64,000 nt of DNA from Acidobacteriota bacterium (lineage in GTDB: Bacteria > Acidobacteriota > Aminicenantia > S016-38): contig WFSJ01000018.1 of NCBI GenBank assembly GCA_015486055.1, forward strand, positions 34,179 to 98,178, given 5' to 3'. The position numbers were made by a program, and so were the translations under genes. The notes beneath the pieces were generated by a model, which saw nothing but the letters and a program-made list of their open reading frames with translations, ran no database searches and was not told where the DNA came from. Of this stretch, positions 1 through 64,000 are shown one piece after another; position 1 is the first letter of the stretch, and each line of letters starts with the position of its first letter.

Positions 1-372
1 AGCTGCCTCCAGAGTCTTTGGAGGGAAACCAAGTCTTTTTAGGGTTGATACGGCTTCTGGTATTATTCCACTGCATAAACCTTTCCATCCTGCGTGTATT
101 GCTCCTACAAGTGTGTTTTCAATATTCCTTATTAGTATAGGGAGACAATCTGCTGTTTTTACAACCAGCAGGCGACCCTTCCTTTTGGTTATTATTGCAT
201 CACCTTCCCCTGATTCTTCAATAAGAATCTTGGAGGAATGTATCTGGTTCATCTGAAAAATCTCGTATTCTGGAAAAGAGGAGATGAGGATACTCTCTGA
301 AAGAAATTTAGTTCCAAACCCATAGACTATTCCTGCGGAAAAGAATGTGGAGATGCTAAGGGTCCTTAACAA
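1..372 (-). CDS. PgeF/YfiH-like laccase-domain protein (peptidoglycan editing factor). 5' part only, gene runs off the window start. Start uncertain (ATG at 252 or TTG at 372, the latter overlapping the murB 3' end)
   Basis: Manual translation of the minus strand gives ...EYEIFQMNQIHSSKILIEESGEGDAIITKRKGRLLVVKTADCLPILIRN...AIHAGWKGL... This contains the ADCLP and HAGW(K/R)G motifs typical of the DUF152/YfiH family. Not in the ORF track because it is truncated by the window edge. Confidence 0.55.
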   Translation of the reverse strand, partial: MLRTLSISTFFSAGIVYGFGTKFLSESILISSFPEYEIFQMNQIHSSKILIEESGEGDAIITKRKGRLLVVKTADCLPILIRNIENTLVGAIHAGWKGLCSGIIPEAVSTLKRLGFPPKTLEAA

Positions 373-1204
373 TTATTACCTCTTCTTCAAGCTCAATTGA
401 TAATTCCCTTCTTGCCCTTTCTTTGAGTATCTCTGCAAGTTTAAGAACATCCTTTGCCCTTGCCTTCCCTGAATTGATTATGAAGTTCGCATGGCCCTTA
501 AATACTTCCGCTCCTCCCACCTTTAAACCCTTTGCACCTATTTCCTCCAGGAGTTTTCCCGTAGCTATTTTATTCCCATCTGGGAGAAGGATATTCTTAA
601 AAAAACTTCCTGCACACGGGGTAGAAGCATCGGGATGTATTTTTCTCCTGTGTTCTAAAATCTTGAACATTCTTTCCTTTTCTTTTCCTTTTCCCTTTTT
701 GAGTTTAAACCAAGCTCTTATTATCACCCCACCATCCCTTTTGAACTGGGAGTCCCTGTATGCAAACCATATATTTTTACTTCTAATGATTTTCCCTTCC
801 TTCCAGTACTCTATTTCCTCTATAAAATTACTTATCTGTTTTCCAAAAGCTCCCGCATTCCCGTAAATTGCTCCTCCTAAGGTTCCTGGAATACCTGCAA
901 GATATTCTAATCCAGAAAAGCCTTTTTCTACACTATCTGCGACTATCTTTGAAAGGTCAACTCCTGCGTCTGCAACAATCCGTTTTTCATCAATTTGGCA
1001 TTCTCCTCCCCTGTTAAAAATGACCCTTTTCCTCAGGCCCTCGTCAGGGAAAAGGACATTTGTTCCCTTTCCAAAAATGAGGAAGTTTCCCTCAAGGACT
1101 TCCTTCAATTCCTCCCTTCCATTGACTATGACTACTTCCTTTGCTGGTCCACCTATTCTGAAGGATGAAAAGTTTGAGAGCGGAACTTCCTTTAAAATTT
1201 CCAT
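356..1204 (-). CDS. murB: UDP-N-acetylenolpyruvoylglucosamine reductase
   Basis: 282 aa. N-terminus EVPLSNFSSFRIGGPAKEVV plus GKGTNVLF and a GGAIYGNAGAFG FAD-binding/MurB signature. Confidence 0.9.
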   Translation of the reverse strand: MEILKEVPLSNFSSFRIGGPAKEVVIVNGREELKEVLEGNFLIFGKGTNVLFPDEGLRKRVIFNRGGECQIDEKRIVADAGVDLSKIVADSVEKGFSGLEYLAGIPGTLGGAIYGNAGAFGKQISNFIEEIEYWKEGKIIRSKNIWFAYRDSQFKRDGGVIIRAWFKLKKGKGKEKERMFKILEHRRKIHPDASTPCAGSFFKNILLPDGNKIATGKLLEEIGAKGLKVGGAEVFKGHANFIINSGKARAKDVLKLAEILKERARRELSIELEEEVIIVKDP

Positions 1205-1302
1205 GTCAAAAAAAGTTTACCTTAAGGAGCTTTCCTATCAAAGGGAATTTACAGGTAAAAATTCAAATGGGGGAAATAGGCTACTCTCTTCTGGCACGAT
1301 TT

Positions 1303-1331
1303 TTGAAGATTAATAAGTGAAAAAATAAAAA
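1303..1331 (+). promoter_or_regulatory. Candidate sigma70-type promoter for the comEA-like gene (TTGAAG-17 nt-TAAAAA, followed by AGGAGG SD)
   Basis: Read directly in the murB/comEA divergent intergenic region. The -10 is weak (TAAAAA). Confidence 0.3.
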
Positions 1332-1343
1332 AGGAGGCGCAAG

Positions 1344-1637
1344 ATGAAAAGGTTTTTAGCAAGTTTGGGAATGGTTATTTTGGTTCTGGGTGCAGCTCCA
1401 CTAATGGGAGCAAGCAAGGCAAGAAACCCTCAAAAGGCTGCAGTTTCAATTAACATCAACAAAGCTCCTGCCTCAGAGTTGGTGAAATTACCAGGAATAG
1501 GGCCAAAAAAGGCAGAGAGAATAGTTACTACAAGGAGAAGGATTGGAGGGTTCAAGAGAGTTGAGGACATAATGAAGGTAAAGGGAATAGGAGAGAAAAC
1601 CTTCAAGAGGATAAGGCCTATGATAAGGGTGAAGTGA
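1344..1637 (+). CDS. comEA: ComEA-like helix-hairpin-helix DNA-binding protein with N-terminal signal peptide
   Basis: 97 aa. Hydrophobic N-terminus, then an HhH motif (LPGIGPKKAERIV...VKGIGEKTFKRI), as in competence protein ComEA. Confidence 0.7.
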   Translation: MKRFLASLGMVILVLGAAPLMGASKARNPQKAAVSININKAPASELVKLPGIGPKKAERIVTTRRRIGGFKRVEDIMKVKGIGEKTFKRIRPMIRVK

Positions 1638-1646
1638 CTCTGCGAA

Positions 1647-1670
1647 GGAGGGGAGCAATCCCCTCCTTTA
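1647..1670 (+). terminator. Rho-independent terminator-like hairpin (GGAGGGGA-gcaa-TCCCCTCC) followed by TTTATGT. It lies between the convergent comEA-like and lptFG genes
   Basis: Perfect 8-bp GC-rich stem with a 4-nt loop, read directly. The T-tract is short and overlaps the lptFG stop codon. Confidence 0.45.
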
Positions 1671-3938
1671 TGTCCTTACGAAGGTAAAAAGAATAAGTCC
1701 TATAAGAAGAAATATTATATTTGCAGTCCAGGCAGCGAGGGTAGGGGATAAAATCATTGCTTCCCCTAAAGACTTGAAAACCCCAAGGAATGACCAATAA
1801 ATTCCTGCAAGGGCAAGACTCAAACCAATTCCTATGGTTGTTCCCTTAGTCCCAAGGATCAAACCAATGGGAATAGCCAGGAAAGCCATTATAAAAGCAG
1901 CCATTGGGAAAGAACCCTTCGTTTCAAGCTCAACCTTTAATCTATCCGTCCTGAAACCGTCGCTCTCCATTTCTTTTATATAATTATTCAGTTCCCCTAT
2001 GCTCATTTCATCAGGGGGTTTGATTTCTCTCACAAAAAAAGAGGGGGGTTCCCCTATATCCAGTCTCATAGTATCGGCCTGCTCAAATTTTCCATCGCCA
2101 GAAATAAAATCTCTGAACCAGATCCCTTTAAGAATCCACTTCCCTCCTCTCCAGAGAGCCTTTCTTGCATGAATTACTTTTTCCATTGAGAAGTCCTTTC
2201 CTGTTGAAATGAAAGTCAGGTCATAAAAAGTTTTTTCCCTCTCATCGTAGTGGAGGTAATGAAAAATCTTTCCTTTTGTGAATATCCACCTTCTGCTTAC
2301 GCGATAATGAGTCATAGGTTTTCTTCCCTTTATGAAGCTCTTGACAGCTTCTGCCTTTCTGTTTGAAATAGGGAGGACTTTTTCCTGTATTCCGTAAGAA
2401 ATAAAGCTTATCAATAGGGAAAAAGTAAGAAGGGGTATTGAAAATCGGAAAAGACTGATTCCCCCGGATTTTATCCCTGTGATTTCCCCCTTCCTGTGGA
2501 AAAGGGAAATTGTCACAATGAGAGAGACTAAAATAGTGAGGGGAAGTATGTAATAAAAAATCTGAGGGGAGAAGAAATAAAGGTATTTCAGGATGTAAAT
2601 AAAAGCTCTTTTGTTTTCAAAAAGGTCATCTATCAGTTCAAAAAAACTTATTAGAAGGGAAATTATATAAAGGGCAGAAAAGGCAATCAAGAAGACCTTG
2701 GACAAGTTTGATAATGCATATCTATCAATAGCAGAGAAAGGCCTTATTAACAAGCGCGGGAATTCTACTTCTATTTCCCTTGATTTCAATGGGATGCTTA
2801 TAGGCAGAGTTTTACCTCTCCTTGCTGGATTTAAAGAGCCTTTTATTCTTGGAAGAAGGGATAAGATAAAAAATATAATGAGAAAATTAGGAATCCATAG
2901 CCCAATTGAAGCAGGAAGCTTTCCTTGTTCCACGAAGCTTCTCCCTCCTGAATAAGCAACATAATAGAGAACGACTGTTATTATGGATAGAGCAAAGCCA
3001 AAGCCTGTTCCTCCCTTTTTTGTATTCACTGAAAGAAAAAGCCCTAAGATAACAAAAAGAAATGTTGCGAGGGCAAAAGCTATCCTTGTATGAATTTCCA
3101 TCATCAAAAATCTTTTTTTTAGCGGTGAAATTTCTCCTTCCTTCAGCTTCTTTAATATTGAAGGGAGTGTCTTTTCCCTAGGTCTTTCCCCGATTTTCAG
3201 CTTCGGGAAAACAAGGGAGCTCTTTAATTTTTCTACCGCTCTTTTAAAGTAGCTCCTGGAGTATTCCTCAGGTTTCAGGATATTGTAACTGTGGATTTCC
3301 CCGTCTTCAAGGTAGAAATAGGCCTCCCTTTTAGCCCTGTCTATTACGAGTTTCCCCTTCCTTGCGAATATTAATCTTTCTTCTTTTTTCGTGTATATTT
3401 CTATAAAAAGGTTTTCCCATAGACCTTTCCCTTTTTCCCCGACATATAGGGTAAGCTTTGGTATTCCTTCAAAGAAATTACCCCCCCTTATTTCTCTTTC
3501 TGTTTTGGAAATTGCCATTTCATAAAGAGATTTTTCAATTTTCAAATTTGCAGAGGGAGTTATGTACATATTAGTCATTAGATTTAGGAGAAAGAAAAAA
3601 ATTCCTAGGGCAAGAACGGGTCTTAAAAGCCTTGTTGTTGGTATTGCAAGAGTTCTTAAAGCAAGAATCTCTCTCTCGGCTGACATCCTGCTTATTCCCG
3701 CAAGAACACCCATAAGGAGGCTCATAGGAATAGTGATGGGAAGAAAGGAAAGGGTGAGATTTATAAGAAGAATCCCTATTTCAGAAATGGAAGCTCCTTT
3801 TAGAACCAACAACTGGGCAACCTCAAGAAGGCTTCCCATTATAAGGCCGAAGGAGAAAAGGAAAAATCCTATTATGGTGGAAGGAATAATTTCCTTCAGT
3901 ATGTATCTATCAAGGAGCACAAAAATAGAATACCACAT
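1668..3938 (-). CDS. Fused LptF/LptG-type LPS export permease (two YjgP/YjgQ domains in one 756-aa polypeptide)
   Basis: N-terminus DRYILKEIIPSTIIGFF is LptF/G-like. A second LptG-like start (FSAIDRYALSNLSKVFLIAFSAL) appears around residue 390, each followed by TM segments and a periplasmic domain. Confidence 0.75.
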   Translation of the reverse strand: MWYSIFVLLDRYILKEIIPSTIIGFFLFSFGLIMGSLLEVAQLLVLKGASISEIGILLINLTLSFLPITIPMSLLMGVLAGISRMSAEREILALRTLAIPTTRLLRPVLALGIFFFLLNLMTNMYITPSANLKIEKSLYEMAISKTEREIRGGNFFEGIPKLTLYVGEKGKGLWENLFIEIYTKKEERLIFARKGKLVIDRAKREAYFYLEDGEIHSYNILKPEEYSRSYFKRAVEKLKSSLVFPKLKIGERPREKTLPSILKKLKEGEISPLKKRFLMMEIHTRIAFALATFLFVILGLFLSVNTKKGGTGFGFALSIITVVLYYVAYSGGRSFVEQGKLPASIGLWIPNFLIIFFILSLLPRIKGSLNPARRGKTLPISIPLKSREIEVEFPRLLIRPFSAIDRYALSNLSKVFLIAFSALYIISLLISFFELIDDLFENKRAFIYILKYLYFFSPQIFYYILPLTILVSLIVTISLFHRKGEITGIKSGGISLFRFSIPLLTFSLLISFISYGIQEKVLPISNRKAEAVKSFIKGRKPMTHYRVSRRWIFTKGKIFHYLHYDEREKTFYDLTFISTGKDFSMEKVIHARKALWRGGKWILKGIWFRDFISGDGKFEQADTMRLDIGEPPSFFVREIKPPDEMSIGELNNYIKEMESDGFRTDRLKVELETKGSFPMAAFIMAFLAIPIGLILGTKGTTIGIGLSLALAGIYWSFLGVFKSLGEAMILSPTLAAWTANIIFLLIGLILFTFVRT

Positions 3939-3978
3939 TAAGGTTTTTAAAGGTTGATAGTTCTGATAGAATCCTCTT

Positions 3979-5274
3979 ATGGAAAGGGCTTACATTGAAG
4001 ATGTAGGGAAGCATATCGGTGAGGAAATAGAGATAAGGGGATGGGTCTACAACAAGAGATCAAGCGGCAGAGTGAGGTTTTTACTCGTGAGGGATGGGAC
4101 AGGAATAATTCAAGCGACTACCTACAGCAAAGGGAAAGATAACCCTCTTTTCAGGGAATTTGACAGATTGACCCAGGAGAGCTCAGTGATAATAAGGGGG
4201 AGGATAAAAGAGGAGAAGAGGGCCCCTGGAGGATACGAGATGGAGCTTGCAGAGATATCGCCGGTTCAGATTTCCGAGAATTATCCTATAACACCAAAAG
4301 AGCATGGTGTGGGATTTCTTATGAGTAATCGTCATCTCTGGCTCCGTTCTTCAAGGCAGCATGCGATATTGAGGATAAGGCACGAAATAATAAGGTCAAT
4401 AAGGGATTTTTTTGATAACGAGAAGAAATTCACTCTTATAGATGCGCCTATATTAACCCCTGCTGCCTGTGAAGGGACAACAACCCTTTTTGACACTGAC
4501 TACTTTGGGGAAAAAGCTTATCTCAGCCAGAGCGGACAGCTTTACATGGAGGCAGCTGCGATGGCGTTTGGAAAGGTTTATTGCTTCGGTCCTACATTCA
4601 GAGCAGAGAAATCCAAGACAAGGAGACATCTAATGGAATTCTGGATGGTTGAACCTGAGATCGCATATTTTAAGCTTGATGATGATATTGCCCTTGCTGA
4701 AGAACTTGTAGAATTTATAGTAAAAAGGGTGGTAGAGAAAAGAGGGGAGGAGCTACTGAAACTTGAAAGGAATGTAGAAATTCTGAAAAAAATAGAGAGA
4801 CCCTTTGTGAAGATGAGCTATGATGAGGCAATAGAAACATTAAAAAAGGAGGGCTTCCATATAAAATGGGGTGACGAAATCGGAGGGGATGAAGAGACTG
4901 TTCTTGCAAGCAAGTTTGAAAGCCCAATGGTCCTTCACAGATTTCCCGCGGCTCAGAAGGCATTCTACATGGAGCCCGACCCTGAAAGACCTGAACTTTC
5001 CCTTTCCTTTGATCTTCTTGCTCCAGAGGGCTATGGAGAAATAATAGGGGGTTCTGAAAGGATAAGTAATTATGACCTTCTCCTTGAGAGAATTAAGGAA
5101 AATAAATTACCGGGGGAAGCATTCAAATGGTATCTTGATCTGAGGAAATACGGCTCTGTTCCTCATTCTGGTTTTGGTATGGGAATTGAGAGAACTATTG
5201 CGTGGATAGCAGGGATTAAACATGTTAGGGAGACAATTCCATTCCCGAGATTGCTCTATAAAATCTACCCTTGA
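3979..5274 (+). CDS. asnS: Asparaginyl-tRNA synthetase
   Basis: 431 aa class IIb aaRS. N-terminal OB fold, [21 protein letters not shown] (FRAE rather than the FRDE of AspRS), C-terminal GFGMGIERT. Confidence 0.85.
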
Positions 5275-6545
5275 GAGTTGCTTTCATAAGTTTGGGCTGT
5301 GCAAAGGCTTTGGTGGATACTGAGATAATGATGGGAATATTGAAGGAAAATGGACATTCAATAACACCTGAGATTGAAAGTGCGGATGTTGTGGTTGTTA
5401 ATACCTGCTCCTTCATAGAAGATGCAAGGAAGGAAACAGAAGAAACTATAGAAGAGGTCCTTTCCCTTGGAAAAAGAATAGTTATTGCGGGCTGTTATGT
5501 TAATAGATATAGAAAAGCATTGAATAAAAGATTTCCAGGGATTTATTCGACAGTTTCTACAGAGGAGATCTCGAAGATAGAGGATGCAATTCACGGGATG
5601 AAACCCCATTATGACGGATTTTACCTCCAGTCTCACACAACTCCAAGACTTATATCTACTCCTCCTTCTTGGGCATACCTAAAAATCTCTGAGGGTTGTT
5701 CAAGAGGGTGCGCTTTTTGCGCAATACCAAAGATAAGGGGGTTTTACAGATCAAGAAGTATAGAGGACATCTCCATCGAGGCGAAAAGGCTTGAAGAAGG
5801 AGGAAGATTGGAAATGGACATAATTTCTCAGGACACAACTTATTTCGGGAATGACAGGGGAAAAAGCGAAATAATACCTCTTCTTGAGAAGATACTTTCC
5901 AATACTAAAAAATCATGGATAAGGCTTCTTTACCTTTATCCCTCGGAGGAGATTCTAAAAATTCTTCCTCTTTTTTCAGAGAAAAGGCTTCTTCCTTATT
6001 TTGACATTCCTTTTCAGCATGCAAACAGAGATGTACTTAAATCAATGGGAAGGCCATGGGATGGTAGAAAGTATCTTGAACTAATAGAGAAAATAAGAGA
6101 TTCAGTTGAGGATGCCACAATAAGAACTTCCCTTATAGTTGGATTTCCAACCGAGGGCCCTGCAGAATTTGATGAGCTTTTGAATTGGGTTTACAAGGCA
6201 AGAATAGATAGGCTCGGGATATTTACATACTCGAGGGAGAAAGGAACCAAAGCCTACGCTTTAGGAGATCCTGTGGGAGCAGAAGAAAAAAGCAGGAGAG
6301 CCGAACTTATAGCTCAGGCGCAGATTGAGATAAGCAAAGAGAAAAACAGAAGAATGGTAGGAAGAGAATTAGAAGTGGTAGTTGAGGGGAAATTAGGAGG
6401 AGACATTTCTTTTGCCAGATCATCTCATTTTGCTCCCGAGGTTGACGGCGGAATTTATATAAGAGGAAAAACTTCGTTGGGGGAATTTGCCAAGATAAAG
6501 ATAAATAGTTCTTCCATCTATGACCTTGAGGGAGAAGTTTTATGA
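5271..6545 (+). CDS. rimO: Ribosomal protein S12 methylthiotransferase RimO (radical SAM MTTase with C-terminal TRAM domain)
   Basis: N-terminal MTTase domain ([16 protein letters not shown]), radical-SAM [12 protein letters not shown]-terminal TRAM-like domain. TTG start with a 4-nt overlap of the asnS stop. Confidence 0.8.
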
Positions 6546-6988
6546 AGAAAATAGCCCTTCTCTGGGCCCACTTCTTTTTTATGGGATTTTTTCCCTTTTT
6601 TGCGGGAACATTTGTGAGCTTGATAATAGCAGCGGCCTATTTTTTCTTTCTTCAGAGCGTAAATCTATGGGTTATGGTAGTCATTTCGGCACTCGTTTTT
6701 TTGACAGGGATTCCGGCATCTTCATATGCCGAAGAATACCAGGGTAAGCAGGACCCAAAAAGCGTTGTCATAGATGAAGTTGCAGGCCAGCTAATAGCTC
6801 TTCTTTGGGCTAAAGGGCTCCTTCAGGTATCCATTGCCTTTGTTCTCTTTAGGATTTTTGATGGATTGAAGCCTTTCCCTCTGAGAAAGTTTGAGGACTT
6901 TGGTGGGGGACTTGGAATAATGATGGATGATGTTGGAGCCGGACTTTATTCCTTAGTTCTTGTTTCTCTATTTAGGCTTTTGAGCTAA
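6542..6988 (+). CDS. pgpA: Phosphatidylglycerophosphatase A
   Basis: 148 aa hydrophobic protein with PgpA motifs (DEVAGQLIALLW ... FRIFDGLKPFPL ... GGLGIMMDDVGAGLYS). ATGA overlap with the rimO stop. Confidence 0.8.
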   Translation: MKKIALLWAHFFFMGFFPFFAGTFVSLIIAAAYFFFLQSVNLWVMVVISALVFLTGIPASSYAEEYQGKQDPKSVVIDEVAGQLIALLWAKGLLQVSIAFVLFRIFDGLKPFPLRKFEDFGGGLGIMMDDVGAGLYSLVLVSLFRLLS

Positions 6989-7672
6989 TATGGCCAGAAA
7001 ACTCCCTTCATTAAAACCTTCCTTTGGCTTCTCTATCTTTTCGTCTTCCCCTGGCTGAAGGAATAATGTCTGGCCTGCTTTCCTGATGTGGAATCCGTTT
7101 GATAAAAGAATTTTCTTGATCTCCTTAAATGTGAAGAATCTGGCTATTTCGTAAAATGGAGAATCCTTCTTTATGTAAAATTTTCCCCATGAAGATTCTC
7201 TATCTATGAATGCAACCAAAAGTTCTCCTCCTGGGCTTAAAACTCTGTAGCTTTCCTGGATTACTTTGGAAGGCTTTTCCACGAAGCAAATGGTAATGGC
7301 TATAAGAATAGAGTTGAATGTAGCAGACTTAAAGGGTAACTTTTCTCCCACGCCCACAGCGGATTTTACCCCTCTTTTAATGGCAAACTTTAGCATTTTG
7401 ATGGATGGGTCTATACCGAATTTTATCCTCAATCTATGGGCAAATCTTCCTGTTCCTACACCCACCTCAAGGCTTTTTCCCCTGAAATTTCCCATAGAGT
7501 AAATAAGGTTGAGCTCGGACTCATAAAGTTTTTTGTGTTTTTCATACCAGAGTTCATACCTCTGGATGTTTCTCGAAAAAGCCTCAGCTTTCTTCCGAAG
7601 TTTTGAGGAGGGCATTAAATTTTTTGCTGAGGCGGGACTTATATCTACTTCCCTTGTTTTCGTGGAAGACAC
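6968..7672 (-). CDS. Class I SAM-dependent methyltransferase (UbiE/type-11 family). Start codon uncertain, since the track ORF overlaps the rpsT 3' end
   Basis: Motif I LEVGVGTGRFAHRL and post-I LSPGGELLVAFID. Confidence 0.65.
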   Translation of the reverse strand: MSSTKTREVDISPASAKNLMPSSKLRKKAEAFSRNIQRYELWYEKHKKLYESELNLIYSMGNFRGKSLEVGVGTGRFAHRLRIKFGIDPSIKMLKFAIKRGVKSAVGVGEKLPFKSATFNSILIAITICFVEKPSKVIQESYRVLSPGGELLVAFIDRESSWGKFYIKKDSPFYEIARFFTFKEIKKILLSNGFHIRKAGQTLFLQPGEDEKIEKPKEGFNEGSFLAILAQKPK

Positions 7673-7865
7673 CCTTCTTTACAGCTCTGTCTATCTCAAC
7701 CATGGTTTGTTTATAAAGGGATTTTGCCCCTTCAATATTCTTTGCTTCTATGGCAACCTTTAATTTTTTTATGAAGGTATTTGTCCTGGATTTTACGGCC
7801 CTGTTTATGACCCTTCTTCTCAGGTTCGCCCTCAATTCTTTTTTTGCTGAGCTTGTATTTGGCAT
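7584..7865 (-). CDS. rpsT: 30S ribosomal protein S20
   Basis: MPNTSSAKKELRANLRRRVINRAVKSRTNTFIKK... is typical S20. The internal ATG at 7865 has a GGAGG SD 7 nt upstream. Confidence 0.9.
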   Translation of the reverse strand: MPNTSSAKKELRANLRRRVINRAVKSRTNTFIKKLKVAIEAKNIEGAKSLYKQTMVEIDRAVKKGVFHENKGSRYKSRLSKKFNALLKTSEES

Positions 7866-7884
7866 ATTTACCTCCAAAGTCTAT

Positions 7885-7912
7885 ATTTTACAAAATCACT
7901 TTTCTTTGTCAA
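7885..7912 (-). promoter_or_regulatory. Candidate sigma70 promoter for rpsT (minus strand TTGACA-16 nt-TAAAAT, then GGAGG SD)
   Basis: Reverse complement of 7885-7912 read directly. Consensus -35 hexamer. Confidence 0.45.
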
Positions 7913-7922
7913 TAATTATACT

Positions 7923-8696
7923 ATGAAGAAGTTTCTCCTTTGGTTATCAGCTTTTATCATAACAGTTTTTCTTGCCTATTACCAGAGAGTTACAGGGCCA
8001 ACATATCCTGTAAAGGGAAAAGCTATGGATGTAGCATACAATCTCCCAAGGACTCACAATACAGGTAAAGACGCCTGTTTCAGGATAAAATCGCCCTACG
8101 AAGGCAAGGTTCTATTCAGGCATCATGGAACAAGTGAACCCTGGAAAGAATTGGAGATGAAAAGGGGTGGAGACTTTATTATAGGGTGTCTTCCTTCCCA
8201 ACCCCCTGCAGGTAAAATAGATTACATGGTTTTCCTGAGGATAAAGGGCGAAGAGCATTCCCTCAGAAAAAATCCAGTTACAATAAGATTCAAAGGGGAA
8301 GTTCCATTGGGAATACTTATCACCCATATATTGATTATATTTTTCGCCATGCTTTTTGCATCAAGAGCTGGTCTTGAAGCAATTTTCGGGGGAAACCTCA
8401 AGCCATATGTTTGTTGGACATTCTATCTCTTTCTACTTGGAGCCTTAGTCCTTGGGCCAATAGTTCAGAAATACGCATTCGGGGTTTTCTGGAGTGGATT
8501 TCCCTTGGGCCATGACCTTACCGATACAAAGGTTCTGGTTCCCATTCTTTTCTGGCTTTTCCTGTACATCAGGGCTCTAAAGGGGAAATTAAAGAGGAAA
8601 GAAGTTTTTATTGCCTGGGCATTTATGTTAATTGTTTTTCTAATTCCTCATAGCCTTCTTGGTTCCGAGCTCAAGTATACGAATCCTCCCGAGTAA
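7923..8696 (+). CDS. Hypothetical membrane protein (N-terminal TM, soluble central part, C-terminal multi-TM region)
   Basis: 257 aa. No recognisable motif. Hydrophobic segments at the N-terminus and from about residue 130. Confidence 0.45.
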   Translation: MKKFLLWLSAFIITVFLAYYQRVTGPTYPVKGKAMDVAYNLPRTHNTGKDACFRIKSPYEGKVLFRHHGTSEPWKELEMKRGGDFIIGCLPSQPPAGKIDYMVFLRIKGEEHSLRKNPVTIRFKGEVPLGILITHILIIFFAMLFASRAGLEAIFGGNLKPYVCWTFYLFLLGALVLGPIVQKYAFGVFWSGFPLGHDLTDTKVLVPILFWLFLYIRALKGKLKRKEVFIAWAFMLIVFLIPHSLLGSELKYTNPPE

Positions 8697-9020
8697 AGAT
8701 ATAATAAACCTCCATCCTTTTCCCTCGCACAGAAGGTCAATATGCCCTGTAGGTGCAACATATCCTGAGGGATGAAAAACTATTTTTTTACATGAGACTC
8801 TGCATCCCTTGAGCTTTAATTCCGATTTTAAAATCAATTTATCTCCGCTGCACAGGACAGGTATTTTTTCTCTTCCTATGAGAGAGGTTACCTTTGCTGC
8901 CCTCAGCTTGGTGAGGACAGCATCCCTCTTCCATGTTCTTCCTGGCCTTACAAGGAAAAACACCGGGATGGAAACTATGGCGAGCACGACAAGAACTTCA
9001 ATTAAGGAAAATCCCCTCAT
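8640..9020 (-). CDS. Minor pseudopilin, prepilin-type N-terminal domain (type II secretion/type IV pilus family)
   Basis: N-terminus MRGFSLIEVLVVLAIV gives the G|F-x-x-x-E prepilin peptidase cleavage and methylation motif. Confidence 0.7.
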   Translation of the reverse strand: MRGFSLIEVLVVLAIVSIPVFFLVRPGRTWKRDAVLTKLRAAKVTSLIGREKIPVLCSGDKLILKSELKLKGCRVSCKKIVFHPSGYVAPTGHIDLLCEGKGWRFIISLLGRIRILELGTKKAMRN

Positions 9021-9922
9021 TTTTCCACCTCTGATAAGGAAAATTTAGAAAAGGCGAGGGTTTCCTCAGGGAACTCCATTCTTGGGTAATAATCGATTTC
9101 TTCGGGTTTCCTCCTTAATTTCCATTCTCCCTGCACTCTCATAGCCTGAATTCCTCCTTCAAGAATCCCTTCTCCCTGAAAAATCACACTCTCGGCCAAT
9201 AATTCTGCTTTCAGGGTTCCTCCTCCTTTTATTGTGATTCTTGAGTCTCCAAAATAATCCTTGAAGAAACCCTCTCCAGAAGAGATGAGCACTGTTTTTT
9301 GAGAGGCGAAATTCTCAGTTTTTATTGGCCCAGAGCAGAGGAGGACAAAATCCGCTTCTCCTGATATATTGCATTGGCCATCAACTACAATGAAGGACTT
9401 GGCTTCTATATCCTGTCCGGAAGAACTGATGAGAGCTTTTCCATCTTTCCCGGTAATATGAGAGTTCCCGGAGACATAAATCCCTTCTCTTTTGCCTTTT
9501 ATGGTGTAGAAAGTATCAGAGATTTGAATTAATTCAGGTTCGCCGAAAACGGAGTTTATGATTTCCTCAGAGGATGGAAAATCATTTAGCTTGAGGTCGG
9601 GGAAAATAGAGAGAGGGGCAATGCCTTTAACAAATATTGCTTCTCCCAAAAGTGCAAGGTTACCTTCGCTGAAAAATCCTTTTGTATCCTTTATGTAATA
9701 TTCTTCCCTTTCCTCTAAGTTTTCAAAAATAGGTGCTGTTTCTCCATCCACACATGCTTCCCATTTTTCTTCAAGGGATTCTATTACTCTGGAATACTCC
9801 CTTACGGATTTCCAGCCCGAGGTTCCCCTTTTTAAGAGGCTTTCAGAAATTGAGATTATGAATATTGAGGAACTTAGGAGCAGAAGCAAAAGTATGATTG
9901 AAGCATAGGCAAAACCTTTCAT
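9017..9922 (-). CDS. Pseudopilin-like protein lacking Glu+5 (GspK/PilX-like candidate)
   Basis: 301 aa. N-terminus MKGFAYASIILLLLL has the prepilin-like hydrophobic helix but no Glu5. Lies in an operon with three canonical pseudopilins. Confidence 0.5.
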   Translation of the reverse strand: MKGFAYASIILLLLLLSSSIFIISISESLLKRGTSGWKSVREYSRVIESLEEKWEACVDGETAPIFENLEEREEYYIKDTKGFFSEGNLALLGEAIFVKGIAPLSIFPDLKLNDFPSSEEIINSVFGEPELIQISDTFYTIKGKREGIYVSGNSHITGKDGKALISSSGQDIEAKSFIVVDGQCNISGEADFVLLCSGPIKTENFASQKTVLISSGEGFFKDYFGDSRITIKGGGTLKAELLAESVIFQGEGILEGGIQAMRVQGEWKLRRKPEEIDYYPRMEFPEETLAFSKFSLSEVEK

Positions 9923-10437
9923 TTCATCCTCCTTAAATAGACTTGCCCGTTTAAGAAGATCTTGAGGGTTTCCCCGTTCACCTCCATTTTGAAATTTTCT
10001 ATCCCTTCTTCAAGTGGCTGGGGATTGGAGTCCGATATCTTCATATAAAGAGTGTTCCCTTTGAGATAGATATATTTTCTCCTGAGGGCAAGGAAAAATT
10101 TCCCTTCGTTGCATCCTCCTGCTAGCTTTCCTTCAACAAGATTTATTTTTCCTTTCCTGCCGTAAATCACTCTGCACTTTCCATTCTTTCCTATTCCAAT
10201 TCCTATTGCCCTGAAATATTCCCATCCTTTGCCCTGTTTTTTTAGAAGATATGAATTCCCTAAGTCACTGCCTAAAAGCCTGGCCAGAAGCGGAACCCTT
10301 GTTTTCTCCTGGGCTTTTCTCAACCTAACCACTGTCCTTCCCCCTATTTGGAAGAGTGAGAGCACCCCTTCCATAAGAATCATTGAAAGGGTTAGGCTTG
10401 CCATCGTTTCAACGAGGGAAAAGCCTGAGTTTCTCAT
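9919..10437 (-). CDS. Minor pseudopilin with prepilin N-terminal domain
   Basis: N-terminus MRNSGFSLVETMASLTLSMIL. Confidence 0.7.
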   Translation of the reverse strand: MRNSGFSLVETMASLTLSMILMEGVLSLFQIGGRTVVRLRKAQEKTRVPLLARLLGSDLGNSYLLKKQGKGWEYFRAIGIGIGKNGKCRVIYGRKGKINLVEGKLAGGCNEGKFFLALRRKYIYLKGNTLYMKISDSNPQPLEEGIENFKMEVNGETLKIFLNGQVYLRRMK

Positions 10438-10705
10438 TTTTGCCCTCCATGAATTTTTCTTTGAGGAAAATTCTCCTTTTTCCTCTCTTCAATTCAATGA
10501 ATTCTCCTGTTTTTTTCCACACAACCTTCTTGTAATTGCCTTTTTTTGTTATGGCCGCTCTTCTTGATGCTTCCTCAAGCTCCAAGTCCTCATTTGCTAT
10601 CCTCATATTCCTTACAGAACGGAGCACAAGGGACAAGAAGAAAAGAGAGACTAACGCCCAAATTGCCATCGAAATCAAGACTTCTAAGTAACTGAATCCT
10701 TTCAT
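10409..10705 (-). CDS. Pseudopilin with prepilin N-terminal domain (start taken at internal MKGFSYLEV)
   Basis: MKGFSYLEVLISMAIWALV. A GGAGG SD precedes the ATG at about 10705. Confidence 0.65.
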   Translation of the reverse strand: MKGFSYLEVLISMAIWALVSLFFLSLVLRSVRNMRIANEDLELEEASRRAAITKKGNYKKVVWKKTGEFIELKRGKRRIFLKEKFMEGKNEKLRLFPR

Positions 10706-10842
10706 TTTTACCTCCTGGCATAAATAGTGCAAGCAAAGTTCCAGAAAAAGTCCCTATCAACTGAGAGCTAAGAATCTTCCCTGTAAACTTTTCTTTACCA
10801 CTGTGAATTGGAGATCTATTCTGAAGATGTTAAAATCTCAAA

Positions 10843-12030
10843 GTGAAGAACCCGGAAAGCATTGTTCGCCTTCAAAGGGCATTAAATTATCCTGAGAAGC
10901 CCTATTCCCCGGGTGTAAAATACCTTGAGTATCCATTTACAGATATCTCTCAGGGAGAAAATCAGGTTTATTCAGGGATGAGAAATTTACTTAGAATCTC
11001 TGGGCTTGATAAGGAAAATTACAACAAAAGGGGATGGAATCCCATGAGAGAATTTGTAGGTCCCGGAGCCAAGATATTCATAAATCCAGGAGGGGCATTT
11101 GTGGATTCTCTTTCCCATCCTTCCTTGCTTAAGGTGATTCTTGACTATATTTACATAGCAACAGAAGGAAAAGCTGAAATTTTCGTTGGATTCTCACCTT
11201 TTGACTGGGAGACCGAGGAAGAGTTTAAACTGCCAGAGCCCGGAGGTAAGGATTTCAGGGTGAGATGGATTGACTTGAGGGAGGCAAATGGAGGAGATTC
11301 CCTTGGATACACTCAGATTGACCTTGGGGAAGCAAGCGAATTTTACAAATATAGGGGAAACTGGAAATTAATGTCAATGGATGGAGAGGTTGATACTCAT
11401 AAACCTCATATTGCGAGGTATTTTATTTCCACAACTGTTCTTTCAAGTGACCTTATCATAAATATAGCGAGACCAGCTCTTAATCCCTGGTTAGGAGTCA
11501 GTGGAATTTTGGCCTCAGCCCTCGGTTTTATTGGAAACCCTGAGAGGATCCCTTTATTTTCCAAAGGAGCAGCGTTATCTGGAGGAGACCAATGTCCAGG
11601 AGAGGAGAAGAAGGAATGCAAAAAAACAATGGGCAAGTGGTGGGGTAATGACACTCTGTGGAGGGCAGTCCTTGATATCAATAAGATAATTCTTTATTTT
11701 AATTATGACGGTTCAATCAGGCACGAAAAAAGGAAAATCCTCAGTTTCTTAGACGGCATTTCTATCTCAGGGAAGAAAGCAGGATTTTTAGCTGCGGGCT
11801 TAAGCCAAGGAATCCTTGATTGTGTTTCCTTAAAGCTAATGGGGTATGACTGGAAGAAAATCCCTCTCATTCTGAATTTCTTCACTATTTCAAGTTTCCC
11901 CCTTTCCCAGTTTTCCCCCAAAGATATAAGCGTCATCGCAGAGGATATATTTCTCAGCGGCAAATTTGATGAAATTGAGCCAGTAATTTCTCTTGGTGAA
12001 ATGAGAAGCTGGAAAGGAAAGCTGAGGTAA
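10843..12030 (+). CDS. Hypothetical protein, possibly DUF362-like
   Basis: 395 aa. No clear catalytic motif. The DUF362 resemblance is weak. Confidence 0.4.
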   Translation: MKNPESIVRLQRALNYPEKPYSPGVKYLEYPFTDISQGENQVYSGMRNLLRISGLDKENYNKRGWNPMREFVGPGAKIFINPGGAFVDSLSHPSLLKVILDYIYIATEGKAEIFVGFSPFDWETEEEFKLPEPGGKDFRVRWIDLREANGGDSLGYTQIDLGEASEFYKYRGNWKLMSMDGEVDTHKPHIARYFISTTVLSSDLIINIARPALNPWLGVSGILASALGFIGNPERIPLFSKGAALSGGDQCPGEEKKECKKTMGKWWGNDTLWRAVLDINKIILYFNYDGSIRHEKRKILSFLDGISISGKKAGFLAAGLSQGILDCVSLKLMGYDWKKIPLILNFFTISSFPLSQFSPKDISVIAEDIFLSGKFDEIEPVISLGEMRSWKGKLR

Positions 12031-12036
12031 TGGAGC

Positions 12037-13536
12037 TTACTTTACGTACCCAAGGGATTTTAAGAATCTTAGCTGATGTTTAATCTGAGCGGGGGTCATA
12101 TTTCCCTTCCTTTCTTTTACCATTGGAATTACTTTTTTCTCATATTTAAGGAGCATTCCTATCATTCCTTGCGTTTCTGATGTGAATTCTATTGGATGGA
12201 TCCCCAATCTGTCCTTTTTTAGGTTAAAAAAGAGAAATTCCTTCTTTTCAGGAGTATGTATAAGAAGAAATGAACCCTTTAGGAGGGAAAATCTGTCAAG
12301 TATAGCCTCAGGTTTAAAGGTTTCTTGAAAGAGGTAAGGATGCCCCTCCTTTTTGAAAAGGTCTATGCCCTTTATGTCCTGTGGAAGAGGAATTTTGGCA
12401 ATTTTCAGCACTGTTGGGAATATATCCATTATTGAGCGAAGCTCTTTTCTCTCCCCCTTTTTCCCATCAGGAGTTAGCATAAGGAGAGGAATCCTTGTAT
12501 AGACTGCATTAAGGAAGTGGACATGACCAAGGTGTTTTTTCCACTCTCCCATTCCTTCTCCGTGGTCTGCGAGAATGAACAAGTAAGTGTTTTTCAACAG
12601 TCCCATCTTTTCAAGCTTTTTGTATAGAAATTTGAACTGAGAATCCCAGTAATTTACTTCTTCTTTGTAAAATTCATGGGCTAATGGGGCCGTAGGGGAA
12701 GCTACAGGCTTTATTTTGCCTTCTCCTTCTTCGTTAAGGGTCAAATTGAAGCTTACCTTATTCTTTCTCTTAAGAAAGATAAGCTTCTCAGCTTCTCCGA
12801 TCTTTACCTTGTAATTTTCTCTCTTCCTGAGCCTTTTGTTCAATTTAACCGTCACCCTCACTGTTTCCCCTGGTTTTCCCTTTACAAAGAAAAGCTCCTT
12901 CTTAAGGAAGTTTACCTCCCCTGCTTTTTTGCCATTTACAAGTACTTCTCCGTCTGGCTCTAAATAGGGAGGAGCATAGGGCTCATGGGGGTCAGAATAA
13001 TGGACCCATAGGAAAAAGGGTTTTTTTATTTTTTTTAGCATAGGGAAAATGGCTTGATTTACCTCCGCTGCATTTTTGTAACACCTTGTTTTTGGGAAAT
13101 TATCGGAGTAATATTCAAACCCCCTTGAGATTCCGGTTGAAGAGTGAACGGTGCCTAAGGAAACAGCGGCCATTGTTGTATATCTCTTTTCTCTTAAAAT
13201 CTCTGCAAGAAGCTTAGTGGACCCTGTGTATATTAATCCATTGTTTGTTATTCCTAGTTCCCAAGGATATTTTGACGTAAAAAGGGAAAGATGCGCAGGG
13301 AGAGTTATGGGGATAGTTGTGTAAGTGTTGTTGAAATAGACGCCTCTTTTTTTCAGAGAGCTGAAAAATGGAGCTTCTGCCCCTCCAAGATCCTCCCTCA
13401 TTGTATCAACAACAATAATTATGAAATTGGGACGCAGGTTTCTTGGGGATGAGGAACAACCTTCCATTATCAGAAGGATTATCAACATTGTTATTGTGAA
13501 TAATCCTTTCAACCATCCGTAAGTTAATCTGTTCAT
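12037..13536 (-). CDS. Membrane-anchored type I phosphodiesterase/nucleotide pyrophosphatase (NPP) family enzyme, alkaline-phosphatase superfamily. Paralog A
   Basis: N-terminal TM helix. VVDTMREDLGG metal-site motif. TTIPITLPAHLSLFTSKYPWELGI matches the NPP catalytic-Thr block ([21 protein letters not shown]-like), not the C/S-x-P-x-R of sulfatases. Confidence 0.7.
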   Translation of the reverse strand: MNRLTYGWLKGLFTITMLIILLIMEGCSSSPRNLRPNFIIIVVDTMREDLGGAEAPFFSSLKKRGVYFNNTYTTIPITLPAHLSLFTSKYPWELGITNNGLIYTGSTKLLAEILREKRYTTMAAVSLGTVHSSTGISRGFEYYSDNFPKTRCYKNAAEVNQAIFPMLKKIKKPFFLWVHYSDPHEPYAPPYLEPDGEVLVNGKKAGEVNFLKKELFFVKGKPGETVRVTVKLNKRLRKRENYKVKIGEAEKLIFLKRKNKVSFNLTLNEEGEGKIKPVASPTAPLAHEFYKEEVNYWDSQFKFLYKKLEKMGLLKNTYLFILADHGEGMGEWKKHLGHVHFLNAVYTRIPLLMLTPDGKKGERKELRSIMDIFPTVLKIAKIPLPQDIKGIDLFKKEGHPYLFQETFKPEAILDRFSLLKGSFLLIHTPEKKEFLFFNLKKDRLGIHPIEFTSETQGMIGMLLKYEKKVIPMVKERKGNMTPAQIKHQLRFLKSLGYVK

Positions 13537-13594
13537 TTATCCCTCCGTTTGTCTTTATTTTAATGCATTTTCTCTAATTATATAAGGAAATTTC

Positions 13595-15076
13595 TCATCT
13601 GACATACCCGAGAGAGCGAAGCATCTCGAGAGATTTTTTATCTATGATTCTCTTTTTAAGCCTTCTCCTTGCAAACCTTTCATATTCTAAAACATCTTTC
13701 ATCATTTCATTGGCTTGCGAATTAAACTTTATGGGCTTTAAGGAAAGCCTATCCTTTTCTATATTAAAGAAGAAGGCAAAATTATTAATAGGAGTGTAAA
13801 TGAGTTGAAAAGGCGGTTTGATAATGGAAAATCTATCGAAAAAGGCCTCAGGTCTGAAAGTTTGAAGATAAAGACTTTTATGCTTCTTCTTTCCGAGGAG
13901 GCTGAATCCTCTCATTTTATGAGAGGATTTTATGCGAGCAAGTTCTAAAACTGTCGGGAAAACATCCATAATTGAGCAGAGCCTGCTATCTATTCCCTTG
14001 ATTTTTCCATTTGGTGACAAGAACAGCATCGGAATTCTCATATATACTCCGTTAAGGAAAAGAATATGCCCTATGTGTCCTTTCCATTCACCAAGGCCTT
14101 CACCATGGTCAGCAAGAATAAAAATATAGGTATTTCTAAGCAAACCTCTCTTTTTTAGTTCTTTATAAAGTTTCCTGAATTCCCTGTCCCAGTAAACTAC
14201 TTCCTCTTTATAAAACTTCCTTGCTTTTGCAACGCTCAATTTTATTTCCGGAATAAGGGAAATCTCCTTATTTTTTTCTGCCTCTATTTCTACTTGGAAA
14301 TAATTCTTTTCTATAGGGAATTTTTTCCCGTTTATCTTTATAGAGTAAAGAGCATCCTTAATCTTATGAATTATGTTTATTCTGACCTTTATTTTACTAT
14401 GAGATTTGTTTTTTATAAGGACCTTTTCCTCCTTTAAGAAAGTTATTTCCCCTTTTTTCTTTCCCTGAACGAATATCTCACTATCCGGTCTATAATAAGG
14501 AGGAACATAGGGCTCGTGAGGATCAGAATAATGGACCCAGAGGAAGAAGGGCCTTTTTAGGTTTGAGAGCATAGGGAGAAGAGCAGAATTTATTTCTTTT
14601 GCAGTCCTGTACCATCTTGTTTTGGGAAAGGAGTTGTTGAAGTATTGAAATCCTCTTGAAATTCCCGTGGAAGCCTGAAGTGTTCCCAAGGATACGATTG
14701 CCATAGTAGTGTATCCTTTTTCCCTTAATATTTCCTGAAGGAGCTTTGTCCCCTCTTTGTATTGCATTCCGTTGTTTACCACATGAAGCTCTGGGGGAAG
14801 TTTTGATGTAAGAAGGGAAAGATGAGCAGGCAGGGTTATGGGAATTGTGGTAAAGCAATTACTGAAATATTTTCCCCGCACTTTTAGGCTTTCGAAAAAA
14901 GGGGGGTTAGCTCCTCCAAGATCCTCCCTTAATGTGTCCACAACAACAATTACGAAGTTGGGTTTTTCCCTTTTTATGAGCAAAAAATATCCTATCAGGG
15001 TAAAAAGAATAGCCGCTATAATTATCAGGGATAGATACTTCAATTTTTCATGCTTGGATTTAATTCCTTCGCTCAA
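13595..15076 (-). CDS. Membrane-anchored NPP-family phosphodiesterase. Paralog B, a tandem duplicate of A
   Basis: About 50% identical to paralog A over its full length (NFVIVVVDTLREDLGG, TTIPITLPAHLSLLTSKLPPELHV). Confidence 0.7.
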   Translation of the reverse strand: MSEGIKSKHEKLKYLSLIIIAAILFTLIGYFLLIKREKPNFVIVVVDTLREDLGGANPPFFESLKVRGKYFSNCFTTIPITLPAHLSLLTSKLPPELHVVNNGMQYKEGTKLLQEILREKGYTTMAIVSLGTLQASTGISRGFQYFNNSFPKTRWYRTAKEINSALLPMLSNLKRPFFLWVHYSDPHEPYVPPYYRPDSEIFVQGKKKGEITFLKEEKVLIKNKSHSKIKVRINIIHKIKDALYSIKINGKKFPIEKNYFQVEIEAEKNKEISLIPEIKLSVAKARKFYKEEVVYWDREFRKLYKELKKRGLLRNTYIFILADHGEGLGEWKGHIGHILFLNGVYMRIPMLFLSPNGKIKGIDSRLCSIMDVFPTVLELARIKSSHKMRGFSLLGKKKHKSLYLQTFRPEAFFDRFSIIKPPFQLIYTPINNFAFFFNIEKDRLSLKPIKFNSQANEMMKDVLEYERFARRRLKKRIIDKKSLEMLRSLGYVR

Positions 15077-15101
15077 GTTTTCTCCTTCAGTTTAGACTGT
15101 G

Positions 15102-17315
15102 TTAATTAATATATCCAAGGGACTCAAGCACCTTTCTAAATTTCTTTATCTTTTTCTTAGAGAAGGGCTTTAGATCATGAGTTTTGTTGTATTCCTTGTT
15201 CCTTTTGAGCATTCCAAAAGCTTTCTGGCGGAGGAGCCCTGTTAGAAGAGGCTTGCTTGGCGCCAGGTTATGTTTTTCCTTGTCGTCCTCCTCTAAATTA
15301 TAGATTTCATCCCTTCCTTTATAATATATGTATTTGGTTTTCCCATCGGTGAGTCCAATGTTGAAAGCGTCAGAGTTCGCCCGGGAATATAACCATCTTT
15401 TTAGAAGTTTATCTGGCTTTCCAAGAAGTAAGGGAGCAAGGCTCGTTCCCTGAGTTTTCAATTTCGGCTTTATGCCCAATAAGTCATATATCGTGGGGGC
15501 AAAATCTACATTACTATAGGCTGTTTTCTCTACAGATTTTGCCTCTTTCTGACCTGGCATCTTTAGGAAAAATGGGATGTGAATCATTTCCTGATAGTTT
15601 GTAGTGTTATGGTCAAATTTGTAATGCTCATAGAAAGCTTCGCCGTGGTCGGTGCTTACAACTATTAAGGATTTTTCGTAAAGTCCCATGCTTTTTATAG
15701 TATCCAAAACCTTTCCAACAAGATAGTCAGCGTAATAAATGTTATTGAGGTAACAGTTATAAAGCCAATCTATGAACTTAGGAGGAGGATTAAAATCCTT
15801 CTCATATCTTCTTACCAATCTTTTTATAAACATTTGGTTATATCCGAGTGTCTTTTTAATTATATAAAATTGAGGAGGAGGATTGTACGGATAATGTGGA
15901 GGAAGAATATGGATGTACACAAAGTTTGGTTTATATGGATTTATTTTCCTTAAGGTTCTCACCATTAACTTTTCTTTCATGGTAGAATCGTTCAAGAATC
16001 CTATTTTCCCAATATATACAGTTTTATCAAAACGCCCTGAAATTCCGGTTCTTATTGGAATTGCACTCCCAGTTATCAAGAGGGTTGAATATCCAATATT
16101 TCTCAGCTCCTCTGGGAGGGTTAGAAGTTTTTTGCTTGCGATGTTTTTCACATCCCTTATGCCGTGAGCTTCAGGATATAAACCAGTCATGTAGGTAGCC
16201 ACACTTGCAGCAGTATATGGAGCGGAAGTATAAAATTTCTTGAAAGAAAAAGCTTGTTTCGAAAACTTCGTTATATTTGGGACCAGCTCCTTTTTCTCTA
16301 TTATGGTATTATATCTTGCGGCATCTATGAGTATTAAGAAAATATTTGGTTTTCCTTTGATGCGGCCGTTAAACTTGGGAGAAGCTTTTTTGTTTTCCAT
16401 GCCAGTTAAAGCAAGTTTCTTCCAAAGGAGTCTGTTCATCGGGTTCTTTGCCTTATAGATCAATCTTATCCCTATGAGCTTTCCGGCAAAAGACTTGAGA
16501 GAAATATTCCCCTTTCTTTTCTCTGAGTTTTTCAGCTGCAGAATTTTATCGGATATTATTTTTCCTTCTTTGCTCAGGATTGAGATTTTAAGGGTGGCTT
16601 TTGAGGTTTCCTTTTCTCCGATTGAGAGATTCTCTACCTCGTATCTCAGAAGGATTTTTCCCAAAGGAACAAAGAAAAACTCCATTGCTGAATTCGCAGG
16701 CTGAAAAATTCTCTCTGACTTCTTACTGAAAGGTTTTGGAAAAGGGAGTAAAAACTCTACATCTTTTAGGAAAATCAACCTGTGAGGTTTCTTTGTGTGT
16801 TCTTCTTGGAAAATTCTTTTTTCCTCTTCACCGAGCTCAAATTTCAGGAAATTTTCCCCTTCCTTAAGGAATTCTTTCTTTACAGGTATCTTTATCTCTT
16901 CTTCTGAGCTCTTTGCAAATATCTCCCTGCATTTATTCTTGTTAACGAAAATCAATATGTGGACCTTTTTTTTGTCAAAAAAATTTCCTTTTCTAACCTT
17001 GAAGTATAAGTTTCTATCTCTATTTGAAAAGTTGAAGAACCTTATCTTAGCAACAGGAGATGTCATATAAATTTCCTTTCCCTCGGGGTACCAACCGGAT
17101 ATAAAGAAATAGTAAGGATTTTTATTCGGGCTTTTCATGCTTACTGTCTCAGGGAAAAAGTTCTGCCAGCTCAAATTTTTGCTCAAATCATAAGCTCGTT
17201 TATATAATCCGCAGCTGTAGAAGAGGGAAGTTACTAAAGCGAAAAGCACCATAGTAAATATAAGAATCCTTCTATTCATAATTTGAGAATTCTTGCTTAC
17301 CTCATTTTTCTCCAT
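15102..17315 (-). CDS. NPP-family phosphodiesterase with an N-terminal extension of about 330 aa and unknown function. Paralog C
   Basis: C-terminal domain has FLILIDAARYNT and ...TYMTGLYPEAHGI, which matches the NPP [10 protein letters not shown] block almost exactly. N-terminal TM plus an uncharacterised region. Confidence 0.65.
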   Translation of the reverse strand: MEKNEVSKNSQIMNRRILIFTMVLFALVTSLFYSCGLYKRAYDLSKNLSWQNFFPETVSMKSPNKNPYYFFISGWYPEGKEIYMTSPVAKIRFFNFSNRDRNLYFKVRKGNFFDKKKVHILIFVNKNKCREIFAKSSEEEIKIPVKKEFLKEGENFLKFELGEEEKRIFQEEHTKKPHRLIFLKDVEFLLPFPKPFSKKSERIFQPANSAMEFFFVPLGKILLRYEVENLSIGEKETSKATLKISILSKEGKIISDKILQLKNSEKRKGNISLKSFAGKLIGIRLIYKAKNPMNRLLWKKLALTGMENKKASPKFNGRIKGKPNIFLILIDAARYNTIIEKKELVPNITKFSKQAFSFKKFYTSAPYTAASVATYMTGLYPEAHGIRDVKNIASKKLLTLPEELRNIGYSTLLITGSAIPIRTGISGRFDKTVYIGKIGFLNDSTMKEKLMVRTLRKINPYKPNFVYIHILPPHYPYNPPPQFYIIKKTLGYNQMFIKRLVRRYEKDFNPPPKFIDWLYNCYLNNIYYADYLVGKVLDTIKSMGLYEKSLIVVSTDHGEAFYEHYKFDHNTTNYQEMIHIPFFLKMPGQKEAKSVEKTAYSNVDFAPTIYDLLGIKPKLKTQGTSLAPLLLGKPDKLLKRWLYSRANSDAFNIGLTDGKTKYIYYKGRDEIYNLEEDDKEKHNLAPSKPLLTGLLRQKAFGMLKRNKEYNKTHDLKPFSKKKIKKFRKVLESLGYIN

Positions 17316-17389
17316 TATTTTCTCCGTATATGAGATGACTACTATAATGAGATTTCACAAGTTAATTTTATCACTTGTCCCCAATTGCT

Positions 17390-18619
17390 TCATATATAAA
17401 AAATCACCCTTGAAGATGCGAAGAACAGAGTATATATGGCTAAGAGGAAAAAGAAGCAAAGGAAAGTGTATTTTTCGCTCGCCTTATAACGGTGAGAAGC
17501 AAAAAGCAGAACGAAAAGGAGAAATATCTCATAAGAAATTCTCTCAGCGTTTCCTATGTGTCTCCATACTTTATGGTACTTTGTTGAAAGGATGAGAAGG
17601 GAATACAAGGGAAGGGAAATGCTAAGAGGTCCCCATTTTTTCCATAAAAGATAGATTGAAAACAGGAAAAGTAAAATAATGATAACCGAAAAGAAAACAG
17701 CGGCCTCCTTAATGCCTTTTCTATAAAATCCGTGAGATGTTGACCAGAAGAGTTTCGCTACGCCGCTAAAAGGAGTAGTTATAATTTCGGAATTTGAGAG
17801 AAAAGGTCTCCATCCGTAATCCGGGAAAAACCTCCATGTCAGAAAGATTTTCCACAGAAAATATGGAAAAATGGAGGAGAAGAGCAAGACTGGCCTTTTT
17901 GAAGACTTGGTCTTTAAGGATTCAAACGTAGCTAAGACCAGAACGAAGATTATGATAGTTTCTCTTGTAAGAATGGCAAGTGCGAAAAGCAGAGAAGAAA
18001 ATACGAATCTTTCCTTTATGTAGAAATAAAAGCCTCCCAGGAGAAAAGCGCCAGCCACAGCTTCAGGTAGGGCATAGAAGAGGGAGAAATAAAATGATGG
18101 GATTGCGAGGTAAATTAATGCCCAAAGAGGATCCTTACCATAAAATATGAGTATTTTCACGAGGAAAAAGGCTGAAAGAAAAATTGCAAGAAGGATTGTG
18201 TAAACCATTACTTCGGGATACAGCTCTGGTTTATCAAGGGAGAAAATCTTTACAAGGAGAGGAAAACCAATTCTCCCGTATCTATATGGGGGAATGTCTA
18301 AAAACTTCCTGTAAATTTTGGGTTTATCTTTATATTTTTCCGCAAAGGGATCAAAGGTTATAAAATAGAAAAATTGTCCATCATATCCGTGCTTTTTAAT
18401 AACTAAACCTTTTGTTAAATCTCCTCTTTCTTTCAATATTGGATTTTTGTCAATTCTCTTACTTGAGATTTTTAAAAACCCACTGTAATTTCCCCTATAT
18501 CTCTTTTTAAGGTAACCTCTCATCGCAGAGAAAAAAAACAGGAAAACCAAAATTGTAGCAATTGCTGACTTAACAAGGACATTCCTTTTGTTAAGAAGCA
18601 TCTTCAGCCTTTTTTTCAT
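17390..18619 (-). CDS. Polytopic integral membrane protein (at least 9 TM, aromatic-rich), possibly a GT-C-like glycosyl/mannosyl transferase
   Basis: 409 aa with hydrophobic helices throughout. Lies downstream of and co-directional with the NPP triplet. Confidence 0.4.
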   Translation of the reverse strand: MKKRLKMLLNKRNVLVKSAIATILVFLFFFSAMRGYLKKRYRGNYSGFLKISSKRIDKNPILKERGDLTKGLVIKKHGYDGQFFYFITFDPFAEKYKDKPKIYRKFLDIPPYRYGRIGFPLLVKIFSLDKPELYPEVMVYTILLAIFLSAFFLVKILIFYGKDPLWALIYLAIPSFYFSLFYALPEAVAGAFLLGGFYFYIKERFVFSSLLFALAILTRETIIIFVLVLATFESLKTKSSKRPVLLFSSIFPYFLWKIFLTWRFFPDYGWRPFLSNSEIITTPFSGVAKLFWSTSHGFYRKGIKEAAVFFSVIIILLFLFSIYLLWKKWGPLSISLPLYSLLILSTKYHKVWRHIGNAERISYEIFLLFVLLFASHRYKASEKYTFLCFFFLLAIYTLFFASSRVIFYI

Positions 18620-18665
18620 CTTCCAATTTTATCATCCTTGACAATCAGCTCGAGCTTGAATAATA

Positions 18666-19532
18666 TTGCTTTCTATGGAAATATTGGTAGCAGAAGAGGC
18701 AGGATTTTGTTTCGGGGTGAGAAGAGCAGTGAAGATTGCCTATGAAGCCCTTGAAAAGTGGGAGAAGGTTTATTCTTACGGAGAGCTAATCCACAATAAT
18801 CAATTTGTTGAGAAGCTTGAGAGGGATGGAATAAAAACTGCAAGGACAATGGATGAAATTCCTAATGGAGCTGCAGTTATAATAAGGTCCCATGGGATTT
18901 CCCCACAGGAGGAAAAGGAGCTTAAAAGGAGGTTTAAGGTAATTGATGCTACCTGTCCCTATGTGAAAAAATCCCAGAAGTTTGCATCAAAAACTCTCCG
19001 TGCAGGGATGGAACTTGTAATATTCGGGGACAGAAACCATCCTGAAATAATGGGGATTCTCGGTTATACCCAGGGCTCGGGAATCGTCATTTCAAGCCCG
19101 AAAGAAGTCATAGGGCTTCCTTTCAATCCCAAGAGAGCGGTAATTTCCCAGACAACAAACGACATTGAGGATTACAAAATTTTCGTGGGGAATCTTATGA
19201 ACACCTCTGAGAAACTTACAATTTACCAGACGATATGCTCTTCAACTATAGAAAAGCACAGGTCAGCTAAGGAGATAGCCTCAAAAGTCGATTTAATGCT
19301 CGTTATAGGCGGAAAACACAGCGCAAATACAAAAAAACTATTTACAGCCTGCAAGAGACTTCAGCCGAGAACCTATCATATAGAAACAGCAGAGGAATTG
19401 GACTTGATAGAGTGGGGAAATTATGAGAGAATAGGTATATCCGCAGGAGCTTCAACTCCTGATTTTGTAATAAATAAAGTGGTTGAAAAAATAAAGGAGG
19501 AAAGAAATGGCCGAGGGAAAAAGGAAGGGTGA
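18666..19532 (+). CDS. ispH: 4-hydroxy-3-methylbut-2-enyl diphosphate reductase
   Basis: MEILVAEEAGFCFGVRRAV and conserved Cys-containing segments of LytB/IspH. Confidence 0.9.
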   Translation: MLSMEILVAEEAGFCFGVRRAVKIAYEALEKWEKVYSYGELIHNNQFVEKLERDGIKTARTMDEIPNGAAVIIRSHGISPQEEKELKRRFKVIDATCPYVKKSQKFASKTLRAGMELVIFGDRNHPEIMGILGYTQGSGIVISSPKEVIGLPFNPKRAVISQTTNDIEDYKIFVGNLMNTSEKLTIYQTICSSTIEKHRSAKEIASKVDLMLVIGGKHSANTKKLFTACKRLQPRTYHIETAEELDLIEWGNYERIGISAGASTPDFVINKVVEKIKEERNGRGKKEG

Positions 19533-21153
19533 AGAAGACTACGAAAAGCTGCTTGAAGACTACAAATTCCAAGTGCCAACGAGCGGGGAGGTCATAAAGG
19601 GAAAGATACTGGAGATAAGAGGTAAGGAAGTAATAGTAGACATAGGTTCAAAGCTTGAAGGCGTCATTCCGCTTGAAGAATTTATGGACTGGAAGGGCGA
19701 AGTTCAGGTTAAGGAAGGGGACGAAGTTGAGGCTATTGTTGAAACAACCTCGGTCAGAGAAGGATATATTCCTCTTTCCAAGAGGAAGCTTGAAGTTAGA
19801 AAGGCCTTGGATAAAATAAATAAAGCTTACAAGGAAGGGAAAGCTATTGAGGGGATGATAGTAAGAAGGGAGAAAAAAGGATTTCTTGTGGATATAGAAG
19901 GAGTGAAGACATTTCTCCCCGGTTCCCAACTCGAACTGAGGCCTGTTAAGGATGCCTATAAATATATAGGAAAGAGTTTCCTTATGAAGATTCTTGATAT
20001 AAGGAAGACAAGAAACTCTATGTCAATAATAGTCTCGAGGAGAGTCCTTGTAGAGGATGAATTCAAAAGGAGGAAGGAAGAAGTTCTCTCAAGCATTAAA
20101 GAGGGAGAGTGGCGCAAGGGTACTGTTAAGAACTTAACAGATTTTGGGGTGTTCGTAAATCTTGGGGGGATAGATGGACTTTTACCTCTCAGTGAAATGA
20201 GCTGGGGGAGGGTGAATGACCCAAGGAAATTCTTCAAAGAAGGGGACGAAGTAGAAGTTCTTATTCTTAAATTTGATCCTGAGAAGGAAAAAATAATACT
20301 CGGATACAAGCAGAAGACCCCAGATCCATGGGAAAATATAGAGGAAAAGTACAAGAAGGGAGATAGAATTAGCGGCAGGGTGGTGAGCTTGACTGATTTT
20401 GGTGCTTTTATAGAGCTCGAAAATGGGGTCGAAGGCCTTATCAGAAACAGGGAACTGACCTGGAGCGAGCATATAAAGGACCCACATCAGATTATGAGCG
20501 AAGGAGAAATTGTGGAGGTAGAAGTCCTTTATGTTGACCCAAAAGAGAGGAAAATAGCTCTTAGTTATAAGAGGACCTTTCCCACCCCTATTGAGGTTTT
20601 TTCATCCGCTCATAGTGTAGGCGAGGTTTTAAAGGGCAAAGTGAAGGACATAAAGGATTTTGGGGCATTTATTGAGCTGGAACCTGGGGTTGAGGCCCTG
20701 ATGAGGAAATCCGATTTTTCCTGGGAAAGGGTTGATGACTTGAACGAGTATTTGAAGCAAGACGATGAGATGGAGGTTAAGATACTTGAGCTAAATCCCA
20801 AGGAAAGGAAAATAAGGGTTGGCAAAAAGCAACTGGTTGAAGATCCCTTTGAGGACTTTGCGGAGGAACATTCTGAAGGAGAGACAATTGAGGGGAAGGT
20901 GATAAATATTATAGAAAAAGGAATAATCTTGGAATTCGTCCCAGGCGTTACTTCCCTATTACCTAAAGGGAAGAAAGAATTTTCAATCGGGGATGTTCTG
21001 AAGGTCAATATAGTTTTGATAGATAAGAACAGGAGAAGATTGAAAGTTTCATGGATAGCAAGGAAAAAGAGAGAACACAGGGAACGGAAGGAAAATAAAG
21101 ACACCAAAAATCCTACCCTTGGAGACCTTTTGCCTGATCATCTGAAGAAATGA
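19507..21153 (+). CDS. rpsA: 30S ribosomal protein S1 (multiple S1 domains)
   Basis: 548 aa with five or six S1 repeats (GxV..I..fGaFV.L..g.eGL.h.SE). Overlaps the ispH 3' end by 26 nt. Confidence 0.85.
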   Translation: MAEGKRKGEEDYEKLLEDYKFQVPTSGEVIKGKILEIRGKEVIVDIGSKLEGVIPLEEFMDWKGEVQVKEGDEVEAIVETTSVREGYIPLSKRKLEVRKALDKINKAYKEGKAIEGMIVRREKKGFLVDIEGVKTFLPGSQLELRPVKDAYKYIGKSFLMKILDIRKTRNSMSIIVSRRVLVEDEFKRRKEEVLSSIKEGEWRKGTVKNLTDFGVFVNLGGIDGLLPLSEMSWGRVNDPRKFFKEGDEVEVLILKFDPEKEKIILGYKQKTPDPWENIEEKYKKGDRISGRVVSLTDFGAFIELENGVEGLIRNRELTWSEHIKDPHQIMSEGEIVEVEVLYVDPKERKIALSYKRTFPTPIEVFSSAHSVGEVLKGKVKDIKDFGAFIELEPGVEALMRKSDFSWERVDDLNEYLKQDDEMEVKILELNPKERKIRVGKKQLVEDPFEDFAEEHSEGETIEGKVINIIEKGIILEFVPGVTSLLPKGKKEFSIGDVLKVNIVLIDKNRRRLKVSWIARKKREHRERKENKDTKNPTLGDLLPDHLKK

Positions 21154-21656
21154 AATATATATACGCTCCATGGAGGTGGAAATATATAAAAAGGGCTATA
21201 AAGGGAGAAAAAACATGCATATTCTGCGATGCCCTTAAAAAGGAAGATGATGAGGCATTCATCCTTTATAGAGGGGAGAAAAACCTGATAATGATGAACA
21301 TTTACCCTTATAACAATGGGCATATAATGATAGCCCCTAAAGAACACATTCGAACACCAGCGGATGCGCCCTTAGAGGTAATGTATGAAATGTCTTTTCT
21401 TATCCAGGCTTCTCTCAGGGCATTAGGAATTCTCTTTTCTCCCCATGGATTTAATATAGGGATGAATGTGGGGAGAACGGCAGGTGCTGGCGTGGTAGAG
21501 CATTTCCATCTTCATATAGTTCCAAGATGGGAAGGAGATTCAAATTTCGTCTCTGTTTTCTCGGATACCAAGATCGTTGCTATGGATGTAAAGACGGTTT
21601 ACCAAAGATTGAAACCAGTTCTCTTAAAAGAGATAAATCTTATAAAGAAAGACTAA
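21150..21656 (+). CDS. HIT-family nucleotide hydrolase/transferase
   Basis: Histidine-triad motif HFHLHIVPRW. N-terminal CIFC zinc-binding-like motif. ATGA overlap with the rpsA stop. Confidence 0.8.
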   Translation: MKYIYAPWRWKYIKRAIKGEKTCIFCDALKKEDDEAFILYRGEKNLIMMNIYPYNNGHIMIAPKEHIRTPADAPLEVMYEMSFLIQASLRALGILFSPHGFNIGMNVGRTAGAGVVEHFHLHIVPRWEGDSNFVSVFSDTKIVAMDVKTVYQRLKPVLLKEINLIKKD

Positions 21657-21675
21657 AGAAATCTTATAATACCTA

Positions 21676-21704
21676 TTGAAAAATTTTCCCTATTGTTATA
21701 TAAT
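21676..21704 (+). promoter_or_regulatory. Near-consensus sigmaA promoter upstream of dnaK (TTGAAA-17 nt-TATAAT)
   Basis: Read directly. An AGGAGG SD lies 8 nt before the dnaK ATG. No CIRCE inverted repeat seen. Confidence 0.5.
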
Positions 21705-21736
21705 ATTTTTGTAAAAAAGAAATTAGGAGGAAAGAA

Positions 21737-23656
21737 ATGGGAAAGATAATAGGAATTGATCTTGGAACAACTAATTCTGTTGTGGCTGTCATGGAGGGTT
21801 CTGAGGTAAAAGTAATACAGAACCAAGAAGGGCAGAGAACTACCCCATCAATAGTAGCATTTCTCAAAGATGGGCAGATAATAGTAGGTCTCCCAGCTAA
21901 GAGGCAGGCAATAACAAATCCAGAAAGCACTGTGTATTCAATAAAAAGATTTATGGGAAGAAGGTATGATGAGGTTACCGAAGAGATAAAGATGGTTACC
22001 TATAAAGTTAGAAAGGGCCCACACGATGATGCAAGAGTCGAAGCGATGGGAAAGATGTATTCCCCTCCCGAAATTTCGGCAAAGGTTCTGATGAAACTTA
22101 AGGAAGCGGCAGAAGATTATCTGGGTGAAAAGGTTGCAGATGCAGTAATAACAGTTCCTGCATATTTTAATGATGCACAGAGGCAGGCTACAAAGGATGC
22201 AGGAACAATAGCAGGGCTTAATGTCAAGAGGATAATAAATGAGCCTACGGCGGCTGCCCTCGCTTACGGGCTTGATAAGAAAAAAGACCAGAAGATAGCG
22301 GTTTACGACTTCGGCGGTGGAACCTTTGATATATCAATACTTGAAATAGGCGAGGGTGTAATAGAGGTGAAATCGACGAATGGAAATACTCATCTTGGTG
22401 GAGACAACATTGACCAGAGGGTTATAGATTGGATGATAGAGGAGTTCAAAAAGGATACAGGGATAGACCTGAGGAAGGATAGAATGGCCCTACAGAGGCT
22501 AAAAGATGCGGCAGAGAAAGCAAAGATAGAGCTTTCCTCAACACTTGAGACAGAAATAAACCTTCCTTTTATAACTGCAGATTCATCTGGTCCCAAACAT
22601 CTTGTTATGAAGCTTACAAGGGCCAAGCTTGAATCTCTTATAGAAGATATGCTGAGGATGACTCTTGAGCCTTGCAAACAAGCGCTTGAAGATGCTGGCT
22701 TGAAGCCAGCGGACATTGATGAAATTATTCTTGTGGGTGGTTCCACCAGAATACCCAGGGTTCAACAGCTTGTTAAGGACTTCTTCGGAAAGGAACCCAA
22801 CAAGAGTGTAAATCCTGATGAAGTCGTTGCTGTTGGTGCAGCAATTCAGGGTGCTGTTCTTGGTGGGGAAATGAAGGATATTCTCCTTCTTGATGTAACA
22901 CCTCTTTCCCTTGGTGTTGAAACCCTTGGTGGAGTTGTTACGAGAATTATCCCGAGGAACACGACCATTCCTGTAAGAAAGAGTGAGACCTTTACAACTG
23001 CTGCAGATGGACAGACTTCTGTGGAAATACATGTTCTTCAGGGGGAAAGGGAAATGGCTAAGGACAATAGATCCCTTGGTAAATTCATACTCTCTGGTAT
23101 CCCTCCTGCTCCGAGAGGCATTCCAAAGATAGAAGTTTCCTATGACATAGATGCCAATGGAATACTCCATGTTTCTGCCAAGGACATGGCGACTGGTAAG
23201 CAGCAGAGCATAACAATAACTGGGAGTTCGGGCTTGAGTAAGGAAGAAATAGACAAGATGGTGAAGGAATCCGAAAGCCACAAAGAAGAGGACAGGAAAA
23301 GGAGAGAACTTGTTGAACTCAGGAACAAGGTTGATGCTCTCACCTATGAGCTTGAAAAGCTTGTGAAAGAGAATAAAGAGAAACTTTCCCCTGCCAATGC
23401 TGAGGAAGCTGAAAAGGTTATTTCAAGGTCAAAGGAAGTTCTGAATAGCCAGAATGAAAATGAGCTGAAGAAAGCATTTGATGAACTGAATTCAGTTAGT
23501 TCAAAAATTGCCCAAGAACTTTACTCTAAAGCCCAGGCCTCGCAGAAGAAAACTCAGCCAGAACAGGAGAAAGAGGCCAGCGAAACTTCACAGCAAAAGA
23601 GTTCCTCAGAATCTTCAGAGGATGTTATAGACGCTGAATACGAAGAAGGCAACTGA
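21737..23656 (+). CDS. dnaK: Chaperone DnaK (Hsp70)
   Basis: [27 protein letters not shown]-terminal EEGN-type tail. 639 aa. Confidence 0.95.
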
Positions 23657-23657
23657 G

Positions 23658-24041
23658 CTATCTGTTAAACCCTAATTCTCCAGGGTTGGATTCTTCCACT
23701 CTTATTGTAAATTTTTTTGAAATGGTTTGATTTTTTAGCTTTACAATTATCAATATATTTACCTGACCAGGGTTTATAAAACCAAATTCGTGGGTTGCTA
23801 CCCTCTTCCCACAGGTTTTTTCCTTCATTTCGTTTTTGTCACTTGAGAACCCTTTATACCAGTATGACCAACTTATATCCGCGCATTTGTAATTCCTGTT
23901 GAAGAAAATATAGGCAACCACGGAAAGGGGAGCCTTTCCTGCTCTTCTTGAAACATCAATATCAATTCCAGATTTAGAGTAAGGAGAGCAAAAGCTTAAA
24001 ACAATTGCCAGTAAAGAGTAATATAAAAATTTATTGCTCAT
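23658..24041 (-). CDS. Small secreted/lipoprotein-like hypothetical protein
   Basis: 127 aa. Hydrophobic N-terminus with LSFC (possible lipobox Cys). Confidence 0.4.
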   Translation of the reverse strand: MSNKFLYYSLLAIVLSFCSPYSKSGIDIDVSRRAGKAPLSVVAYIFFNRNYKCADISWSYWYKGFSSDKNEMKEKTCGKRVATHEFGFINPGQVNILIIVKLKNQTISKKFTIRVEESNPGELGFNR

Positions 24042-26449
24042 GCCCTATTTTACACCAGGTTGACAGTTTTCTAATAAGGTGGCATACTAAAAAAGTGGAT
24101 ACGAGAATTTATTATATTGCAGCAGGGATCATAATTCTATTTTTCATTTACAAAATCGTGTCCAAAGCCAATATTGATATTGGGAAGGTAATATCCTTTC
24201 TTTTTGGGGAGAAGGAGGCCAAATCCCGCGCAGCAAAGAAAGCTGAGAAAGAAGGGAATTTTGAACTTGCAGCCAAGCTTTATGAAGAGATAGGAGATAC
24301 TGAATCAGTAGAAAAAATTTGCAATAAGGAAGGATTGTATCAAATTGCAGGAGAAATGTTCGAAAGGAAAGGAAATTACGACAAGGCAGCAAGATATTAC
24401 ATCAAGCAGGGAAATTACCAGAGGGCTTCTGACCTCTATATTACGAAACTAAATAACCTTGAGAAAGCAGCCCAAGTTCTCAAGGAATCCAGAAGATATC
24501 ATGAAGCGGCCAAGTTGTATTATGAAAACAAAAAGTATAAGGAGGCCGGGGAACTCTACGAGAAAATAGGATTCCCTCTCAAAGCAGCCTATAGCTTTGA
24601 GCAAATGGGAGATATCAAGAGGGCAGCCCAAAATTATGAAAACTGGTATACTCAGAATTCTTCCTTTGATGTAGGGGAAATAGGTGAAAATGAGGAGAAA
24701 ATACTGAGGAAAGCCATAAAGTTTTACAGAAAAATGGGAGAGAGAGAAAAGGCCCTGAATTTAGCTTTAAGTTTAAAATGGATTTCCTTGGCGGGTGAAC
24801 TTTCGGAGGAATCCGGGGATCTATCAAAGGCTGCAAAGTACTACGAGGAGGCAAGAGACCTTGTAAAGGCTTCTAATGCGTACAGAAAGTTGGGAGATGT
24901 GGAAAGGGCGGAGAGATTATTGGGAGAGCATTTCCTCTCAGAAGGCATACAGGCCGAGGCCGCAAAGCACTTTGAAAAGGGGAGAGATTTTTCAAGGGCA
25001 GCTGAGCTGTATGAATGGAATAACGAGCCTTACAAGGGCGCTGTATGCTATGAGAAAGAGGGACACTGGCTCAAAGCCGGAGAACTTTACATAAAAGCTG
25101 GAGAACTTCGGGAAGGGGCCCGTTGCTTTGAGAAAGCAGGAGAATACCCCAGAGCAGCTGAGGTCTATAAAGAAATGGCTGAAAAAGAAAAGGATACTTC
25201 CAGAAGGAAGGACCTATACAAAGACGCAGAGGAGCTTTATGTGAAAGGGAGAAAATGGTTTGAAGCTGGAAGCATAGCATATTATTCCCTTGATGATTTT
25301 GAATCAGCCGTAGAATATTTACAAAGGCTTGACACTGAAGATCCGAATTTTGAGAAGGCAAGCTTTATGCTGGGTAAACTTTTCTTTGATAGAAAAGAGT
25401 ATGACCTTGCAGAGGAGAGATTTAATGCAGCGTTAAAAGAAGCTCCCATCTCAAAATTAAACCTTGATATATATTATAAATTAGGGCTTATAGCGGAAGA
25501 GAAGGGAGATTACAAGAAGGCTTTTGAAATATTCAGAGCTGTTAGCAGCTTTGACATTCATTACCTTGATGCTAAAGAAAGGATGCAAAAACTTTCCTCT
25601 GCTGTTCAGGAACTCCAGAAGCTTGAATTTATGGCGTCAGCCCCTGGAGAAAGATATAAGATAATAGAAGAAGTAGGGAAAGGAGGCATGGGGACAGTTT
25701 ATAAAGCAGAAGATAGGCTTTTGAGCAGGATAGTTGCTCTCAAGCTTCTTAGGGAAGCTCTCACTTTGAACAAAAGAGCTCTTGAAAGATTTATAGCAGA
25801 AGCAAGAACGGCTGCAAAACTGTCGCATCCCAATATCGTTATTGTATATGATGTGGGAAGGTTCAACGAGAAGTTTTTTATTGCGATGGAATATCTTGAG
25901 GGTAAAACTTTGCTCAATTATCTCAAAGAAAAGGGCGGATTTACCATAAGACAATTATTATTTATAGCTACGAGACTTTTTTCGGCTCTTTCTTATGCTC
26001 ACAAGAATAGAGTTATCCATAGAGATATAAAACCCCAAAACATAATACTGACAAAAGATAAAAAAATCAAAGTCATGGATTTTGGCCTTGCGATTCTATC
26101 TTCTGAAATAGACAAGGAAAGGGGAAGGATAACAGGGACTCCATATTATATGTCCCCCGAACAATGTAAAGGGATAGCGGTGGATGAAAGAAGCGATATA
26201 TACTCTGCAGGAGCCACTCTGTATCATCTTCTTGTTAATCGGCCCCCCTTTCATGCAAAAAGGAGAGAAGAAATTATAAGAAAACAGGTTGAGGAATTAC
26301 CTGTGTCTCCCTCCGCCTTCAGGCGAAACATCCCTCCTGAGTTTGAGGAGCTTGTTATGAAATGTTTAGCAAAGGAGAGGGGGAAAAGGTTCCAAAGTGC
26401 AAAAGAAGCTATTGAGGTTCTTGAAATTATAAGAAAGAAATATTTTTAA
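24005..26449 (+). CDS. Membrane-anchored Ser/Thr protein kinase with N-terminal Sel1/TPR-like repeat region and C-terminal Hanks-type kinase domain. The true start may be a GTG near 24093
   Basis: TM segment YYIAAGIIILFFIYKIV. About 19-20-aa A-x-x-Y-x-x-x-G repeats. Kinase motifs GKGGMGTVYKA, VALKLL, HRDIKPQNIIL, DFGLA, SPEQ. Confidence 0.8.
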   Translation: MPVKSNIKIYCSCPILHQVDSFLIRWHTKKVDTRIYYIAAGIIILFFIYKIVSKANIDIGKVISFLFGEKEAKSRAAKKAEKEGNFELAAKLYEEIGDTESVEKICNKEGLYQIAGEMFERKGNYDKAARYYIKQGNYQRASDLYITKLNNLEKAAQVLKESRRYHEAAKLYYENKKYKEAGELYEKIGFPLKAAYSFEQMGDIKRAAQNYENWYTQNSSFDVGEIGENEEKILRKAIKFYRKMGEREKALNLALSLKWISLAGELSEESGDLSKAAKYYEEARDLVKASNAYRKLGDVERAERLLGEHFLSEGIQAEAAKHFEKGRDFSRAAELYEWNNEPYKGAVCYEKEGHWLKAGELYIKAGELREGARCFEKAGEYPRAAEVYKEMAEKEKDTSRRKDLYKDAEELYVKGRKWFEAGSIAYYSLDDFESAVEYLQRLDTEDPNFEKASFMLGKLFFDRKEYDLAEERFNAALKEAPISKLNLDIYYKLGLIAEEKGDYKKAFEIFRAVSSFDIHYLDAKERMQKLSSAVQELQKLEFMASAPGERYKIIEEVGKGGMGTVYKAEDRLLSRIVALKLLREALTLNKRALERFIAEARTAAKLSHPNIVIVYDVGRFNEKFFIAMEYLEGKTLLNYLKEKGGFTIRQLLFIATRLFSALSYAHKNRVIHRDIKPQNIILTKDKKIKVMDFGLAILSSEIDKERGRITGTPYYMSPEQCKGIAVDERSDIYSAGATLYHLLVNRPPFHAKRREEIIRKQVEELPVSPSAFRRNIPPEFEELVMKCLAKERGKRFQSAKEAIEVLEIIRKKYF

Positions 26450-26466
26450 ATAATGGAGGATAAAAA

Positions 26467-27483
26467 ATGACTGAAGATACGGAGAGGGAAAAGAAACTAA
26501 AAGCTGCTATGGACTATATAGAGAAGGCTTTTGGAAAAGGCTCAATAATGAAGCTCGGGGAGAAGGGACCTCATGTAAGTGTGGATGTTATCCCTTCTGG
26601 GAGTATAAGATTGGATGCTGCCATGGGCATAGGGGGCTTTCCAAGGGGAAGGGTGACAGAAATATATGGTCAGGAAGCTTCTGGGAAAACTACTCTCGCC
26701 CTCCATGCAATAGCGGAAGCTCAGAGGGACGGGGGTAAAGCGGCCTTTTTAGATGTGGAACATGCTCTTGATCCAAATTATGCGCGGGCACTTGGAGTAA
26801 ATGTTGAAGAACTCCTTATTTCTCAGCCCGACTACGGGGAGCAGGCCCTTGAAATAGCTGAGATTCTTGTAAGAAGTGGAGCAGTAGAGCTTATAGTAGT
26901 AGATTCTGTAGCAGCTCTTGTTCCAAAAGCTGAACTTGAAGGAGATATGGGAGATTCACATATGGGGCTTATGGCAAGACTTATGAGTCAGGCTCTTAGA
27001 AAGCTGGCAGGAATAGTTAACAAATCAAACACAGCCCTTATGTTCATAAATCAAGTCAGGGAAAAGATCGGTGTGGTTTTTGGGAATCCTGAAACGACGA
27101 CAGGAGGAAAGGCCCTGAAGTTCTATTCTTCTCTAAGGGTGGAGGTCAAAAAACAGGCTTCCATAAAGCAGGGAGATACTGTTATTGGGAACTATGTAAG
27201 AGCGAAGATTGTAAAGAACAAGCTCGCTCCCCCCTTCAGGGAGACTACACTTGAGCTTATTTATGGGAAAGGAATAGACAGACTCGGAGATATTTTAGAT
27301 GCTGCTGTTAGTGTAGGCCTTATCGAAAAGGCTGGATCTTGGTATTCCTATAAAAATGAGAGAATCGGCCAGGGAAGGGATAACATAAAGAAACTTCTGG
27401 GTTCAAAGCCTGAGCTTTTAGAGGAAATAGAACTGGAGACGAGGAAAAGACTTGGGCTTATTTCAGAAGCTCAGAGTTCTTGA
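26467..27483 (+). CDS. recA: Recombinase RecA
   Basis: [12 protein letters not shown]-like Walker A ([12 protein letters not shown]) and the rest of the conserved RecA core. Confidence 0.95.
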
Positions 27484-28582
27484 AGCTTCTTCCTGCAGAA
27501 AATTCCCTCATGTCAAGGCCCCATGTTCCCTCTGTTATTTTGTTGGCTAATGCCCAGCCGACACCAGGGCCGAGCATAAACCCATGTCCGCTCATCCCAC
27601 TCCCAACATAAAAACCCTCAAGGTCTGTTTCGTCCACAATTGGACTTCCATCAGGGGTCATAGTATATGCGCCAGCCCACTGCCTAAGGACCTGAGCTTC
27701 TGAAAGTGCTGGAATTACCCTGGCCATTCTAAAGCTCATCTCTTTCAAGAACTGGAATGTGGAGTCAATTCTTCTCCCTGGGACCCTTGGCTCAGGAGTG
27801 TAGCACCCTATTATCTGGCCGTTTGATCTCTGCTGGAAATAGCACCCATCCTTTCTGTAGTCAACAATCATCGGGAGTGACATTCTCTTGCACCTTGTCG
27901 TTATGAAGGCTTCGTGTCTTTCAGGATAAAATGGAAGAGAAAGCCCTGCCATTTTCCCAACTTCTCCTGCCCATGGTCCGGCAGCATTTACAACGACATC
28001 GCTGTAAATTTTTTCTCCACCTTCAAGTTCCGCCCCTTTTGCCCTTCCACCTTCCTGGATTATTCCTACAACCTTTGTCCTTTTTCTTATCTCACCTCCT
28101 TTGGAAATTCCAAGGGCGAGGCCTTTTAAAACATAAAAAGGATAAGCCTGTCCGTCTTCAGGGGAATAAGCTCCACCGATTATTCCCTCATCCTCTATTT
28201 CGGGAATCAGCTTTTTAACTTCCTTTCTACCCATGAAGTTCACCTTAAGCCCAAAACTTTTCTGAAGCTTTATAGCTTTAAGGAACTTTTCCTTCTCTTC
28301 TTCTGTAAAAGCGAGGAAAAGATATCCAGACTTTTCAAACTCAACTGAGAACCCGAATTCCTCTTTCATTAAGGAAAAGAGTTCTACAGATTTTATGGCG
28401 AGCTTTATGGAGCAAGGAGTTGAGAACTGCTGCCTTATTCCACCTATACACCTTCCTGAGGATCCTGAGCCTAATCCTTCCTTTTCAAGGACAATGACCT
28501 TTTTCCCCTTCTTTGTTAGATAATAAGCGGTTGACAGACCAATCATACCGCCACCAATTATTATTGCATCCCAGTATTTCAT
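27458..28582 (-). CDS. FAD-dependent oxidoreductase of the DAO family (glycine oxidase ThiO / sarcosine oxidase beta-like)
   Basis: N-terminal dinucleotide fold [18 protein letters not shown]...VIVLEK. 374 aa. Confidence 0.7.
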
Positions 28583-28780
28583 ATAAACATTCTAAATAAA
28601 AGTTTCTCCTGAGGTCAAAAGAATGTTATTTAGCACTGAGGTGAAAAGAAAGTCCGAAGGTTCTGAGAACTCCATCCATAAATTTAATTTTCTGTTCCTA
28701 TAATAAAATAAGATTGAAAAAAGAGGAAAATTTTGTTAAGCTGTGCTTGTGAAAGTTAGAACTTTAACAAGAGGAAAGAA

Positions 28781-29404
28781 TTGATTCCTGAAGCAACAAT
28801 AAGAAGGTTAAGCATTTATCTTCGCTGCTTGCGCTATTCTTTAGCACAGGGAGAGTACATTGTTCAATCTATGGACATTGCAAGAAAATGTAGAGTATCC
28901 AGCTCCTTAATGCGGAAGGACCTTTCCTATTTTGGGGGATTTGGTATAAAGGGCAGGGGTTATGATACGAAAAAGCTCATTGAGGCAATAGAAAGAATAA
29001 TAGGAATACACATTAAAATAAAGTTAATAATAGTAGGGATGGGAAATCTTGGAAGGGCCCTCATCAGGCACTTAAAAGAGATTTCGTACTTCAAGATAAT
29101 AGGTGCCTTTGACAGGGACGAAAGAAAAGTGGGAGGAAAAATAGAGGATGTAGAAGTTTTTCATGAGTCCCGATTACCATCTTTCTTGAGAGAGAGAAAG
29201 CCTGAGATAGCTCTACTTGCAATACCTCCTGAATCCCTTCAGGAAGTTGTGAATCTCCTTGGAGAAGGTGAAATAAAGGGGATTTTAAGTTTCGCCCTTT
29301 CTCCTGTAAAAATTCCAGTGGGGGTGGAGATAAGCTTTGTGGAAATTGCCTCAGAGATAGAATATCTTTCTTACAAGATAAATAAAAGGGGGAGAGAGAA
29401 ATGA
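28781..29404 (+). CDS. rex: Redox-sensing transcriptional repressor Rex
   Basis: MIPEATIRRLSIYLRCL winged-helix N-terminus plus Rossmann IIVGMGNLGRAL. TTG start. The stop overlaps the mrpE ATG (ATGA). Confidence 0.8.
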   Translation: MIPEATIRRLSIYLRCLRYSLAQGEYIVQSMDIARKCRVSSSLMRKDLSYFGGFGIKGRGYDTKKLIEAIERIIGIHIKIKLIIVGMGNLGRALIRHLKEISYFKIIGAFDRDERKVGGKIEDVEVFHESRLPSFLRERKPEIALLAIPPESLQEVVNLLGEGEIKGILSFALSPVKIPVGVEISFVEIASEIEYLSYKINKRGREK

Positions 29405-29886
29405 ATGTTGTAGTATCAACTATAGTTCTCTTTGTAATCTGGGTGATAATGACCCAGAGCTTTGATCCTCAGGAGATGTCCGTTGGCCTTGTGGTTGCTG
29501 CCATAATTAGCCTCATGGCTCCAGGGGTTGCAGGGCCAGAGCCCAGGAAATGGCTTCAGCCAAAAAGGTACATTTACGCATTCATTTACATTTTTTATTT
29601 TCTCTATGCAATGGTTAAAGCCAATATTGATGTTGCTCTTAGAGTTATAAACCCGAAACTTCCCATCAATCCAGGTATTGTGAAGGTGAAGACAAAATTG
29701 AAAACAAATGCAGGGAAACTTGCTCTTGCCAATTCTATTACTCTCACTCCAGGAACGCTTTCTGTAGATATAAAGGGAAAATACTTATACATTCACTGGA
29801 TAGATGTGAAGAAGCCTGACATAGAAGGTGCAAGTCAAGAGATAGTCAGGGGATTTGAAAGATTTTTGGAGGTGATCTTTGAATAG
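29401..29886 (+). CDS. Mrp/Mnh-type cation:proton antiporter subunit E
   Basis: 161 aa MnhE-like (VLFVIWVIMTQSF, LTPGTLSVDI). Confidence 0.75.
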   Translation: MNVVVSTIVLFVIWVIMTQSFDPQEMSVGLVVAAIISLMAPGVAGPEPRKWLQPKRYIYAFIYIFYFLYAMVKANIDVALRVINPKLPINPGIVKVKTKLKTNAGKLALANSITLTPGTLSVDIKGKYLYIHWIDVKKPDIEGASQEIVRGFERFLEVIFE

Positions 29887-30136
29887 CCTTCTAATTATAG
29901 TTTTTGCCTTGGTAAGTCTGGCAACGATTTTGTCAGTTGTGAGAATATTTGTGGGTCCTACAATCTCGGACAGAGCTGTTGGCCTTGATACAGCCACCAC
30001 CATAACTACAGCAATGATAGTTCTCTTCTCTCAGATATTTCATAGGGGAATATTCTTGGATGTTGCTCTGGTTTACGCTGTTCTCGCCTTTTTAGGAGTA
30101 ATTGCCCTTGCTCGTTATCTTGAAGGAGGTGTCTAA
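29879..30136 (+). CDS. Mrp antiporter subunit F
   Basis: 85 aa with three TM, MnhF-like (GPTISDRAVGLDTATTI). Confidence 0.7.
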   Translation: MNSLLIIVFALVSLATILSVVRIFVGPTISDRAVGLDTATTITTAMIVLFSQIFHRGIFLDVALVYAVLAFLGVIALARYLEGGV

Positions 30137-30489
30137 TGATTTACAAAATTTTAGGGGAAGTTTTAATCTTCATCGGCGCTCTCTTTCTTTTCCTTGCAGG
30201 ACTTGGAATTGTAAGAATGCCAGATGTTTACAACAGGATGCAGACAGGGACAAAGGCAACAACTCTTGGTGCCATCTCTCTTATCATGGGGGTAGGGATC
30301 TATCATCCCCAGTGGATATTTAAAACAGGGATAATATCCCTTTTCATACTTCTTACAAATCCTGTCTCTTCTCATTCTCTTGCCAGGGCTTCCCACAACT
30401 CTGGAATTCCCCTTACCAAGGGTTCTGTCCTTGATAGATATGCAGAGGATAAGAAAAAGGGATTTAAGGAGGAAGAAAATGATTCTTGA
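30136..30489 (+). CDS. Mrp antiporter subunit G
   Basis: MnhG-like (GIVRMPDVYNRMQTGTKATTLG). GGAGG SD. Confidence 0.75.
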   Translation: MIYKILGEVLIFIGALFLFLAGLGIVRMPDVYNRMQTGTKATTLGAISLIMGVGIYHPQWIFKTGIISLFILLTNPVSSHSLARASHNSGIPLTKGSVLDRYAEDKKKGFKEEENDS

Positions 30490-30724
30490 ATACTTTATGA
30501 TTCTTCTTTTGCTTTTGATGGTTGGACTGGCAATTTATGCTGTTGAAACTAAGGACCTTCTTGCCTCTGTTATTGCCGCTGGGTTTGTTTCCCTTGTGGC
30601 TTCCATTGTTTATCTTTATCTTCAAGCTCCAGATGTGGCGATGACAGAAGCAGCTATTGGAGCCGGTCTTACCACTCTTATTTTCATAATAGCCATCAGA
30701 AAAACAGAGAGGCGTGAAAGATGA
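30479..30724 (+). CDS. Small MrpB-N-terminal-like membrane subunit (DUF4040-like), 81 aa
   Basis: Internal ATG at 30479 preceded by AAGGAGG. Two TM helices. Overlaps the mrpG 3' end. Confidence 0.5.
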   Translation: MILEYFMILLLLLMVGLAIYAVETKDLLASVIAAGFVSLVASIVYLYLQAPDVAMTEAAIGAGLTTLIFIIAIRKTERRER

Positions 30725-31458
30725 GAAAATGGATAGCCATAACATTCCTTTTAATTCTGGGATTCTTTATGTTGAGGATCGCAGGGGCATTTCCCTTTGG
30801 GGAGAATACATGGAAGGTTGCAAGGCAATATGTGAAGAATGTAACAGAAGAAAAATGGTGGGTTGCTGAGCATTATGTGGATAAGGGAATAAAAGAAAAC
30901 AGAGGCTCCAATCTAGTAACATCCATAGTTGTTAATTACAGAGGATTTGACACTCTTGGAGAAGTTACAGTCCTTTTCCTTGCCGCTACTGCCCTTGCTT
31001 TTTTACTTTCCTCCTGTACTTGCTTTAGAAAATATGAAAGGATAGAGGCAAGTCTTATCCTGAAAACGGCATCAGATACCCTTTATCCCCTTTTAATTCT
31101 TTTCGGAGCCTACATATTTATTCACGGGCACCTGACCCCTGGGGGAGGATTTCAGGGAGGAACTGTCATTGCGTCAGCTGTCATGCTTATGCTTCTTGCA
31201 CATTTTTCCTTCCATCCTAACCACGAAGTCCTCTCCGTCACCGAGGGTCTCGCTGGTATCGTATTTGCCGCCATTGGCCTTGCGGGGCTTATATGGGGCA
31301 GAAGCTTCCTTGCAAACAACATACTTCCATTGGGACATTGGAACAGACTATTTTCTGCCGGAGTAATTCCTCTGATATATATAGCCATAGGCTTTAAAGT
31401 AGGTTCCGAGCTTTCTGGCCTTATAACAGATATGTTTAAGGTAACAAAGGAGGAATAA
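30721..31458 (+). CDS. Mrp antiporter subunit B (MnhB domain)
   Basis: NLVTSIVVNYRGFDTLGEVTVLF is the MnhB signature. Confidence 0.7.
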   Translation: MRKWIAITFLLILGFFMLRIAGAFPFGENTWKVARQYVKNVTEEKWWVAEHYVDKGIKENRGSNLVTSIVVNYRGFDTLGEVTVLFLAATALAFLLSSCTCFRKYERIEASLILKTASDTLYPLLILFGAYIFIHGHLTPGGGFQGGTVIASAVMLMLLAHFSFHPNHEVLSVTEGLAGIVFAAIGLAGLIWGRSFLANNILPLGHWNRLFSAGVIPLIYIAIGFKVGSELSGLITDMFKVTKEE

Positions 31459-31808
31459 TGTTTTTCTTTGCTTCTTCAATTGCCTTAATTCTGATAGGTC
31501 TTTATGCAGTTCTTGTAAAGAGGAACATAATGAAAATGGTTATAGGGCTTTCCATAATGGACACAGGAGTGAATATCTTGATCATATCCTTGGGATTCAT
31601 AAGGGGAAAGACAGCACCCATCATAAACGCAAAAGACCTTCTTGTGAGAACTTCCTCAAAGGTTGTTGACCCTGTGCCTCAGGCCCTTGTTCTTACCGCG
31701 ATAGTTATAGGGGTGGCGGTTACCGCTGCAGCCCTTTCAATAGTTATGCTCATGTATAGCAAGAAGAAGAGCCTTGAAATAGAAGAATATAAGGAGCTGA
31801 AATGGTAA
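31458..31808 (+). CDS. Mrp antiporter subunit C (NuoK-like)
   Basis: 116 aa with three TM, NuoK/MnhC-like. Confidence 0.7.
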   Translation: MFFFASSIALILIGLYAVLVKRNIMKMVIGLSIMDTGVNILIISLGFIRGKTAPIINAKDLLVRTSSKVVDPVPQALVLTAIVIGVAVTAAALSIVMLMYSKKKSLEIEEYKELKW

Positions 31809-34800
31809 ATCCAATCTTGATAATAGCAATAACCTTAGCTTCTGCCTTTTTTATAGGGATACTTCAGGTTTACAGTAAACTCTGGGCGAAAGTTTTTTTC
31901 TTTCTCGTCCTTATATTTGATTTTGTAGCTGCTGGAGCCAACTTCTACGGTTTTCTTTCAGGGAAAATAACCTCTCCGATACTGGTAAAAATTGGGGGTT
32001 TTCCTCCTCCCATTGGAATAAACCTTTTTGTAGGAAAGGCCGAAGCTGCCATGGGATTCCTGATCTTTACCATTACTCTTCTTGGAGCCTATCATTTGGC
32101 AAGAAGAGGGATTCCTGAGCCTCAGGGTAAGGCAATGGTCCTTTTTCTCCTTCTCTCCCTTGGAGCAGCAGGGATAACTTTCACAGGTGATTTCTTCAAC
32201 CTATTTGTTTTCATTGAGATAACATCCATAGCGGCATATGGGCTTGTGGCTTCAGCAAAAACAGAAAAGTCCTTGGAAGCAGCATTTAAATATATGGTTA
32301 TAGGTTCTATAAGCTCCACCTTTATTCTTCTCGGTGTGGTTTTCCTTTATAAAGCCACAGGAAGCCTTAACATGCTTGACATTGCAAAAAAAGTGAAGAC
32401 TTTTCCTCTGACCCCTGTTTTCTCTCTCATTTCCCTTGTGTTTTTTGCAGGTCTTCTCATTGAACTGGAGGTTTTCCCCATAAATGGGTGGGCCCTTGAT
32501 GTCTATCAGGGGGCAGACCCTGTGGTTGTTGCAGTCCTTACGGGTGCTGCAGTGAAAGCTTTTTATTTGATATTTATAAAAGCAGGGGGATATCTTGCCC
32601 TCCCTTCTTTTTTCCAGCTTTCCCTTATATTTGGAGGAGGCACTTATCTGGTGAGCCAATTCCTTGCTTGGAGACAGAGGGATGTCCGAAGGCTTCTTGG
32701 ATATTCCTCAGTTGCTCAATTGGGGCTTTTAATCCTTTCAGCGGGCTTTTTCCTCAATAACTCTCTTCCTTCAAGCTCAAGGCATTTCATAGCTCTTGCG
32801 ATAGTTCTTTTCGTATTCAATCATTCCTTCGCCAAATCTTCCCTTTTTCTTTTAGTAGATAATGTGGAAACCAGGGAAATGGAAGGATGGAAGGGGATAT
32901 TGAAGAGGAATCCTCTTTTCAAGTTTATATTCTCCACCTCTGTTTTTTCCATAACAGGGGTTCCACCGTTCCCAGGATTTTGGGCAAAGCTTCTTCTAAT
33001 TTTTGCGATCCCAAAAGAGTATGCTTGGGTTGTAGGCCTTATCCTTCTTGGTGCTGTGGCTGAGATCGTTTATTATTTTAGATTTTACAGAATAGCATCG
33101 GATGGGGAGGGGGAGAAAGTAAAAAAGAACTTGGCTTCACCCCTTGCAGCCTCCCTGATTTTAATTACAGGAGGCGGGGTTGCGTGGTCCATGTTTTCAG
33201 GATATATGGGGATTATGTTTAATTCTCTTATAATTGTGTTCCTTATGGTCGCTGCAGCTATTTACATTTTTGGTTTCTCAAAGCCTCTTCAGTGGACCGC
33301 TTCCCTCGTTCTTCTTGGCTATGGAATTTACAGATTTCTTCCTTCAATGAAGGCAAATCTCCACGGATTTTTCCTTGCCCTTGTGTTTTTCGGAGGAGCG
33401 ATACTTCTTTTTGCCACATATCCCACATCAAAGAGGCTTTCGTGGAGTTTTTATCCTGCATATCTTGTTGTGATTTTTTCTCTTGTTGGAATAGCCCTTT
33501 CAACCAGCTGGTTGAATCTTTTCGTTTACTGGGAACTTATGAGCTGGTCTTCCTTCCTTCTTGTTAATATGGGAAAGAAGGCAAAAAGGGCTGCATGGAT
33601 TTATGCTATCTTTAGTTCAGCAGGGGCTTATTCGATGCTAGCAGGAATATATCTCCTGCCAAAGCTTTCAATAAGCAAGATCGGGGTAACTGGAGTGCTT
33701 ATTCCCGTTCTTCTAATCACAGGCTTCCTTGTTAAAATGGCAACCTCTCCCCTTCACATTTGGGCAAGGGATGCATATGGGGAAAGCCCTGATGAATTTA
33801 CTCCTCTTCTTTCTGGAATAATGTCAAAAATTGGGGTATTCGGATCTGCTCTTGTTTTTCTCTATGTAATAGCAAATATTTCTTCCGGTCCTGCTCTCAG
33901 GTATGGTCTTGCATGGCTTGGAGTTCTTACTGCTTTCTTTATGACCCTTCTTGCAGTTTTTCAGGAAGATCTAAAGAAACTCCTTGCTTATTCCTCTGTA
34001 GGCCAGGTAGGCTACATTCTTCTCGGCCTTGCCATTGCTACACCCCTTGGATGGAATGCTGCCCTTTACCACACTGTAGATCACTTCATTTTTAAGGGGC
34101 TTCTTTTTGTGGCTGCTGCAGGGATAATTTATCGTGTAGGAACTTCCTATCTTCCCCATATGGGAGGGCTTATAAGAAGGATGCCGCTTACTTTCCTTGC
34201 AGTGCTTATTGCGATAATTTCTCTTGCAGGGATTCCACCAATGGCTGGTTTTGCAGGGAAATGGCTTCTCTATTCTGCGCTTATTGAGAAACAATGGGTA
34301 TTTATTACGGTGGTTGCATTTTTAGCTTCCACGCTTGCCTTCCTTTATTGTTTCAAGATTCTCCATACTGTATTTCTCGGTCAGCTTCAGGACGAGAACA
34401 AAAATGCAAGAGAGGTCCCTTTTCCCATTGCTGCTGCCGAAACAATCCTTCTTGTTGCCACCGTAGCAATTGGAGCTTTTCCAAGGCTTCTTCTCGATCC
34501 CATAAACAAAGTGTTAAACAAGATTCCAGGGATGAAAAATTCCGGCTTGTTCTACGAAAAGACGCTTGGGGCAGTTTCGAAGCTCGGCCACTGGAATGCC
34601 CTTTTCCTTATGGTATTTACAGTGGGTTCTTTCATCTTTGCCCTTATATTCTTTGCCCTAACGTCAGCGAGGGTGAGGGAGGTTAAACAACTTGATGTGG
34701 GCTATGCGGGGGAAGTTCCCCGTCAAGTAGAGGATCTTCACTTTGGCTATGACCTTTATGCCCATTTCAGAAGAACGGTTAAATGGCTGATTTATCCTCT

Positions 34801-34951
34801 GGTTTCTAAAATATGGAAGGGAATTTATGAATGGACAGGGACCTTTGCCGAGGTTCTCAGGAGATTTTATACAGGAAATATAAATACATACGCAGCATAT
34901 GTGATTCTCATTTCAATATTAATTCTTCACTTCTTTGCTGGGGGGAAATGA
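31802..34951 (+). CDS. Fused double MrpD/NuoN/NuoM-like antiporter subunit (two proton-pumping modules, 1049 aa)
   Basis: First module has NuoN-like FNLFVFIEITSIAAYGL. Second module (from about residue 500) has WELMSWSSFLLV, as in the NuoL/M/N WExxG/SxxSYxLI block. At least 28 TM. Confidence 0.75.
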   Translation: MVNPILIIAITLASAFFIGILQVYSKLWAKVFFFLVLIFDFVAAGANFYGFLSGKITSPILVKIGGFPPPIGINLFVGKAEAAMGFLIFTITLLGAYHLARRGIPEPQGKAMVLFLLLSLGAAGITFTGDFFNLFVFIEITSIAAYGLVASAKTEKSLEAAFKYMVIGSISSTFILLGVVFLYKATGSLNMLDIAKKVKTFPLTPVFSLISLVFFAGLLIELEVFPINGWALDVYQGADPVVVAVLTGAAVKAFYLIFIKAGGYLALPSFFQLSLIFGGGTYLVSQFLAWRQRDVRRLLGYSSVAQLGLLILSAGFFLNNSLPSSSRHFIALAIVLFVFNHSFAKSSLFLLVDNVETREMEGWKGILKRNPLFKFIFSTSVFSITGVPPFPGFWAKLLLIFAIPKEYAWVVGLILLGAVAEIVYYFRFYRIASDGEGEKVKKNLASPLAASLILITGGGVAWSMFSGYMGIMFNSLIIVFLMVAAAIYIFGFSKPLQWTASLVLLGYGIYRFLPSMKANLHGFFLALVFFGGAILLFATYPTSKRLSWSFYPAYLVVIFSLVGIALSTSWLNLFVYWELMSWSSFLLVNMGKKAKRAAWIYAIFSSAGAYSMLAGIYLLPKLSISKIGVTGVLIPVLLITGFLVKMATSPLHIWARDAYGESPDEFTPLLSGIMSKIGVFGSALVFLYVIANISSGPALRYGLAWLGVLTAFFMTLLAVFQEDLKKLLAYSSVGQVGYILLGLAIATPLGWNAALYHTVDHFIFKGLLFVAAAGIIYRVGTSYLPHMGGLIRRMPLTFLAVLIAIISLAGIPPMAGFAGKWLLYSALIEKQWVFITVVAFLASTLAFLYCFKILHTVFLGQLQDENKNAREVPFPIAAAETILLVATVAIGAFPRLLLDPINKVLNKIPGMKNSGLFYEKTLGAVSKLGHWNALFLMVFTVGSFIFALIFFALTSARVREVKQLDVGYAGEVPRQVEDLHFGYDLYAHFRRTVKWLIYPLVSKIWKGIYEWTGTFAEVLRRFYTGNINTYAAYVILISILILHFFAGGK

Positions 34952-35859
34952 TGGGTGTCAAGATATTCTATGCTTTTATAGCTTTGATAGGGGGCATTGC
35001 TTATGGTCTCTTGCTCGGGGGGATTTCAAGGAAAATAACAGCAAGAATGCAAAACAGGAGAGGGCCGACCGTATTCCAGAACTTCATAGATGTGTGGAAA
35101 TTATTCAGAAAGAAGACAGCCATTTCACATGGGGTGATGTTCTACCTTGCTCCCATATTCAGGTTGCTTGGCGGAGCAGGGACTTTCCTTCTTGTCCCCA
35201 TCGTTGTAGGGAACTTTTATCTGAGCAATTTTTCCTTCGGTGGAGATCTTATAGTGATAATGTATTTCATGGTGATGGGATGCCTCGGAATGGCACTTGG
35301 AGCAGCGGAGAGCGGCCATCCTCATGCTCCTATCGGTGTTACAAGGGGGCTTGCACAAATGGCGGGTCAAGAGCTTCCCTTTATAATTTCAGTGGTTGTT
35401 CTAATGATTGTTGATAAAACCACCTCTGTAGAAGGAATAGTAATGGCGCAGCAGGGCGGGATACTTCACTGGCACATATTCACCTATCCTTTTGCAGCGA
35501 TTGCTGCTTTCATAAGCCTTTTAGGAATGATGACTTCCTATCCGTTCGAAATTGTGATGGCACCCCAAGAAATCGCCATTGGTCCTCCCACAGAGTTTAG
35601 CTCAACTTTCCTATCCTACATGTTTTCAGGGAGAAGTGTATTTGCTGTGGCAAAATATGTTCTCTTCATGGACCTTTTTCTTGGTGGTGCAACGAACCTC
35701 CTCTGGGCCTTTTTAAAAACCTTTCTGATTTTCCTGTGGCCATTGTTCATTACGGATGTTTTTCCTCGTTTCAAACTTGAGCAGTCAGTTTCCTTCTTCT
35801 GGACATGGCCAACACTTATAGGGCTGATAGATTTACTAAGAATATACATAGTGAGGTAA
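34948..35859 (+). CDS. NuoH/HycD/MbhM-like membrane subunit
   Basis: RKITARMQNRRGPTVFQNFIDVWKLFRK matches the NuoH R-x-x-x-x-QxRxGP motif. 4-nt overlap with the upstream gene. Confidence 0.8.
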   Translation: MMGVKIFYAFIALIGGIAYGLLLGGISRKITARMQNRRGPTVFQNFIDVWKLFRKKTAISHGVMFYLAPIFRLLGGAGTFLLVPIVVGNFYLSNFSFGGDLIVIMYFMVMGCLGMALGAAESGHPHAPIGVTRGLAQMAGQELPFIISVVVLMIVDKTTSVEGIVMAQQGGILHWHIFTYPFAAIAAFISLLGMMTSYPFEIVMAPQEIAIGPPTEFSSTFLSYMFSGRSVFAVAKYVLFMDLFLGGATNLLWAFLKTFLIFLWPLFITDVFPRFKLEQSVSFFWTWPTLIGLIDLLRIYIVR

Positions 35860-35861
35860 CT

Positions 35862-36434
35862 ATGGGAAAAGATAAATTTCTAAATGAAAAGCCTGAAAAA
35901 TTGACATATTCAGGTGTTTTTAAGAAGATTGACAACTGGGCAAGGGCAAGGTCCCTGTGGGTTGTCGCTTATGGAACAGGGTGCGGTGCCATTGAGCTTC
36001 GCCCTACCTTTACCTCAAGATTTGATGCGGAAAGGTTTGGGATGCGTATGGTTGGCACCCCCCGTCAGGCAGATGTCATCGTTGTAAGCGGTTATCTTAC
36101 TGTGAAAACCTTAAAGAGGGTAATAAGGGTTTACGAACAAATGCAGTCCCCGAAATATGTTGTTGCCCTTGGAGCCTGTCCTATAAACGGAGGTATGTAT
36201 TACGACTCCTACAATGCTATCAACCGCCTTGACCTTTATCTTCCAGTGGATATATGGGTAACAGGTTGCATGCCAAGACCGGAAGCCATTCTCGCAGGTT
36301 TCAAGAGGCTTCAGGAACTCATAGATGACGGAAAAGCAGACGGATGGAAGAAGTACATAGAGGCCCTTGATTGGTATAGAGGAAATCAGAGAAAAATCAT
36401 AAAGAACTGGCGAATGCCTAATTATAACTGGTGA
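35862..36434 (+). CDS. NuoB/hydrogenase small-subunit-like protein
   Basis: VAYGTGCGAIE, GACPINGG and TGCMPRPE N2-cluster-type motifs. The first motif carries a single Cys rather than CC. Confidence 0.8.
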   Translation: MGKDKFLNEKPEKLTYSGVFKKIDNWARARSLWVVAYGTGCGAIELRPTFTSRFDAERFGMRMVGTPRQADVIVVSGYLTVKTLKRVIRVYEQMQSPKYVVALGACPINGGMYYDSYNAINRLDLYLPVDIWVTGCMPRPEAILAGFKRLQELIDDGKADGWKKYIEALDWYRGNQRKIIKNWRMPNYNW

Positions 36435-36442
36435 GGTTGATA

Positions 36443-36973
36443 ATGAATATTATTGAGAGATTAAAGGAAAGATTTGAAGTTCTCATCGCAGAGAAAAAAA
36501 GAAAGGACCTCTTGATAATAGAGACAACAAAGAAGGGACTTATACCCATGCTTTTTTACCTTAAGGAATACGAAGGATACAGAACCCTCACCTTGATATC
36601 CTGTGTGGATTGGATAGAGGATAAAAAATTTCAGATGAGCTATATCCTATGGAACTTTAGAATGAAAGCGAATATCATCGTGAAGTTCATGCTTGATAGG
36701 GAAAACCCCGATTTTGAAACCGTATATAAATTGTGGCCCCAAGCAGAAGCCTACGAAAGAGAAATTCACGAAATGTTCGGGGTGAATTTTGAGGGCAATC
36801 CAACACAGAACGAGGAGCTCATCCTTGAGGATTGGGATAATATTCCTCCAATGAGGAGAGATTTTGATACTCTGAAATATTCAATGGAGAAGTTCGGGGA
36901 GAGGGAACCCAAGAGCCGAATAAATATAAGGAAGGAAATCTCTGAACAATATGACGAATGGAGAAGAAAATGA
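36443..36973 (+). CDS. NuoC (30-kDa)-like subunit
   Basis: TLTLISCVDW...ILWNF... and ...EREIHEMFGVNFEGNP are typical of NuoC/MbhK. Confidence 0.75.
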   Translation: MNIIERLKERFEVLIAEKKRKDLLIIETTKKGLIPMLFYLKEYEGYRTLTLISCVDWIEDKKFQMSYILWNFRMKANIIVKFMLDRENPDFETVYKLWPQAEAYEREIHEMFGVNFEGNPTQNEELILEDWDNIPPMRRDFDTLKYSMEKFGEREPKSRINIRKEISEQYDEWRRK

Positions 36974-38073
36974 GCACGGAAGAAGTTAGACTTTTCATAG
37001 GGCCTCAGCATCCCGGAGTTACCGGGAACATGAGTATAGAAGTTCTTCTTAAAGGGGATACAATCACATGGGCTAAAACCCACATAGGATATCTCCACAG
37101 GGCCTTTGAAAAACTTATGGAGCGGAGGATTTTCATAAAGAGCTTTCCCTTAGTTTGCAGAATATGTGTTCCAGAATCTGACACGAACGAGGAGAATTTA
37201 GCAAGGGGTCTTGAGGAACTTGCAGATATAGAAATTCCGGAAAGAGCAAAATGGATAAGGACATTGGTGCTTGAGCTTTCAAGACTTCAAATGTTTATAA
37301 TGTGGTATGGGGGGATAGCAGGCTCCATGGGACTTTCTACTCCTGTTCAGTGGGGGATAGGAGACAGGGATTACATCCTTGACCTTTTTGAAGAGCTTAC
37401 AGGGGGAAGGGTTTATCACATATATATTCTTCCAGGAGGTGTGAGGAAGGACCTTCCAGAGGGTTTTGAAGAAAGGGTTTTAAAGACAATGGATCTAATA
37501 GAGAGAAGGCTTCCTGAATACGATGAGCTCATAATGGATAATGCTGTGGAGCAGAAGAGATTAAAAGGACTTGCTCCTATCCCAAAGGAATGGGTAGAAG
37601 AAATGGGAATAACGGGTCCAGTGGCAAGGGCATGTGGTTTTCCCTACGATGTGAGGAAGAACAGTCCCTATGAGGCTTACGACAAATTGGATTTTGATGT
37701 GATAACAGAAGATGGATGCGATGTTTGGTCAATGCTACTTGTGAGGAGGAGAGAAATTGATCTTAGTATAAAACTTATAAGAGAAATAGTAAGTAAAATG
37801 CCCAAAGGAGAGTTCCTCACAAGGCTTCCTAATGTCCTTTACTGGGAGATACCAAAAGGAGAAACCTATGTAAAATCGGAGGCAACAAGAGGTGAATTTG
37901 GCTATTACATATTCACCGATGGTTCAGGAAAGCCGAGAAGAGTTCATGTAAAGGGTCCTTCTTTCATACACGGGATAACTCTTCTTGAGAGGCTTCTTGT
38001 TGGGCAGAACATAGCGGATGTAGCACCAATTTTGGTGGCTCTTCAAATTTGTCCACCAGAGATGGAAAGATAG
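36958..38073 (+). CDS. NuoD/[NiFe]-hydrogenase large-subunit-like protein with incomplete Ni-Fe ligand set
   Basis: LFIGPQHPGVTGNMSIEV...HIGYLHRAFEK matches NuoD/large subunit. An N-terminal CxxC is present (LVCRICVPE). The C-terminus has QICPPE, one Cys, in place of DPCxxC. Confidence 0.8.
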   Translation: MEKKMSTEEVRLFIGPQHPGVTGNMSIEVLLKGDTITWAKTHIGYLHRAFEKLMERRIFIKSFPLVCRICVPESDTNEENLARGLEELADIEIPERAKWIRTLVLELSRLQMFIMWYGGIAGSMGLSTPVQWGIGDRDYILDLFEELTGGRVYHIYILPGGVRKDLPEGFEERVLKTMDLIERRLPEYDELIMDNAVEQKRLKGLAPIPKEWVEEMGITGPVARACGFPYDVRKNSPYEAYDKLDFDVITEDGCDVWSMLLVRRREIDLSIKLIREIVSKMPKGEFLTRLPNVLYWEIPKGETYVKSEATRGEFGYYIFTDGSGKPRRVHVKGPSFIHGITLLERLLVGQNIADVAPILVALQICPPEMER

Positions 38074-38083
38074 GAGGGAAAAA

Positions 38084-39856
38084 ATGGGACTTAAGGAAGT
38101 TCTAAAACCTCTGGGGGCCTGGAGACAGATAGCTAGGAAACCCCACACAATTCTTGTTCCCAAGGTACATAGAGAGGCGGCCGAAAGATACAGAGGATTC
38201 CATGTTAATGATCTTGGAAAGTGCATAGGGTGTGGAACCTGTGCTGCAGTTTGTCCCAATGAGGCTATAGATATGGTAAAGATTGAAGGAATAGAAGGAA
38301 AGAAGGGAGATTCAGGATTCCGCCCCAGAATTGATTATGGAAGGTGTTGCTGGTGCGGTCTTTGTGTTGATTCCTGTCCCACAACATCCTTAAGAATGAC
38401 TAACGAGTATATCTGGATAAGGGAAGCCCCTGACGATTTTGTTTATATCCCAGGATATGACATAAAGGGATTTGAGCAGAAGGAAAAGGGATATAGAAAG
38501 GATAAGGAGCACAGCTTTACAGATTATCACAGGGTTCCCATGAGAGAAAAGGAACCAGAGGAAAGGCTCCAGACCTTTGCGGAAGTAGTGCTTGGTTATA
38601 CTGAAGAGGAAGCAAGAAAAGAGGCGGACCGTTGCATTGGCTGCGGGCTCTGTATATCAGGGTGCCCTGATAGAATGCACATCCCAGATTACATAAGGGC
38701 TGTAGCCTCAGGGGAATATGAGCGCTCTGTTAACATAATGTATGAGAATAATCCCTTTGCTGAGCTTTGCGGCAAGGTGTGCACGAGAAGATGCGAGAGC
38801 TATTGCTCCCTGGGGAATGAGGGAGATCCTGTTGCCATAAGATGGCTTAAGAGGTTCGCTACGGAGAGGTTTTCAGATCTTAAAGAAGTCATAAGAGCTA
38901 GGAAACAGGAATTAAAGGATAAATCCGTGGGGATAATAGGGGCGGGACCCGGAGGTCTCACTGCGGCCTATTACCTTGCCCTCAGAGGTTATAAGGTGAC
39001 AGTTTACGAGGCAATGCCAGAGGCAGGGGGAATGACTATGGCAGGGATACCCAAATACAGGTTTCCCCTTCCATCCCTTAAGAAGCAGGTGGAATTTATC
39101 CTGTCCCAGGGCGTCGAACTAAAAACCAATTACTTTGTTGACCCTGAGAAATTCAGAAATCTCATGGAAATCCACGATGCCATTTATCTTGGAGTCGGTC
39201 TTTTAAAACCATGGAAACTTGGGGTCCCGGGTGAAGACCATCCCAATGTTATATATGCTATTGATTACCTCAGGAAAGTGAACTTTAATGAGTCAGTAAA
39301 GATTGGCAATGAAGTTGTTGTAATTGGCGGTGGAGATGTTGCTATAGATGCAGCAAGAGTTTCTCGTCGATTCGGAGCAAAGGTTACCATTGGTTACAGA
39401 AGGAGAAAAGTAGATATGCCTGCAGACCGTGAGGAAATTGAGGGAGCAGAGGAAGAAGGGGTTGAGATCTGGGAGAAAATAATCCCGTTAAGAGTGGAAG
39501 ATGCGCCCGAGGGAAGAGTGAAACTCGTCTATGGAAAGGCCCGCATGGTAGACCAGGGACCTGGAAGAAGACCAAAGCCTGTTTTGATAGAAGGAGAAGA
39601 GTATGAAATTTTGGTTGACAGGATAATTGTTGCTATAGGACAGCAGGCAGATCTCACCTTTTTGCCCCAGGAGTTCGCAGAGAAGATGGAAGTAGAAAGA
39701 GGCCGCATAAAGGTGAATGAAAGGCAGATGACCTCCATCTCCGGAATTTTCGCAGGAGGAGATGTGGCAAACAGGGTTGCAGATGCCATATCAGCCATTG
39801 CAGATGGTTTACGCGCAGTGAAAGGCATAGAGCTTTATTTCCAGGGAAAATCCTGA
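38084..39856 (+). CDS. Fusion protein: NuoI-like 2x[4Fe-4S] ferredoxin domain plus GltD/NfnB/SudA-like NAD(P)H-dependent flavoprotein domain
   Basis: CIGCGTCAAVCP and CCWCGLCVDSCP are NuoI-like. CIGCGLCISGCP is a third ferredoxin motif. LCGKVCTRRCESYC matches the GltD N-terminal cluster. IIGAGPGGLTAAYYL...EAGG and VVVIGGGDVAIDAAR are the FAD and NAD(P) folds. Confidence 0.8.
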   Translation: MGLKEVLKPLGAWRQIARKPHTILVPKVHREAAERYRGFHVNDLGKCIGCGTCAAVCPNEAIDMVKIEGIEGKKGDSGFRPRIDYGRCCWCGLCVDSCPTTSLRMTNEYIWIREAPDDFVYIPGYDIKGFEQKEKGYRKDKEHSFTDYHRVPMREKEPEERLQTFAEVVLGYTEEEARKEADRCIGCGLCISGCPDRMHIPDYIRAVASGEYERSVNIMYENNPFAELCGKVCTRRCESYCSLGNEGDPVAIRWLKRFATERFSDLKEVIRARKQELKDKSVGIIGAGPGGLTAAYYLALRGYKVTVYEAMPEAGGMTMAGIPKYRFPLPSLKKQVEFILSQGVELKTNYFVDPEKFRNLMEIHDAIYLGVGLLKPWKLGVPGEDHPNVIYAIDYLRKVNFNESVKIGNEVVVIGGGDVAIDAARVSRRFGAKVTIGYRRRKVDMPADREEIEGAEEEGVEIWEKIIPLRVEDAPEGRVKLVYGKARMVDQGPGRRPKPVLIEGEEYEILVDRIIVAIGQQADLTFLPQEFAEKMEVERGRIKVNERQMTSISGIFAGGDVANRVADAISAIADGLRAVKGIELYFQGKS

Positions 39857-39911
39857 AGACTCTATTGAAATTTTTCTTGAAAAGGGAAGGAATTTTGTTT
39901 ATATTTTTCCT

Positions 39912-40280
39912 GTGAGAAAGAAAAGTGGATTTTATCTCTTCCTTTCATGGTTAATTCCGGGAGCTGGCCATTTTATCCTCGGGAAAAAGATAGAGGGCAT
40001 TGTAATTTTTCTTTCCATATTATATTTCTTCATTATCGGTATTATTCTTGGGGGAAGATTCATAGGAACGAATGAGGGATCTCCTCTTACAGTTTTTCTG
40101 ACATTTTCTGACCTCGGAAGCGGGATGTTTTATTTTATCGGGAAAGTATTAGGACTAGGAGCCCAGCTTAAGGCAAACTGGACAAGTGATTATGGGACTT
40201 TCTTTCTCGTAGGAGGAGGACTTATAAACTATCTTGCAGCAGTAAAGGCCTATGAAATAGCAGAAGGGATAAAGAAGTGA
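39912..40280 (+). CDS. TM2-domain-like small membrane protein
   Basis: SWLIPGAGHFILGKKIEGIVIFL resembles the TM2 G-x-H-R-F-Y-x-G block. 122 aa. Confidence 0.4.
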   Translation: MRKKSGFYLFLSWLIPGAGHFILGKKIEGIVIFLSILYFFIIGIILGGRFIGTNEGSPLTVFLTFSDLGSGMFYFIGKVLGLGAQLKANWTSDYGTFFLVGGGLINYLAAVKAYEIAEGIKK

Positions 40281-40443
40281 GAAGCTATATTTTGATTCTC
40301 CTCCTTTTTTCTGTCCCGGCTTCCGTGGACCTTGCACTTATAAGAAGGGATAAAAGAAAGGACAGGATGAAATACGGGATAAAATCCTTTCTGTGGATGG
40401 TCGTAGCCTCAATACTCTTCGGTTGGTTAATGTATATATTAAA

Positions 40444-42126
40444 ATGAGGAGATACTGCGGAAGCCTAAGGAAAAAGGATGTAGGGAAGGATGTCGTTGTA
40501 AAGGGTTGGGTACAGAGAACAAGAAACTTAGGGGCCCTTGTTTTTGCAGATATAAGGGATAGGGAAGGAGTAGTGCAAATAGTAGGAGGAAAGGAAGTTG
40601 GGGCTCTGAGGCCAGAATGGGTCGTTGAAATAAAGGGGAAGGTTGAAGAAAGAGAGGTGAAAAACCCATCCTTATCAACAGGGGAAATAGAGATAAAAGT
40701 CGAGTCTATGAAAGTTCTCAGCAAAGCTAAAATACCTCCTTTCCATGTTCTTGATGAAGTGGATGTTTCAGAAGAGGTAAGGCTCAGATATAGGTATATT
40801 GACCTTCGTCGTCCAAGGATGCAGAGGAATATTATATTGAGACACAGGATGGCAATGGTAGCAAGAACTTATCTTGACTCCCTAGGTTTTATTGAGGTGG
40901 AGACCCCAATCCTTACAAAATCAACTCCTGAAGGGGCAAGGGATTTTCTTGTTCCCTCAAGAAATTACAAAGGCAAATTTTATGCCCTTCCTCAGTCCCC
41001 TCAGCTTTTTAAGCAGCTTCTCATGATCTCGGGGCTTGATAGATATTTTCAACTTGCAAAATGCTTCAGGGATGAAGATCTGAGAGCTGATAGGCAGCCC
41101 GAATTTACACAAATAGATGTAGAGATGAGCTTTCCGCAAGAGGAGCAGATTATTGAAATAACAGAGGGTCTTTTGAAAGAAATGTTTGCAGCCTCCGGGA
41201 TCAATATTAGTGTTCCATTTCCCCAGCTTACATACAGGGAAGCAATGAATAGATATGGGAGTGATAAGCCAGATCTAAGGATACCTTACAAAATAGATGA
41301 TCTTACAGAAATGAGCATGGGTGGAGGAAATAGGATTATTGAGGAAGTAATTTATTCAGGCGGAAAATTACTCGGCATGAAAATACCGAATGGACTTACA
41401 AGGAAGGAAATTGATTCCCTAAATTCTTTCATAAAGGAACTTAGTGGAGATGGGATTTTCTGGCTGAAAATAGAAGATGGAATAAGAGGTAACCTGAAAG
41501 GAAATGAGGAATGGAAAGAGAAGCTTTGCGACTCTCTCGATCTTCACAAAGGGGACACAGCCGTTTTTGTGGCGGGGAAAGGGATCAAAGAATTGATGGG
41601 CTCTTTAAGGGTCAAGGCTGCAAGAATTAAAGGGGATGTGGAAGAAGGCATGAAATTCCTCTGGGTGAGGGATTTCCCCCTTTTTGAGCTTGATTCTGAG
41701 GGCAATTTAACATCAAACCATCATCCTTTTACATCTCCTGCAAATGAAGATGTTTCTATTTTGGAGAGGGAACCTCTTAAGGCGCTTTCAAGGACCTATG
41801 ATGTTGTGCTGAATGGAATTGAGCTTGGAGGAGGAGGCATAAGAATAAATGATGCCGAACTTCAGAGAAAGATACTTAAAATCCTCGGCATTGAGGAAAG
41901 CAGATTTTCTTTTCTGATAGAAGCTTTGGAACATGGAGCACCTCCCCATGGAGGAATTGCCCTCGGATTCGATAGAATTGTGATGATGGCCGCAGGGGAA
42001 GAATCAATAAGAGATGTTATAGCTTTCCCTAAAACTACCTCTGGCCTTTGTCTTCTAACAGGAACTCCTTCTGATGTAGATAAACCTCAGCTTAGGGACC
42101 TTGGGATAAAAATCACCTCCTCATAA
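40444..42126 (+). CDS. aspS: Aspartyl-tRNA synthetase (bacterial type)
   Basis: FRDEDLRADRQPEFTQIDVEMSF, the insertion (GAD) domain, C-terminal GGIALGFDRI. The track ORF starts at 40393, but the AspRS-like N-terminus MRRYCGSL begins about 40444. Confidence 0.9.
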   Translation: MRRYCGSLRKKDVGKDVVVKGWVQRTRNLGALVFADIRDREGVVQIVGGKEVGALRPEWVVEIKGKVEEREVKNPSLSTGEIEIKVESMKVLSKAKIPPFHVLDEVDVSEEVRLRYRYIDLRRPRMQRNIILRHRMAMVARTYLDSLGFIEVETPILTKSTPEGARDFLVPSRNYKGKFYALPQSPQLFKQLLMISGLDRYFQLAKCFRDEDLRADRQPEFTQIDVEMSFPQEEQIIEITEGLLKEMFAASGINISVPFPQLTYREAMNRYGSDKPDLRIPYKIDDLTEMSMGGGNRIIEEVIYSGGKLLGMKIPNGLTRKEIDSLNSFIKELSGDGIFWLKIEDGIRGNLKGNEEWKEKLCDSLDLHKGDTAVFVAGKGIKELMGSLRVKAARIKGDVEEGMKFLWVRDFPLFELDSEGNLTSNHHPFTSPANEDVSILEREPLKALSRTYDVVLNGIELGGGGIRINDAELQRKILKILGIEESRFSFLIEALEHGAPPHGGIALGFDRIVMMAAGEESIRDVIAFPKTTSGLCLLTGTPSDVDKPQLRDLGIKITSS

Positions 42127-42331
42127 AGTGGAGAGCTAATTCCCACGCTATATAGCTTATGAATAGGCAGAGGAAGGATGCAATCATAAGGGGAGAGGCA
42201 AATCCTCTTCCATAAAGAACCATTACAAGGGCAACAAAAGATAAAAGATATGCAAACCTTAGTGCTTTTTTTCTTTTTGGAGTGAAGGGTTTCAGGAAGA
42301 AGATGCTATATATAAATAATAACGCTGACAT
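42113..42331 (-). CDS. Small hydrophobic protein (2 TM). Start uncertain, since the track ORF (to 42466) overlaps tsaE
   Basis: Hydrophobic 72-117 aa ORF downstream of tsaE. No homology recognised. Confidence 0.25.
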   Translation of the reverse strand: MSALLFIYSIFFLKPFTPKRKKALRFAYLLSFVALVMVLYGRGFASPLMIASFLCLFISYIAWELALHFMRR

Positions 42332-42357
42332 AAAAAAGAAAGAAATTCCTATTATTG

Positions 42358-42795
42358 TCAATTTAATCTCTTTATCTCTATTTTTCTTTCCCCGTTTTCC
42401 TCTTCCTTTATTTTTACTTTTATAATTCTGGTTGACCATGGGAGTCCCTCGGCTTTTTCTCCCCACTCAACTGCCACAATTCCCATACCGAGAAAATCCT
42501 CAACACCGAGAAGCTCAATCTCCTTTTTATCTTCAACCCTGTAAAGGTCAATATGAAAAAGGAGCCCTTTTCCTGAATAGATATTCATTATTGTGAATGT
42601 AGGCGAGCTGACAAGTGATTCGTTTATACCCATCCCCCTTGCGAGTCCCTTCACGAAGACAGTCTTTCCTGAGGCTAAACTTCCATATAGAAGAATTACC
42701 TCATCTCCCCTGAGTCCTTCAGCAAGCGCTTCTGCTATTTCTTTTGTTTCTTCCTCTGATTTTGATATAAAACTATTCTTCATATTTAAAAGCAT
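42358..42795 (-). CDS. tsaE: tRNA t6A37 biosynthesis ATPase TsaE (YjeE)
   Basis: P-loop GSLASGKTVFVKGL, SPTFTIMNIY, VEWGE are TsaE hallmarks. Confidence 0.8.
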   Translation of the reverse strand: MLLNMKNSFISKSEEETKEIAEALAEGLRGDEVILLYGSLASGKTVFVKGLARGMGINESLVSSPTFTIMNIYSGKGLLFHIDLYRVEDKKEIELLGVEDFLGMGIVAVEWGEKAEGLPWSTRIIKVKIKEEENGERKIEIKRLN

Positions 42796-44353
42796 CGGGG
42801 AGGTGATGGATTATATCCATTGCCGAAAGGAAAGGCTGGGTAAGTTCAGTTGCCGCAAGGTCTCCTGAAAGACCGTGATACCCAACCGCTTCTACTAGAG
42901 ATTCTTCCATTTCGTCTTCTTCTGCCTGTGCAAGAAACCCTGCTATCATGCCTGTAAGGACGTCCCCTGCCCCACCTGTTGCCATCCCTGGATTCCCAGT
43001 TGCATTTATGTAAACGGTTCCGTCAGGAGAGCAAATCAGGGTTCTGTATCCCTTCAGGATAAGGTTTACCCCCTTTTCTAATGAAAATTTTCTTGCTTCC
43101 TCAATCCTGTTTTTCAGGAGTTCATCCTTCCCCTTTCCTGTGAGCCTTGAGAATTCGCCAGGATGGGGGGTTAAAACCGTAAATGTTTTAAACTCAGGGA
43201 AATATGGGAAGGAGGAAAGAAGATTAAGACCATCTGCATCTATTACCATTGGAACATTGACTTTTTTTATAAGTTCTTTAAGGAATTTCCCTGTTTCCCC
43301 TGAGGTTCCTAACCCTGGTCCAACTGCCACAACTGTTTTTCCTTTAAGCATTTCCTCTAACTGTGTAGAAGCTTCGGAAGATATTTCTCCATCCTTGTCC
43401 TTAAGCGGTAAACTCATTATTTCAGGCGGTATAGGAACCATTGGAAGGACCGGGGAAGGAGTTGCCAAAGTCACAAGGCCAGCTCCAGATTTTAATGCTC
43501 CTATTGCTGTCATGGCTGCAGCCCCTGTTTTTCCCAGGGAGCCTGCTATAACAAGGACATGACCGTAATTTCCTTTGTGGGAATTTTGCTCCCTTCTAAG
43601 AAGCTTTCTTGGAAAGAGCCCGTCAGGAAAGGTGAATCTGAAAGGGAGGTTCTCATCTTCATAAGCATCAGGGGGGATTCCGATTTTTACAACATCTGTG
43701 TCCCCGCAGTGTTCCTCCCCTGGGGGGAGAATGTGACCGAATTTTAGGGCCTCAAATGTCACAGTAAAATCTGCTTCTACAGCCCTTCCCATGACTTCCC
43801 CGTTCTCCGAAGATACTCCGGAAGGGAGGTCTACTGATAAAATTTTCTTCGCAAGCAGGTTTATATCATCTATTGCTCGCCTGTAAATCCCTTTGACTTC
43901 CCTTTTCAGGCCTGTTCCGAAAATTGCATCTACTACAAGGTCAGACCTTTCAACGAAAGGAAGCAATTCCTCCCATTCCTTCATTCCATTAACAAAAAAT
44001 ATATTTATCCCTGTCTTTTCAGCTGCCTGCAAATTAAGCTTTGCGTTTCCTTTGATTTTTTCAGGCGATGAGAGAACTATTAAATTTACTGTGAGTTCCT
44101 GGTTGTAAAGGTGACGGGCAGCAACGATCCCATCCCCCCCATTATTGCCTGGCCCGGAAATTACAGTGACAGTAAATACGTCTTCCATCTCCACTGCCTT
44201 TTTTGCCACCCATCCCCCTGCGTTTTCCATCAATATTCTTGAAGGTATGCCGTATTTCTCCTCTGCCTTTTTATCAAACTTTCCCATGAGTTCAGCATTA
44301 AAAACGGGAATTTCCTTCATTTTCTCCTCCTTTAAAATAATATCACAGCTCAA
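42773..44353 (-). CDS. nnr: Bifunctional NAD(P)H-hydrate repair enzyme Nnr (YjeF-N epimerase plus YjeF-C dehydratase)
   Basis: YjeF-N (GPGNNGGDG) and YjeF-C (GxGD...carbohydrate-kinase-like) halves. Classic nnr-tsaE adjacency. Confidence 0.85.
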   Translation of the reverse strand: MSCDIILKEEKMKEIPVFNAELMGKFDKKAEEKYGIPSRILMENAGGWVAKKAVEMEDVFTVTVISGPGNNGGDGIVAARHLYNQELTVNLIVLSSPEKIKGNAKLNLQAAEKTGINIFFVNGMKEWEELLPFVERSDLVVDAIFGTGLKREVKGIYRRAIDDINLLAKKILSVDLPSGVSSENGEVMGRAVEADFTVTFEALKFGHILPPGEEHCGDTDVVKIGIPPDAYEDENLPFRFTFPDGLFPRKLLRREQNSHKGNYGHVLVIAGSLGKTGAAAMTAIGALKSGAGLVTLATPSPVLPMVPIPPEIMSLPLKDKDGEISSEASTQLEEMLKGKTVVAVGPGLGTSGETGKFLKELIKKVNVPMVIDADGLNLLSSFPYFPEFKTFTVLTPHPGEFSRLTGKGKDELLKNRIEEARKFSLEKGVNLILKGYRTLICSPDGTVYINATGNPGMATGGAGDVLTGMIAGFLAQAEEDEMEESLVEAVGYHGLSGDLAATELTQPFLSAMDIIHHLPDAFKYEE

Positions 44354-44395
44354 CTTTTCTTTCTATGCTTCGTAAAATAATGTTGGAGGTGAAAA

Positions 44396-45229
44396 ATGAA
44401 GAAATTTTTTATTCTTTTTACTCTTTCAGCCTTTCTTATAGGGGGCAGCTTTCACGAGAAGAAGGAGTTCGCTGTAAAGGGAAGACCCGAGCTGAATCTT
44501 AAAATCATTGCAGGGAAAATTGAGGTTAAGCAGTGGAAGAAGAAAAAGGTAAAGGTCAACCTTAATGTTGAATACTGGGGTGAAAGACCAGAGGTTGTAA
44601 TTGAATCCCGTGGGAATTCAGTGTTTGTTAAGATGAAAGAACACCATGGAGTTTGCCTTTTCTGTCGGAGAAAAAGTCCAAGGGCTAACCTTATTGTTTT
44701 TGCTCCGGAAGGTTATTCAGCTTATCTTGAAGCAATAAGTGGGGATATTTATCTTGAAGGAGTAACTCACAGGATTAAGGCTTCCAGTGTCAGCGGGGAT
44801 ATTAAAATCTCTCGGCTTGAAGGCAGCACTTTCACTGCCAGCACAGTAAGTGGGGACATTGAAGGACAGGTCTTAAAGGCTGCATCCTCAAAATTACATT
44901 CTATCAGCGGGGATATATCCATCATGGAAATTCTTTCGGGGAGTATCAAGGGAAATACAGTAAGCGGAGATATTTCCCTCGGTATTGGAAGCTCTGATTT
45001 ACCCTCGGGCGAATGGTTTTTCAAAAGCGTTAGCGGAGATATAAAGGTGAACCTATTGGAGAAGGCAAAGCCAAATTTTTCAATAGAAGCAAGCACTGCA
45101 AGCGGGACTGTTAAAATTGACAATGAAGAGATTAAAGGGAAGATTAGGAAAATAAAAAAGATAATGGGGAATGGAGACATAAAAGTCAATCTTAAGAGTG
45201 TTTCCGGGGACATAATCTTCAATTATTAG
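44396..45229 (+). CDS. DUF4097-type beta-strand repeat protein (putative adhesin-like), secreted
   Basis: Signal peptide. Six or more SVSGDI(K/S)-type repeats. Confidence 0.65.
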   Translation: MKKFFILFTLSAFLIGGSFHEKKEFAVKGRPELNLKIIAGKIEVKQWKKKKVKVNLNVEYWGERPEVVIESRGNSVFVKMKEHHGVCLFCRRKSPRANLIVFAPEGYSAYLEAISGDIYLEGVTHRIKASSVSGDIKISRLEGSTFTASTVSGDIEGQVLKAASSKLHSISGDISIMEILSGSIKGNTVSGDISLGIGSSDLPSGEWFFKSVSGDIKVNLLEKAKPNFSIEASTASGTVKIDNEEIKGKIRKIKKIMGNGDIKVNLKSVSGDIIFNY

Positions 45230-45265
45230 TTATCTTTTGAGTGGAAGCACCGATAGGGAAAGATT

Positions 45266-47647
45266 TTACCTTTTTCTCCCTGTTTTAGCTTTCCATAGAG
45301 GAAAGACAATCTCTATTCTTGTTCCCTTTCCTTCTTGGCTTTCAACCTTTAAATTCCCACCGTGCTCAACGACGGTCTTATAAACCTGGATAAGACCGAG
45401 CCCAGTCCCTTCTTTTTTTGTAGTAAAAAATGGGGTGAAAATCTTGCCCATGAATTCCTTCTTTATTCCTTTTCCATTGTCTTCAACTGAGAGTAAAGCA
45501 TATCTGCGACCTTTCAATAGCGGAAATTTTTCCCTCCATTCCCTCTCAAGATTTATTTTCTTCACCTCCATTTTAATTTTCCCTGTTCCTTTTATTGCAT
45601 CTGCCGAGTTTTTTACTATGTTCAAAAGAGCCTGGCTTAGCTCGGAATCATTTGCATTTAAAATCGCCCCTTTCTCGCAGGAAAGCTCAATTTTTATTCT
45701 CTTCCCCATCAGTCTCCTCAATAGCTCTACTTCATTTTCAAGCCAGGCTCCAAGGTCTATTATTTTCTTTCCCCCTTCCGGAGCTTTTGCCCCAAATTTT
45801 AAGATTTTGCTGGGGAGAGAAGCTGATTTTAGGGAGAAATCCACTATTTTTCTCAGGTATTTTTCTCTTTCTTCCTGAGGCCCATTTAAAGCAGTCTGTG
45901 AAAGATTCGCTATGGTATTTAAAACATTGTTGAAATCATGAGCAGCCCCTGCGGATATTTCGCCAAGCGTCATAAACCTTTCATTTCTTTTCCTCTCTTC
46001 CTCTATGGCTTTTTCCTTAGTTATATCCCTCAATATCCCGGCTATCAGAGTTTTGCCCATAGCCTCAGTAGGATAAAGGGAAATATGGAATATCCTTTTT
46101 CCTTCCCCTATTTTTAATTCTATTTCCTTCTCTGCCTTTCCTTTTCTCTTCGCGATTTCTATGACTTTTTTTAAGTGCTTTGCTGTCTTCTCTGGGAGAA
46201 ATCCAGCAAGATTCTTTCCTTCGGCTTTTCCAAAAAGGATGTTTATGGGTGAGTTTGCAAGCTGAATTACTAAATCCCCATCCTCTTCCTTTGCTATGAA
46301 TAATCCTTCCTGAACGCCATTGAAAATCAGCGAGAGAAGTCCTCTTTCTTTCCTCAACTCCTGCTCTTTTGTATTCCTTTCCGCAAGGATTTTTGGGAGA
46401 ATTGAAAGCTCCTTAAGAAATTCTAAATTCTGCTCATCAAACTCCCTTTTCCCCTCCATTATTACGAGCCTCTCTTGGGAAGGGGCTGGGATAAATACAA
46501 ATCTTCCATTTGATACTATACCTTCTTGCAATTTATCTGGGATTTTTCCTGAATATTCTTTCCCTGTATAGGAAAATATAGTCTCTCGCTCAGAGCCTAA
46601 GACCCAAAGACCTTTTAGGTTAAGAAGCTCAAATGTTCCCTTTGCTAAATCAAGCATCCAACTTTTTATAGACCCACACTTTAGACCTTCTTCGGCCATT
46701 TTGTTCATGAACCTTGTTTTTCTTATTTCCTCCTCAAGTCTCTCTTTGAACCTCCTTTCATCAGTTACGTCAACCACCGTTGCTATTATCTGCTCTTCTC
46801 CTTTAAATTTTGATATTATTGAGAATATCTTGCTCCACACTATTTTGCCGTTTTTCTTCAAGAGCCTGGCATGGTACTCTGTTTCCCGTTCATCCCCTGA
46901 TATTTTCTTTTTGAAGGCTTCCTTTGCCTTCTTTCTATCCTGAGGATAATAAATGCTGAAGGCCTCTTTCCCTTTCAGTTCTTCAGGGCTGAAATTAAGC
47001 ATTTTTGAAAGAGTTTCGTTTACATACTTGAACTGAGGAGGATATTTAACAGTTGAAACAAATACCCCTATGATTTGATTGTTAAGGATTATTCTAAAGA
47101 AGTCAGCTAATTCCCTGCTGTCCCTTTCTCTAAGCTCAAGTTCCCTTTTCACTTTTACCCAATTTATTTCCCTTGAACACAATATGGAAATTAGAGAAAG
47201 AGCCTTTTCCTGATTCTGAGACAATTTTCCATCAGGTTCGAAGTAAATTACCCCCTCAAGTTTATTGTTCCATATGGGGATCAGGTATCCTTTCCCCTTT
47301 TTTAGGAAACCGTTTCTAAGGGATTTTTCCATTTTTCTGGTGAGTCCTTCTGATACAAAATCAGGGATGAAATACCTTGTGGAGATTACCTTTTGCCAGG
47401 TTTTTTTGTTCCTTCCTGCCCATAGCTTCTTACAGTTTATGCTGAAATATATTTCCTGGGCTGTTTCCCTTATAACATCTTCTTCAGTGAAAAGCTTTTT
47501 TCCATGGCCTAATTGTTCAGCTTCAAGCTCCATCCTGCGAGTCCCTTCTCCAGGAAATTCCAGATTATTCTCAGGAAAATCAAGAAAAGTTCTGATGAGT
47601 TTCCTTAAATACTCTTTTCCCTCCATCTTTTCCTCCTTAAAGGTCAA
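45266..47647 (-). CDS. Multi-PAS sensor histidine kinase (no cognate response regulator adjacent)
   Basis: H-box ISAGAAHDFNNVLNTI. HATPase N/G boxes (DNGKGI, GTGLGL). PAS-like segments upstream. Confidence 0.8.
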   Translation of the reverse strand: MTFKEEKMEGKEYLRKLIRTFLDFPENNLEFPGEGTRRMELEAEQLGHGKKLFTEEDVIRETAQEIYFSINCKKLWAGRNKKTWQKVISTRYFIPDFVSEGLTRKMEKSLRNGFLKKGKGYLIPIWNNKLEGVIYFEPDGKLSQNQEKALSLISILCSREINWVKVKRELELRERDSRELADFFRIILNNQIIGVFVSTVKYPPQFKYVNETLSKMLNFSPEELKGKEAFSIYYPQDRKKAKEAFKKKISGDERETEYHARLLKKNGKIVWSKIFSIISKFKGEEQIIATVVDVTDERRFKERLEEEIRKTRFMNKMAEEGLKCGSIKSWMLDLAKGTFELLNLKGLWVLGSERETIFSYTGKEYSGKIPDKLQEGIVSNGRFVFIPAPSQERLVIMEGKREFDEQNLEFLKELSILPKILAERNTKEQELRKERGLLSLIFNGVQEGLFIAKEEDGDLVIQLANSPINILFGKAEGKNLAGFLPEKTAKHLKKVIEIAKRKGKAEKEIELKIGEGKRIFHISLYPTEAMGKTLIAGILRDITKEKAIEEERKRNERFMTLGEISAGAAHDFNNVLNTIANLSQTALNGPQEEREKYLRKIVDFSLKSASLPSKILKFGAKAPEGGKKIIDLGAWLENEVELLRRLMGKRIKIELSCEKGAILNANDSELSQALLNIVKNSADAIKGTGKIKMEVKKINLEREWREKFPLLKGRRYALLSVEDNGKGIKKEFMGKIFTPFFTTKKEGTGLGLIQVYKTVVEHGGNLKVESQEGKGTRIEIVFPLWKAKTGRKR

Positions 47648-48041
47648 GGATTATCCTTGCCCTCAGGATTTCTCTCCTGTTTTCAATGTTAATTCTATGA
47701 AGGGTTATTGCCTTAATATAATTCTGCGGGGTTCCTCCCAGCTTTCCCACATTGAGAGTTGAGTCTAAATTGTTCTTTCCTATTTCCATCATTTTTACAT
47801 TGATTGGCAGAAGGAACTCCGAATCGTAAAAGAACAAAAGCTCCGAAAGCCATAGGAAAAGCCCTATTTCAATTTTCTCGAAGACTAAATTTATTTTCCT
47901 TTCTCCCTCAGGGTTTAGTTTTTTTCTCCCGCCAATTATCCTTCTTAAAGCGAAGGTTGCGTTTTTGAAAATTTCCTTCAGGGATTTTCCATATATGAAA
48001 ATTCCCATGTCCGCTGTGGTAGGAAAAGTTCTATATCTCAA
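47637..48041 (-). CDS. Archease-like protein
   Basis: FPTTADMGIFIYGKSLKEIFKNATFAL resembles the archease EHTADIG...LEELF N-terminus. C-terminal KAITLHRINIE resembles KAVTYH. Confidence 0.5.
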   Translation of the reverse strand: MRYRTFPTTADMGIFIYGKSLKEIFKNATFALRRIIGGRKKLNPEGERKINLVFEKIEIGLFLWLSELLFFYDSEFLLPINVKMMEIGKNNLDSTLNVGKLGGTPQNYIKAITLHRINIENRREILRARIILDL

Positions 48042-48852
48042 TTCCTCTTTTCCCTGCTAAGGCGATATTCGCCCTTATGAAGCCTTCAGGACTTCCTATG
48101 TCAAATCTTTTGCCTTCAAATCTGTAACCGAGGAGATTTCCTTCCTTTGCAAGATAATTAAGAGCATCTGTGAGCTGGATCTCTTTGTCCCTTCCAGGAG
48201 GTGTTTTCTCAAGGACAGGGAAAATTTCAGGGGTAAGGATGTATCTACCAATCACAGCAAGATTGGAGGGAGCTTCTCTAATGGGAGGCTTTTCAACAAG
48301 GGAGTCTATCTTATATGTTTTCTCCTTTATTTTTTTGCCCTTTACTATCCCATAGGCTGAAACCCTGTCTCTTTTCACTTGTTCAAGAGCTACAACAGCT
48401 TTCCCTGTCTTTAAGAAGACCTCCATCATCTGGGAAAGAACTGGTTTTTCCGAGATTATAAAATCATCAGGGAGAAGCACAGAGAAAGGTTCACTCCCGA
48501 CTATTTCCTTCGCTTTCAGGACGGCATGTCCAAGGCCCTTGGGTATTCCCTGCCTTACAGAGAGCACTTCTCCCATTTCTGAAATTGACCTTATAAGTTC
48601 GGCAAGCTCTTTTTCCCCTTTTGTTCTTAAGATGTTCTCAAGTTCCGTTTCCCTATCAAAGTAATTTATAATGGGTTCTTTTCCTTTTGCGGTGATGAAA
48701 ATTATCCAGTCAAAACCGCTCTTTAAAGCTTCTTCCACTGTGTAATGTATTGCAGGCCTATCGAAAATTGGAAGGAGTTCCTTAGGAATGGACTTTGTTG
48801 CTGGAAGCATCCTGGTCCCATATCCAGCAACAGGGAAAACAGCCTTTCTCAT
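48031..48852 (-). CDS. galU: UTP--glucose-1-phosphate uridylyltransferase
   Basis: AVFPVAGYGTRMLPATKSIPKELLPI and KPVLSQMME...VKGK are GalU-type. Confidence 0.8.
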   Translation of the reverse strand: MRKAVFPVAGYGTRMLPATKSIPKELLPIFDRPAIHYTVEEALKSGFDWIIFITAKGKEPIINYFDRETELENILRTKGEKELAELIRSISEMGEVLSVRQGIPKGLGHAVLKAKEIVGSEPFSVLLPDDFIISEKPVLSQMMEVFLKTGKAVVALEQVKRDRVSAYGIVKGKKIKEKTYKIDSLVEKPPIREAPSNLAVIGRYILTPEIFPVLEKTPPGRDKEIQLTDALNYLAKEGNLLGYRFEGKRFDIGSPEGFIRANIALAGKRGIEI

Positions 48853-48860
48853 GTTTTTTA

Positions 48861-48934
48861 TGGACGGTAGGGGATTCGAACCCCTGACCTTTGGCGTGCG
48901 AAACCAACGCTCTCCCGCCTGAGCTAACCGCCCC
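48861..48934 (-). tRNA. tRNA-Ala (anticodon CGC)
   Basis: Reverse complement GGGGCGGTTAGCTCAGGCGGGAGAGCGTTGGTTTCGCACGCCAAAGGTCAGGGGTTCGAATCCCCTACCGTCCA. D-loop, anticodon stem-loop (TTCGCAC) and TPsiC arm align with tRNA-Ala. My hand fold leaves the acceptor stem imperfect. Confidence 0.7.
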
Positions 48935-48945
48935 TTTTTATTATA

Positions 48946-50295
48946 TCAAAAATAAATGATAAACTCTGAAGAAGAAGGTCTGGTCTCTATATACTTTATT
49001 TCTTCTCTCTTCGTTTTTATCCATTTCTCAATGAGTGGGAGTGAGAATACCCCTTTTTCCAGAAGGTATTCATGATCATCTTCAAGTTCCTTAAGAGCTT
49101 CCTGAAGGGAAGAAGGCATATTTTCCTTTATGAAGGCTTTTCCCTTTTCCATAGGGCCATAGCCCATTTCTACGGGGTCAAGCTTCCTTTTAATCCCGTC
49201 AATACCTGCCATTATTATGGACGCCAAGATCAAATAGGGATTTCCTGTAAGGTCAGGAGTCCTGAGCTCTATCCTCGTTCTCATAGGATCTTTTATATAT
49301 CCGGGTATTCTTATTGCAGAAGCCCTGTTGCCTTTGGCAAAACTTATGGATGAAGGAGATTCAAGCCCTCCTGTTAGTCTTTTGTATGAATTTGTGGAAG
49401 CATTGGTGAATGCAGCTAAGGATTTTGCATGATAAAGAAGGCCTCCAATATAATTCATCGCTGTTTTGCTGAGGTTGGCATAACCGTCCTCGCTGTAAAA
49501 AACATTTTCATCCCCATTTACCATAAATTGGTGCAGATGCCAGCCTGTTCCTGCCTCTCCAAAAAGAGGCTTTGGCATAAAGGTGAGGTAAAGTCCAGAC
49601 TGGCGGGCTAAGTTCTTTAAGAGGTATTTAACCTTTATAGCGTTATCAGCAGTTTTTATTGTGGAGGTGAATCTTGTCTCTATTTCTTGCTGACCTGAGG
49701 GGCCTACCTCGTGATGGTGATATTTCACTTCTATTCCCCTCGCCTGGAGGAGTTTTACAGCAGAATTTCTGAATTCTGCGAATTCATCTTCGGGCATTTC
49801 CCTGTGATATCCATTAAAGAAGGTTCCTTCCTCTGAATTTAGATGAAACCCTCCACTTAGAGGTTCGAAATAGAATTCAGCATTTTTGAAAAGGTAAAAC
49901 TCATATTCAGGCCCCCAGAATATATCACTCCCAATATTTTCTTTTTTCAGTAGGGAAAAGCTCTTCTCTAAAACATATCTTGGGTCCATCTCATACCTTG
50001 TTCTTTTGGGGTCAGGAAGATGTATTGTGGTAAGGAAAGAAATGTTGGAGGTATTTTGAAATGGGTCCTCAAATCCTGTTTCAATTTCAGGAATGAGAAC
50101 CATATCAGAGGACTCAATCTTAACAAGATTATAGCTTGAGCCATCAAAACCCACACCCTCCTTTATTGCTTTTTCGATGAAATATTCAACAGGAAGAGTT
50201 ACATGGTGAAGTCTTCCAGGAAGGTCAACGGCCTTGAGATCTACAGTTTTTACTTTCTTGCTTTCGATGAGCTTTAAAACCTTTTCCATTTCCAC
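48946..50295 (-). CDS. glnA: Glutamine synthetase
   Basis: MPKPLFGEAGTGWHLHQ, NGYHRE...E motifs and a type I GS-like length (449 aa). Confidence 0.85.
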   Translation of the reverse strand: MEMEKVLKLIESKKVKTVDLKAVDLPGRLHHVTLPVEYFIEKAIKEGVGFDGSSYNLVKIESSDMVLIPEIETGFEDPFQNTSNISFLTTIHLPDPKRTRYEMDPRYVLEKSFSLLKKENIGSDIFWGPEYEFYLFKNAEFYFEPLSGGFHLNSEEGTFFNGYHREMPEDEFAEFRNSAVKLLQARGIEVKYHHHEVGPSGQQEIETRFTSTIKTADNAIKVKYLLKNLARQSGLYLTFMPKPLFGEAGTGWHLHQFMVNGDENVFYSEDGYANLSKTAMNYIGGLLYHAKSLAAFTNASTNSYKRLTGGLESPSSISFAKGNRASAIRIPGYIKDPMRTRIELRTPDLTGNPYLILASIIMAGIDGIKRKLDPVEMGYGPMEKGKAFIKENMPSSLQEALKELEDDHEYLLEKGVFSLPLIEKWIKTKREEIKYIETRPSSSEFIIYF

Positions 50296-50317
50296 CTCCA
50301 GTGCTATTATATCAAAT

Positions 50318-51532
50318 ATGGGAGAGAATGAACAGATGGAGGTAGAAAAGGACAGACTTAAAAGGGAATTAGATTTTCTTGGGAATGCAGATTACAGGGA
50401 GATATTTATTGAAGTATCCAGCAAATTTGAAATAAGAGATAGGAAGGGAAGGATAAAACAACAACTTATTTTGAACCATGGCAGCTCGGCAAGAACTATA
50501 ATCCAGGGTCAAGAAGCCATGTTTTCCTCACCTTCTCTCTATCCACAGAAAGGTGAAGTGCCGGAGAATTACCCTAATCATGACTTGCCCTCCCTTGTGA
50601 AACTGATCAAAGAGCTGAGGGAAAAAACAGATAAAGGAGAAATTACAGTCAGGAGTTTCAAAAGGAAAGTTTTTGTTTTCAACGATGAAGGTCTTAAGCA
50701 AAAAGAGGAATCTTTTATTTCAGTTAAGATGAAAGATGGAGATGTAATTTTAAGGTGGGCTTCTCCAAATAAAAGGCCGGCTGTTGATTTTCTTTACAAT
50801 GAATTTAAAACAAGGATTGAGGAAAGAAAAAAGACCAGACCCCTTCCAAAGGAAGGGGAAATCAGTTTCCTTGTGGAAGGAGAAGGTGGAGGAACCCTTA
50901 TTCATGAAATATTCTGGCATCCTTTAGAATTGGATTTTATACTTGAGGAAAATTCTCCATTTTCAGTGGAGGATCTGGGGAGGAAAATTACCTCAGAGGA
51001 AATATCAATTTACTCAAAGGGAAAAGGCATAGATGATGAAGGAAGCGAGCTTTCTCTCCATCCAATAGTTGAGGAGGGAATTCTTGCTTCCTTTCCCTCT
51101 TCAAGGTTAACCTCTTTGGTTTCGGGGTTACCTCTTGTGCCCCATGGGAGAAGAGAGAATTATCATTATCCTACCCTTGTTAGACCGCTCCACACTGTGG
51201 TTCTTCCTGGGAAGGAAAGCTATCTTGAGCTGCTTTCCAGAGTTAAAGAAGGGTGTTTTATAACAGAATTTTCAGGTGGGGAGATTGACCTAAAATCGAA
51301 ATGGGCTTACCTGACTGTTTCCAGGGGATACTGGATAGAGAAAGGGAGGGTGAAATTTCCCTTAAAGCCTTTTCTTGTTGCTATATCTCTGCCCCTTCTG
51401 GAAGGAGAGATATCCGTAGGGGCGGAATCCTTTGTTGAAGAGGGCCTTTTCTGTCATAAACGGTCTCAGGTCGTGAGATATTCCTCAGAGACACCAAATT
51501 TTATGGTTAAGGGTTATGGAAAGTCTGTATAA
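50318..51532 (+). CDS. TldD/PmbA-family putative metalloprotease (short form)
   Basis: GGTLIHEIFWHPLE has the HExxxH within a TldD-like GGxLxHE context. Start taken at internal MGENEQ after the glnA start. Confidence 0.5.
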   Translation: MGENEQMEVEKDRLKRELDFLGNADYREIFIEVSSKFEIRDRKGRIKQQLILNHGSSARTIIQGQEAMFSSPSLYPQKGEVPENYPNHDLPSLVKLIKELREKTDKGEITVRSFKRKVFVFNDEGLKQKEESFISVKMKDGDVILRWASPNKRPAVDFLYNEFKTRIEERKKTRPLPKEGEISFLVEGEGGGTLIHEIFWHPLELDFILEENSPFSVEDLGRKITSEEISIYSKGKGIDDEGSELSLHPIVEEGILASFPSSRLTSLVSGLPLVPHGRRENYHYPTLVRPLHTVVLPGKESYLELLSRVKEGCFITEFSGGEIDLKSKWAYLTVSRGYWIEKGRVKFPLKPFLVAISLPLLEGEISVGAESFVEEGLFCHKRSQVVRYSSETPNFMVKGYGKSV

Positions 51533-52517
51533 AGGATCTAACATATTGCTCGAGGAACTCAGGGAGAAAGAAATTGAAGGAGAGGTATGGGCTTTCAAGG
51601 AAAAATGGGCAGAAATTGAGAGGGGTAGACCAGAAAGAATAGCGGCAGGGAAAGAGCACGGGTTTGCACTGAGATGGAGAAAGGAAAGAGGAGGGACTTT
51701 TTTTCAATATACCCATGAAGCAAATCTTTCATTTGATTACTATCCTCTTATTATAAGTGAACCTGTGGATTTTCCCCTTCCCTCCGTCAACAAGTCATCA
51801 AAAGTATTAATTCATGACCCGGGTGGAATCACCTTTTTAAAGGGTCTAAGGCTTCCAGAGGACGTGGTCTATTACAGAGAAGTTGAAAGGTCTGTTTCCT
51901 TAATGAACACAAAAGGTTACAGGGGGGAATATAAAGAAACATCATTTTTATACACTTACAGGGAGGGAGACCTTGAATACAATGTTTGGACAAGGAAAAG
52001 GAAGAGGATAAACCCCCTCAGGGAAAGGTATGGAAGGAAATTAGTTCTCCACCCCGTAGTTACTTACAAATTGATAAATTATATTCTTTCTTCAAATATT
52101 CCCAACCTGAAGGATGTACAAATATCCATATTAGAAAATCCCAAGATAAACTTTGCTCCTGGTAGTTATCCCTTTGATGCTATTGGTATGGAAATGAAAA
52201 AGAGGGAAATATTCAAGAAAGGAAAACTCCTTTCCAAAAAGCCAGTTCATTATCTCAGGTTTTATCCCGAAAGCCCTCCATCGCTCCAATGGACAAACAT
52301 TGAGGTTTCCCTCCCTTATGTGAACTGCGAGGATTACTCCATAATAAAAGATATGTACATTTTCAGAGAATCAATTTCCCTTAAAGGGGAAAAAACTTAC
52401 ACATTTTCTGGGGGGATTGAGAATTTGCTAAAAAGGATAGAGGGTAAAATTGCAGATGGCTGGTTTATAGGCCCCCCTTTCATAAAATCTGATTATATTT
52501 TGGTTAACCCAAGTTAA
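51516..52517 (+). CDS. TldE/PmbA-like partner protein (no HExxxH)
   Basis: Overlaps the upstream gene by 17 nt. Weak family resemblance only. Confidence 0.35.
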   Translation: MESLYKGSNILLEELREKEIEGEVWAFKEKWAEIERGRPERIAAGKEHGFALRWRKERGGTFFQYTHEANLSFDYYPLIISEPVDFPLPSVNKSSKVLIHDPGGITFLKGLRLPEDVVYYREVERSVSLMNTKGYRGEYKETSFLYTYREGDLEYNVWTRKRKRINPLRERYGRKLVLHPVVTYKLINYILSSNIPNLKDVQISILENPKINFAPGSYPFDAIGMEMKKREIFKKGKLLSKKPVHYLRFYPESPPSLQWTNIEVSLPYVNCEDYSIIKDMYIFRESISLKGEKTYTFSGGIENLLKRIEGKIADGWFIGPPFIKSDYILVNPS

Positions 52518-52633
52518 TATTCGTAATCTTCCTGGAACTCAGGGAACCTGTCCTTTATCGTTTTTTTCCCGATAAAGTATCCGAAGAAAAAGGCTGTTCC
52601 AACAGCTAAAAAGAAGAAAAAGGAACTTTTCAT
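52514..52633 (-). CDS. 39-aa single-TM micro-protein (MKSSFFFFLAVGTAFFFGYFIGKKTIKDRFPEFQEDYEY)
   Basis: Absent from the ORF track (under 60 aa). A perfect AGGAGG sits 7 nt upstream of the ATG. Confidence 0.35.
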   Translation of the reverse strand: MKSSFFFFLAVGTAFFFGYFIGKKTIKDRFPEFQEDYEY

Positions 52634-52743
52634 TTTATCCTCCTGTTTATAGTTTATTACAATATTATCCCAGTGTGTCAAGTTCTTGACTTGCTAACCT
52701 TTTTTCTTTAAACTTTTTTCGTAAAAAATGTTAGGAGGTAAAA

Positions 52744-53451
52744 ATGAGGAAGATATTAATTCTCGTTGGAATGTTAGTTCTGGCATTTTCCAGTTTTGCC
52801 ATGGAAATTAAAGTCGGGAAAACTGATATGGAATGCTCTTTATTGATTCTAAAGAAAGAACCTAGAGCGAAAATTCTTTCCTCAATGGGAAAGGAATACG
52901 AAATGGCGTCTTTTTCGGATGGGAGTCTGGTATTTGTAAAGGGTAAGAGCCTCAAAAATGGAGGAGTTTACTTGATATTGAGTAGAAGAAGTAAACTTCC
53001 TCATGGGAGTTCGATTTACAGGATGGCGGGCTATGGAAAAGTTCTTAGGTTTGAAAGCGGGAAGGCTGTGGTTAAAGTGGAGAAGACATGCACTGCTGTG
53101 CACATTGGAGATTATCTTATCAGTTTTGTCCCCGAGGAGGAATTTGTTTTGAAGGTTCCTCCAATAAAAGAAGAAACGGTGGCACCTGAAGGTCCTTCTT
53201 TCTCAATTGTTTATATTGAGTCTGGGTTCCACCAGATTGGGGATGGCAGTTGGGCAGTGGTAAATGCAGGAGAAAAAGAAGGCCTCAAAAAAGGGGTTGT
53301 CCTTTCTATTTTTAGGGAGCTTGACGGAGTAAAAAAACCCATATCGAAGGCAGTTGTTATAAGAACATTTAATGGATTCTCTGTAGTAAGATTCTTTTCG
53401 GCAATTGACGCCGTGAAGAAAGGCGATTTAGCTTATAAGGGGAATAAATAA
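52744..53451 (+). CDS. Secreted hypothetical protein with two similar beta-rich half-domains
   Basis: Signal peptide MRKILILVGMLVLAFSSFA. Internal repeat (...GKAVVKVEKT... and ...SKAVVIRTFN...VKKGDLAY). Confidence 0.45.
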   Translation: MRKILILVGMLVLAFSSFAMEIKVGKTDMECSLLILKKEPRAKILSSMGKEYEMASFSDGSLVFVKGKSLKNGGVYLILSRRSKLPHGSSIYRMAGYGKVLRFESGKAVVKVEKTCTAVHIGDYLISFVPEEEFVLKVPPIKEETVAPEGPSFSIVYIESGFHQIGDGSWAVVNAGEKEGLKKGVVLSIFRELDGVKKPISKAVVIRTFNGFSVVRFFSAIDAVKKGDLAYKGNK

Positions 53452-53467
53452 GATATAGGGGGAAGAA

Positions 53468-53677
53468 ATGGAGAGAAGAAACTTATCTTCAAAGACCATA
53501 AGAATTGAAAATAAGAAATTTCATTTTGACCTCATGGAGAACCATAGAGGGAAGTATTTGAGAATAACAGAAAGAAGCGGGGGAAAATCCAGCATAGTAA
53601 TACCTGAAAGTGGATTGGAGGATTTCAGGGAAGCGTTTATAACATTCTTAGAGGAATTTAAATCCAGAGAGACGTAG
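53468..53677 (+). CDS. Bacterial PUR-alpha-like nucleic-acid-binding protein (DUF3276-like)
   Basis: KKFHFDLMENHRGKYLRITERSGGKSSIVIPESGLEDF resembles a Pur repeat. Confidence 0.45.
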   Translation: MERRNLSSKTIRIENKKFHFDLMENHRGKYLRITERSGGKSSIVIPESGLEDFREAFITFLEEFKSRET

Positions 53678-53727
53678 ATTAAGTTCCTCGTTTAATTACT
53701 TTCAAATTTTAATAAAAGGAGGTTCCT

Positions 53728-55044
53728 GTGAAAAAAAGAGTTCTCATAATGGGGGCAGCAGGGAGAGATTTTCATAATTTTAATGTTTATTTCAGGGATA
53801 AAGAGGAATATGAAGTTGTGGCTTTTACAGCTACCCAGATTCCCAATATAGAAGGGAGGGTGTATCCAGCTGAGCTTGCCGGGAAGCTTTATCCCAAAGG
53901 GATTCCAATTTACTCCGAAACTCAGCTTGAGGAAATTATAAAAAGGGAAAAAATAGATAAAGTTATATTTGCCTACAGCGATGTTTCCCACGAATATGTA
54001 ATGCACAAGGCATCTAAGGCCCTGGCTGCCGGGGCATCCTTTGTTCTTTTGGGTCCTTCGGAGACCATGATAAGTTCAAAGCTTCCCGTCATATCAGTTT
54101 GTGCAGTGAGGACAGGGTGTGGAAAGAGTCAAACAAGTAGAAAGATAGTGAAAATTCTAAGGGCACATGGGAAAAAAGTAGCAGTAATTCGCCATCCTAT
54201 GCCCTATGGAGATCTTATTGCCCAAAGGGTTCAGAGGTTCGCTTCCCTTAAGGATATGGATAAGGCAAGATGCACGATTGAGGAGAGAGAAGAATATGAG
54301 CCTCATATAAAAAATGGAGCCGTTGTATGGGCAGGCGTTGATTATGAGGCGATATTAACGGAGGCAGAGAAAGAAGCAGAGATAATACTTTGGGACGGTG
54401 GAAACAATGACCTTCCTTTCTATAGGTCCGATCTTCATTTTGTAGTGGCAGATCCACATAGACCTGGTCATGAGCTTATGTATTATCCTGGAGAGGCCAA
54501 TTTCAGGATGGCTGATGTGATAATAATTAACAAGGAGGAAACAGCCAGTAGGGGAGGGGTTGAAACTATATGGGATAACATAAAGAAATATAACCCCAAC
54601 GCGATTGTCATAGATGCTGCCTCTCCTTTGTTTGTAGAGAACTGGCAGGAAATAGCGGGTAAGAAAGTTCTTGTAATTGAGGATGGACCCACTGTTACCC
54701 ATGGAGGCATGGGATATGGAGCAGGATTTATGGCTGCAAAAAAATACGGAGCTGCTGAGATCATAAGCCCAAAGCCCTTTGCCGTGGGTTCGATAATAGA
54801 TACGTTTAATAAATATCCTCACCTTAAAGAAGTTCTTCCTGCCATGGGTTATAGTAAGAAACAGATAGATGAACTTGAAAAGACTGTTAATGGTTCGGAC
54901 GCAGAGCTTGTAATAATAGCAACGCCAATAGACCTTGGAAAGCTCATGAAAATAAGCAAGAAGAACTTAAGGGTTCTTTATGAACTTCAGGAGATAGGGT
55001 CTCCCACTTTAGAGGATGTTCTAAAACAGAGAAATTTAATATGA
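53728..55044 (+). CDS. Two-domain protein with a P-loop-like segment. Function unknown, possibly related to cyclic-2,3-diphosphoglycerate-synthetase-like proteins
   Basis: N-terminal Rossmann-like VLIMGAAGRDFHNFNV. Walker-A-like RTGCGKSQTSRKI. 438 aa. Family assignment is tentative. Confidence 0.4.
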   Translation: MKKRVLIMGAAGRDFHNFNVYFRDKEEYEVVAFTATQIPNIEGRVYPAELAGKLYPKGIPIYSETQLEEIIKREKIDKVIFAYSDVSHEYVMHKASKALAAGASFVLLGPSETMISSKLPVISVCAVRTGCGKSQTSRKIVKILRAHGKKVAVIRHPMPYGDLIAQRVQRFASLKDMDKARCTIEEREEYEPHIKNGAVVWAGVDYEAILTEAEKEAEIILWDGGNNDLPFYRSDLHFVVADPHRPGHELMYYPGEANFRMADVIIINKEETASRGGVETIWDNIKKYNPNAIVIDAASPLFVENWQEIAGKKVLVIEDGPTVTHGGMGYGAGFMAAKKYGAAEIISPKPFAVGSIIDTFNKYPHLKEVLPAMGYSKKQIDELEKTVNGSDAELVIIATPIDLGKLMKISKKNLRVLYELQEIGSPTLEDVLKQRNLI

Positions 55045-55991
55045 GAAGAGTAGCAATAATTGCTTTTGGGGGGAATGCTATTCTTCCTGCAGATATTAAG
55101 GGATCTCAGGAAGAGCAATTTGAAAGGGCAAGACAAGCAGCGGAACAGATTTCTGAGCTTGCAAAGAGAAATTATGATCTTGTGGTGGTCCACGGGAATG
55201 GACCTCAGGTGGGGAATCTTCTTCTCCAGATGGATATTGCCTCCCAGCTTATTTCTCCTTTTACGATTGAGGTGGCGGATGCCATGACAGAAGGTTCCAT
55301 GGGATACATGCTGCAAATATGGCTTGAGAATTATATGAGGAAGTTATCCTTAGATAAGGAGGTAACAACTGTGCTTACTCCTGTTCTCGTTGATCCCGAA
55401 GACCATGCATTTAAGAATCCTACAAAGCCGGTTGGACCTTTTTACACTGAGGAAAGGGCACGGGGGCTTGCAAAAGAAAAGGGATGGAAAATTGTTGAGG
55501 ATTCCGGGAGAGGATGGAGAAGGGTTGTCCCATCACCAAAGCCAATAGACGTCTTGAATAAGAGGATAATAAAGGCACTTGTGGATAAGGGGATGATAGT
55601 AATTGCTGGAGGGGGAGGAGGGATACCTGTAGTGATAAACAAGGATGGATTGATAATGGGGGTTGAAGCGGTTATAGATAAGGACCTTACAGCTTCTCTT
55701 ATAGCAAGGATAGTAAAAGCAGACCTACTGATAACTCTTACTGCAGTTGACCAAGTGTATGTTAATTATGGAAGGCCGACTCAAAGGCCTTTGAGAAAAA
55801 CAACTACAGAAGAGCTGGGGAGATACCTTCAGGAAGGTCAATTTCCCCAGGGTTCGATGGGCCCGAAAATTCAGGCCGCAATTGAATTCCTTGAGGATGG
55901 AGGCAAAGAGGTCTTGATCACGTCAACAAAGAAGATAAAAGCTGCCCTTGACGGTAGGGCAGGAACGATAATTTCGGGAGGAACACCATGA
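55041..55991 (+). CDS. arcC: Carbamate kinase
   Basis: VAIIAFGGNAILP...VVVHGNGPQVGNLLLQ and a C-terminal GGGGIPV-type motif. Confidence 0.9.
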   Translation: MRRVAIIAFGGNAILPADIKGSQEEQFERARQAAEQISELAKRNYDLVVVHGNGPQVGNLLLQMDIASQLISPFTIEVADAMTEGSMGYMLQIWLENYMRKLSLDKEVTTVLTPVLVDPEDHAFKNPTKPVGPFYTEERARGLAKEKGWKIVEDSGRGWRRVVPSPKPIDVLNKRIIKALVDKGMIVIAGGGGGIPVVINKDGLIMGVEAVIDKDLTASLIARIVKADLLITLTAVDQVYVNYGRPTQRPLRKTTTEELGRYLQEGQFPQGSMGPKIQAAIEFLEDGGKEVLITSTKKIKAALDGRAGTIISGGTP

Positions 55992-56890
55992 AGAAAGATC
56001 TTCTTACAATAAAGGATCTTACAAGCAAAGAGATATTTGACCTGTTTAAGCTTGCAAAGGATATGAAACAGAAACCCGACGCTTATAGGCAGGTGCTTAA
56101 AGGCAAAGTGCTCGCTATGATTTTTGAAAAGCCCTCTCTCAGAACGAGAGTTACCTTTGAGACTGGAATTTATCAGCTTGGAGGCATAGGAATATACCTT
56201 GCTCCTCAAGATATTAAGCTGGGCAAGAGAGAATCAGTAGAAGATGTTGCAAGAAACCTTTCAAGATGGGTTGATGGGATAATGATAAGAACATTCGCCC
56301 AGAAAATCCTTGAAAAAATGAGTGAGAATGCGAGCATTCCAGTTATAAACGCCCTATCAGACCTTTACCATCCTTGCCAGATTCTCGCTGACCTGTTTAC
56401 AATTTGGGAAAGGGGACACGACCTTTCGAAGTTTACCCTGGCTTATGTGGGAGATGGCAATAATATAGCTCATTCTTTTATTTGGGGCGCGGTAAGGACA
56501 GGATTCAAACTCAGAATAGCAACCCCTAAGGGCTATGAACCTAAAGAGGAAATATTGGGGGAAGCAAGAAAGGAAAAGGCCGATATAAAACTTTATATAA
56601 ACCCTAAGGAAGCCGTGAGGAATGCGAATGCAGTCTATACAGATGTTTGGACTTCTATGGGTCAGGAGGAAGAGAGGGAGAAGAGACTTAAAGTTTTCCC
56701 TCCGTATCAGGTTAACATGGAACTTTTCAGCTTCGCAAAAAAGGATGCTTATTTTATGCACTGTCTTCCTGCCCACAGGGGAGAGGAAGTTACTAATGAA
56801 GTTATAGATTCTTCTCGTTCAATAGTCCTTGACCAGGCAGAAAATAGGCTTCACATTCAGAAAGCTGTGATGAAGAGGCTTATGGGGTAA
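55988..56890 (+). CDS. argF: Ornithine carbamoyltransferase
   Basis: STRTR carbamoyl-phosphate site (SLRTRVTFE), HPCQ, HCLPAHRGEEV. Confidence 0.9.
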   Translation: MKKDLLTIKDLTSKEIFDLFKLAKDMKQKPDAYRQVLKGKVLAMIFEKPSLRTRVTFETGIYQLGGIGIYLAPQDIKLGKRESVEDVARNLSRWVDGIMIRTFAQKILEKMSENASIPVINALSDLYHPCQILADLFTIWERGHDLSKFTLAYVGDGNNIAHSFIWGAVRTGFKLRIATPKGYEPKEEILGEARKEKADIKLYINPKEAVRNANAVYTDVWTSMGQEEEREKRLKVFPPYQVNMELFSFAKKDAYFMHCLPAHRGEEVTNEVIDSSRSIVLDQAENRLHIQKAVMKRLMG

Positions 56891-58615
56891 ATGGAAAAGG
56901 AGAGGTTCTTAAGAAAGATCATAAAAAATGCTCAGGGGCCTGTTTCCGTGGAAAGAGCTGCTGAAGAATTTGCTCAAGGCCTTATGAAAGAAAGGTCTTT
57001 TGAGCCAGTAAAAATATACAATCCTGATTGTAAATACGAGGTGGGAAACCTTATTTATAAGGAATTTAATGAAAAACTCAGGTTGGGAAAGAGTAAATAT
57101 CAGGAGTTTGAGGGGCATGCTATTTTAAAAGTAACCGGCAAGAAATATTCTCCAGAATTTGGATGTTTTATGCTTACCCTCGAGTATGAAGGAGGGGGGA
57201 TTTTGAGAGAGCATTTCAGCTATTTAAAGAGGGCTAAGATCGGATTCTATCTCCCGAGTTATGAGCTGAAAGAATGCCCCCAGCTTCCAGAGGATGAAGA
57301 TCCCAGGAAAGAGGAAGTAAAACCCACTGAGGAAATTGTGAAAAACGCGAAAAGGGAAATAATTGAGATAGCAAAAAAGAGCCCCGACCTTTTCGTTTGG
57401 AGAGGCTATATTGACCTTGCCTCAAAGATACCAAAGGTTGAGGACAGCTTTGTAAAGCTTGTCGAAGAATATATGAGTGAAATGGGCAAGTCATCTTCAA
57501 CTGAGGAATTGGTAGAGAAAATTCTTGGGAAGCCAAAGGAAGATAATTCTTTCGGGAGATGGTGCCTTTCTCTGAGTAAAAGTTTAGAAGCACGCCAGTT
57601 GACCTTCGTTCTTGTTTCAAAGAAGGGTTTTGGAAGGTGGAATACATGGGTAAACCTTGTAAATTTAGAAAAAGATCTTCCGATAAGGGTAAGGAGGAAA
57701 CTCCCGATATTCTTTTCCCGCTCGAAGGTTGAAATAGATGCATATATGAGGGATTTTGAGAGAGGAGAGAAAAAAAGGGAGTCAAGGAACAGATACATTC
57801 TTTCTTGGCGGGAGGTTCTAAGTGGAGCAGTCAGAGTTAGGAGGGGGATGAGGAACATTTTGAAGGGAGAGCTTGATCTTGAAGGGAGAGAAAGAGGAAA
57901 GGCGTACAAGCTTTACTATTTTCCTGAGAAAAATTATATCCTCGGTCTTGGAAATTATTATAGGGAAAATTTCGTGGTTCAAGGGGCCCAGCTTTTCCTT
58001 GAATGGAAGGATGATCATTTTGATTTGTCCCTCAGGAAGGAGAAAAAGCCATTCCATGCTCCGATGCTAATTTATCAGCCAGAAGGAGATGAATTCATTC
58101 TAAAGGAAGCAGAATTGTCCTCTGAAATGGATGTTGAGAAGCATGTTTTTATAACGAGGGATGAGATAAAAGAAATTCTTGACAAAATGCACGAGTTTAG
58201 AGCGATAGGAGATCTGACAGCCCTGCTGAGAGAACTGGTAAAGGATTTTGGGGATCCTGAGCAATCCTTTAGAATCAATTATCTCAAGTTGTGGCATGTA
58301 GCGGAGCTCGTTCAAGGAATAAGTAAGGAAGAAGTGATTCTTTCCCTTTTAGGTAACGAGGAATTTGTCCAGGAAGAGGAATTCGGATATTTTAACCTTG
58401 ATCTTAACAAAGCTGCCAAAATACCAGTTGAGAGAGAGGAGAAGGTAGAAAAAAGACGAGAATGGGAGAGGAAAAGAATAGAGGTGGAGAACAAGAAAAT
58501 TCCTGATTTTGTGAAGAAGAAAAAGAAGGGCAAAAGAAAGCAGAAGAAATCTTCAAAGGTCAAGGAGGGCTTCTTCGCAGAGAAGCTTAAGGAAGCTATA
58601 GAGAAAAAGGATTAA
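56891..58615 (+). CDS. Hypothetical charged 574-aa protein with C-terminal poly-Lys tail
   Basis: No recognisable domain. C-terminal KKKKKGKRKQKKSSKVKEG. Starts 1 nt after the argF stop. Confidence 0.5.
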   Translation: MEKERFLRKIIKNAQGPVSVERAAEEFAQGLMKERSFEPVKIYNPDCKYEVGNLIYKEFNEKLRLGKSKYQEFEGHAILKVTGKKYSPEFGCFMLTLEYEGGGILREHFSYLKRAKIGFYLPSYELKECPQLPEDEDPRKEEVKPTEEIVKNAKREIIEIAKKSPDLFVWRGYIDLASKIPKVEDSFVKLVEEYMSEMGKSSSTEELVEKILGKPKEDNSFGRWCLSLSKSLEARQLTFVLVSKKGFGRWNTWVNLVNLEKDLPIRVRRKLPIFFSRSKVEIDAYMRDFERGEKKRESRNRYILSWREVLSGAVRVRRGMRNILKGELDLEGRERGKAYKLYYFPEKNYILGLGNYYRENFVVQGAQLFLEWKDDHFDLSLRKEKKPFHAPMLIYQPEGDEFILKEAELSSEMDVEKHVFITRDEIKEILDKMHEFRAIGDLTALLRELVKDFGDPEQSFRINYLKLWHVAELVQGISKEEVILSLLGNEEFVQEEEFGYFNLDLNKAAKIPVEREEKVEKRREWERKRIEVENKKIPDFVKKKKKGKRKQKKSSKVKEGFFAEKLKEAIEKKD

Positions 58616-59379
58616 AACCTGTAGCTGAGCCCTCCAGAAAGAGCGAATCCGTCCAGCACGCCGAATTCAATGGAGGAGCTAAGCTTCTCAAGCATTCTTA
58701 TTCTGAGCCCAAGAGAAAGTTTTACAAAGGGAAGAAATGATGGGACAGCTTCTTCCTCTTTCCTCAGTTCATCAAAGGTTTTGCTTTCATTTATGCTGTA
58801 GTCCTTAACCTTTCCAAGAATCTCAGATGTTCCGCTTCCTTTAAACTCAGCACTGCCTTTTAAGTATCCTGCTCCTCCCCCGAAAGTAAAGTATGGGGAA
58901 AGTATTCTTGAAGGTAGAAATTCCCATCTCAGTTCAGCAAGAAGTACTGGAGTAGAAATGTTAACCTTTCCAGTTCCGTTAAGCTTTAGATTATTTCCTT
59001 CCTTGTTGACATTTACCTTTCCATCAGCTTTGAGGTTCATGTTGATCTTCCTCAGGAAAAGCCCGAAGCTGAAACTTCCATTTTTTCCTCCAGGGTAAAG
59101 TCTGAAGCCCATACCGTAAATTCCTCCTGAGGAACTGAAGTTGGTGGAATGAGAATATTCTGCGCCTTCCAGTTCAGGATAATCTTTTTCTATAGTGCTT
59201 CTTATTGCCTCATCAATTTGGTCATCAGCAAGCCCTTCAATTTGTCCTTTAAGAGGATTGAGTGACCACATCCCACCTCCAATTATAAACTTTACACTTA
59301 CTCCCGCCCTTAGGAAAAGCCCGAAGCTTAAAAAAATTATTAATAGAGCTATTTTCCTCATACTTATATTCTGGGACAT
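58612..59379 (-). CDS. Outer-membrane beta-barrel protein (OmpW/OmpA-like porin family candidate)
   Basis: Signal peptide, alternating amphipathic beta-strands, C-terminal ...GGLSYRF with terminal Phe. Confidence 0.55.
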   Translation of the reverse strand: MSQNISMRKIALLIIFLSFGLFLRAGVSVKFIIGGGMWSLNPLKGQIEGLADDQIDEAIRSTIEKDYPELEGAEYSHSTNFSSSGGIYGMGFRLYPGGKNGSFSFGLFLRKINMNLKADGKVNVNKEGNNLKLNGTGKVNISTPVLLAELRWEFLPSRILSPYFTFGGGAGYLKGSAEFKGSGTSEILGKVKDYSINESKTFDELRKEEEAVPSFLPFVKLSLGLRIRMLEKLSSSIEFGVLDGFALSGGLSYRF

Positions 59380-59405
59380 TTTCAGGGGATGTCAAAAAAT
59401 AGCGA

Positions 59406-60533
59406 TTAGAATCCATTCCTGTATTTTTTGGCCACTTCTTCTGCTACTTCTAAAGTTGTATTACTCCCTCCGAGGTCATAAGTTCTTACCCTTCCCTCAT
59501 CAATGACCCTTTCTATCGCTCTCTCAAGTCGAGTGGCTTTTTCAGTTTCTTTGAGATAGTCTAACATCATCTTTACCGCAAGAAGGGTAGCTGTTGGGTT
59601 CACCTTGTATTGCCCGGCATATTTTGGGGCAGACCCATGGGTTGGTTCAAAGAGCCCAAGGTTATCCCCGATATTTCCTGAAGGCGAAAAGCCCATACCA
59701 CCCACAAGTTGCGCAGACAGGTCAGAGATTATGTCCCCAAAGAGGTTTTCGGCCACGAGGACCTCATACTTTTCCGGATTCTTAAGGAGCCACATCGTCA
59801 TAGCATCTATATTAGCTTCCCAGAGTTCTATTCCCGGATATTGCTCAGCAATATCCCTTGCTATTCTTGTCATAAGTCCCCCTGTTTCCCTGAGCACATT
59901 TGGCTTTTCAACAAGGGTAACTGATTTTTTCCCTGCGGTTTTCGCGTATTCAAAAGCTGCCCTCACTATTCTTTCGCATCCCTTTTTTGTCATTATTCTT
60001 GTAGAAATAGCTATTTCATCCGAAGGAACATCCTTGAACCTTTCCATCTTTGGGTTAATTAAAAGCGCGCTTTTTACTTCATCAGGGAGTGGATAAAATT
60101 CCACCCCTGCATAGAGACCCTCTGTGTTTTCTCTAAATATTACAAGGTCTATGTCATCCCTGTAATTTAAGGGATTTCCCTTGTAAGCCTTACATGGTCT
60201 AAGATTAATATAAAGGTCAAATTCCTGACGGAGCCTTACAATTGGTGAGAAATATTTATAACCCTTCCCCCTGAGTTCCAGGGCAAGTTCCTTCTGGGCT
60301 TCATCCTTGGGTTTTGAGGTAATCGCTCCCATAAGTACTGCATCCACTGACTTTAAGAGATCTATGGTTCTTTGGGGAAGAGGATTTCCCTCGTTCTTCC
60401 AGAATTCCCATCCTATACTCCCCTTTACATACTCAGCATCAAGCTTTATTTCCTCAAGAACGATTTCTGCAGCATCTAAAACATCCCTTCCTATCCCATC
60501 TCCTGGGAGGATAGCAATCTTATATTTAGCCAT
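59406..60533 (-). CDS. Isocitrate/isopropylmalate dehydrogenase-family enzyme (IDH, LeuB or tartrate DH-like)
   Basis: KIAILPGDGIG, NLFGDIISDLSAQLVGGMGFSPSGNIG. Confidence 0.8.
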   Translation of the reverse strand: MAKYKIAILPGDGIGRDVLDAAEIVLEEIKLDAEYVKGSIGWEFWKNEGNPLPQRTIDLLKSVDAVLMGAITSKPKDEAQKELALELRGKGYKYFSPIVRLRQEFDLYINLRPCKAYKGNPLNYRDDIDLVIFRENTEGLYAGVEFYPLPDEVKSALLINPKMERFKDVPSDEIAISTRIMTKKGCERIVRAAFEYAKTAGKKSVTLVEKPNVLRETGGLMTRIARDIAEQYPGIELWEANIDAMTMWLLKNPEKYEVLVAENLFGDIISDLSAQLVGGMGFSPSGNIGDNLGLFEPTHGSAPKYAGQYKVNPTATLLAVKMMLDYLKETEKATRLERAIERVIDEGRVRTYDLGGSNTTLEVAEEVAKKYRNGF

Positions 60534-60545
60534 TTTTTCCTCCTG

Positions 60546-61406
60546 TCATATTAATTTTTCAGCGAAAGTTGGCAAGCTGAATGCCCCGAAATGTATTCCC
60601 TTGTTATAGTATTTTGTTTCAAGGCCAAGTTCCATGTATTTTTCCTCCCTGAAGTTCTTTAAGGGATGAAGCTTATCGCTACAGAAGCAAAAACTCCACA
60701 TTGCACTGGGGTAAGCAGGAATCCATGACCAGTACATAAGGACATTACTGAAAAGTTTCCTTAGATAAGAGTATGTATTTTTTACAATGTCAGGGTGATA
60801 GAAAGGAGATTCTGTTTGGGCGACGAGGATTCCTCCTTCTCTCAGTCTTTTTTTTGCGTTAGAGAAAAATTCCTCTTTAAAAAGAACATCTGCTGGACCT
60901 ATAGGGTCTGGTGAGTCAATTATTATAACCTCGTATTTTCCAGTATCTGTTTTTACGAACTCTGCTCCGTCCCCGAATATAAGATTTAACCTCGGGTCAG
61001 AGAATCCTTTACTCATTATGGGGAAAAATTTTTTGCTGATTTCCACCACCTGTTGGTCTATTTCCACCATTTTTATTCTTTTTACCCCGGGATGGCGGGA
61101 AACTTCCTTTATGGTTCCGCCGTCTCCTCCTCCTATTACGAGAACTTCTTCCGGTGAGGGGTGAACAAAAAGTGGGACATGAGATATCATTTCATGATAG
61201 ATGAATTCGTCCCTCTCGGTAAACATTATTGACCCATAGAGCACTAACATTTTCCCGTATTCATAGGTATCAAAGACCTCAATTCTCTGGAACTTACTTT
61301 CCCCGCTGTAGAGAACCTTCTTGATCTTTAGAGTGAGGCCTGCAGTCCCATTGTGAAGCTCTGTATACCATAGATTCCATAGATTTTCAAAATATTTGAA
61401 ACTCAA
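60546..61406 (-). CDS. speE: Polyamine aminopropyltransferase (spermidine synthase)
   Basis: VLVIGGGDGGTIKEV, DGAEFV, IIIDSPDPIGPA. Confidence 0.85.
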   Translation of the reverse strand: MSFKYFENLWNLWYTELHNGTAGLTLKIKKVLYSGESKFQRIEVFDTYEYGKMLVLYGSIMFTERDEFIYHEMISHVPLFVHPSPEEVLVIGGGDGGTIKEVSRHPGVKRIKMVEIDQQVVEISKKFFPIMSKGFSDPRLNLIFGDGAEFVKTDTGKYEVIIIDSPDPIGPADVLFKEEFFSNAKKRLREGGILVAQTESPFYHPDIVKNTYSYLRKLFSNVLMYWSWIPAYPSAMWSFCFCSDKLHPLKNFREEKYMELGLETKYYNKGIHFGAFSLPTFAEKLI

Positions 61407-62515
61407 ATTTCTTCCTCCAATATTATTTTAGTTTTCTCTATCCCATTGAAATTGGATGCGCTGCTTGCCGTATAAGCCCCCATTGAGGGGAAGATAAGAA
61501 AATCCCCAATTTCAAGTTCCGGGAGAAGAACCTCCCTGTGAGTTACATCAAAGGAATCACAGGTGGGACCAGCTATAACTGATGGCCTCTTTTTCCCCTC
61601 TCTTTCTGTGACGATTGGATAATCTGCATGGTCATAAACCTTTCCCGAAAAGCTGCCATAGAGCCCGTCATCTATGTAATACCAATTCATTCCTTTCCTT
61701 TTAGCTTTCCCTACAACAGATGCTATAAGATAGCAGGAGTCTCCAATCATGAATCTTCCCGGCTCAGAGATGACCTCTATTCCGGAGAAATAATTCTCTA
61801 CAACCTGATTCGCCGGCTCTATAAAGTGCTCTATTGCCATTACGGGTTCCTTGTAAACAACAGGGAAACCTCCTCCTATGTCGAGAATCTCCATTTCAAA
61901 TCCTTCTGAAGAAAAGATATCAAAGAGCCTTTTTGCTATTTTTAAGGTTTCTATGTAGGGAAGCGGGTTGGTTGTCTGTGAACCAACATGGAAAGCAAGC
62001 CCCTTAGGCTTTAGCCCAAGAGAAAGTGCATATTTCATAAGCTCTTTTGCTTGGCCCGGCTCTGCCCCAAATTTCTCGGAGAGGTTTACCACACAAAAGG
62101 GATTTTTTACTTTAAGCCTTAAAAGGACCGGTGCTCCTTTCCATACTTCTGATATTTTTTCTATCTCGTTGATATTATCAAAAATCAGGGTCTTTACCCC
62201 GTAATCTCTCGCGAGCTCAATCTCGCCTATTTTTTTTATTGGCCGAGTGTATATCACTTTTTCACCGGTTAGACCCAAATCTTTGGCTAAGGAAAGTTCC
62301 CCTGGTGAGCTTACATCGAGTCCCATGCCCAACTTGACCATTTGTTCAACAATTTTTGGGTGAGGGTTTGCTTTAACAGCATAATAGGGAAATACATCAG
62401 GAAGGAGTTTCCTGATAAGGAGATATTTTTCCCTTATCCTTTCTGTTGAACAAACCAGAACAGGAGTTGAAAACTTTTCCCCTATTTCCTTAGCCTTTTT
62501 GAATCCTTCTCTCAT
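61403..62515 (-). CDS. PLP-dependent decarboxylase of the Orn/DAP/Arg family (alanine-racemase fold). An ornithine, arginine or carboxy(nor)spermidine decarboxylase candidate
   Basis: YAVKANPHPKIV (PLP-Lys), GxGLDVSSPGE, HVGSQ, C-terminal GAYT... Confidence 0.75.
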   Translation of the reverse strand: MREGFKKAKEIGEKFSTPVLVCSTERIREKYLLIRKLLPDVFPYYAVKANPHPKIVEQMVKLGMGLDVSSPGELSLAKDLGLTGEKVIYTRPIKKIGEIELARDYGVKTLIFDNINEIEKISEVWKGAPVLLRLKVKNPFCVVNLSEKFGAEPGQAKELMKYALSLGLKPKGLAFHVGSQTTNPLPYIETLKIAKRLFDIFSSEGFEMEILDIGGGFPVVYKEPVMAIEHFIEPANQVVENYFSGIEVISEPGRFMIGDSCYLIASVVGKAKRKGMNWYYIDDGLYGSFSGKVYDHADYPIVTEREGKKRPSVIAGPTCDSFDVTHREVLLPELEIGDFLIFPSMGAYTASSASNFNGIEKTKIILEEEI

Positions 62516-62545
62516 TTTCTGAATTATAACAAAGGCTTAAGAATG

Positions 62546-63220
62546 TTAATAACCAGCATTTGTCAGTATTATAAATCCTATATCATCCCCGTAGGGTGCG
62601 TCATTTGGCTTTGTCATTCTGTTTATCGTATCGGCAAAGGCAGTTGACCAAAGGGCATCAGGTCCAGCAGACAACACAAAAATCCTGTGTTCCAAAGCCA
62701 GACTTCCTCCTCTTGGATTCCCAGGAAAATACCTTGCGTTGACAACATAGGAATTTCCCCACGGATCATCAAGAATTTCATAATCTATATATGGCCCTCT
62801 CCAAGCATTCTTGCCTTTAATTGGATAATCCTGTCCTTCCTCGTTTTGGTTCTTTTCCCCTGTATTTTCATCTGGGTTGTTGTAAAAAAGGTAATCACTA
62901 ATTTGTTTATATATTCCAAGGGATCCCCAGTTATAAGCCCCCGGATGGGCGCTGGGCGTTTCTCCCTGGGGTATATGCTCCGGGTCTCCGACTATCCTGT
63001 CAATTCCCCCGGAAGGACCCGGCTCATTTGTAAAAGGCCATTTTCCCGTATCTTTGTGCAGAGTAAGAATTGCAGAAGATATTATTAACGTCTCGTTTTT
63101 TGCCCTTGCTATATACGCATCCTTCATTTGCTTTACGACGACAGGGATGAGAATCGAGGCCAAAATACTTACCATGGCAAGAACAACTATTATCTCTATA
63201 AGGGTGAATCCCCTTTTCAT
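62546..63220 (-). CDS. Type II secretion/type IV pilus pseudopilin (GspG-like N-terminus)
   Basis: MKRGFTLIEIIVVLAMVSILASILIP. Confidence 0.7.
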   Translation of the reverse strand: MKRGFTLIEIIVVLAMVSILASILIPVVVKQMKDAYIARAKNETLIISSAILTLHKDTGKWPFTNEPGPSGGIDRIVGDPEHIPQGETPSAHPGAYNWGSLGIYKQISDYLFYNNPDENTGEKNQNEEGQDYPIKGKNAWRGPYIDYEILDDPWGNSYVVNARYFPGNPRGGSLALEHRIFVLSAGPDALWSTAFADTINRMTKPNDAPYGDDIGFIILTNAGY

Positions 63221-63263
63221 AGATTTATTCTAACAGAAGCCCCTTCCATTATAAAATACACCT

Positions 63264-63995
63264 ATGATAGAAAAGATTCTGACATGCATTTTCTTTCCAC
63301 CAGGAGGATTCGTTTTTCTCCTTTTTATTTCCGGGCTTTTGATTGCGAGAGGCAAGAGAAAATCAGCCCTTTATCTGGTTCTTTTTTCGGCTGTTTTTCT
63401 TTATTTCCTTTCCACAAAGGCGGGGAGTGAGCTCTTTCTTCGTCCTCTTGAGGATTCTTACCCTCAGCCCGCTGCTTTAGATGGTGATGTTATTGTTGTC
63501 CTTGGAGGCGGGGAATTCGGCCATTGTCCGGATGGGATTTGTGTTTCATTATCTTCTATGAAAAGGTGTATGTTTGCTTTTTTTATTCAAAAAAGGGATT
63601 CTCTCCCGATAATAGTTGCGGGAGGAAAGCTCTTTGGCATGAATCGGACAGAAGCCGAAGTAATGGGAGATTTTTTGAGTTCTCTGGGTGCGAAGGGTGT
63701 GGTAGAGGAGAAGAGAACAATAAATACATGGGAACAAGGAAAGGTGATTTCAGGGATAATGAGGGAAAGAGGGTGGAAAAAGGCAATTCTTGTCACCTCA
63801 GCTTTTCATATGAGGAGAGCCGTTTACTCCCTCCAAAAAAATGGGGTCATTGTTATACCTGCCCCCACAGATTATAGAACCGACAGGGAAGGGTCAGTAT
63901 TAAGCTATTTACTCCCTGATTCTCGACACCTAAATCAAAGCTTTCTTGCGCTTCATGAATACATTGGTCTTCTTTATTACAGGCTGAGAAGATAA
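63264..63995 (+). CDS. DUF218 (ElyC/SanA/YdcF) family envelope protein
   Basis: N-terminal TM, VIVVLGGG motif, about 240 aa. Confidence 0.6.
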   Translation: MIEKILTCIFFPPGGFVFLLFISGLLIARGKRKSALYLVLFSAVFLYFLSTKAGSELFLRPLEDSYPQPAALDGDVIVVLGGGEFGHCPDGICVSLSSMKRCMFAFFIQKRDSLPIIVAGGKLFGMNRTEAEVMGDFLSSLGAKGVVEEKRTINTWEQGKVISGIMRERGWKKAILVTSAFHMRRAVYSLQKNGVIVIPAPTDYRTDREGSVLSYLLPDSRHLNQSFLALHEYIGLLYYRLRR

Positions 63996-64000
63996 AACCC

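Follow-up and report, generated by a model that had tools for sequence, protein, structure and literature searches.

An Mbx/MBS-type operon of an Aminicenantes bacterium ends in a gene predicted to join an MbsN-type subunit to an NfnB/SudA-class NADPH flavoprotein

Gene content and order of the operon

The window, meaning the whole 64,000-nucleotide stretch of Aminicenantia DNA that was analysed, contains a co-linear operon of 13 genes for a membrane ion pump (Table 1). As annotated with Pfam, the Mrp-type genes and genes of the NuoH/B/C/D/I type behind rex follow the order A-B-C-D-E-G-H-H'-M-J-K-L-N, with H and H' joined in one ORF that matches NCBIfam PRK08377 over residues 3-451 and PRK08668 over residues 455-1043. 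The stop codon of rex overlaps the start of the next gene, and its product scores 199 bits against the NCBIfam Rex model NF003995, for which the cutoff is 126. The last gene of the operon starts 10 nt past the NuoD-like gene; no other Fer4/NuoI-type gene was found among the Pfam-annotated genes of the operon, and the last gene must therefore supply subunit N. Genes for NuoE, NuoF and NuoG are absent from the operon, and an NfnA-like [2Fe-2S]/FAD partner with an NADH site is absent from both the operon and the 64-kb window, in which neither a sulfur-metabolism gene nor a rubrerythrin-like or DHOD-like partner gene was found. The gene after the operon encodes a DUF6677 protein and is not conserved across related loci.

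Table 1. Features of the operon and of its terminal fusion gene (coordinates are positions in the window)
Feature	Coordinates	Strand	Remarks
26-bp palindrome CTTGTGAAAGTT-AG-AACTTTAACAAG, candidate operator	28746..28771	+	10 nt upstream of rex
rex, redox-sensing repressor, 207 aa	28781..29404	+	First gene; TTG start; Pfam Put_DNA-bind_N + CoA_binding
MbsA-like (MnhE) membrane subunit	29401..29886	+	Pfam MNHE, E = 1.8e-42
MbsB-like (MrpF) membrane subunit	29879..30136	+	Pfam MrpF_PhaF, E = 1e-18
MbsC-like (MnhG) membrane subunit	30136..30489	+	Pfam PhaG_MnhG_YufB, E = 2e-25
MbsD-like subunit, 81 aa	30479..30724	+	Pfam MbhD, E = 3.8e-22; gene call from identical contig L001
MbsE-like subunit (MbhE + MnhB domains)	30721..31458	+	Pfam MnhB, E = 1.6e-24; MbhE, E = 4.2e-10
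MbsG-like (NuoK/MnhC-type) subunit	31458..31808	+	Pfam Oxidored_q2, E = 4.8e-25
Fused MbsH + MbsH' antiporter-like subunits, 1049 aa	31802..34951	+	Two Proton_antipo_M stretches
MbsM-like (NuoH-type) membrane anchor	34951..35859	+	Pfam NADHdh, E = 1.4e-50; start from L001
MbsJ-like (NuoB-type) subunit, three-Cys proximal [4Fe-4S]	35862..36434	+	6u8y_J match
MbsK-like (NuoC-type) subunit	36443..36973	+	Pfam Complex1_30kDa, E = 1e-27
MbsL-like (NuoD / NiFe large-subunit type), two vestigial Cys	36970..38073	+	6u8y_L match
MbsN-NfnB-like fusion, whole gene	38084..39856	+	590 aa + stop
Fusion residues 1-137, MbsN/NuoI-type 2x[4Fe-4S] domain	38084..38494	+	6u8y_N match
Fusion residues 138-161, linker part beyond MbsN homology	38495..38566	+	Between MbsN-like and NfnB-like modules
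Fusion residues 162-264, Fer4_20 with two [4Fe-4S] clusters	38567..38875	+	Pfam, E = 6.7e-28
Fusion residues 281-575, FAD- and NADPH-binding domains	38924..39808	+	Pyr_redox_2, E = 2.5e-32

The palindrome in front of rex has arms of 12 nt that are 92% complementary, and it is kept upstream of rex, just past a -10-like box, in the orthologous loci L003, L005 and L007. Its outer half-sites are Rex-like, with a spacing of 10 nt as against the N4 spacing of validated Rex operators, among them the operator co-crystallised with Rex of T. maritima. A search for Rex boxes with N6 spacing gave nothing above chance, and a search with N4 spacing gave no site near the promoter in the window, so that the palindrome is only a candidate operator; the N4 search found two Rex boxes with two mismatches each in the rex-mbx control region of Thermosipho. 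The upstream position of rex is conserved in L003, L005 and L007 and also in L009 and L010, and rex is linked to an mbx-type operon in two distant phyla.

Domain structure of the fusion protein

The terminal gene is an uninterrupted ORF of 590 codons plus a stop codon. Within its first 100 residues lie two cysteine motifs, C47-x2-C50-x2-C53-x3-C57-P and C88-x2-C91-x2-C94-x3-C98-P, followed by a third, CIGCGLCISGCP (residues 184-195), and by LCGKVCTRRCESYC (residues 228-241); the FAD fold is recognisable from IIGAGPGGLTAAYYL...YEAMPEAGG (residues 283-316) and the NAD(P)H fold from VVVIGGGDVAIDAAR...YRR (residues 411-440). These motifs had all been quoted in the initial annotation and are present in the intact ORF, and the domain architecture described there is borne out by Pfam, which identifies Fer4 (a dicluster at residues 41-104), Fer4_20 and Pyr_redox_2 as well as Pyr_redox at residues 411-482, with scores far above chance. 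The placement of the gene at the end of the complex, the lack of an encoded NuoEFG module in the operon and the assignment of the C-terminal part to the GltD/NfnB/SudA class also held, the FAD and NAD(P)H residues being intact in an alignment with NfnB. The N-terminus, described there as NuoI-type, is instead of the MbsN/MbxN type: residues 6-137 match MbsN of the solved MBS complex (6u8y_N) with E = 1.3e-23, versus 1e-9 to 1e-13 for complex I NuoI.

The best solved relatives of the C-terminal part are NfnB and NfnI-L (about 1e-77 to 1e-86), the match to GltD being weaker (about 1e-58 to 1e-60). All 16 cysteines, GxGPxG (286-291), GGG (415-417), R326 and YRR are invariant in an alignment of 24 homologues. 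The eight cysteines of the Fer4_20 region (C184, C187, C190, C194, C229, C233, C237 and C241) align with C39, C42, C47, C51, C86, C90, C96 and C100 of T. maritima NfnB; G286-A-G-P-G-G291 is the FAD motif, R326 aligns with Arg187, and Y438-R439-R440 align with Y310-R311-R312 of the 2'-phosphate site. Few columns are invariant in the linker (residues 138-161). Both domains are confidently modelled by AF2, and the model superposes on 5jca_L with a TM-score of 0.86 (target) and an rmsd of 2.5 Å; in a Foldseek search of the PDB, target-normalised TM-scores to NfnI-L and NfnB were 0.85-0.86, which confirmed the NfnB fold, and no entry spanned the whole fusion. Because pLDDT falls below 50 at residues 1-38 and 110-136, the model does not constrain how the two domains are placed relative to each other and says nothing on the tunnelling distance from the NfnB-type distal cluster to the MbsN clusters. 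Residues from about 150 to 590 are assigned on these alignments to the NfnB/SudA class, with two predicted [4Fe-4S] clusters, FAD and an NADPH-type site, and the probability that the whole ORF encodes an MbsN-type subunit fused to such a flavoprotein within an Mbx/MBS-type complex is put at roughly 95%.

Type of the host complex

The remaining subunits were compared with their counterparts in solved complexes. The MbsJ-like subunit matches 6u8y_J with E = 2.6e-66, versus 3.1e-32 for MbhJ, and has the conserved motifs GTGCG, GACPINGG and GCMPRPE. All three ligating cysteines (C28, C93 and C123 of the Pyrococcus protein) are kept; the position of Pyrococcus C25 is Gly, so that a fourth cysteine ligand from this motif is impossible. 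The single-cysteine form (Y/F)GTGCG occurs in all 67 MbsJ homologues of related loci. In the MbsL-like subunit, RICVPESD and the C-terminal CPPEMER align with RICVPEPD and CPPDIDR of Pyrococcus MbsL (C85 and C385), Glu replacing the second cysteine of both CxxC motifs (C-V-P-E and C-P-P-E), and the motifs RICVPE.D and CPPE.ER are near-universal in related loci. The structure paper on MBS ties a three-Cys proximal cluster together with a two-Cys subunit L to polysulfide reduction, and in the Pyrococcus enzyme the proximal cluster is the catalytic site for the reduction of sulfane sulfur. By these features the host complex is assigned to the Mbx/MBS type.

Two other identities were rejected. The four NiFe cysteines of a hydrogenase are not all present, and the match of the MbsL-like subunit to 6u8y_L (E = 6.9e-94) is far above that to MbhL (2.4e-39). 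As to complex I, the quinone ligands H38 and Y87 of Nqo4 align with T and V in the MbsL-like subunit, GTGCG has one cysteine where NuoB of complex I has tandem CC, NuoEFG is missing, and subunits J, L and N are closer to MBS.

Distribution and authenticity of the fusion

More than 120 protein clusters share the architecture at about 577-619 aa, with query coverage of at least 96%, and 576 relatives were confirmed among species-representative reference genomes. The best 80 of these 576 loci contain near-full-length fusions and span about a dozen phyla; two of the 80 lack part of the N-terminus, in one case where the contig stops. An MbsL-like gene lies directly upstream of the fusion in 72 of the 72 loci with enough upstream DNA, and all 11 upstream genes are co-linear in 45 of 46. 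Downstream, a rubrerythrin-like gene follows in 13 of 63 loci and a DHOD-like gene in 12 of 63, and in one relative a rubrerythrin domain is fused at the C-terminus. The motif YRRR (residues 438-441 in the window protein) was found in 79 of 80 loci; as the motif for nucleotide specificity, YRRR versus (S/C)LE splits the family, probably into NADPH-type and NADH-type subtypes. The nearest unfused MbsN-like proteins (P0130 and P0136) are encoded on contigs of 1.6 and 2.1 kb, too short for gene context.

The initial annotation had called for a check that the ORF is not an assembly chimera, or a frameshift joining separate NuoI-like and GltD-like genes, and this a priori possibility is all that speaks for such an artefact. 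The identical 590-aa protein is present on three independently assembled contigs, an ortholog with 89% identity shares the same operon, the cultured isolate Thermosipho melanesiensis encodes this fusion within a contig of 1.27 Mb, and an NCBIfam model describes the architecture end to end; because of the replication among contigs and the conservation documented above, an artefact is refuted.

Proposed electron path and rival readings of the flavoprotein

Since the fusion contains an NfnB/SudA-class module, the complex is predicted to have a built-in NADP(H) site. The MbsN-type residues 1 to about 137 would hold the distal and medial [4Fe-4S] clusters and dock onto the MbsJ/K/L/M module, and the four clusters of the fusion should wire the NADP(H) site to the proximal three-Cys cluster in the MbsJ-like subunit, by a path from FAD through two [4Fe-4S] clusters and the MbsN clusters. 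GltD and DPD are precedents for electron flow from NADPH to FAD, two [4Fe-4S] clusters and further clusters, and the direction proposed in the initial annotation, from NAD(P)H through FAD and the Fe-S chain to the NuoB-like cluster, is plausible. In an over-reduced cell Rex would be released and NADPH would donate electrons, probably alongside ferredoxin, to a terminal acceptor of the sulfane-sulfur type or a related one, while the Mrp-like membrane arm would couple the electron flow to export of Na+ or H+. The sequences establish the architecture, the cofactor ligands, membership of the operon and conservation across the family, from which we infer the continuity of the wire, the direction of flow, the identity of the acceptor and the coupling to ions; this NADPH-oxidising mode is considered the most likely one physiologically, at about even odds.

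Several observations bear on the NADPH-oxidising mode. Rex derepresses at high NADH, and with rex as its first gene the operon seems slightly more likely to serve NAD(P)H oxidation; the linkage does not settle the direction of electrons, since Nfn, a producer of NADPH, is under Rex control as well. Elemental sulfur induces mbxA of T. maritima 4.4-fold. Against this mode counts a cofactor mismatch, the YRRR motif indicating NADPH and the sensor Rex responding to NADH, as do the very low potentials of NfnB-type clusters (-513 and -718 mV in Nfn), which suit electrons at the level of ferredoxin, and the lack of a sulfur-metabolism gene in the 64-kb window. Transfer from NADPH at about -320 to -370 mV to polysulfide at about -260 mV would also leave little energy for ion pumping.

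The main rival reading, possible though not the favoured one, is the original Mbx hypothesis, by which the flavoprotein would be an exit module: electrons would pass from ferredoxin through the MbsN clusters and the NfnB-like clusters to FAD and NADP+, making the complex a membrane-bound ferredoxin:NADP+ oxidoreductase, possibly with parallel sulfur reduction at the proximal cluster. The published reading of the Thermotoga homologue takes the module as the site of NAD(P)+ reduction and Mbx as a ferredoxin:NADP oxidoreductase, and a model of Mesotoga has Mbx as an NADP:ferredoxin oxidoreductase supplying NAD(P)H. Such a role would suit clusters at ferredoxin-level potentials and the physiological formation of NADPH by NfnB, and the gap from ferredoxin to NADP+, about 130-180 mV, is sufficient for ion translocation. 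However, electrons taking this route would miss both the proximal cluster and the three-loop coupling site, the driver of ion pumping in MBS, MBH and complex I, and yet 67 to 72 loci conserve the three-Cys cluster and the MbsL motifs. Induction of the Rex type also fits poorly with making reduced nicotinamide (Nfn being a counter-example), and the archaeal Mbx, once assigned the same ferredoxin:NADP+ role, proved to be a sulfane reductase.

It appears improbable that the FAD bifurcates or confurcates as in NfnB, splitting electrons of NADPH between the Fe-S chain and a second partner (for which the downstream rubrerythrin-like or DHOD-like gene products of other lineages, or an NfnA-like protein from another locus, are candidates) or, in a variant, confurcating electrons of NADPH and ferredoxin onto the terminal acceptor. 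The module is nearer to the bifurcating NfnB and NfnI-L than to GltD, R326, the counterpart of the Arg next to N5 of the bifurcating flavin (Arg187 in T. maritima), is invariant, and the downstream genes and the C-terminal rubrerythrin fusion noted above could supply partners; but the operon and the window lack an NfnA-like gene, the window lacks the rubrerythrin-like and DHOD-like candidates as well, and the spacing of the Fe-S motifs departs from the NfnB consensus. Moreover, DPD, which is not known to bifurcate, presumably carries Arg at the equivalent position, in which case R326 is not diagnostic of bifurcation. Equally hard to favour is an NADPH:quinone oxidoreductase resembling complex I, with the NfnB-like module in place of NuoEFG and menaquinone as the acceptor. 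Its logic would be that of complex I with another input module, the genes next to the fusion bear the NCBIfam names NuoB, NuoD and NuoH, and many of the host phyla contain menaquinone. Against it stand the replacement of the quinone ligands, the single cysteine of the NuoB-like subunit, the matches of subunits J, L and N to MBS, which are far stronger than those to any complex I, and a membrane arm that is of the Mrp/MBS type (MnhE, F, G, MbhD and MbhE) rather than composed of NuoA/J/L.

Significance

Bacterial Mbx is annotated in many anaerobes, and metabolic models use it as a ferredoxin:NADP+ oxidoreductase or as a sulfur reductase. The MbsN-NfnB fusion is the rule in the family confirmed at the 576 stretches of reference genomes, the best 80 loci covering about a dozen phyla, and the MBS-type three-Cys catalytic cluster is conserved family-wide. 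If NAD(P)H is the true donor, the fusion would be a second, independent solution for feeding a pump of the complex I kind through an attached nicotinamide module. Tentatively, these complexes might form a widespread and unrecognised respiratory class, in which an Mrp-type pump with an NfnB-type input module would pass electrons from NAD(P)H to sulfane sulfur or another non-quinone acceptor at the three-Cys cluster, with YRRR (NADPH-type) and SLE (NADH-type) subfamilies in different lineages and possibly with flavin-based confurcation with ferredoxin. The donor, the acceptor and the energy-coupling site of bacterial Mbx are now directly testable in cultured hosts.

Comparison with known systems

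The fusion is judged to be genuine, very widespread and already in the literature, its function being predicted. Degli Esposti (2015) reported it from Thermotoga and proposed an NAD(P)-linked role; a search of the literature on bacterial MbxN/MbsN found nothing beyond that work, the Caldithrix and Melioribacter genome papers, as searched, make no mention of the complex, and no biochemical or structural data on any fused bacterial Mbx were found in the literature searched. NCBIfam NF010590 (PRK13984, putative oxidoreductase) matches the window protein end to end (residues 3-588 against profile positions 8-608 of 611) with 631.8 bits, below the equivalog cutoff of 946; the protein has the same architecture and lies outside the equivalog. 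As the fusion is known in Thermotoga and modelled by PRK13984, the Aminicenantes case is a new member, of an uncharacterised kind.

The mbx operon of Thermosipho melanesiensis, of the Thermotogae, has the same 13-gene order with an MbxN-NfnB-like fusion (ABR31076.1) in last place, 40% identical to the window protein over its full length. The rex gene is adjacent in both, divergent in Thermosipho and co-directional in the window; H and H' are separate genes in Thermosipho (450 and 614 aa) and fused in the window, which, unlike Thermosipho, has no rubrerythrin-like gene downstream. In the clade of the window protein YRRR (NADPH-type) is invariant, whereas Thermosipho has SLER, which is probably NADH-type.

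P. furiosus MBS (formerly MBX; PDB 6U8Y) has the same gene order, A through N, and is the best solved relative of subunits J, L and N of the window (E-values given above). The three-Cys proximal cluster and the two vestigial NiFe cysteines of subunit L are common to both; C25 of MbsJ, present but non-ligating in P. furiosus, is Gly in the window. The archaeal MbsN is a free-standing protein of 208 aa fed by ferredoxin, whereas its homologue in the window bears an NADPH flavoprotein of about 450 aa.

With NfnB, NfnI-L and SudA (PDB 4YLF_B and 5JCA_L) the C-terminal module has in common the fold, the eight cysteines, the FAD motif, the N5 Arg and the 2'-phosphate Arg. NfnB has the partner NfnA, whereas the module in the window lacks it and is covalently joined to a subunit of a membrane complex. 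The first cluster motif is Cx2Cx2Cx3CP (RCx2Cx2Cx3CPD) in the window and Cx2Cx4Cx3CP (RCx2Cx4Cx3CPV) in NfnB, and the second, GKVCTRRCESYC, is two residues shorter than GRVCPQExQCx3C of NfnB and lacks PQE. GltD-type modules of glutamate synthase, dihydropyrimidine dehydrogenase and StnC/NfnABC-type fusions (PDB 6S6S, 1GT8, 8OH5_C, 9BOV_A and 9N5U_A) offer the likeness of an NADPH-FAD-2x[4Fe-4S] cassette plugged into the longer Fe-S wire of another enzyme; their partners are soluble catalytic subunits, whereas the cassette in the window is joined to the peripheral arm of an ion-translocating complex of the Mrp type. NuoI (TYKY) has two Cx2Cx2Cx3CP motifs, and NuoI models match residues from about 6 to 130 of the fusion, much more weakly than MbsN does; compared with the context of NuoI in complex I, the window lacks NuoEFG, NuoA/J/L and the residues of the quinone site.

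Domain structure and conserved residues of the fusion

The reading frame at 38084..39856 (+), described in the initial annotation as a ferredoxin fused to a GltD/NfnB/SudA-like flavoprotein, runs without interruption through 590 codons and a stop, and contains all of the motifs ascribed to it, together with four Pfam matches (table). The ferredoxin part had been called NuoI-type: its two cysteine motifs are as described, but NuoI is not its closest relative, because the best solved match to residues 6-137 is Pyrococcus furiosus MbsN (6u8y_N, E = 1.3e-23), with complex I NuoI chains at about 1e-9 to 1e-13 and MbhN of MBH at 2e-9. Residues ~150-589 match NfnB-class chains (T. sibiricus NfnABC 9n5u_A, 2.4e-86; T. 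maritima NfnB 4ylf_B, 5e-83; P. furiosus NfnI-L 5jca_L, 1.5e-77), with weaker matches (about 1e-58 to 1e-60) to true GltD chains. An AlphaFold2 model of the fusion (pLDDT 77.9, pTM 0.76; pLDDT <50 at residues 1-38 and in the linker 110-136) superimposes on 5jca_L and 4ylf_B with target-normalised TM-scores of 0.85-0.86 and rmsd of 2.5-3.1 Å; a structure search with this model found no solved structure spanning the whole fusion.

According to a review of Nfn, Arg187 of T. maritima NfnB contacts flavin N5 and Y310-R311-R312 forms the NADP 2'-phosphate site. These residues align with R326 and Y438-R439-R440, so the FAD- and NADP-binding residues predicted in the initial annotation are kept, and the NfnB cysteines 39, 42, 47, 51, 86, 90, 96 and 100 correspond to C184, C187, C190, C194, C229, C233, C237 and C241 of the fusion. 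The spacing differs: the first cluster motif is Cx2Cx4Cx3CP in the NfnB consensus but Cx2Cx2Cx3CP in the fusion, and the second, which contains PQE in NfnB, is two residues shorter and lacks PQE. The NfnB-type cysteines, R326, YRR, the eight MbsN-type cysteines and GxGPxG are invariant in 24 family members (53-89% identity). An additional cysteine, Cys89 (window 38348-38350), adjoins the leading ligand of the second MbsN-type motif (RCCWC); it too is invariant in these 24 close homologues, and Thermosipho and some further divergent members carry Ser or Thr there.

Features of the fusion protein, the window and related loci
Feature	Position	Strand	Remarks
Cx2Cx2Cx3CP motifs	fusion C47-P58 and C88-P99		two in N-terminal domain
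CIGCGLCISGCP	fusion residues 184-195		
LCGKVCTRRCESYC	fusion residues 228-241		
GxGPxG FAD fold	fusion residues 286-291		
GGG...YRR(R) dinucleotide fold	fusion residues 415-441		
Fer4 dicluster	fusion residues 41-104		Pfam
Fer4_20	fusion residues 162-264		Pfam, E = 6.7e-28
Pyr_redox_2	fusion residues 281-575		Pfam, E = 2.5e-32
Pyr_redox	fusion residues 411-482		Pfam
26-bp palindrome CTTGTGAAAGTT-AG-AACTTTAACAAG	window 28746-28771		10 nt 5' of rex TTG start
Rubrerythrin-/DHOD-like genes directly 3' of fusion (examples)	L047 11788-12267; L039 4550-5539; L087 11853-12356		related loci; L087 is Thermosipho
Sulfatase-family genes, three consecutive	window 12037-17315	minus	499, 493, 737 aa; last with SGSH_C
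Class II D/K/N-type aminoacyl-tRNA synthetase	window 3979-5274		431 aa, without GAD domain
Class II AspRS-type aminoacyl-tRNA synthetase	window 40393-42126		577 aa, with GAD domain

The host operon

The fusion gene is indeed the terminal gene of its complex, as had been claimed: the operon runs rex, MnhE, MrpF, MnhG, MbhD, MbhE/MnhB, NuoK-like, a 1049-aa antiporter-like fusion, NuoH-like, NuoB-like, NuoC-like, NuoD-like and the fusion gene, the same order as mbsABCDEGHH'MJKLN of P. furiosus MBS (formerly MBX). The NuoD-like subunit matches MbsL (E = 6.9e-94) far better than the hydrogenase subunit MbhL (2.4e-39), contains RICVPESD and a C-terminal CPPEMER, and, like P. furiosus MbsL, has kept the first and lost the second Cys in both former NiFe CxxC motifs; the quinone ligands His38 and Tyr87 of T. 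thermophilus Nqo4 are replaced by Thr and Val. The NuoB-like subunit likewise favours MbsJ (2.6e-66) over MbhJ (3e-32) and keeps the three cysteines that ligate the proximal cluster of MBS, with Gly at the position of the non-ligating P. furiosus C25. In the MBS structure paper, this three-Cys cluster is the catalytic site of polysulfide reduction, and MbsN bears the distal and medial clusters, which take electrons from ferredoxin. Thus, from gene order and the MbsL and MbsJ features, the encoded complex is of the MBS/Mbx type. Identity as complex I or a hydrogenase is ruled out by the active-site residues and the MbsL and MbsJ scores. Subunit N must come from the fusion, since no second Fer4/NuoI-type gene was found in the window operon. 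The equivalents of MbsH and MbsH' share the 1049-aa ORF (window 31802-34951), as they do in the closest Aminicenantes relatives, whereas in Thermosipho they are separate genes of 450 and 614 aa (L087 3743-6940).

The rest of the window holds housekeeping genes and a cluster of three sulfatase genes, in which the SGSH_C domain hints at use of sulfated polysaccharides.

Distribution and conservation of the operon

The identical 590-aa fusion is found on three independently assembled contigs, two of them an ENA metagenome scaffold and the NCBI MAG GCA_027006605.1, and a 127-kb contig carries an ortholog with 89% identity, set in the same operon. A protein search with the fusion gave over 120 clusters, 577-619 aa long and with query coverage of at least 96%; in species-representative genomes, 576 relatives were confirmed. 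The best 80 of these 576 loci encode near-full-length fusions; two are truncated N-terminally, one where its contig ends. An assembly artefact is ruled out by the three independent contigs and the many near-full-length relatives. Candidatus Aminicenantes (87-88% identity, which marks the window as Aminicenantes-like) are among these 80 loci, as are Acidobacteriota, Bacteroidales, Saprospiraceae, Flavobacteriaceae, Ignavibacteria/Melioribacter, Chlorobiota, Calditrichaceae, Krumholzibacteriota, Neomarinimicrobiota, Deferribacteres, Leptospira/Turneriella, Myxococcota and Planctomycetota. Isolate names at many of the related loci L005-L084 (Zod, SulCav, AUK, PIR, 4559-240) hint at sulfidic or hydrothermal sites; such MAG names may give anecdotal support, possibly affected by sampling bias, to a link with sulfur.

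Operon conservation was counted by tblastn of the window operon proteins against the same best 80 loci. Wherever more than 1.3 kb precedes the fusion (72 loci), its immediate 5' neighbour is an MbsL-like gene. Of the 46 loci with over 9.3 kb of preceding sequence, 45 keep the complete set of eleven upstream genes in co-linear order. R(I/F/M)CVPE.D and CPPE(I/M)ER, the MbsL motifs, are near-universal, and (Y/F)GTGCG, with its single Cys, is present in every MbsJ homologue (67/67).

Dinucleotide motif and downstream genes

YRRR (fusion residues 438-441, window 39395-39406) is shared by the window fusion and 79 of the 80 related loci. Thermosipho, WOR-3 bacteria and several further divergent members instead have (S/C)LE, which includes an acidic residue (proteins behind this split: P0127, P0129, P0140, P0141, P0145, P0152 and P0161). 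Among cultured hosts, Thermosipho melanesiensis and Thermotoga maritima are assigned to the SLE type, Caldithrix abyssi and Melioribacter roseus to the YRRR type. Read by the general rule for Rossmann folds, (S/C)LE probably marks use of NADH and YRRR that of NADPH, which suggests NADH- and NADPH-using subfamilies.

On the same strand, a rubrerythrin-like gene comes next after the fusion in Thermosipho as well as in 13 of 63 loci; in 12 of 63, mainly from Calditrichaceae, Melioribacter and Ignavibacteriales, the next gene encodes a DHOD-like FMN protein. The two were never found together in these 63 loci, and neither was found in the window. In P0129 (764 aa), a rubrerythrin domain has been added to the C-terminus of the fusion itself. 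A gene for a DUF6677 membrane protein (window 39912-40280) begins 55 nt after the window fusion, behind a promoter-like site (39877-39905). The identical contigs share it, but none of the 80 related loci has it downstream of the fusion, so it is probably not part of the system.

Rex and its candidate operators

The first operon gene in the window and its close relatives is rex (window 28781-29404). A TTG start at 28781 restores the Put_DNA-bind_N domain (residues 2-49) and fits the 209-aa ortholog of locus L003; the automatic call on the identical contig (L001 827-1321) begins at an ATG, leaving 164 aa without the DNA-binding domain. The palindrome upstream of rex (table) reads CTTGTTTAAGTTAGAACTTTCACAAG in the orthologous loci L003 and L007, with two further differences in L005, and is directly preceded by a -10-like box in all three. 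It is a candidate operator: its outer half-sites are Rex-like, but 10 nt apart rather than the validated N4.

In Thermosipho melanesiensis, a divergent rex (L087 475-1104) abuts the mbx operon, and the top two N4 matches to the Rex box across the 21.8-kb locus (1120-1137 and 1416-1433, 2 mismatches each) fall within the rex-mbx control region: one is intergenic, the other lies a short way into the first mbx gene. These predicted sites suggest Rex control of mbx in Thermotogae. A 446-aa Pyr_redox_2 + Pyr_redox_dim flavoprotein, sharing its domain class with the NAD(P)H-dependent sulfur oxidoreductase NSR, is encoded 4.7 kb downstream of this operon (L087 16553-17893), with a 3-mismatch Rex-like site just upstream (16430-16447).

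Possible paths of electron flow

Through the fusion, the peripheral arm of an MBS-type pump, whose catalytic three-Cys cluster is conserved, carries an NADP(H)/FAD site and four [4Fe-4S] clusters. These four would make up an unbroken wire ending at the proximal cluster. NAD(P)H would donate electrons to the fusion, probably alongside ferredoxin; at the proximal cluster they would be taken up by an acceptor of the sulfane-sulfur type, and the Mrp-like arm would export Na+/H+. This is the favoured reading, and its probability is put at about one half. Since the catalytic module is under strong conservation, electrons presumably reach it. GltD-type cassettes pass electrons from NADPH into Fe-S wires in glutamate synthase and DPD. 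This precedent, the conserved catalytic module and the position of rex (first in the operon in the window and close relatives; adjacent, with two Rex boxes in the control region, in Thermosipho) favour NAD(P)H as donor, and so does the derepression of Rex at high NADH, which would suit an electron-disposal pathway.

Against NAD(P)H as donor, little energy would be gained from NADPH to polysulfide. Furthermore, YRRR points to NADPH and Rex senses NADH; the NfnB-type clusters lie at -513 and -718 mV in Nfn, and NADPH-forming Nfn is likewise under Rex control. The main rival is the published reading, in which ferredoxin electrons exit through the flavoprotein module to NADP+; that path would bypass the conserved coupling site, and it is regarded as rather unlikely. 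A bifurcating or confurcating flavin in the fusion and an NADPH:quinone enzyme are both very improbable: support is lacking or active-site residues contradict the proposal. The initial annotation is confirmed in its observation and supported in part in its interpretation, in which NAD(P)H electrons can pass through FAD and the Fe-S chain to the NuoB-like cluster.

Relation to known systems

The window fusion belongs to a kind already known and named. NCBIfam NF010590/PRK13984 models its architecture end to end (profile positions 8-608 of 611), although the score of 632 bits is below the equivalog cutoff of 946, and the closest relatives found with the N-terminal 160 aa are fused proteins or fragments thereof. 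According to Degli Esposti (2015), who describes the fusion for Thermotoga, the operon often ends with rubrerythrin. The literature searched yielded no enzymology or structure of a fused bacterial Mbx, and the sole experimental datum found was that elemental sulfur induces T. maritima mbxA 4.4-fold. One of the closest relatives is from the cultured Thermosipho melanesiensis (Thermotogae), which has the same 13-gene operon with ABR31076.1 (616 aa, 40% identical to the fusion over its full length) at its end, a rubrerythrin-like gene next and a divergent rex upstream. The fusion family is very widespread, and cultured hosts of it are at hand.
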